From Paraspadella gotoi (taxonomy: Eukaryota > Animalia > Chaetognatha), in assembly GCA_051294375.1 (NCBI GenBank), contig CM119264.1, positions 15,969,245-16,033,244 on the forward strand: a stretch of 64,000 nucleotides of DNA. Reading direction: 5' to 3'. The notes beneath the pieces are model-generated. The model made no database searches. It was not told the DNA's origin and worked only from the letters and a program-made list of their open reading frames with translations. This document shows positions 1 through 64,000 of this stretch, in pieces; position 1 is the stretch's first letter; the number at the start of each line of letters is the position of its first letter. The position numbers were made by a program, and so were the translations under genes.

Positions 1-154
1 TTCTTTTCCCCCTTCTGTCTCTCTTTCTATCTTTCCCGCCCGATCTTTCTTTCTTTCCTGCCCGCGTTGTTGGCCCCGGACTTCGGTGAAACTTCACATG
101 ATTCACGAAGATCCGCGCGTGAGTTCCTGCTCTCCGAGGGGTTGCGTCGTCTGT

Positions 155-185
<31 letters not shown>

Positions 186-285
186 TAAAGATAGTAAAGA
201 ATGAACTCGAAATGAATCGACTTTTTATTTTCTTGTTTTTGTTTGATTTTTTGTTTTGGGGCCGAAGCGAGTTCGTGCGCGTGAG

Positions 286-341
<56 letters not shown>

Positions 342-817
342 AAGTAGAGAGAGAGAAAGGAAAGAGAGAGAGAGAGGAAGAGAGAGAGAGAGAGAAGAGA
401 GAGAGAAGAGAAGAGGAGGAATAAATGAAATAATATATAAATAGATTATAATACAATCATTTAGGAAACAAAATAAAAAAGGAAAAAAATAAAATAGCGT
501 TGTATTAATATAATTAAAGTTGAATTCTCTCTCCCTTCCTCTCCCCCTTCCTCTCCCCCCTTCCTTTTCCTTCCTCTCCCCCTTCCCTTCTTTTTCCCTT
601 CCTCTCCCCTTCCTCTTCCTCCCTTCCTTCTTTCCATTCTCTCCCCAAAGCAGCATCATTCAAAATTCCCGATAGCCCTGGAGTAAAGCTGACCGTCCAA
701 AGCCTGGAAGAGCTTGGCTCTTTGAACTCGGCTCCTTTAAGTCCTCCGCTACCCCCGCTCTCTGCTCCTATTAATCCACCTCGCCATTTTCATTTCTTAG
801 AAATGCGTCGAGAATAA

Positions 818-2330
818 AACAGTTTGAGGCAAACATGTCGGATCTGCCCACGATCATTATCGGTAATTAATTAATAATTAATTCAAGTTATTAATTATTT
901 AATTATTAATAATTAATTTATTCAGGTTAATATTAAATTAATTTGGCAATTATTAATTTGATCCGAATTGTTGTTTTTATTTATTAATTTACTGATTAAT
1001 TAATTATTGATTAATTAAGTTGAAACTAATTGATTAATTAACTGATTAATTATTATTTAATTAATGACATCCTGCATATTAACATGTTAATATAAAAGAA
1101 AAAAGGAACATAATCAATTAGTAATTAGTTTTAATCACAACTTTCCCACCCACATAACAAAATTTCAATTCATCGCCCCATCCACTAGGGGCGTTGAAAA
1201 TAACGAATATAAAAATCAAGTGAGTACATAGCTATTTTAGTGTAATAAAAGTCTGTGGAATTCATGAGATAACATTTTTTTGTATAGTCTCATCTTCTTG
1301 TCGGAAATGGCGATTTTTGCAGCATATAAGGTGCTATTAAAAGGAGCAAACATTGTAGAGTATAGAAACTCAAATTTATTAGATTTTATAAAAGCCATAT
1401 TTACTTACATTAATATGAAAATAAAGACCCATATAAATATTTTTTGGTAAGTTTATTTACAAATTTTTTATTTTATTAATATTTTGTTAGCTATATTTAT
1501 TATAAATAATAATAAAAAATAACTAAAGTGAAAAAAATAAAAATTTAAAATTTTAAAACAGATTTGAATTCCTTACAAAAAAGTGATATAAGAAAATATA
1601 ATCCATTTTAAAAATTCTTCATTAAGTAGGTTTAAAAATATTAACACTATTATTTTGTTAATTTTCAATTTTGGCTAAAATTATAGTTTTTCTGAATTTT
1701 GACCAACTTAATGACATAATTGATTTAAAAATATATTTTCTTATTCAACTTTTTGCAAAGAATGCAAATCCATGAAAATTTCTGAATTATTATTTTTTAA
1801 CTTAGCCCAATTGTTTTACTCATAATTATTAAATAAATATAGTTAACTACTTTTTATAAAACAAAAATTTAGAGAAAAATAAACTTACCAAAATATTTTT
1901 ATTATCTTTAATTTTTAATAATTTCAAAAGCTCATTATAAATTTTAATAAAATTTTAATAATTTGATTATCATAACTTATAAAATGGTTTTAATAATTTT
2001 ATATAACATTAAAACCTTATTTTGACAAGAAAAGATAAATTATATAAAAAATGGTCCATCACATCGAATTCTAACAGCTACATAAAACTAAAAAAGCTAT
2101 GTACTAACTTATTTGTTAATTTTGTTATTTTTCAACGGCTCTACCATCCACTCATGAGTAAATTGGTGTTCAAATAGTGAAATATAATTTTTTTGTTTTT
2201 CACATTTAAACTTCATTCCAACTGGACACGAATTCTCATCGAGAAACTTACATATATCCAGCTCAATCACACACTTCCCTACCGCACCACACAAATTTCA
2301 ATCCAATCTTATCCATCATATGCAAATGAC
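818..2330 (-). mobile_element. DINE-1/HINE-like Helentron derivative, family 1 (partial, interrupted by hAT MITE)
   Basis: Family-1 terminus AACAGTTTGAGGCAAACATGTCGGATCTGCCCACG at 818 and the core repeat CATCCACTCATGAG...CCAGCTCAATCACACACTTCCCTAC shared with many copies in the window. Confidence 0.7.
1186..2143. mobile_element. hAT-type non-autonomous element
   Basis: TIRs TAGGGGCGTTGAAAATAAC / GTTATTTTTCAACGGCTCTA; perfect 8-bp TSD CCATCCAC. Confidence 0.85.
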
Positions 2331-2399
2331 TCAAGAAATAAGTGAGTAAAAGCCCGAAAAGATTTTTTCGCTCGTTACGAAATTTCTGGGCCTCGTAAA

Positions 2400-2797
2400 T
2401 TTCGAAAAACTAGCTCCCACTCCCTCTCTCTTTTATATCTCTGTCTCAACTTTCTTCTTGCTCTCTCTCCTCCTCTCTCTCTCTCTCCTCATCTCCTCTC
2501 TCTATCTCTCGTCTCTCTCCTCTCCCATCTCTCTGCCTCTTCACTTCTTCCACCTAACCTCCTTCCCATCCTCACTCTTTCGCCCTCTTCCTTCGTGCTC
2601 TACTCTCTGTCTCCCTCCTCCCCTCTCCGCTCCTCCTCTCCTCACTCTCACTCCTTCTCTCTCTCACCAAATTCTCACGTGAAATTTTTTAGGGAGACGA
2701 GATCTTCGGCGATTAACTTGCGGATGCGACTATTAAGTCCTCTTCTCTCTCTCTCTCCTCTCCTCTCTCTCTCTCTCTTCTCTCCTCTCTCCTCTCT

Positions 2798-2828
<31 letters not shown>

Positions 2829-2901
2829 CAAATTCTCCGTGAAATTTAGGAGACGAGATCTTCGGCGATTAAACTGCGGATGGGCGAGCTATTAAGGCCT
2901 C

Positions 2902-2934
<33 letters not shown>

Positions 2935-2985
2935 TTCTCTTGCTCTCGTCTCTCTCTCTCTCTCTCTCCTCTCTCTCTTTCCTAT
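2400..2985. repeat. (CT)n microsatellite with a tandemly duplicated ~160-bp unit
   Basis: AAATTCTC..GTGAAATTT..GGAGACGAGATCTTCGGCGATTAA occurs at ~2670 and ~2830 between CT runs. Confidence 0.8.
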
Positions 2986-3672
2986 TAACCCGGTGAGATA
3001 CGCGATATAAATCTAAGAGGACCTAACGGTTTACATCACAAGAAAATTTTCTTTTGTAGCGATTTGCCGATTTTATTGTAATATAATCCACGAAGGAAGT
3101 TCATCTACCTGGCCATTTCTGCGATGATTACTAAATTATCATTATTATCACCATATACAACGAATGCAGAAAAAGTAGGAAAAGAGCTATATAATTTCCG
3201 TCTTTAAAGTTTTCATCTACAAAGATTGAAATGTAATAAACGAACATTCATCAACTATTTACATCATCTGGTAGTTCATTGCTTTTATATAATCATCACC
3301 CATGTTTTTTATCTGCTGGTTCTTATCACTGGGAAAAATTTTGATAATTACAATTACAGGAGCAATTAAAATCTCTCAAAGTTTCCTATTCATAAGGGAT
3401 CAAAATATGCCATGGATGCTGTCCAGGAATGATCCCCACCTACAGAATACGTCAAACACGTACACGTACACGTACCGTACAAAATACGTCAAACATACAA
3501 AACATTCGGTATAATAATAAGAATTATACAAACTAACCTCTTTATTTGATAGTATTATCAATAACATTGCCGATAATATTGTATCACCAAAAAAACGCTT
3601 GTTGGGTGGGATCAGGGTTTTCCAACAAAATGTCTGCTTGATTGTGAGTTAGAAAGAGCTCATGCCTATTAA

Positions 3673-4264
3673 GCCGTAGTGAAAGTGCATACAAATATTC
3701 TAAAAAGACAATTATGAACAACAAACCATCAGTAACATTAATGTAAAAAAAATTAAATTTTTTTTTGTTAATTTTAACTGTAGGCTATATTTATATATAA
3801 TACATCGCTTTTAAAAACGAAAATTTAAAATAGGCTTTCTTAAATTTGATTCAGATTTGAATTCCCTCGTCAATAAAGTTGAGCAAAAGGAAAATATAAT
3901 TAATTTATATATTTATTTTTATATTAATATATAAATAATTCTTTCATTAAGTGGTTTAATATTTAAAAAAACTATATTGATATATATAAAAGTTAATTTT
4001 CAGCTTAAAATATAGATTTTTTTAATTTTGACCCACCTTTAATGAATTATATTTTAAAAAGAGTTATATTCTTTTTATCAAACTTTTTAAATGATGAATC
4101 CAAATCTGCAAAAATCTTTCAAAAAAAACTGTTTGACTTTAACATTTATTGGTTTAGTAACTAGTATAATATTTATACATAAATGTTCATATAGTATAAT
4201 GTTTTTCGTTACTCACTTTTAGGATTTTAATTAAAGTTAAATTAGAAAATTTTACTGACGGACC
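3673..4264. mobile_element. TTAA-flanked TIR element (Kolobok-like), family 2
   Basis: ttaa|GCCGTAGTGAAA ... TTTACTGACGGACC|ttaa; inverted homologous copy at 44839-45421. Confidence 0.6.
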
Positions 4265-4692
4265 TTAATGCCCTCTATTTCCACTAGAAAATTCATTGAT
4301 CAGTTGTTCAGTACCATTTAATGAAATAACTCAAAAAACTATTAAATACTTACAAATGATAAAATAAGGTATTTTTTTAGGGCAGTTTAAAGTCCGTAGC
4401 CTGAAGCTCGCACTTAGTTTTTCCAATATATTATCAATATTATTATATATGATATCTATTGATATATTTTGATAATCTATTATAATATCAATATCTCTTT
4501 GACCAAAAATGCGAAAAAATTATGATTTTTTCGAACAAAGCGAAAAATCTTAAACCGCAAAAGTTCGATCTTTTTAAATCATAACGAAAAAGACCCATAG
4601 AAATATTTTTTTTTTATTTCGCCATTTGGATTTTAAATAAATTGATAAAAGCTTTAAAAGTGAGAAAGAGAGAGAGAGAGAGAGAAGAGCAG

Positions 4693-4751
<59 letters not shown>

Positions 4752-5504
4752 AAGGCGTCCAAAATCAAATTGTCAAGAGCGAAGTAAAAAAAAAAAATTC
4801 TTATCCGCGGATCAATTTTCGTTTGACTTTTGTTTGTTTTCGTTGTCTTTTGTTTGTTTTCGTTTGACGTTTGTTTGTTTTTCATTTGAGTTTTGTTGGG
4901 TTGACCTGAAACTAACAATCGATGTTTCTTTTCTCGTTGCTTGACAAATTAGGAAATCGTTTGGTTGTTGGGGTAAAAGTTGAATCGAGCGGCGGTCTTT
5001 ACCTTGTCCGGTCTACTGTCGGTCTTTACTTGCCGGTCTTTACTTGTCGGTCCTTATAAGTCGATGACCTCAAAAAATTAATCATTCTTTGTTGCTTTGT
5101 TTGTATTTTGTTATGTTATGTGTTTTGGGTTAATGTTGTTTATATTTTTTCTTTCCCTTTATTTGTTCATTCAAAAGTTTCAAAACCCATATCAAGACTG
5201 AATCATTTATAAATTTTAATTTCCATTTTACAATAATTCTAAACTGGGTTTTTTTAAAATTATTTTTAGTCATTTTTTCAAACCCTGAATTGCATTCACT
5301 GCTGGGAAGACCCTCCGCCACACCACCATAGTCGCACCGGGGACTAAGCAGAACGGCAAAGAACCATTTGCCAGTGCCACGTTCCCGTCTCTTCCCACCA
5401 AGGAGTCACTGAGCTCGTAGTGCGGGTGCCTCACCAGAAGATTTGCACCTCAGTGATTCGTGATTCGTTACGAGATTACTTGTGAAACCGCAAGGAGAAA
5501 AATC

Positions 5505-5940
5505 CCCATTTCATTCTTATTATTAAATCCTCCTTCAATTCATTCTTATTCATCTCATCCTCATCATTTTTAATTCTTTTTCATTTCATCCCTCAATTAA
5601 TTTTATTCATTTCATTTTTATTCATTTTTATCCTCATTCAAATTAATTCTTATTCATTTCATCCTCATTCATTTCATTCTTATTCACTTCAATTCTCATT
5701 CATTAATCTTCATTCATTAATTCTTATTGATTTCATCTCATATCCTTTAATTCTTAATTCATTTCATAATATCATTAATTCTAATTCATTCATTCTCATT
5801 CATTTCATTCTATTTCATTTCACCTCATTCAATAATTCTTATTCATTTTCATCCCTCATTCAATTAATTCTTAATTCATTTCTTCCTCATTAATTTCATC
5901 TTATTCATTTCATCCTTATTCATTTCATTCGATTCCATTT
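5505..5940. repeat. AT-rich minisatellite (~25-bp unit TCATTAATTCTTATTCATTTCATCC)
   Basis: Degenerate tandem array visible directly. Confidence 0.8.
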
Positions 5941-6484
5941 CGCTTCAATTTTTTGTCTTGAAATTTTTTTCCATTCGACTGATTTTTTACTTGAAAGGAA
6001 AATAAAAAAAAATCATATCTCTTTCTTATTTTTTTTTTCTCTTTTTTCTTTATTTCTTTTCTTTTTTTTTTTCTTTTTTTTCTTTTTTTCTCTTTTCTCT
6101 TTTTTTTTTTCTTTTTTCCTTTTTTCTCTTTTTTTTCTTTTTTTTTTTCCCTCCCTTTTTTCTTTTTCTCGATTCATCTTTTTTTTTGTTCCCATCATTT
6201 TCCCGTTCCATTTTCATTAGAGCCGAATGACGTTTCATCCTTCAATCGGCCGCCGGAACAAACTGACGCCGGGAAACAAGACTGACGTAACAGCCGGGAC
6301 AGACTGACCCGGGACAGATCGGACAGGCGTGACGAGATGACCGGATTCAACAACTTCCAGTTGTGATTTAACGAAACAATGTTGTTTTTTTAATTCGAGA
6401 AAAACAATGTTTATTTTAATTAGAAAACGTTTTTGTACACTTCTGATCCCGCGAGAGGGAAAATTAATCGGTCTTGATTCAAGT

Positions 6485-6682
6485 GTCTTTTTGTTTGTTC
6501 TTGTTTGTTGTTGTTATGTTGTTATTGTGTTGTTATTGTTGTGTGTTATTTTTGTTATTGTTGTTATTTGTTGTATTGTTGTTATTGTTGTTATTGTTGT
6601 TATTATGTTGTTATCGTTGTTATTATTGTTGTTATCCGTTGTTATTATTGTTGTTGTGTTTGTTGTTGTTATCCGTTGTTGT
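6485..6682. repeat. (GTT/ATT)n microsatellite
   Basis: Direct inspection. Confidence 0.9.
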
Positions 6683-8488
6683 GATTTTAGTCAGAGAGAA
6701 CAAGTTTGAGCCAACAATGTCGGATCTGCCTAACGATAATTAAGCGGTAATAAGCTAATTCTGATGATAAATACGATAATTCTTTCAATTTGTGATCTAC
6801 AGATTTGTACCATACCAAACCAATGGATCGCATATACCATGTGAACCGCTTGCATATTTTTCCAAACTTCTTTTTTTTCCAACCTGCAACATTTACAACA
6901 GGCATTATTTTTTTAATAACTTTTTTAACATTGCACCATTTTTCCACTTGCATAATTTTTTTTACTGAATCATTTTTTCATATTTAATAATAATCAATTA
7001 ATTAACTAATTAAAACATTTATGAGTAATTCCTAAATAATAAAATTGCCAAGTCAATTGAACTTTGTTTTTTTCCATTTAAAACTCATTTCCGCTTGGCC
7101 GAATTCCATCTAAAATTTATATTCTAGCTCATCACACACTTTCCTACCCACACTCACAAAATTTCTATTTTAACATCCTATATATTGAGTAATAGGGTTA
7201 AAATATAGTACAAAATAGTTCAAATAAATGAGACTTTCATAATTTTTTTCATTTAAACTAATTTTCATGCGCGTACGATTACACGACCTAAAAATGTTCG
7301 GTTTGACATTTTAGGTGTTAAGAATAATAAATAAAGATTAATAATGGAAATTAAATGTAATAAATGTTTTTGAATCCCTTTCATTTTATATCTTATTATT
7401 TTTAATTTTAATTTTTTTCTTTTTTTTTTCGCAATTTTTATATAAAGTTCTTCATTTATAAATATTTTTATTTTTTCTTTATCTACATAAATTTCTTTCT
7501 ATTTTCTCTTCTACTTTTTCCTTCTCTCCTTTTTGGTCTCATTTTCCCCTTTTCCCTTTTTCCCCTTTCATTTTGTTCTTCTCATTTTTTCACTTGTGAT
7601 GTTTTTTTCTCCTGTTTTTCGGTCAAAACTTGGTTTGTTTGTTCTTTTTGTTTTTTTTGTTATTTTTTTTCTTTAAAAAGTATAGTTATTTTGGTTTGTT
7701 TGTTGTATTTTGGTACGGGCGCGTCTTGGAAAAGCTACAGAAGTGGGAGGGGTCTGATAACTCTTGCGTCATGACTTAAAATGAGCTTAAAATGCCCGTA
7801 AAAGATGGAGCACAGTTAGGTTTGTTGCCCATAAGCTTTGGAGTACTTCTAAAAAAAATTTGGCAGAAGGCATCTTTTTTGAACGAATTTTAAATGTGTC
7901 TCATGCTTAAATTACAGCATAGATTGACTTTATTTTATACATATAAGACCCTTATGGATGCTCTATATGCTGATAAAAATATCAAAAAAATCCTTTGGAT
8001 AATAAAGTTTAATTTGGCATAAAGTAGTGAATTTTACAATTATCTCCTAATTGTTTTTATTCATTGATATTTTTAAAAACATTATACTACTAGATAGTAA
8101 CTTCATGAACATTTAAAAAAATCATGTTTAACGTTTTAATATAACTTGATGGTAAAAAACTAATTTTTAAATATTGATCTAAAAAAGTACTTTATTATAA
8201 ATAATAAATTAAATTATATTTTTATTGCATTATGTAGCCCCTGATTCTGATTCACGATATAATTTTATTTTTTCTAAAAATTAAGCCGTTTTCAATTAAT
8301 AAGCACCTAGAATCTTGGAAAAATGACGAAAAATGGTCGTTTTTAAAACCCTTATAAAAACTGACTTAATAATATTTGGTAAAAATCATTTGGGGAAATC
8401 AAAGATATGTGTCTGTACTTCCTTGTAGTGTTAAATAAAATGTTTCGAAATCATTCTAAACTGCAGCTGTGGCAGCAGTATTACAATG

Positions 8489-8513
8489 NNNNNNNNNNNN
8501 NNNNNNNNNNNNN
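8489..8513. other. Assembly gap (25 N)
   Basis: Run of N. Confidence 1.
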
Positions 8514-9069
8514 AATGAACGTTAGCGCATGCATTTTTATTTCAATTTCTGTCGATTTCTGAGGAAAAAACAAGTCCTGACGCTTTCCATTGGGTTAAAA
8601 GTATGCGGTTTTTTTTAAATTAATCAAGGTCAGTATGTACCTCATCATTTTAAAACTAAATAAATGAGTTGAAAATATTCTCTTTATCAAAAATATATGC
8701 AAGTCACACAAAAGTCACAAATTAAAAAGACGTCTTTAAAAATTATTTGTGGTCTAACCAAAGAAGTTTTTTTTGATAATTCTATAGGTGTTAAAAGCTT
8801 ATTTCAATAGCTATATTTTCTGTTAATTTAAACCAATTTGATTCATTTTTTTTTAACAAATTATGATAAAGGACTGAAACTGAAACTTTTTGACTTGTTA
8901 ACTTTTAAAATTAATTCATAGGCAAACTATAAATGATTTAAGCTAATAAATTTACCCAGGGGTAAAGAAGATAGAAAGAACGGGTTTCCAAAGTAAAAAA
9001 TTTTCTCAACTTTCCTTGGCATTCAAATCAGAAGTCGTAAGTAAAAATGGACAAAAAATGGACATAATT

Positions 9070-9535
9070 TTTTAGTCGGATCTGCTTATCAGCAGGACCG
9101 ACTCTATAACCTCACTTTGTCGGTCCGTCGGTCGCCCCTCAATATTGTCGGGCACACACTTATATCATGTCAGGACATCGAATTATGATAAATTATGCAA
9201 AAAAATTGATGTCCGTCTGCCTGTCTGTCTGTCCGTCCACCTAGCAAAAACTCAATTACTCGTGATTGGTAGAGATGAAGATAATGTGTGTAGGAAACTG
9301 TGTGATTGAGATGGATATGAAGTTCTGCGAGGGAATCGTGCCGAGTGGAAAGGGTTTAAATGGAAAAAAACAAAAAAAGATATTTCACTATTTGAACGCC
9401 TATTGCTCATGAGTGGATTAGGGCAATTGACTTGAAATTTTGTATGTGGGTAGTAAAGTGTGTGATTGTGCTGGATATAAAGTTTTCGATGGAAATCGTT
9501 GAGTGGAAATGATTAAAAGAAAAACAATAAGTATA
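9070..9535 (+). mobile_element. HINE family 1, 5' portion
   Basis: TTTTAGTCGGATCTGCTTATCAGCAG..CCGACT stem-loop, (GTCY)n microsatellite and duplicated core. Confidence 0.75.
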
Positions 9536-10723
9536 TTACGAAGTATTTACTTAAACTTCTATTCATAATTATTATGTTATAAAAATTGGAGCCAATCAAA
9601 ACGTTGAATTGGAATTTTCTCTCTTATAATGCTTATTAAAGAATTTCTTTGATTTGTTTCAATGTAAACATAGTGAGAGGAAATAGGAAGGGAAAACAAG
9701 AAAAGGAGAAGTGGAGAGAATGAAAGAGAGGGTGAAAGGCAAAAAAACGAAGGCAAATTTGGAAAAAATAGTGAAACAATTGTAAGGTGAGAAAAGAAAG
9801 TAAAATGGAAAGAAAAAGAGGGGAAAAGAAAGGGAAAGAATGAAGATGAGAAAAAAAGGTGAGGAAAGTGCATGAGAGGCAGAAAAAGGTGGGGGCCGAA
9901 AAAATAGTAAGTGACAGCGTGAGAAGTAAGGGAGGAAAGAGGAAGAGGAAAATATTAAGAAAGAGAAGAAAAGAGGTGAAGAAAAATAATCAGGAAAAGC
10001 GTATGAAGGAAAAAAAAATGTAACAGATAATGTGGCGTCTTACCTAAATCTTTTGTATAAGTAATAGACATGAAGATTCTTATAAGGAATTCGATCTTTA
10101 AAAATTATCTGTACCATAAAAATTCAAGCATACTTATATCTAAAATTACGCAGTTAATGAGATTAGATAAACAATCATTGAAGAAATCATGTCTTACGAT
10201 ATTTTTAACTCATAGAAATTTACTTGGGAAGTTCTAAACTTGAGACAACCGGTTTGTTTTTAAATGAGGTGAGGTTCGTACTAAACCATGAGTATCAAGA
10301 AAGATGGTAATTAGTGAAGTTCAGATTTCGTTGTCTAAAAAACTGATTGTATGCTAAACCTTAACAAATTCATTAAATTTTTTGTTAATATAAAATTTTT
10401 TTCTAAATCTAAAAATGTAATAAAAAAGTTTAACACAATGTTTTATATATAGACTTTCGATTTCGTTGTTTTAGCATTTAGGAAAAGGAGAAGGAGAAGT
10501 AAGATTGTGAAAATGAAAAGAGAGAGAGAGAGAGACAATTAATTTCATTTGTCTCTCTCTCTCTCTCTCTCTTTTCATTTTCACAATCTTACTTCTCCTT
10601 CCCCTGTCCTTACCTTGAACTGTCCTCACATCTGACCACTATCTCTCACTCAATTCTTTGTTGGAATCTCTCTCTCTCTCTCACTAAACTCAACTTTCAC
10701 AGAGAAAATTGTTGTAAAATCAC

Positions 10724-10766
10724 TTGCAGATGAAGACTAACTTTGTAAGAGTCGAAACATGTCCGA
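10724..10766 (+). ncRNA. Degenerate minimal hammerhead ribozyme in a Penelope pLTR fragment
   Basis: TTG-CAGATGA-A-GACT..AGTC-GAAAC-AT-GTC-CGA; the CUGA box is mutated to CAGA. Confidence 0.65.
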
Positions 10767-11281
10767 CTTACCTGTCAAAAAAATTCGTTGCCACATTAAA
10801 ACTGTTTTTCCTAAACACAATGTTTATAATTTAAACTTGTTAATAATTTGCCAATCAAGTAAATTAATTAACAATTAACAATATTATTATATGGTAAAAT
10901 AGTATCTAAATGAATTTATGAATTAACATATTTTTTTATAGTAATATCCGAATATTATTTAAATAATTTTATCTTGTAACAATTACATTTTGTGATCAAA
11001 AATTAAAATTAATTGCTTTGGATCATAGAAGTTTTTGGGGTTTTCAGTTTTAAAAAACATTATTAAATTAATTGATTAACTTAAAGCTGAGGTAAGTCGC
11101 CTCAAAGCATTTAAAGATATCAAATATTTTCATTACCATGATTAAAATAAGTTATCTTTAAAAAAATAGTAAATTATAATTTATAAATGACATATTGGTA
11201 ATAACCTTTCTTTTCGTTGTTCTATGTATTGAGGCAAAATAATTTTTGTTTTACAACGAATTTTTTTATTTTCATAGAAAA

Positions 11282-11325
11282 AACGGACAATGTTTCGGCT
11301 TTAGTTGCAAGCCTTCTTCAGCGTT
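11282..11325 (-). ncRNA. Minimal hammerhead ribozyme (inverted copy, 1-nt insertion in stem III)
   Basis: AACG-CTGAAGA-A-GGCTT..AAGCC-GAAAC-ATT-GTC-CGTT on the minus strand. Confidence 0.75.
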
Positions 11326-11670
11326 AAACAATTTGTGAATTTTGGACAGTTTTTTGTGTGAAAGAAGGGGGGGGGAGAGAGAGAGAGAGAGAGAGAGAGA
11401 GGACAGTTTAAAAACTTTATTTGTTGTACATTTGAAATGTATTATTTTTCTCTCTCCCTGTCTCCCTCTCTCTCTCTCTCTCTCAATCTCTCTCACTCTG
11501 ACCATTTCATTTCCTATTCACAACTAAAATCTCTATTTGTCCTCATTCTTAACCTGTCCCTCACCACTTGACCACTATTCTTTCTCAACTCTGTGTTGGA
11601 AACTTTGCCCTGTCTCTCTCTCTCTCTCCCTTCTTTCACACAAAAAACTGTCCAAAATTCACAAATTGTT

Positions 11671-11713
11671 AACGCTGAAGAAGGCTTGCAACTAAAGCCG
11701 AAACATGTCCGTT
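11671..11713 (+). ncRNA. Minimal type I hammerhead ribozyme
   Basis: Stem I AACG/CGTT, core CTGAAGA, stem II GGCTT/AAGCC, GAAA, palindromic stem III ACATGT, predicted cleavage after GTC (11709). Confidence 0.9.
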
Positions 11714-11841
11714 TTTTCTATGAAAATAAAAAAATTCGTTTGTAAAACAAAAAACATTTTGCCTCAATTTTAAATGTTAAAAAAATATTTGAGATTAAAG
11801 ACGAAATCTTTTACATCAACGATTTTTTATTTTTTAAAGGT

Positions 11842-11881
11842 GCATACAAGTTTCGGCTTTCATTCAAGCCTTCATCAGTGC
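11842..11881 (-). ncRNA. Minimal type I hammerhead ribozyme
   Basis: GCA-CTGATGA-A-GGCTT gaatga AAGCC-GAAAC-TT-GTA-TGC; lies in a minus-strand PLE tail (~11790-12280). Confidence 0.85.
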
Positions 11882-12386
11882 TTTGACAATTCACAATTTG
11901 ATCTTTTTTAAATTGACTTTGAGAGAGAGAGAGATAGAAGAAATGGCCAACAAAGATGTGAGACAGGACAGTGGTGAAATGTGAGGACAGGTTTAAGAAG
12001 AGAGAGAGAGAGAGAGAATGTGAGGGAAAAGAAATTAAATTTTGTGAGTGAGAGAGAGAGTATGAAATACATTAGATAATGTACAACAATAATAAATTTA
12101 TTAAATAAGTAACAGACTTAAACAAATTAAATGATTTAAATTAATTCAGATTAAATAAAGTGAATAAAGAAATGAAATTTAGATGAAATGGAAATAAGGA
12201 TGTTGAGGGATAGGTAAGTGAAAGAGTAAGTGAAAATTAAGAAAAAGAAAAGCTCAAAAGGAGCTGGCCCCCCCCCGGCGATGTAAAAGATTTCGTCTTT
12301 AATCTCAAATAACTCAAACACAACGAAAGAAAGTTTAATCACAAAAAAATATTTAAATATTTTAGTCTTCAACACCCTTGGCTTAA

Positions 12387-13199
12387 GAAAAAGGGTCATT
12401 CAATTCAACTTCAAAATAGGCTAAATGGAGTACAAATTCAGAAAGCTGAGCTCCTGGCGATTCCGAAAATGTATTCACTTTAAGCATTTGATGCATTCTA
12501 CCCCATTTTATATCGGTTTTAATTATAATATAAAATAAAGAAACCTATCTGAAGAGTTGCAGGTCAACGAAAAGCTAATCCATCTGATATTTTTTTATGA
12601 ATTCTTTATTACTGAATTAGAAAAATGTAATAGAGAGACATTTTTAAATTTCAACTTGTATCCTTGAAAATGAAACGTTTTTAAACTTTAACCCTGAATT
12701 CTTTCTAACTGGAACGCGTTTATCAAAATGTCTCTCTATTACATTTTTACAAATGTTTTTAAGATTGCTAATCAAATTTTAATTCAATATTATTGCAGTC
12801 GTTTAGGCTGCAACTCTTCAAATTCAGTGTAGATTCATTGTAGCTCGAATTTCTTTACCATCTATTTAACTGAAGATTTTGTTCATGACTGGAAAACCAA
12901 CAGAGTAACGAGATTAATTGTTTAATTCTCCCCTTCTAAACTATCCCATACCGTGTTTAACTTCTTCACCTAGAATTTTTTAACAACCAGATTGAAAAAC
13001 AAATCTTTAAAATGTGCTTACCCATTTAACTTAACAATTTTGTTATTTACCCATTTAAAAAAAATGATTGAAAACAGAATGAACACAAATAAATAATAAC
13101 TTATTTTTTTGTGATTACTGATGACTATAATGTATTTCTCGATATATTAGCTCTAACACATCAATGATTACGTATTGTTAAGCTGAATGACCTTTCCTC
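12387..13199. mobile_element. Kolobok-like non-autonomous element, family 1
   Basis: ttaa|GAAAAAGGGTCATTCA ... TGAATGACCTTTCCTC|ttaa; an empty site with a single TTAA is seen in the related repeat at ~25100. Confidence 0.8.
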
Positions 13200-13522
13200 T
13201 TAAGCTAAAAACTAATATTTTTTTAATGAATGTTTTAAAAACAGTTAAATAGGATAAATTAAAATCATTATCAGAAGTAATTAACTTGATTAAAGATTAT
13301 TATATTAAAAAAAATTAACTGGAAAAAGCTAATAAATACTATAAATGGTGAATTTCCATATTTTGACTCAACACCCCTGGCTCGGGCGAAAAAGTATTTT
13401 TTTTAAAATAAAACTCTTTTAGTTAAAAAGAGCTTGGAAAAACGAACAGAATGACACCCAGACTGGTTAACTAATTAAAACTTAGTCGGATTTAAATTTC
13501 TGAGAGCTCTAATACGTATATA

Positions 13523-14109
13523 TATAGCATTCAGATCGACTTATTTATTGAGAAATAAATCGCTCCTCACCAGGATTCGATCCCGGTTCCTGAACGCTTG
13601 TTGTCTGGTAATTACAGCCAGAGGCTACCCAGACAACTGAAAAATCTGATTCGAATCCTCCTATTTATAACTTTAAAAACAGATTCAAATCTTTTGTTTT
13701 ATTTCGAATTAATCTGTTTTCAACCTTTTATATTTGTTATTGATTTTGTTTACTTTTGAAATCTTTAACTGAATAATTACAGTCTTGATATCTCAGCTCA
13801 AGATAAATAAAAGATCCTAAATTGTTAATTCGATCATCTGGAATTAAATCTTACTTTTATCTCACTTAACAAAATCTTGTTTTTATTTAATCATCTAATG
13901 TAATAAGTACATTATAAGAAAGATGAAATAAACTAAGTGAAGTGAATGATACCAAACAAATTAGTTAAAAGATTAATTCAATAACGCCAAAACTTCCCTG
14001 CAACGCTGCTACTGATCATGGTAATGATCCTCATCAACATCTTAGGACTCTGACGTTCAGTTGCCCGTCACTTCGTCACGCTGTGGCTGCACTCAGTCAA
14101 CCGGCCACA
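13523..14109 (+). mobile_element. Solo-LTR-like insertion carrying an antisense tRNA-like segment
   Basis: TATAGC...GGCCACA with 4-bp TSD TATA; removing it restores a perfect ~78-bp palindrome; A/B-box-like motifs on the minus strand at ~13562-13635. Confidence 0.7.
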
Positions 14110-14589
14110 TATATACTTATTAAATAAGTATATATACGTATTAGAGCTCTCAGAAATTTATATTTTTGAAAGTTTAGGGGAGAAAACGAATATGACAATA
14201 AAATAATTTCCTGGGTGCTCATTATGGATTTTCCACGCCAGATTTTGTGTCAAACCACTTCCGTTTATAAAAATAAGGATTTTTGGAAAAAAACAAGCTG
14301 TTATTCAGCAAGCATACTTCAATTAATCAAAATAAAGTTACCAATAACCTTAATATAGAACCAAATTCATATACTCGATCCTAAAACTTTTTTCATAATA
14401 TTTTTATATTTTTGGATAGAGAATGACTGGAATAATGTAAATCTTAAGTTACGTCCAAATTGGCCAGTGGGTTTAGAAGAAATCGACCAAAAACAACCAA
14501 AATTCATCTCCCTTTTTTCAATATTCTCGCCTTTTAAGATTTTCGCCGATTCTGACTTCCTGTTACAAACTTATAATTCCGCTAGTTAA

Positions 14590-15110
14590 TTTTTAGTCGG
14601 ATCTGCTTATCAGCAGATGTCGGTCCGTCCCCTCAATCTTGTCGGGCATTCACTTATATCATGTCCGAACATCGAATTATGATAAATTATGCAAAAAAAA
14701 ATGATGTCCGTCCGTCCATCCCACCTTATCAAAAAACACCAATTACTAGTGATTGGATGGATGGATTGGAATGAAATTTTGTGTGTGGGTAGGGAAGTGT
14801 GTGATTGAGCTGGATATGAAGTTTCGATGAAATCGTCCGAGTGGAAGTGAGTTTAAATGGAAAAAACAAAAAAATATATTTCACTATTTGAACACCATGA
14901 GTGAACGCTCACGAGTGGATGGGGCGATTGACCTGAAATTTTGTATGTGTGTAGGAAAGTGTGTGATTAAGCTGGAAATAAAGTTTTGATGGAATCGTTT
15001 GAGTGGAAATGAGTTTAAATGGAAAAAATAAAAAACCTGTTTCACTAATTGATTATGCTTTTTTCTTTTTATATGAAATGTAAATGCAAGATCTATTAAT
15101 TAATCAAATA
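14590..15110 (+). mobile_element. HINE family 1, 5' portion
   Basis: Same 5' stem-loop, GTCC repeats and core as the other copies. Confidence 0.75.
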
Positions 15111-15375
15111 ATTTTTATTATTCAAAAAAAGTTTTACTTTAGTACATTTTAGCCTTTTTTCTTTCAAAATCATTAAAAAGAATTTCATTTTCATTTATTA
15201 TTCTGGGGTATAATTAGTTTCAAAATTTGTTATACTTTTGACTTAATTTTGCACTCCCCCTGTAAGGAGGTTTTAGGAAAAATGATTTTAAATTTGTATC
15301 TCGCATATGCCTATGATTAATTGATTATGACTTCATTTTGGGACTATTGCCATCCCTATATCTTTGTTCCTTTAA

Positions 15376-16193
15376 GAGGAAAGGTCATTCAGCATAACAA
15401 TACGTAATCATTGATGTATTAGAGCTAATATATCGAGAAATACATTATAATCATCAGTAATTACAAAAAAAAATTTTTTATTTATATGTAAACAATCTGT
15501 TTTTAATCATTTTTTTTAAATGGGTAAATAACAAAATTGTTAAGTTAAATGGGTAAGCACATTTTTTAAAGATTTGTTTTTCAATCTGGTTGTTAAAAAA
15601 TTCTAGGTAAGAAGTTAAAACACGGTATGGGTTAGTTTAGAAGGGGAGAATTAAACAATTAATCTCGTTACTCTGTTGGTTTTCCAGTCATGAACAAAAT
15701 CTTCAGTTAAATAGATGGTAAAGAAATTCGATCTACAATGAATCTACACTGAATTTGAAGAGTTGCAGCCTAAACGACTTCAATAATTTTGAATTAAAAA
15801 TGTGATTAGCAATCTTAATAACATTTGTAAAAATGTAATAGAGAGATATTTTGAAAAACGCGTTCCAGTTAGAAATAATTCAGGGTTAAAGTTTAAAAAT
15901 GTTTCATTTTCAAGGATACAAGTTGAAATTTAAAAATGTCTCTCTATTACATTTTTCTAATTCAGTAATAAAAAATTCATAAAAAATATCAGATGGATTG
16001 GCCTTTTCGTTTGACCTGCAACTCTTCAGATAGGTTTCTTTTATTTTATATTATAATTAAAACCGATATAAAATGGGGTAGAATGCATCAAATGTTTAAA
16101 GTGAATACATTTTCGGAATCGTCAGGAGCTCAGCTTTCTGAATTTGTACTCCATTTTGGCCTATTTTGAAGTTGAATTGAATGACCCTTTTTC
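15376..16193. mobile_element. Kolobok-like element family 1, inverted second copy
   Basis: Near-identical reverse complement of 12387-13199, TTAA on both sides. Confidence 0.8.
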
Positions 16194-16305
16194 TTAAAAG
16201 ATATTACAAAAATCAGTTTTTTCTCTCAACCTTTTAAAGAAAGATTTTCGCCTACTTAATGATCTTTAAGCCTTTAAAAGTTTACTAAATAATGCAATAA
16301 AAAAA

Positions 16306-16805
16306 TAGCAAATTAGATGGAAGGCGCCTTGGCCTTTGCAGGTAGCAAGCCTCCCACTCAACCCTAACCAAGGCCCCGAGCAAAAATATTTACTGCGCTA
16401 CTGGTGCAAAAATTGCTACTTGCTAGGAACCAAAATTATCAGAAACCGCTTCGTTTTTTTAAATTTTTTTCTAAGCCTGGAGCGACATATCAAATAGGAG
16501 ATGAACAGGAGGACCGGGTGAGAAAAGGTTATTAAGAATTAGCGATAGCTGCAAGGTTAGGGTTTAGGGAAAGGCTTGTGCAAGAGACATTAAGATTAGG
16601 GTTTAGGTTTGGAAATGAATATAAGGCCAGGGCTAAGGTTTAGGGTTAAGGTTAGGGAGAGAAGGCCTATGTTAGGATTAGGGTTATCAAAGTAGCTTGC
16701 TGGAGAAGTCACAAACTGAGAAAACTGGTTAGGATTAAGGTTTTGATTAGAACCTGATTTAGGGTCAAGGTTGAGTGGGAGGTTTGCCTTCCATCTAATT
16801 CGCTA
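16306..16805. mobile_element. TIR element with internal degenerate TTAGGG-like repeats
   Basis: TAGCAAATTAGATGGAAGGC / GCCTTCCATCTAATTCGCTA ends, plus CCTCCCACTCAACC / GGTTGAGTGGGAGG. Confidence 0.65.
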
Positions 16806-16948
16806 CTACTTTTAAGGCTAATATCTTGTCTTAAGGATCAAATATTTAAAATACCTTAGAGAGTTCTATTTGTATAACCAAAACATACTTTCATATAAAA
16901 TTTTATTAAAATTGGTTGAGTAGTTTGGTCAGGCTCGATTTAGCTTTA

Positions 16949-17684
16949 AACAAGTTTGAGCAAACAATGTCGGATCTGCCCACGATCATTATCGGTAATT
17001 AAATAATTAATAATTAATTAATAAATATTAGTCAATTAAATAATTAACTTGATCCGAAATGTTTGTTTTGATTGATTGACTGATTAATTAATAATTTATT
17101 GACTAATTGATTAACTGATTAATTATTTGATTAACAGAAGAGGATTTAGCCTGCCGTCCAATTCTCCTCCTCCTCTTCTTTCCTCCTCCTGCCCCTCAGT
17201 ATATTTTGTCTAGCGATACATTCTCTCGTTTCTACTCTTCGCGAAATATACCATTATTTTTCCCTCTATTACTTCACACCTTCAATACCCCTCAAGATTA
17301 ATTTACACATCTTGCATTTACATTTAATATAAAGAGAAAAAGAAGCATAGTCAATTAGTGAAACAGGTTTTTTGTATTTTTCCATTTAAACTCATTTCCA
17401 CTCAAACGATTCCATTGAAACTTTATTTGCAGCTTAATCACACACTTTCCTACCCACATATACAATTTCATTCCAATCCATCAATCCAATCAAGAATAAT
17501 TAGTGTTTTATGTTAAGGTGGGACCGATGGACGGACGAACATCGTTTTTTTTTAATAATTTATCATAATTCGATGTTCTGACATGAAATAAGTTAATGCC
17601 CGACAAGATTGAGGGGGCGGACTGACGGACCGACAAAGTGAATTATAGAGTTGGGATTTGCTTATAAGCAGATCCGACTAAAAA
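16949..17684 (-). mobile_element. HINE family 1, complete copy
   Basis: 5' TTTTAGTCGGATCTGC stem-loop, (GTCC)n, 3' subterminal inverted repeat GCAGATCCGAC, small hairpin GTTTGCTCAAAC, end CTTGTT: the DINE-1/Helentron architecture. Confidence 0.8.
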
Positions 17685-17964
17685 CTAATTTTAACATGAT
17701 TTTTTTTATAATAATACTTTTTTAACCTTACTTATAAACCAAAACCAAAAATTTACTATCAAGGTTATTAATAACTTTATTTTGATTAATTTAGTGTTTA
17801 CTGGCTGAATAACCTGATTTTTTAAAACCGGAAGTGGTTCGACGCAAAAACTGGTCTGGAAAATCCATAATGAGCAATTGAGCATCCAGGGAATTTTTTT
17901 ATTGTCATATTCGTTTTCTCCACTAAATTTGGCACAAAAAAAAGTCCTAACGACTTCCCTCTGC

Positions 17965-18045
17965 GTTGGCAAAGCGAGACCGTCCTAGGGTAACCGCGAC
18001 AGTGACTGGATGCGTCACTGAGGGTCGGAAGCCCCCAAATCCAAC
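17965..18045 (+). ncRNA. Twister ribozyme-like motif, type P5, family D
   Basis: GTTGG caaa GCGA GA CCG TCCTAGGG TAA CCGC GA CAGTGAC-loop-GTCACTG aGGG T CGG AA GC CCCc aaat CCAAC; T1 CGG/CCG, P3 7 bp, P5 5 bp. Confidence 0.75.
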
Positions 18046-18049
18046 AGTG

Positions 18050-18772
18050 TAGGACTAAGCTCTGACGAACAAAGCCCGAGGTTTTTTTAATATATTCTTA
18101 TACCGGCCAAGGTAGAATGATGGCAATATTGTTAATATTAAGTTTCAAAAAAATCCTACCATAAATATAGAAAATATTAACCAAAATATTTGGAAAATTG
18201 ACCCCTTCTTTGGAAGATTTTTGCCATAGAAGATTTTTCCCGAATCTGACTCCCGGTTGAAAACTCTTAGAATTCCGATCGTTAGCTCCTCTTTTACTTT
18301 TACTTTAAAAAAAAATTTCACCAAAATGGACTAATTCACTTTACCATGATCGTATCATATCAAAATAACCAAATAAAATGTAAAGAAAAATTTTGAGAGC
18401 CCTTCAGACATATGGCTATCGGATTCCTGAATTTGAAGTTTATTGTAAAATCACAACATATGTTAAATGCGTTGACATTGTATTGAAGTTGAGAAATCCC
18501 TTTATTTTATATATAAAAATTGCGTCGAAAATATTTTCCCGAGCGGACCAGTCCATTTGAATCTGATGGTTTGATGTCAAAATGATGGTTATTTGTCAAG
18601 AGAAAAAAAATGCGAGCCCTTCAGATGCAACAGGATCGGAATCGAGTGTTTTTACATCTGTTTTTTACCTGAATTTTTCCCAGGGGCGTTGACATTATTT
18701 GGTAGTCAGATTTTAACGAAAATCTCCATTGAAAAAGTCTTCCTCGATTTCTAAGAACGACGTAGACTCCTA
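18050..18772 (+). mobile_element. Non-autonomous DNA element with 7-bp TSD
   Basis: TAGGA...TCCTA termini, TSD AACAGTG on both sides. Confidence 0.85.
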
Positions 18773-19126
18773 AACAGTGAGATTCCCCATCCCAATGGGC
18801 AGCACAGGCAACCCGGCTGTTACCAAAAAAGCATAAGGATCGTCGCAATCGCATAAGAAAAATCTGGATTGACGACAAATTTTGAAACTAAAAAAAGAAA
18901 ATTTGAGAAAAGAAAATTAAATTATAAACAGAAAGAAAGATTCTATTTTGTCAATAAAAAAAATTAATAAAGTACCGAAGCAAATTAAAGTAATAGTTTC
19001 TGAAAAAAAAACAAAAAAACTTTTTCATTGTTAAAATATTAACTGATCAGCAGACCCAGTGCCTAAGAAAGAAAACGGAATAAAAACCTGATGTTGCGAT
19101 TACAAAATGATAACATGCACGAATGC

Positions 19127-21678
19127 TAGACACATTTAAATCCGATTCTTTTTAAGATAGAAATCTCAGAAGAACGGCATTCTTTTCCTTTTTTTCCGTT
19201 CTATCTGAATATATGACTTTTGTTAGACTTTTTAAAATTCTTGGCCCTTCCCAGGAGCGCCAAAGTGCCACGAGCGTCTAAATTCACATATATTCGTAGA
19301 TTTCTTGAACAAGTTCTATTTAAATTTAATTTTCTAATATAATTAGTTCATTCCTGACTAGAATATTGCATTGCAAGTTAGTTAATATATTAAAAAAATA
19401 GTTTTAGGTGCTTATTATGTTGAAAAACTACTTTTACAAACCGGAAGTTACCAAAAACAGCAAAAAATTAGTTCTAAAGCTACGAACTAATTTTATAAAT
19501 TTGCTAGATATGTTACATGTTCTTTTTTATCATTTATTTCAAAAGTTTAATTTAAATATTTTATTTAGTTATTAGATATTGTTTAATTATGCAGATGCGC
19601 AAGCTTTTTTACTTTAACTTTGATGTTTAAAATGGTTGATGAACTTTCATTGTATTTTATGTCAGATACCTAAATCAATAATACCACTATATATTCTTAT
19701 AATAGAGAAATATGGTGTAAAGACATTACAAAAAAAACATTAAATGTAATCGTTATTGTAAAAGACTTCATCTTTATTTCAAACTCAATTTAAAAACAAA
19801 CAAAAATAAAAAAGTGAATAAAGAAAGTCAATCTCTTGAACCTTTGAACCTTCTCTAAATCATGGTGGTGGATGATCCCAACCACCATGGCCGTACAATG
19901 ACTCCTCCGTCTCTGCTCGCTGAGACAGAGGGAGACCTCTGGAAAGGCAATAAGCAATCAATGCCCTCTAATCACCTGTCACAACTATGACTCTCCTCAG
20001 AAGTCGTCAACCCAAATGAGCTTTCCCCTTTATTCATCTAGTCCTCATTTAAAATCAGCACGGACAATAAACATATTTTTCTTAACTAGCTTTAAAGCTA
20101 CAAATCATAGGTGACCACCATACGATTCATTTTTTATTGCTCTATCTATATATGTCACTTTTGATATACTGGATTCCTGATTTCTAGAACAAGCAGCTTT
20201 TTTATCTCAAGATGTATATTACTATCAGGAATACTGAGATTGAGAGAGAGTGAATAGGAAATGAAGGAAAAAGAATGTTTAGGTTCAGTTAATTGTTTAA
20301 AATAGAACTATTTATTAAATATAAATATAGAAAATATTAACTTGAAAAAATTATAAAAACTGTAATCGTAACTAACATTAACTAAATCAATTTCATTTAA
20401 TAAAAAAAAAATTTTGTATTAAAAAATAAAAGAATAGATAAGAATAGATAAGAGATAGAAGGGAAATAATAAGACATAAAATTAATAAAGAGAGCTCAAC
20501 ATAAAGATGGCTACCCCTACAAGGACAAATAAAAGGTAGTACCGATAAGATTGGGTGCTGAGAGGGTCAAGTCAACCTCAGTTTCTTTACCGACTAAACT
20601 GTTATATGTGGGTCACTGGGTCAGGTAATGTTTCCGTGAGGAACAGATCTAGTGCAACTCAATTTGACTTTAAATACCTGCCAGTTGCCCTCTTTTCAGA
20701 TAAGGTAGGCCAGGGCCTGTCCGTGCTGATTTTAAAATTTATTCATCTGAAGCTGTCATTTGGGTTGACGACCTCTCTGAGGAGTCATATTTGGTTGCTA
20801 CAGGTGATTAGAGGGCATTGGTTGCTTATTGCTTTTCCAGAGGTCTCCCTCTGCCTCGGTGAGTGGAGACGGGGGAGTCATTGTGCAACCGTGGTGGTTG
20901 GGATCATCCACCACCACAATTTAGAGAAGGTTCAAGGGTTCAAAAGATTGACTTTTTGTTTATTCACTCTTTTTTTCATTTTTTGTCTTTGCAAATTATT
21001 TTTTTTTTTTGTGGTTTTTAAATTGAGTTTGAAATAAAGATGAAGTCTTTTACAACAACGATTACATTTAATTTTTTTTTGTAATGTCTTTACACCATAT
21101 TTCTCTATTATAACAATATATATTGGTATTATTGATTTAGGTATCTAACATAAAATACAATGAAAGTTCATCAGCCATTTTAAACGTCAAAGGTAAAAAG
21201 GCTTGTGCGTCTGCATAATTAAACAATATCTAATAATTAAATAAAATATTTAAATTATACTTTTGAAATAAATAATAAAAAAGAACATGTAACATATCTA
21301 GCGAATTTATAAAATTAGTTTGTATCTTTAGAACTAATTTTTTGCTGTTTTTGGTAACTTCCGGTTTGTAAAAATAGTTTTCAAACTTTATAAGTACCTA
21401 AAACTATTTTTTTTAAATATTAACTAACTTGCAATACAATATTCTAGTCAGGAATGAACTAATTATATTAGAAAATTAAATTTAAATAGAACTTGTTCAA
21501 GAAATCTACGAATATTTGTGAATTTTGACGCACGTGGCAATTTGGCGCTCCTGGGAAGGGCCAAGAATTTTAAAAAGTCTAACAAAAGTCATATATTCAG
21601 ATAGAACGGAAAAAAAGGAAAAGAATGCAGTTCTCCTGAGATTTCTATCTTAAAAAGAATCGGATTTAAATGTGTCTA
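19127..21678. mobile_element. hAT-ended foldback element with ~930-bp inverted arms
   Basis: TAGACACATTTAAATCCGA termini, perfect 8-bp TSD ACGAATGC, empty site at ~29400; arms ~19127-20067 and ~20717-21678. Confidence 0.85.
20200..20950 (-). pseudogene. Decayed Penelope-like 3' fragment
   Basis: Encodes EPSLN-GGG-like and VALDLF..LPDP remnants matching the C-terminal part of ORF 33433-34734. Confidence 0.65.
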
Positions 21679-21913
21679 ACGAATGCGATGCTTAATTTTA
21701 CGAGTTCAATCTTAATTCAATTTTTTTTTTAAATAAAAACGCAGAGAGAGAGAAAGAGAGAGAAAAGAATGAAATCAAAAGGCAGAAGCAGAAGCAGCAG
21801 GAGAAAAGAGAAAAAGAATAAGCCCCTGCAGAGCCAGCTGCAGACTCGTTTTTTTTTCCTATGATTATGAATCAGTGACTAGGGAAAAGAGAGAGGGAGA
21901 GAGACATGTAATT

Positions 21914-22419
21914 TAGGAGTCTACGTCGTTCTTAGAGATCGAGGAAGACTTTTTCAATGGAGATTTTCGTTCAAATCTGACTACCAAACAATATAAACGC
22001 TCCTGGTAAAAATTCTGGTAAAATATCGATGTAAAAACACTTGATTCCGATCCTGTTGCATCTGAAGGGCTCTCAAAATTTTTCTTTACATTTTATTAGG
22101 TTATTTTGATATGATACGATCATGGTAAAGTGAATTAGTCCATTTTGGTGAAATTTTTATTTAAAGTAAAAGTAAAAGAGGATCTAACGATCGGAATTCT
22201 AAGAGTTTTCAACCGGGAGTCAGATTCGGGAAAAATCTTCTATGGCGAAAATCTTCCAAAGAGGGGGGGAATTTTTCGAAGATTTTGGTTAATATTTTCT
22301 ATATTTATAGTCGCATTTTTTTGAAACTTAATATTAACAATATTGCCATCATTCTACCTTGGCCGGTATAAGAATATATTAAAAAAGCCTCGGGCTTTGT
22401 TCGTCAGAGCTTAGTCCTG
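21914..22419 (-). mobile_element. 7-bp TSD element, internally deleted copy
   Basis: TAGGA...TCCTG, TSD TGTAATT; empty site at ~29633. Confidence 0.85.
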
Positions 22420-22759
22420 TGTAATTAAAAGAGAAAAGAGAGAGAGAAAGAAATATGAAAATAAAAGAGAGAAAATTTGTTTGTTTTGATAAAGCATAAA
22501 CAAAACATTTATTAACGGTCCAGACTCAATTTTAAGCACATCGATGATGAGAAGCTGTATATAAATTTTCAGCTTCATACACCCAAATTTAATCATAAAA
22601 AAGGCTATCTATAATTTGGAATGCTGACAACAACGCCGACGACGCCACTTATGCGCAAAAGCGTTACAATACCATCGCTAAGCGTTTGCGACGATAAAAA
22701 GCATGTTTTATTAGCAGGTTAAATAACAGCCGTTCAATGTAAATGATATTGAGACTAAA

Positions 22760-23377
22760 CAGGAGTTTACGTCGTTCTTAGAAATCGAGGAAGACTTTTT
22801 CAATGGAGATATTCGCTAAAATCTGACTACCAAACAATATAAACGCTCCTGGTAAAAATTCTGGTAAAATATCGATGTAAAAACACATGTTGTATCTGAA
22901 GGGCTTGCATTTTTTTTCTTTTGTCAAATCATCAACATCTTGTTATCAAACAAGCCAGAACAAATAGACTGCTTCTGGACGAAAAAATTATGTTCCTGTT
23001 CAACAAATGAGGTTCAATTTTAGAATCCTTTGGCAAAGTGACTGAAGGGCTCTCAAAATTTTTCTTTACATTTTATTTAGTTATTTTGATATGATACGAT
23101 CATGGTAAAGTGAATTAGTCCATTTTGGTGAAATTTTTATTTAAAGTAAAAGTAAAAGAGGAGCTAACGATCAGAATTCTAAGAGTTTTAAACCGGGAGT
23201 CAGATTCGGGAAAAATCTTCTATGGTCGATTTTCCGAACATTTTGGTTAATATTTTCTATATTTATGGTCAAATTTTTTTGAAACTTAATATAAACAATA
23301 TTGCCATCATTCTACCTTGGCCGGTATAAGAATATATTAAAAAAACCTCGGGATTTGTTCGTCAGAGCTTAGTCCTA
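22760..23377 (-). mobile_element. 7-bp TSD element, third copy
   Basis: CAGGA...TCCTA, TSD GACTAAA. Confidence 0.85.
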
Positions 23378-23541
23378 GACTAAAGAGAGATCACGGTCCA
23401 GGTTAAGAAAGAGAGAGAAAGAGAAAGGGAAAGAGAGAGAGTCAGTAACCGGCCTCTCTCTCGACCATATGACAAGTGACCAGTTGGGGTCAACCCCGTA
23501 GCGACGAAACCTTCGTCACAATACATCATACAGCAGCATAC

Positions 23542-23794
23542 CTTGGAAGAATGCAATAAAGAAAATTCCTGATCGAGGTAAGCTGGGACGTACCACCCAT
23601 AACGCCCTTCAACATCAGAGAGGGGGCCCATCTCTGTTACGTTCTTCTTCCAATGGTCAAATTGAAAACCGCTGGCTACCGCCACTTCCATATTGATCAT
23701 TGCGTCAAGGGGTGGATTAAGGATTGACGATAGATGAGCGGCAACTGCGTCGTTGACTAGCACGGACTCGGTGTTCGAATTAGCTAGATGATCC
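23542..23794 (-). CDS. Exon 3 of receptor-like gene (periplasmic-binding-protein-like ectodomain)
   Basis: Polypyrimidine-cag acceptor and AAG|GTATG donor; phase matches exon 2; MINMEV...EMGPLSDVEGRYGWYVP resembles, from memory, invertebrate receptor kinase/cyclase ectodomains. Confidence 0.75.
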
Positions 23795-24797
23795 CTGATG
23801 GGAAAAAAAAACAAACTTTGATCCCCAACATACGCAAGTCGTCTTTGCTCAAAAAATCTTAAGTATAAGGATCGTCGCAATCACATAAAAAGAAAAAAAA
23901 TCTGGACCTATGACAAAATTTGACACTCAAAAAATTAAATTTAATACCGGAAAACTAAGTTTTATACTTAAATATTTAAATTTTCATTTTTTCAAATTTT
24001 TTAATCACTTTACTGAGTTAGGCTTCCCCTAACAAAATTGTCGAAAGCATAAGCGATTGCGACGATAACCAATGGCTGCACCAATATATGTAAATCTCTT
24101 AAACTGGCTAAAACTGAATAGTTACTGCAAAACTAATAACATTTTGATACTTTAAAAAATATTTTATAAATCAAAACAATATTAATTTTGCTTGCATCAT
24201 TTTTTAGTCGGAGTTCAGCAGATCCCGACTTTGTCGGTCCGTCGGTCCGTCCCTTCAATCTTGTCGGGCATCGAATTAGGATAAATTATGCAAAAATAAT
24301 GTCCGTCCGTCCGTCCCACCTTAACAAAAAAGCTCCAATAACTCGTGATTGGGTGGTTGGATTAGAATAAAATTTTGTGTTTAGGAAGGAAAGTATGTGA
24401 TAAAGTTGGATATAAAATTTCGATGGAATCGTACGAGTAGAAATGAGTTTAAATGAAAAAAATATGAGTCACATTTACTTGAATTTTTTTACTTATTTTA
24501 ACCCATGATTACTTGAAATAAGGCCTGGGATCACTCAAACAAGAATTGCATAAAGCTTTATACAAATTGTTTTTATGCAAAAGAAGTATATTTCCTTCGT
24601 GTTTGAAATAAAAAAAACTTTAAATTTGACTAAGGTTCAGCTTCAAGAGCCACCCAAAAATCGGGCAATTTTTTTTATCGGTAAACTTAAAAAATTTCAT
24701 TCATGATGGTAGTCATTTTTAAATGCGAATTTTACTTTTTTTTATTCAATTAACATCAGCTACCTCAGTGTAAGACTAGTACCTATAACCTAGATAT

Positions 24798-25331
24798 TAG
24801 ACACATTTGAATCCGACAATGTTTTAAATAAACAACCAGTCTCGGTGTCATTCTGTTCGTTTTCCAAGCTCTTTTTAACTAAAAAAGTTTTATTAAAAAA
24901 AAAAACTTTTTCGCCCGAGCCAGGAGTGTTAAAAAGCCAAAATATGAAATTTCACCTTTTATGAGTATTTTTTAGCTTTTTTCAGTAAATTTTTTAATAT
25001 AATTATCATTAATCCAGTTAATTACCAATGATACTGCTTTTAATTTATCATATTTAACTATTTTTAAAACATTCATTCACAAAAAATATTAGTTTAGAGC
25101 TTAAGCCAAGGGTATTAAAGAGCTAAAATTTCCAAATTGTCTTTTTTAGTATTTTCAAATGATAATTTATTATATTTTTAAGGATTACATATTTTAATCA
25201 TGATCATAAAAATATTTGATAATTTTAAATGGTTTTCAAGTTAAATAACATAGTTAATTGATTTTTAAACGAACAGAATGACACCCAGACTCGTTATCTA
25301 ATTAAAACTTTGTCGGATTCAAATGTGTCTA
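24798..25331. mobile_element. hAT MITE with the same termini as the foldback element
   Basis: TAGACACATTTGAATCCGAC TIRs; TSD CTAGATAT/CCAGATAT (7 of 8). Confidence 0.8.
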
Positions 25332-26379
25332 CCAGATATTCTTATGATGTAACTGGATCAATTAAGGATGAAAAAATAAATGTTTATGTAAAGAGAGTGC
25401 AGAATACATATTTAATGATGCTTAATACCATTTTTTTACTAAAATAGTATTACAAAAATTGTACAATTTTTAAAAGTCAAAGACAATTGCATCTGCAGTT
25501 GGATCCTCTAAGATAGAAACGCTCTATGGTGCCATAGATGGTCACTGATTCCACAGATGGACAAACGTTATGCTCTCCTCTTGTCAATTAGTTTCTGTTC
25601 CCCACATTCAAAACTGGCTTTAAAGCTTGACCATTTGCCACAGATGAAAATAAGTAAACCCCTTGCAGCATTCCTCCTTGTTCACCGTCCGTGTTTCAGT
25701 ATCACAGCATTTTTTTAATTTAAAAAAAAATTTAAAAAATTTGAATAAAACTTCAAAGAATGGTAAAGCCATCATTTAAACTAGAAATGAAAATAGATTT
25801 TACAAAAGCATGTCGATTTCAAAGTTCTTTGCTCGACTTTCAGTTCTGTAAAATCTACAGAAAAAAAGAAAAATAAATAAAAAGAGTTGAGGCGAAAAAA
25901 AAAATAAAACTAATTATTATTAATTTACTTATTTATAACTTATTTATTTATATTTAAATAAATAATAATTTAATTAATTCATGTATGAAATCATTTGATA
26001 ATTCATGTATTAATAATAATTATGTATTTTTTAATATTTAATATATGAGAACACGATTTGTACTTAAATGTAGACAAGGAGTATAAGAGAGTATAAGAGA
26101 GTAAGAGATAAACATTTACTCCCCACATAATTAATAGTTTATTTACTGTATATAAAATAACATTTATCTAAAATTTTGAATTCTGTGTCATGTGATCACC
26201 TTTTCGGGTGATCATGAAAAGTAGGATACTTATACACGTTAAAAGTCTTTACCTTAACCTTACCTTACCATCTGACCCACCGATCGACATAAAAGGCGGC
26301 TACAGTTAGAGGAAGGGGAAGGTCTCACTCCCAATGCCAAGGAACCAAGGACAAACTTTAGCCCGCCTTGTCTTAAGGC

Positions 26380-26720
26380 AAGAAGAGGGCAGCCGGCAGA
26401 CATATCAGGTCAGATGAAGTAGCCCAAGGCATTTTTCCAAGAGGTCCATAAAATCTGGGAACTCAAGATCCAAATGACCTATGACATGCCAATGACCCGG
26501 TCACATCGTCACTGCTTTCCTTTGTCCAGAAGCGGGGGCCAGCTCTTCTCTTATTTTTTACTCTTTTCTCTTTAATGTAGTTTATTATTACTTTTACAAT
26601 TTATTACTTAAAATGATAATGTTTGCAAACTATTTTTTGCTCTTTTCTCTAACTCTCTTTTACTCTATATGTTTCTCTCTCTCTTCTTTCTCTCATAATC
26701 TCAAAAAATTAAATTGGTTT
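26380..26720 (+). mobile_element. Decayed Penelope-like 3' fragment
   Basis: GAGGGCAGCCGGCAG and CAATGACCCGGTCACATCGTCA...GGGGGCCAGCTC match 34600-34787. Confidence 0.65.
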
Positions 26721-28211
26721 AATTTGAATAGTGATGAAAAGCTTAAAATCAGGTGATCAGACGATAAGACATAACCCTGTCATGTTCAGAAACGACTACT
26801 TAAAAATATTAACAAGTATGGCTTTTATCGTATGCAATAGAATGGGCGCGCATAAAAACGTAGTTGCTTAAAAATTTCTTTTGTTTTATTGTATGTAAAA
26901 GTAAAAAGCCAGAAAAAACGTTTGCCACTAATTTTATTATTGTATCTCAAATCGTTCAGACAGGGCAGGATGTTAAGTTTTGTCTCGATATAGGGTCCCA
27001 CCCTTGTAACTTAGGTAAACTCTTTTTCCTAAAGAATTCTTCCTCGTCTAATCGTATATTTGCTTGAAGCTTGATTTGTATTTGAAAAGATATGACTTAC
27101 TATATTCATAATTTCATTTTAAAGAGATTTTAAAAATAAAAAAAATAATTTGTGTAACAGAAAAATAAGAATTATTGAACTTCTCTAAAAAAATTTTAGT
27201 TTTAAAAGAGTCTACAATTCCTCGACTATTGATGTATATTATATAAGAGGGAAAAATTTAATAACATATTTTAAATTATAAATAATAGAGGAATCAACTT
27301 CGTGATCTTAGTTTTAATAATGATGAAGACAGTGAGAAAGAAAGAGAGAATAAATATTTAATGAATGACCTAAGGTTTGAGTGTTTATATATTAGTACAA
27401 CCAATATAAAAATTATCCATTCATTTAATAAACTATCTTGCCCCTGACTTTGGAGCTCGTGAAAATGTGGTAAAATTTTGAAAAAGCAAGATATTGACTC
27501 AACCATACTTAATTTGTATGCACCAAATGAAAATAATAATTAAATGAAATATCTATATTAGTCCAATCGAATCTCGTGAAGAAAGGAGAATGCATTTCGC
27601 CAGAATCTTCCGATCGGAGCACCGGATTCTCAAATCCGAGTTCGCGTTTATACGAATAATGTATATTATAAATATGATTTTTAAATTCATGAAAATTTTT
27701 TTATTATTTTCAGAATCTACACTTGATAAAGTATAGGAAAACTCGAGAGGTAGAGCTTAATTCGCTAATCGATCCAGCTTAATAATCAATTAGTGAAAGT
27801 TTTTTTTTTATTTAAACTCATTTCCACTCAAACGATTCCATCGAAACTTCATATCCAGCTCAATAACACTTCCCTAACCATATACGAAATTTTTTGCTAA
27901 GGTGGAACGGACGGACGGACAGAGACGGACGGACAGAGTTTTTTTTTTGCATAATTTATCATAATTCGATGTTCTGACATGATATAGGTGAATGCCTGAC
28001 AAGATTGGGGGGGCGGACCGACGGACTGACAAAGTGAATTATTGAGTCAGGATCTGCTGATAAGCAGATCCGACTAAAAATAATTGGAAAAAAAAGGGAA
28101 AAAAAAACGTACAAGTTTAAAGGGTAATGGTAAATGGTAAAATTTTACTTACACCGACCGGGGATTTGACGTATTTTGAAAAAATATTTAAAAACTATTT
28201 AAAAAATCTTA

Positions 28212-29928
28212 AAAGCATAAGGATCGTCGCAATCGCATAAGAAAAATCTGGATTGACGACAAATTTTGAAACTAAAAAAAAGAAAATTTGAGAAAAGAAA
28301 ATTAAATTATAAACAGAAAGAAAAATTATATTTTGCGATTGTCAATTAAAAAAAATAATAAAGTACCTAGGAAAATTAAAGTTAGTTTCTGAAAAAAAAA
28401 AGGAAAAGTTTTTTTGTCATTGTTAATTGTCATTGATCAGCAGACGCAGCCCTTGAGAAAAAAAATTTGAGAAAAGAAAATTAATTTATAAACAGAAAGA
28501 AAAGTTCTATTTTGTCAATAAAATAAAGTACCAAAGAAAATTAAAGTTAGTTTCTGAAAAAAAAAAAAAACAACTTTTTCATTGTTAAAATATTAACTGA
28601 TAAGCAGACGCAGTCCCTAAGAAAACAAGTTTGAGCAAACAATGTCAGATCTGCCCACGATTTATTAATTAATAAATAATTAATTATTTAATTAATCAAT
28701 AATTAATTTATTCAAGTTAATTATTTAATTAATTTATGCAATTAAATTGATCCAAAATGTTTGTTTTGATTGATTAACTGATTAATTAATTTTTGATTAA
28801 TTAATTGACTAATTAATTAATTAACTAATTAATTATTTGATTAATTAATACATCTTGCATTTACATGTAAAATAAAAAGAAAAAGAAGCATAATCAATTA
28901 GTGAAACAGGTTCTTTGTATTTTCCATTTAAACTCATTTCCACTCAAACTATTCCATCGAAACTTGATTTCCAGTTTAATCACATACTTTTCCACCCAAA
29001 TACAAAATTTAAAGTCATTCGCCCCATCCACTCATGAGCAATTGGTGTTCAAATAGTGAAATATATTTTTTTGTTTTTTCCATTTAATCTCATTTCCACT
29101 CGGACGTTCCATCGAAACTTCATATCCAGCTCAATCACACACTTCCCTACCCACACACAAAATTTCATCCAATCCATCCATCCAATCACGAGTAATGGGT
29201 GTTTTTTGCTAAGGTGGGATGGACGGACAAGACGGACGGACATCGTTTTTTTTGCATAATTTATATAATTGATGTTCTGACATGATATAAGTGAATGCCC
29301 GACAAGATTGAGGGGGCCGGGACCGGACGGACCGACAAAGTGAATTATAGAGGATAAAACGGAATAAAAACCTGATGTTGCGATAGCAAAATGATAACAT
29401 GCACAAATGCGATGCTTAATTTTACGAGTTCAATCCTAATTCAATTTTTGATTTAAAAAAAAAAAAAAGCAGAGAGAGAGAGAGAGAAAAGAAGGAAATC
29501 AAAAGGCAGCAGCAGAAGCAGCAGGAGAAAAGAGAGAAAAAGAAAGAGCCCCTGCAGAGCCAGCTGCAGACTCGTTTTTTTCCCCTATGATTATTAATCA
29601 GTGTCTAGGGAAAAGAGAGAGGGAGAGAAACATGTAATTAAAAGAGAAAAGAGAGAGAGAAAGAAATATGAAAATAAAAGAGAGAAAATTTGTTTGTTTT
29701 GATAAAATGTAAACAAAACATATTTAATAACTGTCCAGACTCAATTTTAAGCACATCGAAGATGAGAAGCTGTATATAAATTTTCAGCTTCATACACCCA
29801 AATTTAATCATAAAAAAGGTGATTTATAATTTGGAACACCGACAACAACGCCGACGACAATGACGACACTTATGCGCAAAAGCGTTACAATATCGTCGCA
29901 AACGCTTAGCGATTGCAACGATAAAAAA
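28212..29928 (-). mobile_element. HINE-like family 2 containing a family-1 copy (28624-29350)
   Basis: Same termini and body as 18827-22700. Confidence 0.65.
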
Positions 29929-30079
29929 ATATTTACCTAATTACCCTAACCCTAAACCCTCCTAATCCTAACCACCCCTAACCCTTAATTACACCTAAAC
30001 CACCCTTAAAGTTAAACCCCCCTAACCGCGGTCGGCGAAAGTAAAATTATTTAAACAATTTTTTAGACATAACATTAAC

Positions 30080-30290
30080 CTATCGCAGTTAGTAGATTTG
30101 TCGCAGTAAGCAATTCGGGAGAGAGCTGAACTGGTGTTGGCGACGTCACGGGCTGATATTTTTGACACAGTACCAACTTCCTCAACGGCTGAGTAGCGCA
30201 TCACCTCCTTGAGAATAATGATAACGATGTTGTTGACCAGACGCTGAGAGACGCGGTCAGAATTTTCCAATGTAATCGGAATACTTTCGC
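30080..30290 (-). CDS. Exon 2 of receptor-like gene
   Basis: ttttcag acceptor, AG|GTTAAT donor, 211 bp, phases 1 and 2 consistent with neighbours; GESIPITLENSDRVSQRLVNNIVIIILKEVMRY...C...C. Confidence 0.8.
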
Positions 30291-30554
30291 CTGAAAAAAA
30301 TTTTAGGGCACTATTTTACTTTCGCCGACTGGAACCGAGCCGGTCGGTTATATATATATCGCATATATTACAAGGAAAGTAAAATTTGGTTAAGATTAAG
30401 GGTATTTAGGGTTAAGGGTGGTTACTGGTTAGGTTTAGGGGTGGTTAAGCATGCTAGGGTTAGGGGTGGTTAGGGGTAGCTAGTGTGTAAGTTGGTTAGG
30501 GTTTGTGACTGGTTACGGTCAAGGGTAGTTGGGGTAATATTCGAAAAAAACATA

Positions 30555-31138
30555 CTATCTAGGAAAAAAGTATATGACATTTTTAATATAGGATATCTAT
30601 TCGAAAACTTGTTTGATCTTAAAAAAATTAGAAGTTTTTAAATCTATATTAAATTTCTTTTCAGTAGCTTCCTTCCTTTTTTTTGTAGGTCAAATCGTTT
30701 AGAAATTAGAGGCAAAAAAATATTATTACTTCAAATGAAAAATATTTTAAAAAATCATATTTAGTTTTCCACCATTTTTAGTATATAGTTATTTGTTTTT
30801 ATTTCGAATAGATTTAGTTATTTTTTTAATTTTTTTTTAATTTGGCAATGCTAAAGGCCTTGTACCTCTTTTTGGTTCAAAAAAGTACGATTATAGCTTT
30901 CAGAAAAGAGGGAAAGATGCGCAACATCAATATCGGGGCTGAAAAAAATTATGTTAAAGATGTGGAAAAAAATTTCACTGTCATACCTCAATTTACTGTA
31001 TGAGAGCATGCCCAAACGAATGTAAGCAGTAGTCAATGCAGAAGAAAAGCATACCAAATATTGAAAATGTTTTACCCATATTTTGTATACTTTTTATTAA
31101 ATAAATGAATTATGTTATATACTTTTTTTCCTAGATAG
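30555..31138 (+). mobile_element. Internally deleted Tc1-like transposon
   Basis: ta|CTATCTAGGAAAAAAGTATA TIRs|ta; remnant LYESMPKRM*AVVNAEEKHTKY* matches the Tc1 transposase C-terminal motif. Confidence 0.85.
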
Positions 31139-31342
31139 TATTCTTTTTTTTGCATTTTTTTACGTTTGTGCCCATAAGCAGAAAAAAAATCAACGACCGG
31201 GAAGATCATAAACAGTAAATGTAGAATTTTTACCAATTTGAGCTAAGAAAAGGCATTCAAAACAATGTTTAACACTTCCAGTAGTTTCTGAAATTTAAGA
31301 TACCCTGGTACAAGATATCCCTAAATCTATACTAAAAATTAC

Positions 31343-31514
31343 CCCTGTAAAACAGTTGCAGAGTTCTGTTATCTTCAACCCATGTCTTGAATTGCTCATC
31401 ATTTGATTCCAAAATACCACAACGTCCATTCGTCAGTTGCGAACGAGTCGAAGGAGCGTGTCCGCCGACGACGTTGCTTAGTATATATATGGCAAGCAAA
31501 GCGAATGGGAACAT
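31343..31514 (-). CDS. First coding exon of receptor-like gene (signal peptide)
   Basis: MFPFALLAIYILSNVVGG hydrophobic leader; G|GTAAT donor in phase 1 joins exon 2 in frame. Confidence 0.75.
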
Positions 31515-33432
31515 TTTTTTAACACCGAAAAGTTTTTAATAGCGATCTTCCAGTATTATTCACATTGTAGGTATATTTTAATTTTTTTTTATTTAATAGA
31601 AAGACTTCTTTACTCCGCGTTTATTTTCTCAGTTTGGCATATGGAAGAGGTAAAAAAGGTAGTTGACTTTTTCACAGGTTAATTTTCGAGTGACAATTAC
31701 GAGCTTCCTGCCGATTTTTAAATTGATTGCGATCCCTGAGGTTCTTTGGTAAGTTTTTAAATTTTGTCTGGCAGTTATTTTTTTTCTTGGCAGTTTCCAA
31801 GATGTCCATGAGATGAAAATCATGAATATAAAAAGTTTACGAACACAGTCAGCAGAGTCGACGATGGATGAAGCGAAGAAAAATCCAGTATAACGACAAA
31901 ACGACGTTAAAAAGCGAAATTATACATAGATATATATAAATTTTATATATATTGTATTTTCATGGATATTGACTGGGATTTTTTTGGTTTCGATTCTGGC
32001 AACGAAAAATCTCCGCGCTTCCGGGAAGAAGAAACCGGTCCACGGAGTGATGAATCGAGGATAAAGAAAAGGGCGTTGATCAACTAAACGAAGGATGAAA
32101 GTTAATCCGGGTTGCGATGTGCGTGAATGGGGGAAGAATACAATTTCACTCGAAATTTCTCCATGCTGGCGGAACAGAAACCGAAAATTGTTGCTTATAA
32201 TAGTAAAATCCTAAAAATAAAGAAGAACAGGGAGATCCAGCTCTTTTGGGACTAACTTCAAGTGCTTACAGCACAGAAACGGTTTCAGATAGAAGATAAA
32301 ATCTTAAAAGTATCTCGCCAGACGTTACTATCAAAGAAAATTAATAAACAAGTTTGAGCAAACAATGACGGATCTGCCTACGATAATTAATTAATTAATC
32401 GATTAATTAATAAATTTTAATATGTAATAATTAATTTTAAATTTATATTCAACTTATCATCATCGATGTCCTTAAAATTGGGTTAGGACAGTTATTAAAT
32501 ATGTTTTGTTTACATTTTATCAAAACAAAATAATATCCTCTATTTTATTTTATGTCTCCTTCTCTCTCTCTCTCTATCTCTCACTCTCTCTCTCTCTCTT
32601 TTTATACAATTGCAACGATCTTTATGCTTTTAAGAATTTTTTAACTTGCATCATTTTTTCACATTAATTAATTAATTAATTAAAACATTTATTAATAATC
32701 ATTAGCTTTCTGGAAATATTTTTTTTCCTTTCGATTATGTTAGGAAGGTGTTTAAAAATGATCGAGAACGTAGTGTATCAAGATGGATTCAGATTTTTAA
32801 AAACGTTCACCCAAGTGATCACACACATATATACTTTAATTTAAAACCCCTTTTCGATTTGAAATTCTCAACATGAGAGATCCCGGTCGATTTTATCTGG
32901 CTCCTAAATTATGCAAATTAGCTTACGATCGAATTTGTCAGATAACGATGACGCTCTTTATTCGCGTAATTTTAAACGTTTTATTATTGTAATATAATCA
33001 ATAATTGAATATTTTAGTTTTTAGAATATATATTTTATAAATATAAATAGTTTATAGTATTTATACTAATATAACTAAGACAAAATAGCAATTAAATGAG
33101 AGCTTGAATGCTTTTTTTTCTTACCAAAATGAGATTTTTACATAAAATAAAATATTAACTATTTTGCTTGCTTAGGTTCCTTAATACATATAATATAATA
33201 TAAATTTCATTATAAATTGTATAATTCATTCGTTTAAGTTACCATTATACGTGCTTTAATAAATAGGTAAATATGGAAAAACTTGATAACAAAGATTAAA
33301 ATAACCAATAAAAATAAAATTTAAAAAAAAAAAATAATACTAATTATAATATTATCAAAAATATAAAATAATATTATTATAATATTTAAGAATTTAATAG
33401 ACATTGTGTAGGAGACGAATGGTCAAATTCCA

Positions 33433-34734
33433 ATGCTCGATGTGCTTATAAAGCGCAGAGAGGGCGGCTCATTGGAATTTTCAGTATATCGCAAACCGAC
33501 CCACACTGACCAATATATTCCCTTCGATTCGCATGCTCCCTTGTCACACAAGCTCGCCACGGTCAGGTCCCTTACCAGGAGAGCTCAACTGATTCCGTCG
33601 ACCCCCGAGCTCCAGGCCGCCGAGCTTGAGCATGTCAAAAGAGCCTTGGCGCTCAATGGTTACCCTCTGTGGGCATTCGAGAAGGCCAGGTTTCGGCTGA
33701 ACCAAGCTGAGGGCAGTGGCCACCAAGGGGCTGCCCAAGTAACCGCTGACGCAAGCTCAACCTCCGCCCCCCAGGAGGAAGAGCGAGGCCTTGCTGCCGA
33801 AGTACCAACAGCGCCCACCACAGCGCAACCGGGAGATAAGCAGAAGCGTCTCAAGACCGTAGGTCACTTGTCCCTCCCCTACCACCAGGGGATCACTGAA
33901 GCTTTGGTGCGGGTGCTAGCAAAGCAGGGGATCTCCACTTCAGTGACGACCCGCGGCTCTTTACGTGAGCAATTGGTGAAACCGAAAGACAAAATCCCCA
34001 GACCGAAAACATCAGGAGCCGTCTATTGGGCGGCCTGTGCAGGGGCGGGCAACCAAGCCTGCACAGCAGCATACGTGGGTGAGACAGGGAAGTCTCTATC
34101 AGATCGGTTCCAACAGCACAAGAAGCCGTATAAAGACAGTCGAGGCCACTACCTGTCGGCCATAGCAGAACATTCGGCCAATACGGGCCATCTGTTTAGA
34201 GAAACTGACTGTCTCATGCTGTCCCATGACCAAAACTGGTTCTCAAGAGGTATTAGAGAGGCAATTTACATCAAAGCCCTCGAGCCCTCTCTGAACCGTG
34301 ATGGAGGACGATTCGAGCTCCCTCCAAGCTACGATTCGCTCATCAAGTTGGCGGTGGAACACCCTACACCACCCCAACCGCACGGTGATTCCCCTGTCCC
34401 CACTCAACGGGTCAGGCGGAGGCCTCTCAGCAGGCAATGGACGTCCGATGCCTCTCCTGAGCCTACAGCAACTTGGTGTGACCCTTCTCACACTGAGCGT
34501 CGACCAAAACGACGGCTGCAGGAGGAAGGAGAGGAGTCTGTATCACCTGCATCCAAGCAGGCAAGAACAGGCAATCGCCCACCTCACCGGCAGGTGAGAG
34601 GAGGGCAGTCGGCAGGCTTATCAGGCCAAAGAGATATTCGAGTGGCACTCGGCATCTTCCCAAGTGGATCACTACCCGATCCCAGGGTGTCGAACTCTAC
34701 AAAAATATCTTCTCAGCCTTTGACAGGTCAATGA
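33433..34734 (+). CDS. Penelope RT thumb + GIY-YIG endonuclease (truncated ORF)
   Basis: IPMLDV, VYRKPTHTDQY, NGYP, LPY, GAVY..C..C..AYVGETG..L..RF..H, SAIAEH, REAIYI..PSLNRDGG. Confidence 0.93.
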   Translation: MLDVLIKRREGGSLEFSVYRKPTHTDQYIPFDSHAPLSHKLATVRSLTRRAQLIPSTPELQAAELEHVKRALALNGYPLWAFEKARFRLNQAEGSGHQGAAQVTADASSTSAPQEEERGLAAEVPTAPTTAQPGDKQKRLKTVGHLSLPYHQGITEALVRVLAKQGISTSVTTRGSLREQLVKPKDKIPRPKTSGAVYWAACAGAGNQACTAAYVGETGKSLSDRFQQHKKPYKDSRGHYLSAIAEHSANTGHLFRETDCLMLSHDQNWFSRGIREAIYIKALEPSLNRDGGRFELPPSYDSLIKLAVEHPTPPQPHGDSPVPTQRVRRRPLSRQWTSDASPEPTATWCDPSHTERRPKRRLQEEGEESVSPASKQARTGNRPPHRQVRGGQSAGLSGQRDIRVALGIFPSGSLPDPRVSNSTKISSQPLTGQ

Positions 34735-34969
34735 CCCGATCACATCGTCAACGTCCCCCATTTGCCGGCCGGGGGGGGGCCAGCTCAATTTGAGCTTCTT
34801 TCCTAACTTAATTTTAACTAAAATCTTTACTTACCTATCCCTCACCACTTATTCTTCAAATTTCACTTTCACTTATACTCCATTAGTTAAATCAACTATT
34901 TATTATTATTTGTTATTATTCATTTAGTTTACTGATTCATTTATCTTTGTTGTACATTTCAAAATGTAA

Positions 34970-35005
<36 letters not shown>

Positions 35006-35099
35006 CACCATTTCAAAATCAACTTATTTCCCCTTTCTCCTGTCCTTACCTTCACCTGTCCTGAATTCTGACCACTGTCCTTTCTCAATTCTTTGTTGG

Positions 35100-35143
<44 letters not shown>

Positions 35144-35180
35144 ATCCCCAACTTTATGATTGTGAAAAATACAACTGTCA

Positions 35181-35225
35181 AATGCTGATGAAGACTCGAA
35201 AAACAAGAGTCGAAACATGTCCAAT
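35181..35225 (+). ncRNA. Minimal hammerhead ribozyme of the PLE
   Basis: CTGATGA-A-GACTC gaaaaacaa GAGTC-GAAAC-AT-GTC; stem I AATG/CAAT has one mismatch. Confidence 0.85.
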
Positions 35226-35937
35226 ATTTTGTAAATAAAAATCGTTGTAAAAAATACTAAAACTTTCGTTTTCGAATCTGCTAAGAATTTAATAATAATA
35301 ATTAATAAAAAAATTATTTAAAAAATTACTGCAAAGAAAGAATTTAAATTATTTAAAATTATTAATGAATATTTTTCTATATTTTTTAAAGTAATTTTTA
35401 GTCAACTATTCTTAACAGGAAATTTTGGTTTTATTCTTTCGGTTTCGTTACGTAAGTAGTATTAAAAAATAAATTTTGTTTTCAGAAACAAAACAAAAAC
35501 AGGAAATTTTAAATTTTTAGAACACAAGCTTGGAAAGCAGGGCAATTTTAGTGGTTAGTCTAATCTTACTTCATATACTCATAATAACAGACTTTTACAT
35601 AAAACTGATAATCATAATATTTGAAAAATATTTTTCTCTTCAACGAAACAAAGATTAAATAAAATTCTAAAAGTTAAAAGCTAAAAACTGAAAGCTAAAA
35701 ACTGAAAGCTAAATGTCATTAATTTGATAAATTCTTAGTATATACAAATTATACATATAGATAAGTGAAAAGGATCCATTCAATATCAGAATCAATGATT
35801 TAAGTATATTATGTTTGAATGATCAGGAAGAAAATTAAATACGATCTAATAAATATTACTAAATTTGAATACATATACAAATACATAGATTGGACGATTG
35901 GATCCTTTTTGTGTTTGAGGTGGTATAAATAACTGTC

Positions 35938-36169
35938 TGAAGAGACAGTAATTATTGTTGTGTTAGTGACAGAACCGTTCAATATAAGCAGTCCCTGAGC
36001 TTCGGATCAGGCTGTAATACCAGGTTACAGGCGGGTTAAGCGCTCCGTCCCTCTTAACTGCCAGACGACCACCGGGCTAGAACCCCGGACCTTTGGGTTG
36101 GGAGGCGAATGACTTGCCTCCGGCACCAATGGCCGCTGATTAACGGTTGGTGGATTTTAGTCCACCATA
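35938..36169 (-). mobile_element. Solo-LTR-like unit with tRNA-like head and twister, family A copy 1
   Basis: 232 bp, TA...CA on the minus strand, 4-bp TSD TGTC; tRNA-like segment 36065-36136. Confidence 0.85.
35988..36061 (-). ncRNA. Twister ribozyme-like motif, type P5, family A
   Basis: GCAGTT AA GAGG GA CGG AGCGCT TAA CCC GC CTGTAA-loop-TTACAG CCTGA T CCG AA GC TCAGG GACTGC; predicted cleavage between 36038 and 36037. Confidence 0.82.
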
Positions 36170-36766
36170 TGTCTCTATTAATTTGTTTAATTTTCTAATC
36201 ATAATCAAAAAACTACTTTCATTTATAAAAGAAAACAGAGAACTTTTGAGAGGGAAAACTTAACTTCCAAGATTTTAAAGAATTGCTTTTGTTTTATAAA
36301 TTTTTTAAATCAAACCTGTCAATTAATTATAAAATTAATCAAAACCTATTGTCTGTAAATAATGATAGATTGCTTTGTTAATTTTTCAATTTTTCAAAAG
36401 TGAGTGAACAAATTATGATTAAAAACAATATGAATAATGATACATTTAATTGTTAACAACAATGATGAAGGCTAACAATTAGTTGGAAAATGTCCGTTTT
36501 TATGTAAAAACATTATGTCGTTATTGTTAACCATTAAAAAGTTATTATTTCGTCTCTAAATCAAACAACAAATGAAAATAAATAATACAAGGACTAAAAC
36601 TAAAAAAAAATCTGAGATAATTTTTATAATTGAAAAAAAAGGTTGACTATGGATGCTCAAACCCTCATTCATCCTTAATTATTGGCCTATTAATAGTTTT
36701 AAAAAATGAAACTATAGTACATAGGAAAAATGGCTTTTATATTATAATAATAGTTTCAGAAGAAGG

Positions 36767-37000
36767 TGAAGAGACAGTTATTATTGTTATGTGCTAGTAA
36801 CAGAACCTTTCAATATAAGCAGTCCCTGAGCTTTGGATCAGGCTGTAACACCGTGTTACAGGCGGGTTAAGCGCCCCGTCCCTCTTAACTGCTAGGCGGC
36901 CACCGGGCTAGAACCCTGGACCTATGGGTTGAGAGGCGAATGACTTGCCTCCGGCACCAATGACCGCTGATGAACGGTTGGTGGATTTCAGTCCACCATA
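36767..37000 (-). mobile_element. Family A solo-LTR-like copy 2
   Basis: Homologous to 35938-36169, with its own 4-bp TSD AAGG. Confidence 0.85.
36819..36892 (-). ncRNA. Twister-like motif, family A copy 2
   Basis: Same fold; T1 loop CCA versus CGG (one mismatch), P1 GGCGCT, P3 CTGTAACA/TGTTACAG. Confidence 0.75.
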
Positions 37001-38938
37001 AAGGGGATAAAATTGTAATCAAATCATATCTGTTTAAAGCATTTATGTTTTTGTATAAACATTGTCATTGTTAAAAAAATTTCATCTTTTATTAAATATT
37101 AATTATATTTATTGTTATTTATCATTTGACTACATAAGATCATATTTTATATTAATTTCTCTTTAAATATATGTTCAGACTGAATTTCAGTACAGCTAAA
37201 CAAAAAATAGCGATTAATTTCTAAAATGTTTTCCTATCATTTAAGTAAACAGACAGGGATTTCAATATGAAACCAAAGTGGAATTTTATTCTCAGAAAAT
37301 AGACAAGAGAAGACGGTGTCAATTTTCAAACAGAGTGAATCAAAGCAGAAACAGAGGCTATTTATAATGGGCAAGTAGACGAAGCCAGATTCCTCTTCCG
37401 GAATCCTCCTCTTCCTCTTCTGGAACCTTCTTTTCCTCTTCCGGAAACTATTGTTCCTTTTCTGGATTTGGCTTCCAAAATCCCGTTCGAAATCATTCCA
37501 GAATCTTCTTCCTCTTCCGGAATCCTCTTCCTTAATCCTTTCCTCTGTTTCCGGGTTTCATTCATCTGTGATGCTATAAAAAACAGAAAAAAACTATTAA
37601 AAATCACAACATGCAGCTACTAAAAACTCATAAAATTATTAAGCATTATGAAGTTATTAATAAAACATAGAAAATATTATTAATAATACATATGTTATTA
37701 AAAAAACTTACTTAACTCATCGTCAGATTTCACAGGGAAAAGATGCTCTTTTTATGAAAAATTCGCGAATATCCGCCAGGTTCGCTAGTATCTTTTGTTC
37801 TATTTGACCGGCTTGACCGGTCTTTAACATTAAAAAGATACGAAATGACGTATTCGATCTCGGGATCTCTTATGTTCGATGCATTAAACTTAAATATTTT
37901 TATACGAAAATTATTTATTTATACGTCTGATTAAGTGTGCAAACGTTTTTTATGAAACTCGATGTCTGTATATTACTAACTTTTGGGTCTACGAGAAGTT
38001 TGGCGACTTATTCAGTGATTGAGTAGGAAATAAAGTTTTGATGGAATCGTCCAGATGGAAATGAGTAAAAATAGAAAAACTATTTTATACGTGAAATTAG
38101 TACAACCAATATAAAAATTATCCATTCATTTAATAAATGAACAGACTTTGGTAGTTTAAGGCCTCCATCACTCTTAAAAGATAATGACATAGCAGTTCCA
38201 TGCAAGCTTTCAATGTCATATGATAAGAACGATAAAAACCTTATTTTTCATGACAAAAAAAAAAATTTAAAATTTTAAAATGCAAAAGAACGCATTTGGA
38301 TTCCTTGCAAAAAGTTTCTAAAAGAAAGTATAATTCTTTTTTGAAAAACATTTCATTAAGTTGGTCAAAAATATAAAAAACTATATTTAAGATGCCGATT
38401 TTTAATTTCCAGTTTAAAAATATAGTTTTTTGTAATTTTAACTTACTTAATGACATAATTTTTGAAAAAGATTTATATTTTCTTTTAACAACTTTTTATG
38501 AGGAATCTGAATCTGTTCTCAGAATTTTGAAAAAACCATTTTGAAATTTTAACATTATATAAGGCTAGTACAAAAAGGCTATACAAAATAAGCTGACTGG
38601 GTTACAAGAAAATAAAAAAAAAACAAAAAAAAACTACAGATAAGTATTCACTAATATGATAGTTTGGCTTCAAGTTTGGCTTACAGATTAAGAAATATAA
38701 TAAAAATTTACATGGGTAAGCTTCGCCACGTTAACTTGCACCGTATCTACACATAATATTATATTTATTTAAAAAATTGGATAGATAAATTGAAATGAAA
38801 TTTTGTGTATAGGTACTGGGTAGGAAAGTGGAAATGAGTGGAAAAGAGTTTAAAATATAAAACCAAAAGACACATTTATTTCAATTTTTAAAAGTTTCTC
38901 TCTATCTCTCTCTGGTATAATTGATTGAAAGATTGATT

Positions 38939-39183
38939 GATTGACCAAATTATGCCAGTTAAGCAAATTATGTCTGTTGAGCAAATTATGTCACTTGACC
39001 AAATTATACCAGTTGACCACATTTTGCAAGTTGAAAAAAATATGCCAGTTAACCAAATTATGCCAGTTGACCAAATAAAGCAGGTTGATTAAATTATGCA
39101 AGTTGATTAAATTATGCCAGTCGATTTAATTATGCATTTGCAAGTTGATTAAATTATGAAAGTTGACCAAATTATGCAAGTTA
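38939..39183. repeat. Minisatellite, ~18-bp unit TTGACCAAATTATGCCAG
   Basis: About a dozen degenerate tandem units. Confidence 0.85.
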
Positions 39184-39614
39184 GTATTGGCACAGCTACT
39201 GGTAATGATTGATAGATCAATTGATTTATAGATTTTTTCATAGATTTATTAAGAAGTCTGTTATGATTTGTATAATCACAAATTGAGAGACTAGGCAGAT
39301 CCGACATTGTTTGCTCAAACTTGTTTTTCTCCAATTTTATCGTTTCTTCCAACGGAAATTCCATCATAACTGTTTCGATCGTTCCTTAAGTTAAGACTAA
39401 GTCTCGATTAGTGACACTGATACGCCTAGCAATCGCATCCATCTAAATCTGAAAACACAAAATTCATTTGAGAAGGCAGAAGATATCTTGAAAGAAATAA
39501 GTCATAAATGAAACGAAAACAAAAATGAGAGAGAGAGATAGAGAGAAAATTCGAGTGGTGTCAAAGACAATTCAGCCCACCCTACGCTCTTCAACAAGAA
39601 CTTGCTTTAAAGTT

Positions 39615-39829
39615 TTAATCAGCAATCATGGGAAACGGTGCTGGATTAAGGCGCGCGGCGTTTTTGACGAGGATTTTGTCGTACGTGAATGGGTGAAGAG
39701 AAACGCCGAAAGGGATGGCGACTCCCTGAACGCGGTGAAGACGCCCGTAGGACGGGGAGTCGATGAGATGAATCGAAGTGAGGTTGAAGCGGCCGGGTTG
39801 GAAGAAGCGCGTAGACGCGATCATTGGGC
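39615..39829 (-). CDS. MRPL39: Mitochondrial ribosomal protein L39, exon 4
   Basis: GPMIAST...HRVQGVAIP matches the mL39 C-terminus; caag acceptor, stop at 39615. Confidence 0.88.
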
Positions 39830-39869
39830 CTTGTGAGACAACAAAAAAAATTAATCACGATAACATCGT

Positions 39870-40164
39870 ACAAAAATTCATTGGTCCTTCCGTCCCTAAG
39901 TTGACGTCGATGTGGATAAGGCTGCCAAGTGCCCACTCAGCAGCACTGGAACGGGTCCTGGGCTTGGAACCAGGCTTAGGGGTTTCCCAGGCCCCCAAGG
40001 CGGTTTACGGCTATCCTCACGCTTCCCGCAGGGGAGGTACCAGGTTGGGATTGAACCCGGTACCTAGTGGTCATGAGCAGATGGCTTTACTCAATGAGCC
40101 ACAGGGTCACAAGTGAAGGTGTCATGCTTATAAACGGGGTGAACTTGGGCAATGCCCGACTACA
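39870..40164 (-). mobile_element. LTR-like unit with TATA, tRNA-like head and twister, family B (MRPL39 intron 3)
   Basis: Starts TGTAGTCGG; TATAA; A box TGGCTCATTGAG, B box GGTTCAATCCC; 3' end and TSD not resolved. Confidence 0.65.
39951..40029 (-). ncRNA. Twister ribozyme-like motif, type P5, family B
   Basis: GCGGG AA GCGT GA GGA TAGCCG TAA ACC GC CTTGGGGG-loop-CCCCTAAG CCTGG T TCC AA GC CCAGG A CCCGT; T1 TCC/GGA. Confidence 0.82.
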
Positions 40165-40238
40165 TATATTTTTTTAATGTTAGTTTGTTGTATTGATACA
40201 CTGATGCACACTAATTAGTAGTACAACAATTAAATTAC

Positions 40239-40495
40239 CCAAAGAAATGTCGATGTGATCCTTCAAACGATATAAAGTCACTGTCCCCACCGACCCCGCC
40301 ATATTGTCATAAGGAGCCTCGGGCTTAACGGCTCCCTCTGCGCGGGAAGAAGCCATCCTGCGCGATTTTTCCGCGATGGCGGGAATTTGAGAAACTTTAA
40401 AAGGGTCGTTGGCAAAAATGTCAGCGGCGACGGACTCGGAGACCTCGAGACGCTCGAATCTAGCATCTTCCCAGTGAAGTCGACCGGCTTGAGCG
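40239..40495 (-). CDS. MRPL39: MRPL39 exon 3
   Basis: FERLEV...IF..DPFK...VTLYRLKDHIDISLG; canonical splice sites with consistent phases. Confidence 0.88.
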
Positions 40496-40555
40496 CTGGC
40501 AGAAAGACAGTGGTTGGAAGGAATTGCGTTCACGATCTTTGGATTTTTTTTTTTA

Positions 40556-42510
40556 CATGGTGACAATTTTAAACCCGCCGCTAAAAAACGCTGCCATTTG
40601 AAAACCTTAAAAGATTTTTTTAATGTTAAATACTAATTTAAAAATAAAAATGACAATTATTTATTTGTACGAATTATAAATGAATCGATTTTGATATGCC
40701 CAAGCAGATAGAGGGTAGGATTTCACCGGATTCCCCCATTTCTCTTCCAAAATGTCGCTCGAGAGTCGAGACACCTTTTCTTCTTCCTCTTCCGCCTCTT
40801 TTCCTCCCTTTCCCTTCCAACTCATCGAGCGACGACAGAAGGAGCAAAGAGAGAGATTTTAGTTCTGTCTTCTGGTTAAAACTTAGCATACTGTGTGCCC
40901 GATCTGGCATAATTTAAGACAGTTCAGGTTCTGGCATGTAGCATACAATCTGGCATATTCCAAATATGAAAAAAAATTTAAGTTTTCTGATTTACCGCAT
41001 TGGACAAAGTATGAAAAACACTTCCTTTGGCAATATAAATCTGTATTAAATATGCTATTTGCTTATTTTATTATTTACTTTGATAACAATTGTTTGAGAA
41101 CAGGAACGGATTGTTAGCATTTAAACAATAAAGCCAAAGTATTTGGTTAATACCGATTTTCCTCTAAGATGCTTGAGTAGTTCTGCAATACAAGTAATAG
41201 TATGTTGAAGTAACTTTACAAGTGCAAGATACGAATGGCATCAGTTGATTGGTTGGTCTATTTAAAAATTACTTCTGCAACAGAAGTAATACCGGTAATA
41301 TGGCAAAAAGTATTTTTGTCTTTTTTTGTTCTTCTGTCTAAATGATTTTTCATAGGCTCTAATAACAATCATTTCTCCATACTCCCATAACAGTTTTGCA
41401 TTAAATTAGCTTTAGGATAATTCAAAGATTAAAGAAAATTTAAATTTCTTAAAAAAATTTCTAAACATTTTTATATATTATTAAATATTAAAATGCTTCC
41501 ATGCATGAGGAAAATTAATTTAATCAAAATCTAACATCATAAGTAAATATTATATATTATTTGTGCTAAAGCTCAATTTGAGCTCCATCTTATTTCTTAA
41601 ATTTCACTTTTTCAGTCACTTTGCTATCTCTCATTAAATGTAATTTTTCAAACTTTTTTTTTTGGTTATTTTTTTTTTTCTGTCCATTTATTTTTCTGTA
41701 CATTTATTATTTAGTTAATTGTTAAAATCACTACTATTTACTATTTAGTCTGTGCTATGTATAACAGAGATGTAAAAATTTGAAAATGTATAATTTACTC
41801 ACCCTCTCTCTCTCTGTGTCTCTCTTTCTCTCTATCAAGTTTTACTTCCTTTTCACAACTAACTCAATCTGTCCCTAACTTCAACCTGTGACCACTATTC
41901 TATCTCACCTCTGGGTTGGAAAACTTTCACCCTCTCTCTCTCTCTCTCACACTCTTCTTTAGCACAAATATTTCAAATAATTTTAAAATTATAAACGCCG
42001 AAAAAAACATGTCAAAATTACTGTAGTGGTACATAATAACATGTATTAACAATAATGCATAACAGAGAGAGACGTTAATGATAAAAGGTTGTGAGAAGAG
42101 ACTGACGAGAGAGAGAGAGAGCCAATGACCAAGTAAAGAGAGAGAGAAAGAGAGAGTGAGAGAGAGAGTGAGACTGGTCAGTAACCGGCTTCTCTCGCGA
42201 CCCTACAACATAGTGACCAACTAGTGTCAACCCCGTGGTGGCGAAACCTTCGTCGCCATATTACATATATTTTGTTTGCTACAGCAACAAAGTATAAAAA
42301 CACTTAAATTAAAAAAAGAAAACAGTGAGTTGGAAGATGAAAGCCCATTTTCAAAGCCAACTTTCTCCACTCATTAACTGATCAATATAAAATTTATTCA
42401 CAAATGATTTTAGTATCTTTTACTACTTTTAAAATTTAAAATTCATGAAATAAGCACTGGTTTGCAAATGGCAGCGTTTTTCTAGCGACGGTTTTGTAAT
42501 TGTTCCCATG
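40556..42510. mobile_element. Tc1/mariner-type TIR element filling MRPL39 intron 2
   Basis: ta|CATGGTGACAATTTTA ... GTAATTGTTCCCATG|ta; same TIR family as 55155-56041. Confidence 0.75.
42022..42260. mobile_element. Solo-LTR-like element
   Basis: TGTAGTG...CGCCATA, 4-bp TSD TTAC; related copy ends at ~23523. Confidence 0.75.
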
Positions 42511-42518
42511 TATTTTAC

Positions 42519-42824
42519 CTTAAACATTTTAATTCTTCGTTCGTCGGAGACCAGTCTCCCAGTTCTTTCCCCAGGTCCACATCGTAAACAAAACTACCGG
42601 TAGACGGATTCGGAGGTGGGAAACTGCACAGGCGCACTCGAGAAGAAAGCTCGTCTTTGAAAGAATTCTCCAACAGCATGCCCAGCACGAAGGAACATGA
42701 ACGCCAGAAAGTCAGGTTACAAATGCTTGGTTCTTCTTCGTGAAAGTGACGCAATTCCAACCCGCCGCCAAAATCCAAGGGACGATGCATGTCCCATGGT
42801 TTGCCGTCAAGCAAGGCCAAAACA
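42519..42824 (-). CDS. MRPL39: MRPL39 exon 2
   Basis: VLALLDGKPWDMHRPL, FWRSCSFVLG, GSFVYDV motifs of mL39. Confidence 0.92.
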
Positions 42825-42883
42825 CTTGACGAAAAAAAAATAGCGTAAAGTATTCTGTAACAATGGTACTAAAAGTGTAAGTA

Positions 42884-43605
42884 AACAAGTTTGAGCAAAC
42901 AATGCCGGATCTGCCCACGATCATTAGCGGTAAGCAGCTGATCAGATAAATAAATAATTAATTAATTAATTTATATTATTTTTTTTATTTCGTGTCAAAA
43001 TCGTTTTCCACTTTGTTTCACCTCTCAATCACAACACAATCTCGATCACAAAATTAATTAATTACAAATAATTAATTACTTATTTCTTAATAATTAATTA
43101 ATGCAGCATGAAATTACATTTAATATAAAAATATCAAAAAACTATCAAATAGTGAAATAGATTGTTTGTTTTTTCAATTTTAACTCATTTCCACTTGGAC
43201 GATTCCATCAATGATACTCTTTCCTTCCCACCTACAAAATTTGAAGTCAATCGCCCCATTTACTAGTGAGTAATTGGCGTTCAAATAGTGAAATATATTT
43301 TTTTGTTTTTTCCATTTTATCTCATTTCCACTCGGACGATTCCATCGAAACTTGATTTCCAGCTCAATCACACACTTTCCTACCCACACACAAAATTTAA
43401 TTCCAATTCCCCCGTCAAATCAAGAGTAATTGGTGTATTTGGCTAAGGTGGGACGGACAGACGGACGGACGAACATTTTTTTTGCATAATTTATCATAAT
43501 TCGATGTTCTGACATGATGTAAGGGAATGCCCGACAAGATTGGGGTGGCGGACCGACAAAGTAAATTATCGAGCCGGAATCTGCTGTATGCAGATCCGGC
43601 TAAAA
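42884..43605 (-). mobile_element. HINE family 1, complete copy
   Basis: Both termini, subterminal inverted repeats and (GTCC)n present. Confidence 0.8.
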
Positions 43606-44838
43606 AAACTAAAAAAGCAATCGCATAAAAAAATCTGTACCCATGACAAACTTTGATACTAAAACAAAAAATCATATTTGATACAGGAAACTAAATTTTA
43701 TACATAACAAACTTGGCTTAATATAAAAAACAATAAATAAATACATAATTCATAAAATTCATCTCCTTGTATTTTGATGCTAGTGTGGACTGTGGAGTAC
43801 AATAAGTATTCCCCGATCAAATACTTAAGGGAGTGGTCTTTTCATACAATTGAAACATTCTTTGAAATATTTTCCACTTCATTGATAGGGAAGCCAGGTA
43901 CTCTGGGAGTTATTAAACGAAACTGTGAGAGAGTCTTGATTGAAAGCTTGCAGGGACCTGCTATGTCATTATCTTATAAGAATGATGGAGGCCTTAAACC
44001 ACCAAAGCCTGTTGGACATAAACTCTCGTCGTAATCCGTCGATCTTATTTACCTTTTGTAAAAGTGTTTAAAAATATAAACAATCGATATTTGTTTACAA
44101 ACAATACAGTTCATCGTTATTTCATTGCTTTGTTTAATCATGATTTCATTCGTTACAGATCGAATTAATATTAATTAGCCATCGTCGGGGTTTAGTATTG
44201 GTTTTGTATTGGTCTACATTATTTGTATTGAGTGGCTAAGCCGAGCTTACCTGAGAGGTCATTGCTATTATTATTGCTTACCGATGCTTGCTCTATTGCT
44301 TTCTTCGAGTTCTTGTTTTATAAAGACTCGTTAAACCCTGCGATATTGATTCTCTCAGAAGGTTGAGCAAGAGACGGAAGCTGAGCAAGAGACGGAAAAC
44401 CCAGCTCATCAAGCCTGTTCAAAGTCAGGGGCAAGATAGATTATTTATTAAATGAATGGATAATTTTTATATTGGTTGTCCCAATTTTATAAATATAAAT
44501 CAACATAAATAAATAAATAAAAATGAAATGAAATAAATGAATAAAATAAAATAAATTAAATGAATGAAATAAATTGAATGAATGAATTAAATTTATTTAA
44601 TTTAAATAAATGAAATAATTGAGATAAATAAATTTTATTGAATAAATATATTTAAATGTAAAAACTGAATGAATTAAATTGAACGAATTAAATTGATTTA
44701 ATTTAATTTCTAAAAATTGAATGAATAAATAAGTGAGAGATAAAAATAAATTTGAGCAATGATAATTTAGCGGTAATCAGCTAATCTGATGATAAATCAC
44801 GATATTTCTTTTAATTTGTGATCCTAACTGATCATTAA

Positions 44839-45421
44839 GGCGTAGTAAAATTTCTAAATTTAACTTTAATTAAAATTCTAAAAGTGAGGAATGAACAACA
44901 TTATATTAATGAACATTTATGTAATAAAAAAATTTATAATATATTTTACAATTTACACAGTAGGCCATATTTATACTAGTACTAAACAAATGTTAAAATT
45001 TCAAAACAGTTTTTTTTAAGATTCGGATTCGTCTTAAAAAGTTGGTAAAAAGAAATTTAACTCTTTTTGAAAAATTCCTTCATTAAGTGGGTCAAAAATT
45101 AGAAAAAGCTATATTATAAGCTGAAAATTAACTTTTTATATATTAAATAGTTTTTTTAATTTTTAACCCACTTAAAAGAAAATATAAATCATTTTTAAAA
45201 ATTCTTTCATTATCAACTTTTGACGAGGAATTCAAATCTGTAATCAAAATAAAGAAAAGCCTATTTAAAAATTTTTCGATTTTATAAGGATAGTACTATA
45301 TATAAATATAGCCTACTGCAAAAATTAAAAAACAAAATTTTTTTTTACAAATTAATGTTCACTGATGGTATGTTGTTCATAATTGACTTTTAGAATTTTT
45401 GTATGTAACTTTCACTACGCT
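44839..45421. mobile_element. TTAA-flanked TIR element (Kolobok-like), family 2
   Basis: ttaa|GGCGTAGTAAAA ... TTTCACTACGCT|ttta. Confidence 0.6.
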
Positions 45422-47570
45422 TTATTGAGCAGGGAATAAAGTTTCGATGGAATTGTCCATTGTCCAAGTGGAAATAAGTTAAAATAGATAAAATAAACAA
45501 TCTTTTTCACTATTTGATTATGCTTTCTTTATTTTTATATTAAATGTAAATTCAAGCTGCATTAATTAATTATTAATAAATAAGTAATTAATTATTCAAG
45601 ATAGAGGCTCACCCTATCGCCAGGGCCTTTCTCCCCCCGGGTCTTCTCTCCCCCTTCTCAACGTCTCCTCCTCCACCTCCTCCTTTCGCCGTCCCCTACT
45701 CCTCTTTCCCGAGTCACGAATCAGAGTTTTGGAGATCGGCAGTTCATCTTCTCCTCTCGGTCTCGGGGTCTGCAAACCTTCCCTCCCCCTTCTATGTACC
45801 CTTGATACCCTTTGTTATATCTGTTTTCCTACTACCATTACATACTTACCCTACTTACCTCTTTTACCTGATGAGAGACTAGTCAGAACCTACCTTTAGC
45901 TAGATACCCATCTTCCCAGTTGTTAATTATTTGTAATTAATTAATTAATTAATTATGAGATCGAGATTGTTGATTTGTGATTGAGAGGCGAGACAAAGTG
46001 GAAAACGATTTTGACACGAATAAAAAAAATATTATTAATTAATTAATTACTTAATTAATTATCGTGGGCAGATTCATTGTTGCTCAAACTTGTTCTTTAC
46101 TAATTCAATAAACTCTAGATACTATTTTCTTATCTATAGTCAATGTTGTAGATGTGCCAGGGTAACAAGGTCGCACCCTGGTCGCAGAAGATTGCGTAGC
46201 ATGAGGTGAAATCGTTAAAAGAGGTTCAAGTATATTTAATGTTAACTTCATTTAACTAGGGAGATTTGACAGATTTAAGAAGTTGATGAGTAACATTCTC
46301 CTCCGAAGCTAAAAATGAGACTTTTTAGTGTGCCCTTAAAGACCTTCCTTCATCCATTTTAATTAATAATTGGGTTCACATTTCTTTAACACGTTTGTAA
46401 ATTGTCCGTTCATTGAAAAAAAGGGAGAGACAATAATTTTAAGTTTATGATACATGCGTGGCATGTACATGACCGCCTATCCCAGGGTTAATATATTTTT
46501 TTAAAAATTAATTTTAAAAAAGCTAAAATTGATTTAAACTTGTTTTTAACCTTTATAAATTACGGTATTTACTGAACTGTTGTCGTAAGCAAAATCAATT
46601 CAGAAAAGCAGAGTATCATTCGGCAGATATGCAATTCAGCGAATCATTTAGTTTAATCAAATTCTAGACAAAAACTTTCGGTTATTATTATTAATATCTA
46701 AAAATGAATTAATAAAAAGCAATATTATAAATAGCTTTAGCATGTCATTTTCTCGATCTAAATCGGTTTCCAACTGTGTTTTTATGTAAATAAAAAAATT
46801 ACTGACTTAGTCATGGAATTATGTTTTTTGCGCCAGTCACATGACTAACGCTTTTGTAACACCCTAGAACATATTTTTAAACACTTAAACACTACACCAA
46901 TAGATAGCCCATAAAAAGACGAATCGATAGACATGCTCCTTCGAGGTCTATGAACATTTCTCCCGGTCAAAATTGTATCTTAGAGTTATACCTAAATTTT
47001 AAAAATTTAAAAAAGCTAACTCCTGTAGTTATTACATAAAGTAATTCAATTACTAATTGGTATTTTTTTTTGGCTAAATTTAAAACAAAATGATTGATTG
47101 ATTGATTGTTAATTTGGTTAAATGATTTATTGATAATTTTTTTAATTCATTTGTTATGTTCCTCTCTCTTTTTATTTATGAATTTTCTTGTCACATTCAT
47201 CATTGTAAATCATAACGTCAATTAATGATTATTATCTTATCTACTATTATTTAATCAAATGGTTATCATTAAGGGAAAAAATTATATATGTTAAAAAAAT
47301 TATGCAAGTTGAAAAAATAATGCAAATTCCAAAAATGACATAAGTTAAAAAAATAATGCAAATTCAAAAAATTATGCAACTTAAAAAATATTATGTAAGT
47401 AAAAATAATGAACAAAATATTAAATTATTTTATTTATTGGTAAAATATTTTTTTAAATTATAATGTGCTGCAGTTCAGTCTAATCCATTAAAAACGATTT
47501 ACATTTATTGGCGTTCGCCACAAATTCTTTGACTTATTGATTGACTTAGAGATGACAAAAAATAATAGTG

Positions 47571-47778
47571 TATGGTAAAATCCACCAACCGTTCATCAGC
47601 GGCCATTGGTGCCGGAGGCAGGTTATTCGCCTCCCAACCCAAAGGGGTTTCTAGTCGGGTGGTCTCCGAGCAGTTAAGAAGAGGGATGGGGCACTTAACC
47701 CACCTGTAACATGGTGTTACAGCCTGATCCGAAGCTCAGGGTTCTGTCACTAACACAACAATAATTACTGTCTCTTCA
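47571..47778 (+). mobile_element. Family A solo-LTR-like copy 3 with decayed twister (47670-47741)
   Basis: TATGG...CTCTTCA, flanks AGTG/CGTG; small deletions and CpG-type transitions. Confidence 0.8.
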
Positions 47779-48424
47779 CGTGATTATTATATGTTTAGCT
47801 GATTACTGCTAAATTATCGTAGGCAGATCCGACATTGTTTGCTCCAACTTGTTACACTACCAAAGCCATGTATTGCTTAAAATTGACAAAAAGAAGATAA
47901 ACTTTAAACCTTTGCTTATATATATTTACAATTGTTAAAGTTTTCATTTAAAAATGTGGCTCAAAAGAAGAGCAGAAACTGATGTATAGTCAGCGGTCAT
48001 TGCTTGCCTAGTACTCAATCAAATTGGCAATTAATGATCAATTGACGTTTGTGGGGTTCTAATAAAAGGTTTAAATATATTAATGGAAGCCAGAAAGAAA
48101 ATTTTTGTGCCGGTCCCTATGTGAGCCAAAATCCTTTTCGACTTAAATCCTAACGACGGAGGAGATCGAGACGACGAAAGCATGACCTTAACTTCAGTAG
48201 TTAAATTATAATTTAGATTATTAGTTATTAAAATATTGATAGAACCAATATAAAAATTACCCAATACCCATTCATTAAATAAATAAGCTATTAAGGCCTC
48301 GATCCCTTCTCCAAGAAAATAACCATGCAAGCTTTCAATCAAGATCGTTTATTCTTAAGTAAGTCACATGAATTTGAAGACGATAAAAAAAACACTTGAG
48401 GCATTAAAGGCAGAAAAAACATAC

Positions 48425-48717
48425 CTCCTTTCAACCAGATACTCCTCAAGGTGTTTGGCGCAGTCGTAAGGAGTCGATTGACCCCGGTTCATTATTAATT
48501 CAGCGTTATAAGGCCCATTTTCTAAAGTAACTCGAACCTTCTCCACCCGCGAACGGCGAGACCGTCTCTGCCTTTCTGCCTCCTCATCGAAGAGAGCGTT
48601 GCGACGGTCTCGGAAAGCAGAGGAGGCGGAGTTGAGGTTACGAGCCCAAAGTTGAAATTTCCAAGCAGAAACTCTTCCCCGACAAAGAGGCGTAAGGAAC
48701 TGTGTTAGTTTTTTCAT
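48425..48717 (-). CDS. MRPL39: MRPL39 exon 1
   Basis: Basic presequence-like MKKLTQFL..., then RRNALFDEE..RQ..RVEKV...MNRGQSTPYDCAKHL; AG|GTAT donor. Confidence 0.88.
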
Positions 48718-48822
48718 GACGAGTAATCTCTTCACTAAAATTCTATAACAAAAAGATTGTCCGAATTTAACATCTGAAATAAAGCTTACACCGATGAAAA
48801 CCATAAAATTAACAAGATTAAT

Positions 48823-51800
48823 CTATTCGAGTAATCGATTCAAGACTTCGATCTGAGTCACAAAAGGTAAAATCCTCATCGCAATGAGAATCGTTTTGCG
48901 AAACAAACGCGATGAACAAGGCGCCCCAGATAGTCTACCCGTGTCATTTTTATTGTCATGACATATTTGACCGCTTTTATTTCGATTTCGATTCGATACC
49001 ATATCCACCTGACTCCTTGCTCCAGATGCCAGTTTCAAGAAGAAGAGAAATACCGGGTCACGATCGGCGTCCGCGGAATTAAATCCCGACAATTTTTTAG
49101 CGGCTAAGCGGCCTGTGAATTCGGCGATGCGGAGAATGATGAAAAGGCTGAAGTGAAAGCCGGATTCTTCGTTTAGAGAACGAACGTTTATGAAATCTAT
49201 TAGAGTCGAGTAAAGTTGAACAAAATTCATGACGATTAGATGGGAGCATTCAGATGATTTTCCCGCTGCGATATGAATCCCGGCATGTTCTAACGTAAAT
49301 AACAAGCGCCACGCATTAGTTACCATTCGCCCAACAATAAACCACGGTCGAAGTATTTGGGTGTCGTATTCCCGAAGGAATTTCAGAGGGGAATCCGAAT
49401 CCTCGTTCACCTCTGGAGCAATCCAATTTTTTTCGACCGCATCGAGCATAAAAGCGACGATTCCTCTGCAGCGATTCTTATCGAGAGTCTTGATGAGAGT
49501 TGCTAGAATCGTAATCGCAGAAACTTCATCGAGACAGCCAGTGACGGTTTTGTCGGAGCAGCCCAAAGATGGGTGGAGAGAGGCCGCCGCCACGAACAAA
49601 TGGATCCAATCCTCAGTTCCTCGCGGTGACGCCAATGAAGTCCAAAGCGTCTTAGATGCTTCTATCGCGTTTCGGCATTTTGGTTCTATCGCGGTAGAGG
49701 CTTCAATAAAGGCCGCGGCCGTTGAAAATGAAAAAGATTGGAGAATAAAGGAAGTCAGCCATGCAAACGAATCATCGCTTGTGGGCAAAGATAGAGCCAA
49801 AGATGCAGCTAACCTCGTGGCTTCCGTCTTAAGATAAACGTCGGGGAGGAAATGAAGCGTCGAAGAGTCCACGATTCTCAGGAGGCGCATTATGACGTCA
49901 AAGGGTTCAGCGATGAGTGTCAGCCACTTACACGCAGCACGTCCTTTTCGCGTGAGGTTTACCAGAAGTTCTAAGCTAAAAGACGCGGATGGGTTGGCAG
50001 GGTCGAGAAAGGCTACAAGAAAATCCATAATAATTCTCTTTGCAGTCGAATAGAATGGACGTGAAGGGTCGTGGCGAAAACGAGGTTGAAAAGCTGTGAG
50101 CGTCTCGACAATAAAGTGCTTAAAGCAGAATCGCTCCTTCTCAGTCAGAGAGACATTAAAAGATAAAAAAATATCGCGAAGAAAGTCAAAAAAGACATGC
50201 CCTACGCCACCCTTTTTATCGCTTTCGCCGTTTTCAACGCTCATCACCAAAAAAGGAATACGATCGATAATCTGTAAAACTGCGACAGATTTTTCTGTTG
50301 ACGTCAAAATTTGGCGGAAAAGTAGTTCAGCCGTTCGTCTGGCGTCTTTTAAGCAAAGGTCCAGGATTCTATTCAAAGAAACTTGAAACTCTTTGAGGAG
50401 CGAGGAATCAACGAGTCGATTCAACATAATTGTGGCTGCCTGTTCGAATTCGGTAATAGCTTCGTTGTTGGTGGGCAGAAGAAAATTAACGAGCGTTACG
50501 TTCGATTGTAGCCAAAAAAGAAAACGGACTTTCTGTTTGATAGATGAGGCTGTGAAAGACGTTATGAAAATAGATTTTAAATGTTGGGCTACTGCCGGAT
50601 CGGCGATTGCCGTCGTTGCCAATAATTCCTTCATTAACCCTTCTTCTAAAGCAAACAATTCACAGTTGACGCAGAAAAACTCGGAATATTCTGACAACCA
50701 AAGGGAGTCCTTAACGACCTGGCGCATGCAGGCAATCCTCAGATGTTTAGGAGAAGAACGGCTAATGAGCAGTTCCATTATGCTAGTCTTTGTAGGTTTA
50801 ATCGCGAATAGGTACTCTTCTCTTGCGACGGATATAACTTTCAAAAATTTCAGCAAAAAAATTTCAATATCTGGAGTCTTCAGCTCCGTTAAGAATATAA
50901 GGTTAATGGCCGAGCGAACCGTCTGGACTAGAGATTCCTCCTTTTCACGGATAAAAGCTGTTTCAGATAGACCAAAATTAATTGGTGTTGAAGCTCGAAA
51001 AAATTCCTCAAGAGACACAAGAAACTTGGAATTACAAAGACGCGTCAACGTTGTTTTTAACAATCGAGACACCATCCAATGATGATTCTTATTCATCGGA
51101 TGAATGTCTTTGGTGGACGAATAAGTCAACATTGTGTCCGGTGGATTCTCTGCCAGGTCCTCATCGATTTTGCTAGAAATGAAGCGCGATGCTTTGCCAA
51201 GCTTTTTTGACATCTTCTCTGTCTGATATATAACATTGTTAGCGGTTGTGAAAGAAAACTGGAACTCTAAATTTTGGTCGCCTCCACCATGTACCTGCCC
51301 TAAAAGATCAAGTAGGTCATTCTGAGTTTGCTTCAAAAAATCGCGATGGATCCAGTACAAGGGAAAAAGGGAAGCCGCGCTTCTTGGAGGGGTCCCTAAT
51401 TGAGCCTCTTTCCAACACACGATTAATGTGACCAACAGCTCGAAAACGATGCCGGTAGAAGCGTGAGAAAGCCAATCAGCTTCAACCATAACAATTAATT
51501 GTCTAATTAGCGACAGAAAATTTTCGTCGTCATTTTCTCCGAAGACGAGAGTATTTTGAAATATAGCGAGAAAATGGAAGAAGGAGACAAGTCTTGGGAA
51601 TGAGTTTAGATCGCTGTCGGATTCCATCTCCACCAAAAATGATGGCCATACATCCGCCTGCAATGCCGGTTCCAGTTGCAACACTGCCTTTGCCAGAGCT
51701 CGGACCCATTCCGTCCCAGCTGATCGGGTGAGCTCCGACAAAAAATTCGGGGGAAAGCGAGAGATGGAGTTTACAGCGCCCTCCAGCGCCGAACCGTCGT

Positions 51801-52080
51801 GGCGGGAAGCTACTAGAGTCGCGGTACGGGCGTGCATGCGCACATGTTTTTCGACAAGCACGGCGGCGAGAATGAGGCGCCACTCGGCGACAGAATATTC
51901 CGACGAGGCAACGGCGACGACTTGTTCGAGGGTAACCGCGACTCGCGAAACAAGAGACGGGTCCCAATCCTCGGGGTGGTCTTCACAAAGAGACGACTTC
52001 CAGGAGCAATTCCTGGAAGAGGCATCGGTTCGCAAAAAGGCACTCTGAAGATGTAAGAACTCAGATCGACATTCGAACAT
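48823..52080 (-). CDS. GEMIN4: Gem-associated protein 4 (SMN complex), intronless 1085 aa
   Basis: Colinear similarity with recalled human Gemin4 (L.xxFL..D/E...DW, EFEQAATIMLNRL vs GFQEDLNTTFNQL, WLTLIAEPFDVIMRL vs WLQTCSPFPLLFSL) and similar length. Confidence 0.75.
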   Translation of the reverse strand: MFECRSEFLHLQSAFLRTDASSRNCSWKSSLCEDHPEDWDPSLVSRVAVTLEQVVAVASSEYSVAEWRLILAAVLVEKHVRMHARTATLVASRHDGSALEGAVNSISRFPPNFLSELTRSAGTEWVRALAKAVLQLEPALQADVWPSFLVEMESDSDLNSFPRLVSFFHFLAIFQNTLVFGENDDENFLSLIRQLIVMVEADWLSHASTGIVFELLVTLIVCWKEAQLGTPPRSAASLFPLYWIHRDFLKQTQNDLLDLLGQVHGGGDQNLEFQFSFTTANNVIYQTEKMSKKLGKASRFISSKIDEDLAENPPDTMLTYSSTKDIHPMNKNHHWMVSRLLKTTLTRLCNSKFLVSLEEFFRASTPINFGLSETAFIREKEESLVQTVRSAINLIFLTELKTPDIEIFLLKFLKVISVAREEYLFAIKPTKTSIMELLISRSSPKHLRIACMRQVVKDSLWLSEYSEFFCVNCELFALEEGLMKELLATTAIADPAVAQHLKSIFITSFTASSIKQKVRFLFWLQSNVTLVNFLLPTNNEAITEFEQAATIMLNRLVDSSLLKEFQVSLNRILDLCLKDARRTAELLFRQILTSTEKSVAVLQIIDRIPFLVMSVENGESDKKGGVGHVFFDFLRDIFLSFNVSLTEKERFCFKHFIVETLTAFQPRFRHDPSRPFYSTAKRIIMDFLVAFLDPANPSASFSLELLVNLTRKGRAACKWLTLIAEPFDVIMRLLRIVDSSTLHFLPDVYLKTEATRLAASLALSLPTSDDSFAWLTSFILQSFSFSTAAAFIEASTAIEPKCRNAIEASKTLWTSLASPRGTEDWIHLFVAAASLHPSLGCSDKTVTGCLDEVSAITILATLIKTLDKNRCRGIVAFMLDAVEKNWIAPEVNEDSDSPLKFLREYDTQILRPWFIVGRMVTNAWRLLFTLEHAGIHIAAGKSSECSHLIVMNFVQLYSTLIDFINVRSLNEESGFHFSLFIILRIAEFTGRLAAKKLSGFNSADADRDPVFLFFLKLASGARSQVDMVSNRNRNKSGQICHDNKNDTGRLSGAPCSSRLFRKTILIAMRILPFVTQIEVLNRLLE

Positions 52081-52862
52081 GTCTTTATTTTAGCTATAAA
52101 AAAATAAAAGAAATGAGAATGGTAGAAAACGAAAGGCGCGGTTCAAAATCCGGCACATTTTCTGTTTTGAGCGTCAGTTTCGCTCTGCCTACTAAAAATT
52201 GTGCAGTCATTTGAAGAAATACGACACAATATTACTATATTAGGGGGAAACTAACTCAGTAAGGTGGTTAAGAAATTTGAATTAAGCACCTGCTCAAACG
52301 AAAATTTAAACATTTTTTAAAAAAAATTGAATAGATAAATTTTTTTAATATTACTCCATATATTAATTTTTTAATATTTATTTATTTATTTTTTATTTTT
52401 AAGATCAGATTCAGGTAGATTGCAAAAAGTTGTCTACACAAAGTATAATTCTTTTTTGTATATTTTGATCATAAGTGTATGAAAAATATGAAAAACTATT
52501 TATAATCATCATCATCATCATTTTTCGATTATTTTATTACTTTTTCTTAATTTTGACCAAGAAAACCTAAATATTTTTGAAAGTTGTAGTTAAATTTTTT
52601 ATTTAACTTTTTATGCTCTATCAGAATCCATCAAAAAAAGATTGATTAAAAATTTTTTTTATCATGATATATTAATATTGTAATTTTAATAGCAACAATA
52701 AAAGCATTAAAATCGAACACTTTTTAAAAATTCTTTTTTTACCTAAAAGTAGACTTCAAGACTAAAGTTTTGAACCCCCGCCCCTATTGATTTTTAACTA
52801 TATATAATCAAAACAATAATAATTTTCGTATCCTAAATAAAGCATTTTATAAATAAGTATTT

Positions 52863-53234
52863 TCACTTGTCGCCGCACGGTACAAATTTTTTCGATTTGG
52901 ACGCTTTCTTCTTTCTTTTTTTAGCCAAGTAGGCATCCAACTTTCCCGAACGTTTGAGAGTTTTAAACTTTTCGGCTAACTCGATTTTCTTTTTCTCGGA
53001 GTTCTTGAGGTAATAACGTTTTTTACCCTCAGCGACTTTATCGACTTCAATTTTTTTTATTTCCCGCAATTTGACCGATACTTTCTTCTGCGTCTTTGTC
53101 AGTTTTCCGTTTGATTCCAGATTGGCCAACATGTTTTCTGCTGTCTTCACTCTCTCCTCGTCCTTCTCAAGCTTCACAAAACGCTTTAGGTTTTGCGCGT
53201 CCTCGCCTCGAACTTCTTCTAAAAATGCGTAGCC
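52863..53234 (-). CDS. RRP36: rRNA processing protein 36, last exon
   Basis: GYAFL..., GKKRYYLKNSE.KK...KF..LK.SGKLD.YL.KKRKK.ASK motif. Confidence 0.9.
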   Translation of the reverse strand, partial: GYAFLEEVRGEDAQNLKRFVKLEKDEERVKTAENMLANLESNGKLTKTQKKVSVKLREIKKIEVDKVAEGKKRYYLKNSEKKKIELAEKFKTLKRSGKLDAYLAKKRKKKASKSKKFVPCGDK

Positions 53235-53301
53235 CTTAAAATAAAAAAAAAAGTTAATTTAATCATAAATCATCAGCTCAGTTATTCTTTATTTTTGATA
53301 C

Positions 53302-53505
53302 CTTAGCGAACAATTCTTGGTCGAACTTTCCACTGAGTTCATCGAATCGCGGATCTCGTGGCTGAGGCGTTGGAACACATCTCTTTGAAGTGAGGCCAGA
53401 AAGTGGCTTCGATTTTGACGAGATCTCGATCGGGGCCAAGTTTGGGGAAGACTTTTGCCACTTCTTAGTCTTTGAATTTCTTTCACTATTAAAACAATTT
53501 GACAT
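53302..53505 (-). CDS. RRP36: RRP36 upstream coding exon (start uncertain)
   Basis: PIEISSK..P...RDPRFDELSGKFD; 67-nt GT-AG intron at 53235-53301. Confidence 0.85.
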
Positions 53506-54870
53506 TTAACAATTTGGAGCAAACACTGCCGGATCTGCACGCGGTAAACAGCGAATCATAAGATATGCCGGATCTGCTTACAGCAGATTCCGACTCTATA
53601 TAGTATAATGCACTTTGACGGTCCCTCTGTCCGCCCCCACATTCATGTCGGTAAGTCTCTTAAATCGTGTCAGAACATCGAATTATGATTAATCAATAAT
53701 CATGAGTGAATAGGGCGATTGACTTGAAATTTTGTATGTGGGTAGGTATTAGGAAAGTGTGATTGAGCTGGAAATTAAGTTTGGATTAATTCGTTTAAGT
53801 GGAAATAAGTTTAAATTAAAAAAAATTTTTTTTAAATAATTGATTATGCTTTTTTTACATTCAATATAAATGCAAATAATCAATTAAATAATTTATCAAT
53901 TTATTAAGACCGACACACGTCTGATTTTGTTATTAACAAGGAACGGTTATTCCAAGGTGTTGTGCCGCATTACTTTTCTCTTATCTTTTCTTTAAAAACA
54001 AAAGGGGGCGCCAGTAGTAGCTTCGATTTGTTTTTTAACAAATGAGCAACAAATTATAGGCAAGTTATAAGCGTTTTTAATGTAAGTGGGACAAGACCGA
54101 CGGATAGACCGACCGACCGAAAAGTGACTTATAGAGTTGCTTCGTGAGTATTCGCGGCGCAACTAAAAACTTCGTTGTGAAAACAAAGACAACTTTTCTT
54201 ATCTCAAATCAATTTATTAATAAATGAATTAATCAGCCCATAATCCATTAATCAATCAATCAATTAATTATTATTAATAATTAAATTAATAATAATAATT
54301 AAATATTAAATCAATCAATTAATCGTCATCTTCATCTTTGTTGCTTTTTCGTGGTCAGTGACGAAAAGAGCTAAAAACTAACAAGTTTGAACTAACAATC
54401 CCAGATCTAAATAATTATTTAATTATTACTGCTAATTAATTATTAATCGAGGGAAGACCAGGGATTGTTTGCTCAAACAATAATTAATACAATTTAACAT
54501 CAATATTTATAATTTAAGTGGTAGTTTTGATTTTGGTGATAATGCAAGTTATGGTCGTTTTGGTAGTTATGGAAGTAGTTATAGTTATAATGATTGTTAT
54601 AAATATAATTGTAGTAATTGTTATTGCAACATGCTATTTCATTGAAAAATAAATAAAATAAGCATAATTCATGTTTTTTCCATTGACACTCATTTGTACG
54701 TGGATGATTTCATTGAAACTTAATTTCCAACTTAATCACATACTTTTCATTAAGCGCCCGATGCACACATGAGCAATTAAAGTTCAAAGCAAAATTATCA
54801 TAATTTAATGTTTTGAGATCATGTAAATGATTTACTGACATGATTGGGGGCGGACCGATAAAATGAATTA

Positions 54871-56347
54871 CAGAAGACTTCATATTATAAAATGAGGTAC
54901 CCCTTTTTTGTGACCAGAACACGTTCCGAGAAAACTACTGGACCAAATTTATCGAAATTTGGAATGAACGATCCCGATGTGAATACAAATAGTCAAATAT
55001 TTTTTTCAATTTTTTCAATTATTTTTGTTTTGAACAGTTGCACAGACGTTTACTCTTCCACAAAAACGTATTTATTACCTCAAAAATGTTAGTTTACCTT
55101 AATTTTCATCTTCATGAACATCAGATTTTGAATAATTTGGGAAAATTAGAAGTACATGGTGACAATTTTACAAGCGCCGGTAAAAATACGCTGTCATTTG
55201 CAAACCAGTGGTTATTTCATTGCTTTTAAAAATTAGTTGAGAAGAAAATATTAAAGCCATTTATGTGTTTAAATTTTATATTGATCAGTTAAGATATGCC
55301 TTAACAATGAGTGGAGAAAGTTGGCTTGTAAAATCGGGTTTCATTTTCCAACTCATTATTTTTAAATTCAATTTTTTTTTACTTTTAGCACTTTTTTAAA
55401 CAAAGTATTTATTAAAATATTAACATCTTCAGAAAGCCCTTAAAAAAATGAAGAGAATGATATACTTACGAAAGCTCTAACATAAAAATTAAGCTGCCCA
55501 GCCTTGGTTCAATTAAGAGAATCAAAAGTTAATTATCTAAAATTTTAAATTTTTAAAAAATATATATGACCTGTTTAAATTATTATAACATAAAATATTA
55601 TTATTTATATAAGTATATATATATATATAAAAAGAGATTTAAGATAGCCAATCACAATTTGATAAAAATCTTAAATTTACCCTCCAGCTATTGACTTGTA
55701 GAAAGATATCTTGTTTTTGAGTATCCTAATTAAATTAAAGCTGGGCCGGTTAAATTTTATACTACAGTATTTGTAAGCATGTCATTCTTTTAAGATTTCT
55801 TCAGAAAACTTACTGAAAGTAAGAGAAAAAAATTAAATCTAAAAAAGTGAGTTGGAAAATGAAATCTGATTTTACAAGCCAACTTTCTCCACTCATTGTC
55901 AAGGCATATCTTAACTGATCAATTTAAAATTTGAACACAAATGACTTTAATATTTTTTATCAATTTTTAAAATCAATGAAATAACCACTGGTTTGCAAAT
56001 GACAGCGTTTTTTTACAGGCGCTTGTAAAATTGTCACCATGTAAAACGATAAACCATGCATGTTCAAACAATGCTTAATTATTAAAAATTTATTAATTTT
56101 AGTTCTAAAATGCTTTTTTTTACATGTTTAAGACGTCAATGCACCTGTTGCTACTAAAAATATTAAAATATGAAAAAACAAAATTTAGCCTTTTTTGGCC
56201 CCCCAGGGGTTCAGCCTCGACAGTTCCATTTATATTGTCATGAGGACTGTATATGTAAAATTTCATAAAATTCGATCGGGCAGTTTGGTGGGAACAGATT
56301 CTGGTCACAAAAAAGGGGTACCTCATTTTATAATATGAAGCCTTCTG
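54871..56347. mobile_element. Tc1/mariner-type MITE inserted in a HINE
   Basis: ~48-bp TIR CAGAAG.CTTCATATTATAAAATGAGGTACCCC, TA TSD. Confidence 0.85.
55155..56041. mobile_element. Nested TIR element with ~200-bp arms
   Basis: ta|CATGGTGACAATTTTACAAGCGCC ... GGCGCTTGTAAAATTGTCACCATG|ta. Confidence 0.85.
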
Positions 56348-57795
56348 TATAGAGCCGGAATCAGCTGTAAGCAGATCCGGCTAAAAACAGAAATATCAAT
56401 TTATTCCGATGATACCAAATGATTGATGCGATGATAGTCATTCACTTTAAGCACAAAATAAAACTAGGCTTTTAAAAGTTACTTCATTATTATTACTTTC
56501 AAGTCTACAGATTTTGGCCTTATTTTCCCAGAACGCCCAATTTCATCCGAAATTTAAAATTAAATTAATTTTATTAATTAAAAATAAATTTAGAGGTTAG
56601 GATAGATTAATAATTAAAGTTTAGGATTAGGCTAGTTAGGGATGAGGGTTAAGGATTGGGTTGTAAGTTTAAAAACATATTTAAATTAAATATTAAGGTT
56701 AAAATTAAATTCCGGGATAAAGCAACAGAAATGAGACGCTTTGGGAAAAGAGCATGAATTTGAAAGTTCATCATGAGAGAAAAAAAAGAGAGAGAGAGAG
56801 GGGGGAAATGCGTAAGACCAGATGATTAAAAACAGGAAAAGTTTAGCCTAGGACGGCGAAACGGAAAAAATCGCTCAGCTAATAAATTAAATATATGCAA
56901 ATGAATTAAATGAACTTAGCGAGTTAGCAACTTTTATAATAATTTCACCAGGCTTTTAGTCCATTAAAGGCGACGCCGCCAAGGGATTACGTCCCAAACT
57001 TACCAGTTTTTTGAATTTGGCTCCGACTTGTAACAAGTTTCATAGTTCTTAAACGCGTCGGCGAGTTTTTTATTAAAATTTTTAACACCAATTTTCTGTT
57101 CTAATTCTTTAATCTCTTTAAAAGAAAGAGAAAACATTTTGCAAAGTTCAAATTTTCTTAAATCTGAAAAAAAAAATTAAATGATTCTTAATTAATCCAG
57201 GTTTTATTGACAACAGAACCAAGCAGTTAATGATCAAAAGTTTGTTTTTTTCACCATCTTTTAAATTTTCTTTCTCCGACTCAAATCATTTTTGATTAGT
57301 GATTATTAACCGAATTACGGCTTGAAATATTTGGTGATGCTAAATATTATGCTTTTTTATTATTAAAAAGCAAAGCTCACGAAGAAAATTTTGTTCAACT
57401 GGATGAGATGCGTCGCTTCGAGGGTTTTTCAGTCAAGAACAATGAGCACTAAAAAGCAGTCGAAAAAATACAATGAAACCAAAAAGAAACGACAGAAATT
57501 TTAACGGCGTTAAGGAGAGAGGAGCAAGAAAACAACGTAAAAACCCTTTCTGCAATTTTTGGGAATGAGGTAGCAGTCATGTAGTAGTAGTAGTCATGTG
57601 GGCAGCGGACAGTACTTCCAAACCTTGCATAAAAAGTCCATTAAGAAAAATTAAAAGTAACAATAAAGCGCTGCAGTTATAATTAAAAACCCAGAAACAA
57701 ACTCTTGCCACCCACCTGATGACATCAGCGCAACCCCGGTGGCGTAAGAGCGAGAATTTTCTCTTCCCTCCAAAGGGCCTTAGGTTCGCGAATTC

Positions 57796-57874
57796 TTGCA
57801 AGTAAGCCGGACGGGACGTCTAACCCACCTTTAGTGGCCGACTACAGGCAGATACAAAGTTCTGAAGTCAGCAA
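57796..57874 (+). ncRNA. Degenerate twister-like motif, family C, behind a decayed tRNA-like head
   Basis: AA GCCG GA CGG GACGTC TAA CCC AC CTTTAGT-loop-ACTACAG gCAGA T ACA AA GT TCTG; T1 is broken, T2 is AC/GT. Confidence 0.55.
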
Positions 57875-58022
57875 ATAACAGGCGGTAATTTGTACTCCCT
57901 GCGTGGTACTAAACATTTTCGAAAAAACTAATTTGAACACAATTAAATAACACAACAGATTTGTTTACAGGTATTCCCATTAATTTTAACGAATTTATTT
58001 AATCAGCTGGCAATATTTCCAT

Positions 58023-59606
58023 TAGGGTTTCGATAACCGTTAACTGTTTAACTGTTAACTTATTAACGGTTAAAAATAATTTTAACCTAACCGTTAATAT
58101 ATTTATTTTAAAGATTAAACTCGGTTAATTTTTAAATATGATTTTTTTTATTTTTTGGTAAAAAATCAAAGATTTTTTTTCATTTTTTGGTATAAAATCT
58201 TTGATTTTTTTAAAAGAAAAGTATTTTTTCCTGTTCTCTCTTATTCTCCTCTTTTATCACCATATTTTTTCACCTCTCTCTCTTCACCATTTTTTCCCTG
58301 TTTTTTTCTTTTGTTATTTTCAACCCTTTTAATCTTTTTTCAGTCAGTATTACTAAAAATAAAAAAAGTTATAAAATTATTATAATTGAGAATGATACAA
58401 CTGACCAGTAGCTATTAAAAGCATCATGAACAATTAATTAAAAATTATGTTTATTATGCTAAAAAAAATTCAAAGTTATAAATTTTTTTATATATTTAAT
58501 TATTTAAATTATTTATTTTCTATATCAAAACATAATCATAATAAACTTACTATATATGTATTTGAAGGCCTATATTAGGTAGGTAAGTCCCTTATAATAT
58601 AAAATTTTTTCTTCAATCATTTGGCATAGTTATAATTTTTTTAAATTTAAATTATCTGAAAAAAAATTAAAATAATATTTTAATAAAGAAAAATTAATTA
58701 CAAATAAACTATTAAAGATAGAATAATGGTTATGGACTCAAACGAAAGAAAATTGTTCATAGATTATGGATGATGCATGATATTTTCATTTTTTTTAAAA
58801 TTTAAACCATTTTTTAATTTTTTTTATTCTACTTTATTGATTTTATATAGCTAATTTTAATATTAATTAATTAATTTATAAAAAAACTGTCATTAGGAAA
58901 AATTTGATTACCCTTTTTTTGTGTAGCCCAAAGGTCGGAAACGTATCCCGGGACATCTCATTCTTGTGCACTCCATGCCAATTAAATCGATGTAAAAAGG
59001 AACCGTTTTGTGGGTTTTCTTTCTTTGTCTTTTTGTATATTTTTATTATGCTATGAGGCAAAAGAAAAAGTTTTGTATGTAAGATTTATCACGATGAATT
59101 ATGGTAGATTAGGTAGATTCAAGATCCCGACTCTATAATTCACTTTGTCGGTCCGTCGGTCCGCCCCCTCAATCTTTTAGGGCATTTATTTACATTATGT
59201 TAAAACATTGAATTATGATAAATTATGCAAAAACAACTTTGAGCAAACAATGTCGGATCTGCTCACAATCATTAGCGGTAATTAATTAATTAATACAAAC
59301 TATATAAACTAAAACCAATTTAATTAATAAATTAATTAATTTGATCCAAAATGTTTGTTTTTAAATCTTTTCGTCACTGACCACGACAAAAGCAACGACG
59401 ATGATGGCGATGACAATAATGCCGATAAAGATTGACTTGATTAAATAATTAATTAATTTATAAATGAATTGATTGATTGAATAATGAATTAATAGATAAC
59501 TAAATAAATTGATTGATTGAATAATTTATTGATTAATTGACCGATTAATTAACTTTTTATTAATTGATTAATAATTTCTCGAAAATTAACGGTTAACGGA
59601 ACCCTA
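58023..59606. mobile_element. hAT-type non-autonomous element
   Basis: TAGGGTTTCGATAACCGTTAA / TTAACGGTTAACGGAACCCTA, TSD ATTTCCAT/ATTTCGAT. Confidence 0.75.
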
Positions 59607-60354
59607 ATTTCGATATCTTGCTGGAGTACGACGTTTATTTTTTGTTTATTAATTAGAGCTTCGTCCGTGGAGAAGAATACTTTTTACTCGAACTACTTAT
59701 TACTGAACATTGTTCAATAAAACGTAGTATAAAGTCTAAATTTACCTTAAATTAAAATTCTAAAAGAGGGGATTTTAGAATTTTTTGCAGATTTGGATTT
59801 GTCATAAAATCGTAAAAACCTCTATTTTAAGCTGAAAATAAAATTTTTAGTTGGATCTGCTTATCAGCAGATTCCGACTCTATAATTCACTTTGTCGATC
59901 CGTCGGTCCCACCCCTAAATCTTGTTGGTAAATCATTTTTATCACATCAGAACATCATATTATGCTAAATTAAGCAAAAAAAAAAAAAACGATGTCCGTC
60001 CGTCTGTCTGAAGGTCCGTCCCACCTTTTCATTTAACTCCAATTACTCTGATGGATGGATTGAAATAAAATTTTTTGTGTGGTTAGGAACGTGTATGGTT
60101 GAACTGGATATAAAGTTTCGATTGAATCGTGCGAGTGGAAATGAGTTTAAATGGAAAAAACATGTCACTTTTCTTTGAGTCTTTTTAATAATTTTAACCC
60201 ATAATTAATTGAATTAATCATAATTGGATGGATAGATCCCAGATTAAATTTTATGGGTGGGTAGGAAAGTGTGTGATTGAGCAGGATATAAAGTTTTGAT
60301 GGAATCGAGCAGTGGAAATGAGTTTGCATGGAAAAAACCCAAGTTAAGTTGACT

Positions 60355-60687
60355 TGTAGCCTGAATCAAATTCAATATAAAATTAATGAAAATAGAGTCA
60401 TCATCGGGATTCGAACCCGATGTTCCCTGGCCATGATAATTTGATCATGACCACTCGGCCATCATACACTTTTACTTATTTAATGTTAACATCTCAATAA
60501 TAATTATCAGGATCACATATTACTTTATCAGGCGCCTGCTTTAACCGTTACATATAGATCAAGCAGACTATAATTTGAACTATGAAAGATGGCGACATCT
60601 TGTGATGCTAAGTTGATGTCCGTGACTGCAATGTATTGTTGTATCACTTTCACTTTTCTCTGAATAATAAAAAGTCCGTTTCCTACA
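60355..60687 (+). repeat. 5' LTR with antisense tRNA-like segment
   Basis: TGTAG...CTACA, AATAAA near the 3' end, followed by PBS-like TGGTGAACCC (60690); minus-strand A box TGGCCGAGTGG and B box GGTTCGAATCC. Confidence 0.8.
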
Positions 60688-61218
60688 ACTGGTGAACCCT
60701 TCCTATACGAAATTAAAGCCAACCTTCTGATAAAAAACAAGCCTTAGAAAATGCAATCCAACAAAGATTAGCCTTGAAACAGAACTCATGTCTGTCTGTC
60801 TAGCTCTCTCTTGATGCCCTCAAAAGTCGTATGAATCAAAACAAACAAAATAAGTGCATCGCCAACACAGCTGACGGTCCACGGGAGGCGCCCATCAATG
60901 GAAATTCATTCTCCCTCAGGTAGGCAAGACGAGAACCGAATATTAGGCGCCTCTTGCCTTCTCTCACACTCTTTTCTCTCCCACCCCCACTCTCCCTCAA
61001 CTCCCCAACCTCGGACGACGCCGGATGAGTGGAACTGACCGACAACTCCGCAGCCACGTATAAACTCCTTCCTTTTTGGCGAGGCTACCAACGAGCGTTG
61101 GAATCAGTTTACCAACTACCTGAAGGCCGAATACGGCCGCACGAGGTCGCAGCAAGCTGCCTCATTAATTGACGGTATCCGTCGTGAAGGACGTCGCCCT
61201 TCACAACTCCTCGCGATC

Positions 61219-61710
61219 ATGAAGGAGAAGGCAGGCGACGTAAGCGTCGACGACATTCTCAAAGAGTTGTTAATACGCGAATTACCAATTGAAGTGCAAC
61301 GTAACCTGGCTGAGCGAGTAGAGAAAGTCGATGCTGAAGCAGCAGCACAACTAGCGGATTCGTATTTCGACAAGGATGGACAGACCCTTCATGTCTCCAA
61401 CACCTCGTCGACTATCAACGCCGCTGTCCCACCGCTGATGCCCGAAGATGCCGCAGAGGAAGGCGACTCCATCAATGCCATCAATCGTCCACGCCAACAA
61501 CCTTTCCGCCGCAGCAACCCGTCGACTCGATTTCCCAACAGGAGGTTCTCCGCCAACAAGGCAAACCCTCCACGCTCGTCAAATGCAGCAAAAACTACCT
61601 CCGTGGAGGTTTGTTTCTATCACAAAACCTTCGGCGATGCCGCAAGGCAATGTGAACCGGGCTGCTACAAAAACAAGGCGGAAAACTTCAGGGCCGGAGG
61701 ACGGAGGTGA
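61219..61710 (+). CDS. Gypsy gag, C-terminal part
   Basis: RRPSQLL..MK, AAQLADSY, VCFYHKTFGDAARQCEPGC. Confidence 0.85.
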   Translation: MKEKAGDVSVDDILKELLIRELPIEVQRNLAERVEKVDAEAAAQLADSYFDKDGQTLHVSNTSSTINAAVPPLMPEDAAEEGDSINAINRPRQQPFRRSNPSTRFPNRRFSANKANPPRSSNAAKTTSVEVCFYHKTFGDAARQCEPGCYKNKAENFRAGGRR

Positions 61711-63460
61711 ACGCCGTCGCTCCCGGCCAAAATCTCAAAGACCAAGGAAACCTTCTCTTCGTTCACGATGCTGTAAACAATTGCAACTGGCTCATCGATG
61801 GTGGAGCCTTAGTCTTGATAGTTCCACCGAGGACGATAGAAAACAAGGAGAAACCCCAACCAAATTGCAAGCTGCAAATGGCACCCTAATACCCTGTTAT
61901 GGATATAGAGATGTGCAAGTCCATCTCGACGGGAGAAAATTTCCATACAGGCTTACCATTGCAGACGTGTCCCAACCCACTCGGATCAGATTTTTTGGCC
62001 GAAAACTACCTTGCTCCCAACCATCGCGATGGTTTTTTACTTGACTTGCAGGATTATTCGATTTTGAGAGCACAACACTCACCTGTAGAAGAAACAATCA
62101 GAGTAAACTTTGTAGATCAATTAGACGACCCTTACTACAAGCTGCTGGACAACTATCCAGACCTCTGTACACCCTCCTTCAAACCCAAGGAACCAAAGCA
62201 CGGGGTTCGACACTACATCCCCACAGGTCGACCCGTCCAATCCCAAGCCCGCAGACTCGCCCCAGACAAACTCAAGGTAGCGAAGGCCGAGCTCAAAAAG
62301 CTCTGCAATTGGGCATTGCCAAGCGCGCCAAAAGCGAGTGGGCCTCACCGTTGCTGGTAGTCAGTAAACACGACGGCGGCTATCGAGTCTATGGTGACTA
62401 TCGACGGCTAAATAACATCACAACTGACGATAAGTATCCCGTCAAAACATTGAACAACTTCAATGCAAATCTAGCCGGTAAAAAAGTGTTCAGTAAGATA
62501 GACTTACTAAAAGGCTACCATCAAATTCCAGTGGCCGAAGAACATGTCAAAAAAACTGGAGTCATTGCCCCTTCGGCCTTTTTGTCTTTCCCCGCACCCG
62601 CTTTGGGTTAAAAAATGCGGGGCAAGATTTCCAAAGACTCATGAATGAAATCTTGGCCGACATACCTCACGTATTCGTCTATATAGACGATATCTTAGTA
62701 GCCTCAGCAAACCACATCGAACATGAGCAACATCTCAAAGAGGTCTTCGAGATCTTAAACCAGAATGGCCTTGTAATAAACCGGAAAAAATGCGTTTTCG
62801 GTAAATCGTCCCTCGAATTCTTGGGCTATCACGTGGATCAAAATGGAATCGCACCTTTACCAACTCGTATCGAGGCAATCCAGAAAACAACGCCGCCCAC
62901 CTCGAGCAAGGAGCTCCAGAGGTTCCTGGGCATGATCAACTATTACAGGCGATTCTTACCCAGGTCGCCCAGCACATGTACCTATTGTTTGAGGCCCTCA
63001 AGAGTAAGCCCAAGATCCTCAAGTGGGACGAGCCATGCCAAGCTGCATTCGAATCCACAAAGGAAGCTTTGTCCAAAGCCGTCATGCTCCACCACCCTCG
63101 AGCAAATGCTCAACTCGCCGTAACAGCCGACGCCTCCAACACAGCGATAGGCGCCATACTCGAGCAGCGAGGCCCAACTGGGTGGGAGCCTTTATCCTTC
63201 TTCTCAGCGAAGCTTCATGCCAACCAGCAGCAGTGGCCTCCTTTCGACAGGGAATTGCTGGCGGCCTTCCGCGCGATTCAACACTTTCGACCGATGATTG
63301 AAGGCCGCAGTTTCACCCTGTATACCGACCACAAATCTCTCGTCCCCGCTCTTGCTAAAAAATCTGAACCACACACTGTCAAACCTATCAGTTGGCGGGC
63401 ATAGCGGAATTCACTACCGATATCTGGCCGGTAAAGCAAACGTGGTCGCCGACGCACTGT
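61707..63460 (+). pseudogene. Frameshifted pol (protease-RT-RNase H)
   Basis: Fragments across frames: WLIDGGA, WASPL, GDYRRLN, KIDLLKGYHQIP, YIDDILV, FLGMINYYRRF, ADASN, FDRELLA, YTDHK. Confidence 0.9.
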
Positions 63461-64000
63461 CAAAACCAAATGCACAAAAACAAGCCACTCCCCCTTCTCC
63501 ACCTCCCCCTTCACCTGATTCTACTCCGCTCTCATTCTTTCCCTCATTATCCTTACCCAAAAACCAACCCCCACCCCCAATAGTGGCCTCAATTACTAAA
63601 CCAGTGACTGATGACAAACAAAACCAATTCAATATCGTCGTCAACTCCATCCTCCAACACGGCATTGACCTAGAAGCGATGGCTGCCGACCAAGCACTTG
63701 ACGCCGACTTTCAGCGCATTTTCCAGGATGCACAGACAGGTCTACGATTCCGACGCGTCCCAATCGGTGAACAAATAGTAGTCGATGTCAGCAATGGTCC
63801 CATCCGCCCATTATTCATGACGCTGACGAGAACCGCCAACGTCGCCTCCTGCTTGCCAATCTCCGACTCGAAGTGTCTCGCCTCCAACCAACAGCCACGT
63901 CAACACATCGCCAGCCTCAAATTCATATACCTACAAACCTCCGCAACGCCTCAACACGTTTTCGTCCACCGCGGAGGCGTGGACCCGCCACTCAGCGCCA

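Follow-up and report, generated by a model that had tools for sequence, protein, structure and literature searches.

A type-P5 twister-like domain in a high-copy SINE-like repeat of Paraspadella gotoi

The split repeat and its surroundings

The window analysed here is a stretch of 64,000 nucleotides from Paraspadella gotoi (contig CM119264.1), and all positions are counted from its first letter. The segment between 17943 and 18825 is part of a high-copy SINE-like repeat, which we call family C, and the first part of this copy holds an 81-nt domain that, as far as its letters and pairings can tell, is built like a circularly permuted (type-P5) twister and carries the nucleotides conserved in that ribozyme (Table 1). 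The copy is interrupted by a 723-bp element, of which two further copies lie in the window on the minus strand (about 23381-22761 and 22418-21912) with 7-bp target duplications of their own, TTTAGTC and AATTACA, and which is matched by hundreds of contigs. In four public sequencing runs, 11, 7, 1 and 4 contigs run from 18042 straight into 18773 and so leave out 730 bases, with seven letters at the joint assignable to either side. Because such joined contigs exist and 7-bp target duplications flank all three copies, we conclude that the repeat was split by a cut-and-paste element. The tail motif TGGGCA..GGCA..CC lies at 18796-18814 and recurs on the minus strand, at 39935-39920, in sister family B; no matching tail, such as a partner LINE would share, was seen elsewhere within the window. 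Without a head, with its T2 pseudoknot broken and its sequence in two parts, this copy is in all likelihood dead.

Two other reading frames in the window deserve mention in their own right. The larger one (48823-52089; 1,088 amino acids) belongs to no Pfam family and has one homologue, and its atlas neighbours are vague. The other, at 33412-34734, had no Pfam match even at E values up to 10, and we take it to resemble the GIY-YIG end of a Penelope-like element.

Table 1. Features of the family C copy and of the element inserted into it, in window coordinates
Feature	Position	Strand	Basis or remark
Possible SINE target duplication CAAAAAA(AA)	17935..17943, repeated 18824-18830	.	Weak, low-complexity
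First part of family C SINE-like repeat, 5′-truncated, without tRNA-like head	17943..18049	+	Contig matches
Twister-like domain	17965..18045	+	Type-P5 order; hand parse, minimum-energy fold and local Rfam match
P5 strand GUUGGC	17965..17970	+	Partner 18040-18045; hand parse
AAA, P2 3′ strand GCGA, GA	17971..17979	+	G17978 at the place of the twister catalytic guanine
T1′ CCG	17980..17982	+	Pseudoknot T1 with loop bases CGG 18026-18028; preceded by GA
P1 position UCCUAGGG	17983..17990	+	Self-complementary: CCUAGG flanked by U.G
L1 UAA	17991..17993	+	Predicted cut U17991/A17992, placed by the twister consensus as given in sections of PMC8501958 and PMC5408937
P2 5′ strand CCGC and L2 GA	17994..17999	+	Family majority reads GC (T2)
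P3 hairpin CAGUGAC/GUCACUG, 7 bp, 7-nt loop	18000..18020	+	Strands 18000-06 and 18014-20
P4 GGG/CCC with loop L4 U-CGG-AA-GC	18022..18035	+	P4 18022-24/18033-35; L4 18025-32
P5 strand (U)CCAAC	18040..18045	+	Hand parse
Left target duplication AACAGTG, 7 bp	18043..18049	.	Sequence
Non-coding cut-and-paste (class II) element, 723 bp, termini TAGGAC...CTCCTA	18050..18772	.	Inserted into the SINE copy
Right target duplication AACAGTG	18773..18779	.	Sequence
SINE tail ending ...GGCUGUUACCA, motif TGGGCA..GGCA..CC	18780..18825	+	Contigs run from 18042 into 18773-18825

Fold of the domain

From 17965 to 18045, the segments follow one another in the order P5 3′-half, AAA, P2, GA, T1′, P1, UAA, P2, L2, P3, P4/L4 and P5 5′-half, and the minimum-energy fold of the domain recovers P5, P2, P3 and P4. 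The layout of 17971-17979 agrees with the twister table in PMC8501958 and with the Rfam Twister-P5 consensus. Five Watson-Crick pairs close P5 in the window copy (GUUGG 17965-69 with CCAAC 18041-45), and a sixth, C17970-G18040, is possible in copies with G at 18040 (42 contigs in run X1 and 32 in X2). The hand parse gives three Watson-Crick pairs for pseudoknot T1, while P2 (CCGC/GCGA) consists of three Watson-Crick pairs and one C.A, a helix for which the structural discussion in PMC5408937 notes that an altered length may disturb the active site. P4 has three pairs, compared with the four of the solved twisters described in that source. In T2, the window copy has GA instead of GC at 17998-99, which amounts to one mismatch, and A17999 is the single defect of the core. 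The P1 segment 17983-17990 shows no family variant at 2% or more, and, read as a hairpin, it would offer at most two pairs around a palindromic 4-nt loop (one pair in sister family A).

These observations agree in every item with a preliminary description of this DNA, which had proposed a twister fold with P5, a 7-bp P3 and a CGG/CCG T1 at just these places. It had also allowed for one or two mismatches in P2 and T2, of which we find one in each, and its reading of an element split by a DNA transposon, with a tail resembling that of family B, is borne out by the joined contigs, the target duplications and the shared tail motif.

The family in public sequence data

The family was read from contigs of public runs X1, X2, X5 and X10, which carry the same organism label; for X10, as for run X9, an origin from RNA is a guess, and contigs are all that these two runs contribute. 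The contigs matching 17943-18049 number 2,224 (X1), 1,601 (X2), 596 (X5) and 131 (X10), and over these 107 bases the family differs from the window at only three positions at 2% or more of depth. Two of them, 18007 and 18011, lie in the P3 loop. The third is 17999, at which C replaces A in 98.7-99.9% of contig depth in the four runs (901,634 of 913,578 in X1, with X2, X5 and X10 in agreement); thus, the canonical GC of T2 is restored in the family majority. The conserved twister nucleotides are all present in this majority, namely UAA, GA, the GC of L2, U..AAGC in L4 and AAA, in agreement with the layout tabulated in PMC8501958, with the class definition in PMC5408937 and with the Twister-P5 consensus of Rfam.

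Upstream of 17943, 132 X1 contigs carry family sequence that is absent from the window. Counted from 17943 and with a 30-letter consensus of loose ends added, the family sequence 5′ of the predicted cut site amounts to at least 78 bases, and the B-box-like GTGTTCCATCC lies within this consensus. Beyond 18825, the loose contig ends are diverse and AT-rich (agreement 0.46-0.48), and the thousands of family C contigs with diverse 3′ flanks amount to many dispersed copies; the 5′ truncation of the window copy is of the sort that target-primed reverse transcription leaves. No pile of copies starting at 17992 is found among the loose ends listed, and contig depth shows no step at the predicted cut site, so that the genome contigs bear no cleavage footprint.

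Sister families in the window

At least five sister copies lie in the window, among them those of family A (A1 and A2), family B and one more copy at 57798, plus a half copy at 38126. They have the same segment order, with the domain directly downstream of a tRNA-like head on the same strand, and families A and B have B-box matches and tRNA-like arms; over the whole window, ARAGORN called no tRNA. The copies found there are all solitary and dispersed, about 830 bp of unrelated sequence separating A1 from A2.

The helices keep their places and change their letters. T1′ and L4 pair as CGG/CCG in family A, GGA/UCC in family B and CCG/CGG in family C, P5 reads GUUGG/CCAAC, GCAGU/ACUGC or GCGGG/CCCGU across the families, and P3 has 7-8 bp of unrelated sequence. 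In families A and B, P4 has 5 bp, and P2 has a 3-base 5′ strand with only two Watson-Crick pairs. The GC of T2 is intact in A1, A2 and B, and a compensatory AC/GU is found in the 57798 copy. The P1 hexamers are perfect palindromes in family C (CCUAGG), family A (AGCGCU), the 57798 copy (GACGUC) and the 38126 half copy (AGGCCU), while that of family B (UAGCCG) is no palindrome.

An alignment of family C with A and B by MAFFT was rejected; since its register was wrong, the helix table was built by hand from the coordinates. Compensatory changes among the sister families occur in P3, P4, P5, T1 and T2. Across six sister copies, pairs form in 90.2% of cells, whereas shuffles give 77.6 +/- 2.1 and none of 500 reached the observed value; both sides have changed in 13 of 24 pairs, and a control with slid partners gave 27-43% paired. 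T1 and T2 had been left out of the model that made the sister-copy alignment; in these six copies, two of the three T1 pairs show double changes, and T2 shows one, the AC/GU already mentioned.

The preliminary description had regarded the copy as a third twister family that had lost its tRNA head. The head is indeed missing here, as the contigs that continue upstream of 17943 make plain, and families A, B and the further copies do share the architecture with other T1 pairings. What family C appears to share with them is the architecture alone, and sequence homology is not demonstrable. A family consensus without the twister core nucleotides would have spoken against that description, but the majority keeps them all and repairs 17999. 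As to what intact copies might carry, the B-box-like part upstream was found, and no LTR ends were seen.

Pattern, covariance and folding scores

A core descriptor with the segments in type-P5 order, partly shaped on the window sequence itself, gave one match in the window compared with seven in 300 block shuffles. A smaller core descriptor gave three matches against a mean of 0.14 per shuffle, and none of 500 shuffles reached three; neither descriptor required P3 or P5. Chance is thus an unlikely source of the core match. A scan for twisters in type-P1 order matched only AT-rich noise in the window and was set aside.

The covariance models of Rfam returned no match at the gathering threshold over the whole window, and no twister in the whole-window scan at E values up to 10. 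Family C has a local match to twister-P1 (14.9 bits, E 1.4) and family B a full-length match to Twister-P5 (17.1 bits, E 0.19), while a focused search of family A gave no twister match; these best scores of 14.9-17.1 bits compare with gathering thresholds of 37.6-67.2. Models built from the sister families gave family C 7.8 bits (E 6.9) and 7.4 bits (E 6.8), which is noise level, ranking it 11th of 12 and 16th of 22, with endpoints exactly those of the hand parse. Folding energy is no better than that of shuffles, the 81-nt domain having z = -0.47 and a stretch of 106 nt z = +0.42.

Searches beyond the window added no further twister. A 17-base core pattern had 47 loci in metagenomes, none with more than 31 aligned bases by BLAST, and we put these down to chance; a 22-base pattern had no match in the genome contig collection. 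In the supplements of PMC4758252 that were searched for mollusc SINE consensus sequences, the three L4 loops are absent in a twister context, and the single loop match there lies inside a tRNA head.

Proposed mechanism and alternative explanations

On balance, we think it probable that 17943-18825 is a copy, truncated at its 5′ end and split by a transposon, of a high-copy SINE-like repeat with a type-P5 twister, predicted to cut between U17991 and A17992 in intact copies, and likely as a dimer. The element is likely to be a member of a new kind of ribozyme-carrying SINE, a suggestion drawn from sequence. RNA polymerase III would transcribe such elements from the tRNA-like head, and the domain would fold into a double-pseudoknot twister and then cleave itself, so that the SINE RNA of intact master copies would be cut at the predicted site. 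As P1 is a palindrome without a loop, it could not form within one molecule, and its strands may instead come from two SINE RNAs, or from copies that lie next to each other on one transcript. The palindrome thus suggests dimeric cutting, and cleavage would require dimers, a behaviour it would share with the hammerheads that have a short helix III in repeats of amphibians and schistosomes. Passages of PMC7229834 describe hammerheads with a one-pair helix III and a palindromic tetraloop as cutting poorly alone and well as dimers. When two domains were cofolded, the palindrome was used for family A and left unused for family C.

A more far-reaching and rather doubtful possibility, which we offer tentatively, is that of a whole superfamily of tRNA-headed SINEs with a permuted twister core, a "double twister" whose palindromic P1 would form only between two SINE RNAs. 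If so, self-cutting could be switched on by RNA concentration or by read-through of neighbouring copies, the arrangement would be to twister what the double hammerhead is to the hammerhead, and ribozymes could account for at least some of the conserved SINE core domains that have long lacked an explanation.

The competitor that we take most seriously, while holding it to be unlikely, is a module derived from or shaped like a twister that no longer cuts and is kept for a structural purpose such as RNA dimerisation through the palindrome, stability or its recognition by a partner's reverse transcriptase. An imperfect P2, a short P4 and the lack of a real P1 would all fit such a module, as would Rfam scores far under threshold and a genome without a cleavage footprint in contig starts and depth; moreover, a ribozyme that parts its promoter head from its tail would seem an expensive thing for a SINE to carry. 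However, the nucleotides that twister chemistry requires, namely the A 3′ of the cut, the guanine of GA, the AAGC of L4 and the GC of L2, are all retained by the family majority as well as by the sister families, and compensatory changes maintain T1 and T2; a simple scaffold would need neither. As for P1, the account in PMC8501958 has twister tolerating its loss with reduced activity. The compensatory changes also bear on a chance resemblance within a GC-rich island of an AT-rich genome. The Rfam E values of 1.4 and 0.19, not significant alone, and the ordinary folding z-scores would be compatible with this idea, but the shuffle controls speak against it, the one missing core base is restored by the family majority, and several families that look unrelated carry this architecture, with compensatory changes, beside tRNA-like heads, all of which leaves coincidence a scarcely credible explanation.

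Two other explanations would keep the ribozyme active and give it a different task, and we regard both as very improbable. One is a 5′-processing twister of the Perere-3/RTE kind, which would free the 5′ end of a retrotransposon RNA and whose copies should begin at the cut. In the sections of PMC8501958 and PMC7761336 on such elements, 5′ twisters of the RTE type appear as the only documented eukaryotic role; nevertheless, the ribozyme here is internal and permuted, the family continues upstream past the cut site, in the sister families a tRNA-like head precedes the domain on the same strand, and the loose ends listed contain no pile of copies starting at 17992. The other is a circle maker resembling retrozymes, in which two cuts in tandem units would release a unit-length RNA for circularisation by tRNA ligase. 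Animal non-LTR hammerhead retrozymes are described in parts of PMC7229834 as working in this way, and one X9 contig, from a run with another organism label, passes the 3′ end of the family into sequence that is not AT-rich. This reading sits poorly with the window, in which every copy is solitary and dispersed and no head-to-tail arrays occur, and with the diverse flanks of family C beyond 18825.

Significance

Few self-cleaving ribozymes are as widespread as the twister. Its core would be met here in another design, permuted, internal and directly after a tRNA-like promoter, which several very-high-copy SINE families appear to carry and which current Rfam thresholds miss in all of them; this suggests that genome surveys may undercount twisters. 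Among the papers searched on twisters with SINEs or retrozymes, we found none describing a twister inside a tRNA-derived SINE. If the domain is active, its elements would be for twister what the Sm-alpha and retrozyme repeats are for the hammerhead, two unrelated ribozyme folds would have converged on a crippled cut-site helix capped by a palindrome, and a conserved SINE core domain would gain a testable function.

Comparison with known systems

The twister class was defined by Roth et al. 2014, as cited in PMC5408937 and PMC8501958. The closest known relative in design is Twister type P5 (RF02684), in which the same succession is found of P2 strand, GA, T1′, P1, (U)AA, P2 strand, GC and P4 with U-NNN-AAGC, together with two pseudoknots, an optional P3 and P5 at the ends. 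In contrast to that type, P1 is here a loop-less palindromic hexamer or octamer rather than a hairpin, P2 contains a C.A mismatch and P4 only three pairs, P5 is closed by the rest of the SINE RNA, and the domain lies in a high-copy eukaryotic repeat and scores far below the gathering threshold.

Among mobile elements, the Sm-alpha and Sj-alpha repeats of schistosomes, as portrayed in the relevant portion of PMC6765202, are likewise short, non-coding, multicopy retroposons in which a polymerase III-type promoter is followed by a small self-cleaving motif, but this motif is a hammerhead there and a predicted twister here, and those seen in the window are dispersed singly rather than in arrays. 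The T-variant twisters of Perere-3/RTE (sections of PMC8501958 and PMC7761336) share with our families a twister core in a many-copy retrotransposon family; however, they are of type P1 and sit at the very 5′ end, their target duplication is a P1 strand and their copies begin at the cut, whereas the domain described here is permuted, internal and downstream of a tRNA-like head, with no starts seen at the cut. Finally, the hammerheads of amphibian and other animal non-LTR retrozymes, in the account given in parts of PMC7229834, also have a cut-site helix reduced to one or two pairs around a palindromic tetraloop. They differ in their catalytic fold and in their tandem arrays, none of which is seen in the window, and the dependence on dimers described for them would, in our families, be a property that we infer from the palindromic P1.

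The twister-like domain of family C

The SINE-like repeat family C carries, in its window copy, a domain whose segment order is that of a type-P5 (circularly permuted) twister, as compared with the Rfam Twister-P5 consensus line; a schistosome twister segment table, once permuted, yields the same order (table in PMC8501958). From 5′ to 3′, we parse the domain as the P5 strand GUUGGC; AAA, the P2 strand GCGA and GA; the T1′ strand CCG; UCCUAGGG at the place of P1; UAA; the P2 strand CCGC with GA in L2; P3 (CAGUGAC, a 7-nt loop and GUCACUG) followed by A; P4 (GGG, the loop U-CGG-AA-GC and CCC); and CAAA before the closing P5 strand UCCAAC. Every item of the fold proposed in the preliminary description (the CGG/CCG T1, 7-bp P3 and GTTGG/CCAAC P5) is present at the position given there, as are its P2/T2 mismatches: the L1-proximal pair of P2 is C.A beside three Watson-Crick pairs, and L2 reads GA, not GC, a defect in T2. 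In the account of the class in PMC5408937, P1, P2 and P4 are essential and P3 and P5 optional, the pseudoknots are T1 and T2, L1 and L4 hold at least 10 highly conserved bases, and cleavage occurs on the 5′ side of a conserved A. In family C, P4 is one pair short and P1 is absent as a stem; P2 is weaker still in the sister families A and B.

Rfam by itself says little on whether this domain is beyond chance. The whole window gave no matches at gathering thresholds and no twister at E up to 10, and a local twister-P1 match spanning P3 and P4 (14.9 bits, E 1.4) came from a search of 201 bases only. Folding energies are unremarkable (z +0.42 over 106 nt, z -0.47 over the 81-nt domain), and P5, P2, P3 and P4 all appear in the minimum-energy structure of the 81-nt domain. 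A core descriptor in P5 order, partly shaped on the family C site itself, matches that site alone in the window and seven times in 300 block shuffles. A smaller descriptor (3-bp P4, U-NNN-AAGC, GA followed by the complement of NNN, then UAA after a further 4-12 bases) finds three window sites vs a mean of 0.14 per shuffle, and none of 500 shuffles reaches three; a 7-bp P3 and P5, required by neither descriptor, are present at all three of these sites.

Abundance, consensus and state of the window copy

When public contigs of coded sequencing runs were mapped onto the region, 17943-18049 and 18773-18825 proved to be parts of a very abundant repeat, the first 107 bases being covered by 2,224 contigs in run X1, 1,601 in X2, 596 in X5 and 131 in X10. 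Depth per single contig in X1 is about 130-250, with a summed depth, not a copy number, of up to 1.8 million; we infer a copy number in the thousands. At a 2% threshold, departures from the window sequence are confined to three positions. Of these, 17999 A>C (901,634 of 913,578 depth in X1; 99.6-99.9% in X2, X5 and X10) converts the L2 GA to the canonical GC, while 18007 T>A (4-17%) and 18011 T>G (67-92%) lie in the P3 loop. The preliminary description had considered that the family consensus might lack the twister core nucleotides; the opposite was found, the consensus being a better twister than the window copy. Many copies also have G at 18040, which gives a sixth P5 pair (in 42 X1 and 32 X2 contigs, the loose ends preceding 18773 show ...AAAGCC).

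The window copy is a relic, since its head is gone, its T2 is broken and a 723-bp insert separates P5 from the tail. It had been described as split by a DNA transposon with a 7-bp target duplication and resuming at 18773, and contigs joining 18042 to 18773 bear this out (11 X1, 7 X2, 4 X10 and one from X9, a run labelled as another organism; 730 bases skipped, seven letters ambiguous). The inserted sequence occurs twice more in the window, and all three copies have the termini (T/C)AGGAC...CTCCT(A/G), each with a separate 7-bp duplication (AACAGTG, AATTACA, TTTAGTC); it is a non-autonomous cut-and-paste (class II) element. It is non-coding, about 720 bp long and abundant in the runs, with very short terminal inverted repeats (YAGGA...TCCTR). 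The reported loss of the tRNA head also holds: 132 X1 contigs extend the family beyond 17943 on its upstream side with sequence that the window lacks, and the 30-letter upstream consensus contains the B-box-like GTGTTCCATCC, close to the sister-family B boxes. The head was thus lost here by what was presumably 5′ truncation, matching expectation for target-primed reverse transcription. Other copies have diverse, AT-rich flanks beyond 18825, which puts the end of the element at that position; a low-complexity CAAAAAA flanking it left and right is a possible target duplication. Immediately past the SINE tail lies a 75-bp stretch that is found again 9.4 kb downstream at 98.7% identity, which places this copy beside or inside another repeat.

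Features of the window
Feature	Position	Strand	Remarks
Family C copy	17943-18825	+
Family C domain	17965-18045	+
Inserted element	18050-18772		723 bases
Inserted element, second copy	22761-23381	-
Inserted element, third copy	21912-22418	-
75-bp stretch	18827-18900		recurs at 28211-28285
Family A domain	36061-35988	-	element 36169-35938; one C.A mismatch in P3
Family A domain	36892-36819	-	element 37000-36767; T1 mutation (CCA)
Family A domain	47670-47747	+	element 47576-47778; L2 AC, mutated P1
Family B domain	40029-39951	-	element 40115-39920
57798 copy, diverged	57798-57868	+	covariance model, 26.9 bits, E 9e-6
38126 half copy	38126-38181	-	covariance model, E 0.008; 5′ half only; 3-bp P2 fully paired
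Weaker covariance-model match	43972-44016	+	18.2 bits
Telomere-type repeats	16520-16700	+	degenerate run, window-internal
Inverted repeats	10473-10617, 11356-11511		long, GA/TC-rich
1,088-aa open frame	48823-52089	-	uninterrupted
440-aa open frame	33412-34734	+	inside a 55-63% G+C island

Sister families and setting

The sister elements were identified by motif scans together with a covariance model trained on three copies. In families A and B, a tRNA-like head with a B box (GGTTCTAGCCC and GGTTCAATCCC, respectively) lies just upstream of the domain on the same strand. The whole family A element is about 230 bp, its domain has a 5-bp P4, and each of its three copies is defective; the family B tail carries TGGGCACTTGGCAGCC. 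The idea of family C as a third twister family agrees with these elements, which share its architecture with other T1 pairings: segment order is identical in the three families and UAA, GA, GC and U..AAGC are invariant, with mutually unrelated P3 sequences.

Segments of the twister-like elements
Type	T1	P5	P3	P1 place	Palindrome
Family C	CGG/CCG	GUUGG/CCAAC	7 bp	(U)CCUAGG(G)	yes
Family A	CCG/CGG	GCAGU/ACUGC	7 bp	AGCGCU	yes
Family B	UCC/GGA	GCGGG/CCCGU	8 bp	UAGCCG	no
57798 copy				GACGUC	yes
38126 half copy				AGGCCU	yes

With family C left out, the six sister copies have 90.2% of cells paired vs 77.6 +/- 2.1 when shuffled (0 of 500) and 27-43% with slid partners, and both sides change in 13 of 24 pairs, nested-helix counts that lean on the model behind the alignment. 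T1 and T2 lie outside that model; T1 has double changes in two of three pairs, and in T2 the 57798 copy carries a compensatory AC/GU double change. Family B alone gives a full-length match to Twister-P5 in Rfam, which at 17.1 bits (E 0.19) falls short of the 37.6 threshold, and family A gives no twister match in Rfam. Sister-family covariance models score family C at 7.8 and 7.4 bits (E about 7), with endpoints exactly at 17965/6-18044/5. These low scores count against close kinship; family C has architecture, not demonstrable sequence homology, in common with its sisters. A full-text literature search for twisters in SINEs or retrozymes found none inside a tRNA-derived SINE, and known mollusc SINE consensus sequences (one supplementary file excepted) do not contain the motif.

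The window is AT-rich (33% G+C) and eukaryote-like, and no tRNA genes were called in it. Its telomere-type repeats are TTAGGG/TTTAGGG-like, and the inverted repeats, with sub-gathering Rfam matches to plant-type microRNA precursors, are probably low-complexity hairpins. The 1,088-aa frame has no Pfam family, one homologue among 5.8 billion clusters (28% identity over 37%) and, as weakly scoring atlas neighbours, the large helical-repeat proteins Urb2, Epg5 and MMS22L. The 440-aa frame has no Pfam family even with E up to 10; our unconfirmed impression is that its middle resembles a Penelope-like retroelement at its GIY-YIG nuclease end.

Possible cleavage and comparison with known systems

In several abundant SINE families, a twister-shaped, core-complete domain directly follows a tRNA-like head. 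Polymerase III transcripts would fold into a double-pseudoknot twister, with a predicted cut between U17991 and A17992. That the domain is structural and non-catalytic is a serious rival, which we consider rather unlikely. No cleavage footprint was seen in the genome (no pile of copies starting at 17992 among the loose ends listed, and no depth step there).

The oddest feature of these elements lies at the P1 place: instead of the hairpin required in a permuted twister, they have a loop-less self-complementary stretch. Among the five types there are four distinct perfect palindromic hexamers, which is far from chance, because each has a 1 in 64 probability. As a hairpin, the stretch forms one or two pairs around a palindromic tetraloop, exactly the helix III design of amphibian satellite and retrozyme hammerheads, which, as described in PMC7229834, cleave efficiently as dimers and poorly by themselves. 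By analogy with this design, we propose that a dimer-dependent “double twister” might operate. This is our most speculative step, because cofolding backs the palindrome duplex for family A, not for family C. The missing footprint distinguishes these elements from the Perere-3/RTE twisters (PMC8501958; PMC7761336), and their closest analogues at the element level are the schistosome Sm-alpha SINE-like elements, which carry hammerheads (PMC6765202).

Follow-up and report, generated by a model that had tools for sequence, protein, structure and literature searches.

Short probable LTRs with a tRNA-like segment and a predicted P5-permuted twister: a candidate Helenus-type LTR retrozyme in an animal genome

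The occurrence of a tRNA-like segment and a twister-like ribozyme fold within one short repeat raises the question of what kind of mobile element would carry both. The repeat, referred to here as family A, was identified in three copies within the window, that is, the whole 64-kb stretch of DNA that was analysed, which is AT-rich (33% GC) and from whose first letter all coordinates are counted. Copy c1 spans 232 bp on the minus strand (35938–36169), has TA...CA ends and is flanked by the TSD TGTC/TGTC (35934–35937 and 36170–36173). Copy c2 spans 234 bp on the same strand (36767–37000; TSD AAGG/AAGG), and c3 is a decayed copy of 208 bp on the plus strand (47571–47778), the TSD of which (AGTG/CGTG) contains one mismatch. 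The coordinates, TA...CA ends and 4-bp TSDs that an initial annotation had assigned to these copies proved exact on re-examination, and the terminal hairpin that it described is present in c1 as a 7-bp stem at the 5′ end (36148–36167, minus strand), upstream of the tRNA-like segment. As argued below, all three copies are read as solo LTRs.

Copies c1 and c2 share 91% identity, point in one direction and are separated by 597 bp; c3 is 80–82% identical to either. We ruled out c1 and c2 as the LTR pair of a single element on the basis of their individual TSDs, their 91% identity and the absence of a PBS 3′ of c2; with its own TSD each and this degree of divergence, the two copies represent separate insertions. 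A Helitron or DNA transposon was likewise ruled out, since the TSD is 4 bp long, terminal inverted repeats are lacking and a PBS is seen (described below). BLAST comparison within the 64-kb window returned no fourth copy. Copy c3 is located immediately downstream of an exon matching mitoribosomal mL39, a protein that is animal-specific to our knowledge, and an exon of RRP36 is also found within the window. The mL39 match supports an animal host; other protein searches returned single matches at 33% and 28% identity.

Contigs of four public runs (X1, X5, X9 and X10) were aligned onto positions 35880–36230. The ends of c1 coincide with contig break points: 103, 30 and 62 contigs in runs X1, X5 and X9, respectively, depart at 35938, and 189, 35 and 96 depart at 36169, with flank agreement of ~0.4 beyond these positions. 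Such sharp breaks at both ends into unrelated flanks indicate a high-copy family with many independent insertions. Summed depth within the element exceeds that of single contigs by three to four orders of magnitude, although depth is not copy number; together with the three copies in 64 kb, we read it as thousands of copies or more. Almost all family A copies visible in the run contigs are single units, and among the 15 of 48 joints listed, none is an end-to-end joint as expected of a tandem or two-LTR form. The flanks of c1 (35880–35937 and 36170–36230) are themselves multi-copy, and c1 is therefore nested within another repeat. In run X1, 21 of the 33 listed differences within 35938–36169 are C>T or G>A changes, several of them at CpG, a pattern hinting at methylation of family A although the CpG ratio of the window is 1.0.

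The window also contains other repeats and open frames. Hammerhead-like minimal cores were observed at 12549 (plus strand) and 16029 (minus strand), one in each arm of a long inverted repeat (12423–16156) that we take to resemble Penelope-type terminal repeats. A 440-aa open frame on the plus strand (33412–34734) has no Pfam match; by its look it is presumably the RT end and part of the GIY-YIG domain of a Penelope-like element. The region 18046–23381 contains several nested long inverted repeats of up to 489 nt that are 84–96% complementary, and a single open frame of 1088 aa on the minus strand (48823–52089) matches no Pfam family and has one unnamed homologue at 28% identity.

The tRNA-like segment of c1 (36064–36136, minus strand) resembles a decayed tRNA-Gly(CCC) and constitutes a predicted internal Pol III promoter. 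ARAGORN reported no tRNA genes with default settings; with a lowered cut-off it assigned 36136–36064 to tRNA-Gly(CCC) with a score of 86.8, and 4 of 2000 shuffles scored at least 85. The segment is probably tRNA-derived, as initially proposed, but it stays below the ARAGORN threshold, its B box carries one mismatch, its T-loop is out of register and its A box is poor. Given its disrupted anticodon stem and imperfect boxes, we regard it as a promoter relic rather than a tRNA, with putative Pol III promoter activity. A second sub-threshold ARAGORN call, “tRNA-Tyr”, was rejected for its overlap with the helices of the twister fold. We also abandoned, after inspection by eye, the idea that the tRNA part is HDV-like. 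No T4 terminator is present inside family A or the second family described below.

The tRNA-like segment and the ribozyme fold had also been described as enclosed by a common 9-bp stem. In c1 its 5′ arm lies at 36140–36148 and its 3′ arm at 35973–35981 (both minus strand), with a pair probability of 0.78 when the full c1 LTR is folded, and position 36141 carries the pairing base in ~97% of depth across three runs. The stem can be formed in c1 and c2 with one mismatch each, but it is perfect in no copy and is deleted in c3. Its 5′ arm precedes the position at which Pol III is predicted to start and would therefore be copied only from the 3′ LTR of a two-LTR element.

The twister-like fold of c1 occupies 35988–36061 on the minus strand and is P5-permuted. 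Its strands follow in the order P5, P2, GA, PK2, 6-nt linker, UAA, P2, PK1, P3, P4, U-NNN-AA-GC loop, P4 and P5, with the catalytic G at 36049 and A at 36048 and a predicted cut between U36038 and A36037, as originally placed. The UAA, GA and U-NNN-AA-GC motifs are found in c1, c2 and c3, as first annotated. The fold proposed for c1 could be modelled with its two pseudoknots and with G and A at the catalytic positions, but it also has a short P2, consisting of three pairs and a one-base bulge, and a vestigial P1, reduced to a 6-nt linker with one possible pair and a 4-nt loop, two features that had gone unstated. Among the three family A copies, c1 alone preserves the full set of 18 modelled pairs. 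Copy c2, with a predicted cut at 36869|36868, has one mismatch in PK2; in c3, PK1 is broken, and the 3′ strand of P5 and the enclosing arm are lost. The five pairs of P4 are intact in all three copies, the inner pair being A-U. In the run contigs, no variant of the catalytic G, the A or UAA of family A reaches a frequency of at least 3%, and PK2 variants are minor (3–14% at 36003 and <8% at 36047).

The Infernal search against Rfam that had been suggested gave no covariance-model support for c1, c2 or c3, with no twister match at the gathering score and none at E ≤ 10, an outcome that the initial annotation had named among those that would refute it. The probable reason is that the P5 model, in which a P3 stem is absent, calls for a four-pair P2 and ~21 nt in the P1 region. 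When c1 was shuffled, a twister descriptor restricted to Watson-Crick pseudoknots matched 0 of 20000 shuffles; once G-U pairs were admitted, it matched 3 of 20000. Degenerate patterns recovered 0, 2 and 49 loci, with the required pairing in none; of the metagenome loci with the bare sequence motif, 0 of 49 had both PK2 and P4 paired. The exact family motifs were absent from the metagenome, viral and prokaryote collections.

The same descriptor scan, which demanded PK2, P4 and two P2 pairs and left P5 and the third P2 pair free, returned one other site in the window (40020–39958). This site belongs to a second element, family B, on the minus strand (39881–40166, approximate ends), which comprises a terminal hairpin, an A box-like motif from 40101, a clean B box from 40057 and a twister-like fold at 39951–40029 with the catalytic G at 40018 and a predicted cut between U40007 and A40006. 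Family B cannot be aligned with family A, the words that they share being ≤9 nt. Nevertheless, it has the same three-pair bulged P2, the GA before PK2 and the UAA at the cut with the catalytic G and A, all five P4 pairs (the inner one G-C, in contrast to A-U in family A) and a complete PK1 (2 bp) and PK2 (3 bp plus A-A), as c1 has, with different PK2 letters. Comparison of c1 with family B showed that all 18 modelled pairs are retained, 11 of them with the same letters, one with a change in one partner and six with changes in both partners. The distance from B box to cut site is also similar, 50 nt in family B and 46 nt in family A. The best Rfam match on family B was Twister-P5 (17.1 bits, E 0.16; gathering 37.6). 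Although the loose descriptor gave 0.23 strict matches per shuffled window, a descriptor with family A geometry, composed after family B was known, matched only c1 and family B in the window and gave 6 matches in 2000 shuffled windows; with P5 required in addition, there were none in 2000. No TSD was found around the element, and by analogy with family A we interpret family B as a putative LTR. The exon-like stretches on either side of it have no database match; we take them to belong to the mL39 gene.

As to whether these folds would cut, P1 is reported to be dispensable in vitro, and among ~1900 natural P1-type twisters tested, flaws in P1, P2 and P4 were reportedly tolerated and those in the pseudoknots and catalytic bases were not. 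According to a review, an altered number of P2 pairs may disturb the active site, and the inner G-C pair of P4 is nearly invariant. When folded without pseudoknots, the P2 helix has a probability of ~0, and in c2 a competing hairpin takes up the catalytic G (pairing probability 0.81). On balance, we consider the fold likely, though by no means certain, to be active in self-cleavage; the ribozyme of c3 is probably dead and that of c2 probably impaired. The palindromic linker would permit an obligate dimer in family A, where its self-complementarity amounts to –8.3 kcal/mol; in family B, at –1.3 kcal/mol, it would not. A dimer is therefore not general and not needed.

The alternative that survives best, though we regard it as unlikely, is that family A is an ordinary Helenus-type TRIM that replicates by normal strand transfer, the twister in its LTR being either a relic or a ribozyme that cuts very slowly; such a twister might, for example, have been acquired along with the tRNA head, the source being a SINE or the 5′ end of an RTE element, where twisters do occur. 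The short P2, vestigial P1, A-U inner pair of P4 and competing hairpin would all fit a relic, as would the missing Rfam support. A decaying structure, however, is difficult to reconcile with two unalignable families that share the same odd geometry through six double changes with no broken pair, with catalytic residues that show no listed variation, or with an LTR that lacks a terminator.

The LTR nature of family A, proposed in the initial annotation, gains support from one record in which a PBS follows the CA end. Run X10, which is labelled as another organism with a small share, provided three 151-nt records; two of these cross the CA end, and one of the two runs on, after one base, into a tRNA-Trp PBS. 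The 13-mer in question has 12 of its 13 positions in common with the tRNA-Trp PBS of Gypsy-32_NVi and Helenus-2_SyJa and is compatible with the CsRn1-clade PBS consensus TGGTGA(G/C)CCCG(T/A). As a rough figure, the chance of such a match is ~6e-5, allowing for 25 primers and four offsets. A PBS in this position identifies the unit as an LTR and sets its orientation, with the tRNA-like segment in sense.

Elements of the CsRn1 clade are reported to combine a Trp-type PBS, 4-bp TSDs and a CHCC Gag. The window contains a frameshifted Gypsy of this description on the plus strand (60690–63404, within a stretch at 60581–64000 that runs off the window edge), which encodes Gag, RT and RNase H. Its Trp-type PBS (60690–60699) lies behind an LTR end at 60687, and the Gag knuckle has the form C-x2-H-x9-C-x3-C. 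The sequence of this Gypsy shows that the helper type exists in the genome, the copy itself being a candidate helper only; together with the CsRn1-type PBS, it lends weight to the dependence on Gypsy proteins initially proposed. The same PBS would also suit a different and still less probable reading, by which c1–c3 are solo LTRs of an autonomous CsRn1-clade Gypsy that acquired a tRNA-twister cassette, the cut serving to process a long RNA. Only 30 letters are visible beyond the family A LTR in X10, and cleaved twisters allowed downstream translation in reporters (PMC8501958). Against this reading, a Pol III promoter fits short RNAs only, the LTR end of the Gypsy in the window is unrelated to that of family A, and the hammerhead-bearing Helenus elements that offer the closest parallel (see below) are short and non-coding.

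It is very improbable that family A is a non-LTR element, such as a tRNA-headed SINE or an Sm-alpha-like ribozyme repeat spread by target-primed reverse transcription. A Pol III promoter and a ribozyme do occur together in schistosome SINE-like repeats, and the predominance of single units would be expected of such an element. The initial annotation had pointed to variable TSDs and A-rich tails, with two-LTR copies never seen, as the signature of an ordinary SINE; what we found instead were constant 4-bp TSDs, fixed ends on both sides, a CA terminus followed by a PBS, and neither an A-tail nor a repeat tail. Moreover, 33 bases precede the tRNA head, and the ends of the element differ from the cut site. 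Least probable of all is that the likeness to a twister arose by chance in a repeat rich in GC and hairpins, since the missing Rfam match on family A and the ease with which the loose descriptor matches shuffled windows are outweighed by the null results of the strict c1 and P5-requiring shuffles and by the recurrence of the fold at a similar distance from the B box in a second family.

We favour, as more probable than not, the interpretation that c1–c3 are solo LTRs of a Pol III-driven, Gypsy-mobilised LTR retrozyme of Helenus type with a predicted twister. The initial interpretation, which had proposed a Pol III-driven, non-autonomous LTR element whose RNA cleaves itself once per LTR, is thereby partly supported; independent backing for it comes from the PBS in one record, from the compensatory changes in family B and from the hammerheads of published Helenus sequences (see below). 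In the cycle that we propose, Pol III would initiate in the 5′ LTR, at its tRNA-like segment near the equivalent of position 36136, and read through both LTRs. Cleavage at U|A in both LTRs would then release a unit RNA with 5′-OH and cyclic-phosphate ends and no terminal repeat, the two ends of which would be held together by pairing in P2, in P5, in the two pseudoknots and in the enclosing stem, an arrangement favouring ligation to a circle; tRNA ligase is reported as the favoured enzyme for circularising animal retrozyme RNA. On such a circle, tRNA-Trp may prime reverse transcription by proteins of a CsRn1-clade Gypsy across the junction, so that two LTRs are rebuilt and the circle stands in for the first strand transfer. 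Integration by the Gypsy integrase would generate the 4-bp TSD. Solo LTRs would be end products, arising through LTR-LTR recombination or from short cDNAs, and would be incapable of copying on their own, since neither the PBS nor the PPT nor the first ~33 bases would be present in their transcript.

Among known ribozymes, the fold is closest to Twister type P5 (Rfam RF02684), with which it shares the strand order, GA, UAA, the L4 motif, both pseudoknots, P4 and P5. It departs from this model in a P1 of one pair and a 4-nt loop (model ~21 nt), a three-pair bulged P2, a full P3 stem and a sub-gathering score. Because a compact variant of this kind escapes Rfam, genome surveys probably undercount such ribozymes. 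The twisters of Perere-3/RTE elements in Schistosoma mansoni (PMC8501958) are also retroelement-borne and are reported to cleave despite a weak or missing P1; by the same account, they differ in being P1-type, located at the 5′ end of a coding non-LTR element, with a TSD that adjoins the cut. The SINE-like hammerhead repeats of schistosomes, like the non-LTR retrozymes of animals (PMC6765202, PMC7229834), resemble family A in combining a Pol III promoter with a ribozyme or in forming ribozyme-made circles, whereas they are described as tandem elements with type I hammerheads and no LTR, PBS or PPT. No hammerhead core is present within the family A and B elements.

In its build, family A corresponds to Helenus (TRIMp3; Kojima 2024, PMC10886601), described as Gypsy-dependent, with a tRNA-like segment in a short LTR, a 4-bp TSD in animals, a PBS one or two bases after the LTR, common solo LTRs and some LTRs that start with TA. 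Membership of family A in Helenus is likely, the family being known here as solo LTRs. The main text of that paper, outside its references, names no ribozyme. Of the other animal Helenus LTRs inspected in its supplement, most differ from families A and B in that a T-run follows the B box. The window also contains an element of this more usual kind, a single-copy 211-bp element on the minus strand (60355–60565) with TG...CA ends, the TSD GACT/GACT, clean A and B boxes followed by two T4 runs, and no ribozyme, which looks like an ordinary Helenus-type solo LTR. The presence of the T-run in this element and in most of the other animal LTRs inspected, and its absence in families A and B, suggests that the ribozyme replaces the terminator. 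Since ribozyme-bearing and terminator-bearing tRNA-LTRs coexist in one window, they offer a direct test of whether circles replace strand transfer.

The nearest layout is that of Helenus-2_SyJa and Helenus-2_SyUm, both with a tRNA-Trp PBS like family A (PMC10886601). By eye, we identified an unannotated type III hammerhead behind the B box in the LTRs of these two Synergus elements as given in the supplement, composed of a GUC site, a 7-bp stem I, CUGAUGAG, stem II, GAAA, stem III and complementary loops; these LTR sequences contain no T4 run. A stretch near the start of the Synergus LTRs could pair with stem III in a switch-like manner. In the Helenus sequence file, where line breaks can mask a word, four hammerhead core words gave five matches, the two Synergus elements and three fungal ones not judged to be ribozymes, and six twister motifs gave three matches, none of them a twister fold in an LTR. 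The Synergus ribozyme thus differs from that of families A and B in being a hammerhead rather than a twister. Our search of the full-text literature, a scope that leaves most subscription papers and Repbase outside, brought up no account of an LTR that contains a twister or of a Helenus element with a ribozyme, in agreement with the initial remark that no description of the combination was known. If the animal class suggested below exists, it would include the first twister located within an LTR, and with it a naturally occurring, genome-encoded circular RNA replicon made by a twister.

The counterpart in function is the plant LTR retrozyme (Cervera et al, 2016, PMC4918200), reported to have a ribozyme in the LTR, a 4-bp TSD, a PBS and solo LTRs, and for which reverse transcription of a circular template by Gypsy proteins was proposed, as here. 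These plant elements have a type III hammerhead, a tRNA-Met PBS and LTRs of ~350 bp, and the available text describes no tRNA-type promoter; family A is animal and has a twister, a tRNA-Trp PBS and a 232-bp LTR with a tRNA-like segment. LTR retrozymes have been described as mainly plant elements with hammerheads, a division kept in a July 2026 preprint (bioRxiv 10.64898/2026.07.22.740005), and family A, with no hammerhead and no Met PBS, is outside retrozymes as so defined. Tentatively, and with a little less confidence than would make it our expectation, we suggest that animals hold an undescribed class of LTR retrozymes that are primed by tRNA-Trp, mobilised by CsRn1-clade Gypsy elements and equipped with a Pol III promoter and an interchangeable ribozyme (a minimal P5 twister in families A and B, a type III hammerhead in the Helenus elements of gall wasps), and in which circular RNAs replace strand transfer. 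Were this joint reading true, the ribozyme-LTR strategy would be modular and recurrent, and the twister would acquire a defined role inside an LTR. By analogy with both relatives, family A is like a plant LTR retrozyme in its putative function and like Helenus in its build.

Follow-up and report, generated by a model that had tools for sequence, protein, structure and literature searches.

The DNA that we analyzed, a window of 64,000 nucleotides from Paraspadella gotoi, is AT-rich (~30% GC) and contains many repeats as well as genes with introns. One of these introns, defined by its splice sites and by the reading frame, holds a copy of a repeat of a family that we refer to as B, inserted in the sense orientation. 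Judged from its sequence, the surrounding gene likely encodes the mitochondrial ribosomal protein mL39: exons upstream of the B-bearing intron matched mL39 with E values of 8e-6 and 0.19, and the exon after this intron gave no match. A copy of a second family, A, lies antisense within an mL39 intron (A3), and two further copies, A1 and A2, are also present in the window. In run X9, which is an RNA sample by guess only, the two exons flanking the B-bearing intron were both covered at a depth of 131 and the unique intron flanks were uncovered; contigs of A and B were present, and none of the contigs listed joined exon to exon. Directly upstream of mL39 exon 1 is an intronless frame of 1088 codons (48823-52089, minus strand) with no Pfam match, and an exon of the rRNA biogenesis gene RRP36 (Pfam E 4e-23) lies at 52863-53258 on the minus strand. 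The coordinates of the elements and of their parts are collected in Table 1.

Table 1. Host intron, repeat copies and parts of the twister-like fold in the window
Feature	Position	Strand	Remarks
Host intron of the B copy	39830..40238	-	409 nt, GT..AG; from splice sites and frame
Family B element	39911..40164	-	~254 bp; 5' end TGTAG at 40164, putative 3' end ..CCACA at 39911
TATAA	40128..40132	-	~20-24 nt before the tRNA-like head; from sequence
tRNA-like head	40036..40109	-	box A 40101-40090, CAT 40075-40073, box B 40057-40048
Type-P5 twister fold, family B	39951..40029	-	29/29 modelled pairs form
B twister P5	40029-25/39955-51	-	
B twister P2	40022-19/40004-02	-	
B twister GA	40018-17	-	
B twister T1	40016-14/39968-66	-	
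6-nt linker in place of P1	40008..40013	-	TAGCCG in the window copy; palindrome CGGCCG in the majority
U^AA	40005..40007	-	predicted cut 40007 (U) / 40006 (A), by alignment with the layout in the available text of PMC8501958
B twister T2	40001-00/39963-62	-	
B twister P3	39999-75	-	
B twister P4	39974-57	-	
Family A, copy A1	35938..36169	-	232 bp, TATGG..CTTCA; duplication GACA/GACA; intact twister 36061-35988 with predicted cut 36038/36037, linker AGCGCT
Family A, copy A2	36767..37000	-	234 bp; duplication CCTT/CCTT; one T1 mismatch
Family A, copy A3	47571..47778	+	208 bp; duplication AGTG/CGTG (3/4); T2 changed, P5 3' strand deleted

Both A and B are interspersed repeats of high copy number whose ends are sharp. 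Among the contigs of four runs, which came from three studies and were compared at 80% likeness, 3155, 3838, 1716 and 349 matched B, and 7115, 14295, 2258 and 908 matched A. The summed contig depth over B in run X1 was 17,000-575,000 vs 24-32 in the flanks, a measure of abundance and not of copy number. Depth dropped to the single-copy level outside ~39916-40170, and the 5' edge of B at 40164 was marked in each of the four runs by contigs with loose ends and unrelated flanks (40, 48, 43 and 17 of them). At the putative 3' end of B no target duplication was seen (TATA vs TCGA, one copy). Past 39929-39947, B has at least two types of tail; the window copy fully matches neither, and most copies differ there. 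The ends of A, at 36169 and 35938, were fixed in 142/102, 189/103, 96/62 and 35/30 contigs, whose flanks were unrelated (agreement 0.40-0.44). All three copies of A in the window read TATGG..CTTCA and have 4-bp duplications, exact in two and identical at three of four letters in the third. Such TA..CA ends and target duplications are the footprint of the LTRs of Helenus, mini-retrotransposons with a tRNA promoter. Neither A nor B contains a poly(A) tract or an internal T4 run.

We considered whether A1 and A2, which are 598 bp apart, are the two LTRs of one element, and rejected this reading on the separate duplication that each possesses. A DNA transposon was likewise rejected; inspection by eye revealed no terminal inverted repeats longer than 3-4 letters. 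All four window copies of A and B are single units, and no two-LTR copy enclosing a PBS and a PPT was found in the 64-kb window. Head-to-tail joints or tandem copies were absent among the contigs listed, in which loose ends led into unrelated flanks and shared internal parts are collapsed.

The original prediction had placed a tRNA-like head with CAT in the anticodon position, an upstream TATAA and a TGTAG start next to the B twister, and all of these were found. Among the variants listed, the only common changes inside the B TATAA were at 40131 and accounted for 1-5%. Box B reads GGTTC in B, A1 and A2, and box A fits TRGCY..YGG only in part. A functional tRNA-Met was rejected, as ARAGORN made no tRNA call and the head folds as two hairpins rather than as a cloverleaf; the head of B is likely a Pol III promoter rather than a working tRNA. 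In both families, a fixed leader of 30-55 nt upstream of the head travels with the element. A transcript that started at the head would lack this leader and could pass it on only if another copy of the element lay downstream, as in LTR elements. In A, leader positions 36149-36141 can pair with the post-twister tail at 35982-35974 (minus strand) over 9 bp when the majority letter is present at 36141, and this pairing also appeared in the fold of A2; it would imply an RNA that contains both parts, for example a circle or one that includes a second LTR. A third tRNA-like sequence, at 60475-60360 on the minus strand (box B at 60417), is followed by a T run, ends in ..CTACA and has no twister; it resembles a plain Helenus LTR or SINE, and ARAGORN made no call for it either.

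Read from 40029 to 39951, family B has in order P5, AA, the 3' strand of P2, GA, T1, the 6-nt linker, U^AA, the 5' strand of P2, GC, P3, P4 with the loop U-UCC-AA-GC, and the second strand of P5; we mapped this layout from the available text of PMC8501958 and PMC5408937. The order is the same as in the type-P5 twister of Rfam (RF02684), P5-P2-GA-T1 ... U^AA-P2-GC-P3-P4-L4-P5, and the pseudoknots and the active-site G and A are shared as well. P4 of B forms five of five pairs, its loop L4 (U-NNN-AA-GC) is exact, and both pseudoknots are complete in B and in A1 (T1 3/3, T2 2/2). All 27 modelled pairs of A1 form (P5, P2, T1, T2, P3, P4), and U^AA and the GA of loop L1 are present in B, A1, A2 and A3. 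The two families differ from RF02684 in P2, which has strands of 4 and 4 nt there and of 3 against 4 nt in A and B, and in the A-U pair with which family A closes P4.

A search of 351 nt with the Rfam Twister-P5 model gave a score of 17.1 bits (E 0.3) for B, below the gathering cut-off of 37.6. A1 and A2 had no twister match at E<=10, and the Rfam twisters found nothing at gathering score or E<=10 over the whole window. A loose twister descriptor matched 204 of 1000 shuffled windows; when only the B region (500 nt) was shuffled, 4 of 5000 sequences matched. When P3 and P5 were required, the descriptor matched 1 of 1000 shuffled windows vs two real loci in the window, and RNA of the plus strand gave no descriptor match. 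With the pseudoknots left out of the energy, the modelled folds lay at -23.1 vs a minimum of -28.7 kcal/mol for B, at -15.3 vs -21.6 kcal/mol for A1, and 12 kcal/mol above the minimum for A2; folding z-scores of B and A1 were near zero. We also scanned for the pattern of a twister lacking P1 and obtained 17 loci from viruses, 7 from metagenomes and 2 from genomes, which we judged to be chance matches because none of the 26 had P4 at 4/5 pairs or better; the scans of prokaryotes, phages and metagenomes used exact patterns, which diverged relatives would escape.

All strand pairs listed for 39951..40029 in the original prediction, which gave no strand, are present, and the motif lies on the minus strand. 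In B the strands are P5 GCGGG/CCCGT, T1 TCC/GGA, P2 AC/GT, P3 CTTGGGGG/CCCCTAAG, P4 CCTGG/CCAGG and T2 GC/GC, and the AA, GA, TAA, GC and AAGC positions agree with those of family A. Comparison of A with B revealed 10 double changes, 1 single change and no breaks among 24 compared pairs, in what is a single family-to-family comparison with registers set by eye. The doubly changed pairs are distributed over T1 (2/3), P3 (4/6), P4 (1/5), P5 (2/5, plus the single change) and P2 (1/3), with none in T2 (0/2). Compensatory changes had been claimed for every helix; they occur in T1, P2, P3, P4 and P5, but T2 is invariant and the claim left out P1, which cannot form inside a single copy. The broader proposal that B is a second twister family, covarying with A and placed behind a tRNA-like head, is supported by both the fold and the double changes.

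Variation from copy to copy follows the fold. For the variants listed inside the ribozymes (25 of 40 rows for B and 12 of 40 for A, with 7 and 4 further rows unlisted), shares refer to the depth summed over contigs and do not count copies. Fourteen of those listed for B reached at least 5% in run X1 or X3, six in loop L3, two in the linker and six in helices, and five of the six helix variants keep the pair. Those listed for A at this level numbered eight: four in L3, two in the linker, both of which keep its self-pairing, and two in T1, one of which breaks the pair (5.7% and 13.6% of depth). Listed variants in the unpaired core and T2 of B stayed below 3.3%. We consider it very probable that a mobile repeat carries a twister fold, and we predict that this twister is probably active in most copies.

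The unequal P2 had been proposed as a possible mark of a new twister subtype. Both families show it, as do most of their copies, but P2 on its own is weak ground for a subtype, because imperfections in P2 were well tolerated in a large assay of natural type-P1 twisters (PMC11662667, in the part available); a review, citing a warning, mentions the suggestion that a change in P2 length disturbs the active site (PMC5408937, likewise in part). The first P2 pair covaries, with C-G in family A against A-U or G.U in family B, and the best register has a bulged base followed by a final C-G pair; a 4-nt P2 in a shifted register was rejected, being mismatched in A and B by eye. The 3-against-4 P2 is a mark of shared lineage and not of a subtype by itself.

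The strongest new lead is the palindrome that stands in place of P1. The gap from T1 to AA spans ~21 positions in the Rfam P5 model and 7 here, 6 of which are the linker. In family A, the linker is AGCGCT in A1 and GGCGCT in A2 and in more than 99% of depth, and is self-complementary. This palindrome was noticed ahead of the read comparison, in which the majority linker of B then also proved palindromic: CGGCCG made up 96-99% of B depth in X1 and 93-98% in X3, and the window copy carries a CG-to-TA change. In summed contig depth, 98.6% (X1) and 97.9% (X3) differed from the window copy at 40012, and 96.3% and 93.0% at 40013. The window B copy is thus a decayed minority at this hexamer, its palindrome gone. 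From A to B, linker positions 1/6 change from G.U to C-G and positions 3/4 from C-G to G-C; since positions 3 and 4 are neighbours, they could pair only with another strand. The calculated self-duplexes of the palindromic linkers have energies of -8.3 and -10.7 kcal/mol vs -1.3 for the window B linker, and no hairpin was obtained for any linker computed. A random hexamer would be equally self-complementary with a chance of ~0.02-0.05 per family, and the argument draws on two families only, which share descent.

Hammerheads that act as dimers in amphibians have a stem reduced to a single pair that is closed by a palindromic tetraloop (PMC7229834; PMC6765202, both seen in part). Like A and B, the minimal type-I hammerheads of Penelope-like elements and amphibians, as far as these sources describe them, have a shrunken core stem and a palindrome, and a second copy completes them; they are, however, another class of ribozyme, and dimer action has been shown there, whereas it is only predicted for the A/B twister. 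Because the reduced P1 and the palindrome mirror these dimer-cutting hammerheads, we infer dimer action here too, and slightly favor the view that the hexamer pairs between two ribozymes. The window itself contains an open frame of 440 codons at 33412-35220 (plus strand), followed by a minimal hammerhead core at 35185 with the palindrome ACATGT at stem III; the frame has no Pfam match and is presumably the end of a Penelope-like element, and the core has the design of dimer-type hammerheads, within the genome that also carries A and B. Three further hammerhead-like minimal cores (11321 minus, 11675 plus and 11878 minus) lie in an inverted repeat at 11228-11900, with no coding frame nearby. No dimeric twister was found in the literature searched, where dimer-dependent cutting was described for hammerheads only; subscription papers, the original papers on the twister, the mini-twister and the dimer-acting Penelope hammerhead, and the supplements of twister surveys, which may list such sequences, lay outside that search.

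Cutting may not require a dimer, given that P1 is dispensable in published twisters: open-ended forms cut at near the wild-type rate (PMC5408937; PMC11662667, in the parts available). The same repeats might thus carry a twister that cuts as a monomer, with the 6-nt linker as a tether, made up of one pair and a tetraloop, and the palindrome either incidental or serving a self-inhibiting hairpin. In this respect, the linker region of A2 is paired to the P2/T2 strand in the minimum-energy fold, and by inspection the B copies with G at 40004 (45-70%) could pair likewise, so that pairing of the linker with the strand after the cut could replace, or add to, the dimer as a self-inhibited monomer state. 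However, such a hairpin uses linker letters 1-4 and leaves letters 5-6 unexplained, the palindrome is retained in those B copies that have A at 40004, and two different palindromes arose or persisted in the two families. The published tests of P1 lacked a P5-type twister with a 6-nt tether, and the survey in PMC11662667, in the part available, covers type-P1 permutes only. We regard the monomer as unlikely, though the best of the alternatives.

The repeat that carries the twister-like fold is young, abundant, tRNA-headed and LTR-like. Helenus elements, or TRIMp3, are TRIMs with tRNA-like Pol III promoters that are moved by Gypsy elements (Kojima 2024, PMC10886601); those of animals make 4-bp duplications, and four LTRs that start with TA were found in the available part of the supplement. 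They resemble A and B in having a short LTR-like unit with an upstream part, tRNA-like boxes A and B, TG or TA..CA ends and solo copies. They differ in that, as described there, their LTRs stop a short way past the tRNA, in many cases in a T run, whereas in A and B the head is followed by the twister and a tail with no T4; the internal part of Helenus has no counterpart for A or B in the window. The word twister is absent from the available text of PMC10886601, and none of the motif matches listed from it has a twister loop behind a tRNA head, with the reservation that line breaks may hide motifs there.

The LTR retrozymes of plants, according to the part of PMC4918200 available, contain a hammerhead in their LTRs, have 4-bp duplications, solo LTRs and a predicted circular intermediate, and are moved by Gypsy elements. 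A and B resemble them in the ribozyme inside a putative LTR, in their putative solo LTRs, in the 4-bp duplications seen in A and in the predicted circular intermediate moved by Gypsy, but plant retrozymes have type-III hammerheads and are described without a Pol III promoter in what is available of PMC7761336, whereas A and B have a twister and a tRNA-like head. The families thus look like a union of Helenus-type TRIMs and plant LTR retrozymes. Elsewhere, Perere-3 has twister T-variants with a weak P1 at its 5' end (PMC8501958, in part), but this is a type-P1 twister in an autonomous LINE whose P1 is partly formed by host flank, in contrast to the P5-type twister of A and B. We found no twister in a TRIM or a tRNA-headed element in print; Repbase, subscription papers and the supplements of twister surveys were outside this search.

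A tRNA-derived SINE-like or non-LTR retrozyme, moved from tandem arrays by a LINE or Penelope-like enzyme with the 4-bp duplications as a by-product, is a less likely reading still. It has a precedent in the SINE-like repeat of Schistosoma, in which a Pol III promoter of the tRNA type stands upstream of a ribozyme as in A and B, although that ribozyme is a hammerhead and the repeats are tandem (PMC6765202, as far as available). The Penelope-like frame with its minimal hammerhead in the window, and the absence of a PBS or PPT from the window and from the contigs listed, agree with it too. Against it, both ends of A are base-exact in more than 100 contigs per deep run, A ends in CA without a tail and has duplications of a single length, and metazoan non-LTR retrozymes are described as tandem with longer duplications (PMC7229834, in part). 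The fixed leader before the head, together with the CA end and the 4-bp duplications of A, departs from the hallmarks of SINEs, and we somewhat favor an element of the LTR type. A twister relic that has lost cutting in every copy through its short P2 and lost P1, with helices kept for RNA stability or enzyme recognition, is highly improbable: B falls below the Rfam cut-off and A gives no match, A2, A3 and the window B copy are all damaged, and the modelled fold lies above the energy minimum, but the catalytic G and A, both pseudoknots and L4 are kept in both families, L3 varies freely, and listed variants in the unpaired core and T2 of B are rare.

Our working proposal, to which we give about an even chance, is that A and B are solo LTRs of a small, non-autonomous Pol III LTR retrotransposon whose twister cuts when two copies pair through the hexamer. 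In the full element, two LTRs would flank an internal part. Transcription by Pol III would begin at the first LTR's tRNA head and, because the LTR has no T4 terminator, would continue into the second LTR and reach the second twister. The two hexamers would then pair to form one shared P1 of 6 bp, so that at each active site one twister would contribute its 5' half and its partner the 3' half. Cutting at the two U^A sites would free an RNA of unit length that bears a 5'-OH and a 2',3'-cyclic phosphate and that the host ligase RtcB may close into a circle, a step that has been shown for hammerhead retrozymes (PMC7229834, in the part available). A Gypsy-type partner would copy and integrate the RNA circle, as in the retrozymes of plants, and solo units might be left by recombination or by short cDNAs. 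A frameshifted LTR element of the Gypsy type, its RT and RNase H domains spread over several frames, is located at ~60500-64000 (plus strand) of the window; it is possible that it represents the class of partner for A and B, and no sequence shared between it and A or B was found.

Under this proposal, lone copies would cut slowly or not at all, above all the window B copy with its broken palindrome, and the need for two copies would protect host transcripts in which only one is present. The B copy, which lies sense in the intron of an essential gene and has lost its palindrome, fits such sparing, as one case. At its fullest, the proposal would describe the first natural twister that acts as a domain-swapped dimer through a palindromic P1. 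In an animal LTR retrozyme driven by Pol III, it would be the switch that sets the ends of the element, and the RNA would be cut and circularized only after both LTRs have been transcribed, with thousands of solo copies quiet in host genes. We hold this full version only tentatively and consider it more doubtful than its parts.

Twisters are already in use for making circular RNA in cells, and one that depended on a partner bearing the matching hexamer could act as a convenient two-input RNA switch. If our reading is true, Rfam and descriptors of type-P1 twisters miss a high-copy class of twister, and the cutting would explain how a Pol III LTR element without a terminator sets its 3' end. It would also join the tRNA-promoter TRIMs with the LTR retrozymes, and animals would gain an LTR retrozyme. 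Retroelements would then have converged on a two-copy safety switch, whatever the class of ribozyme.
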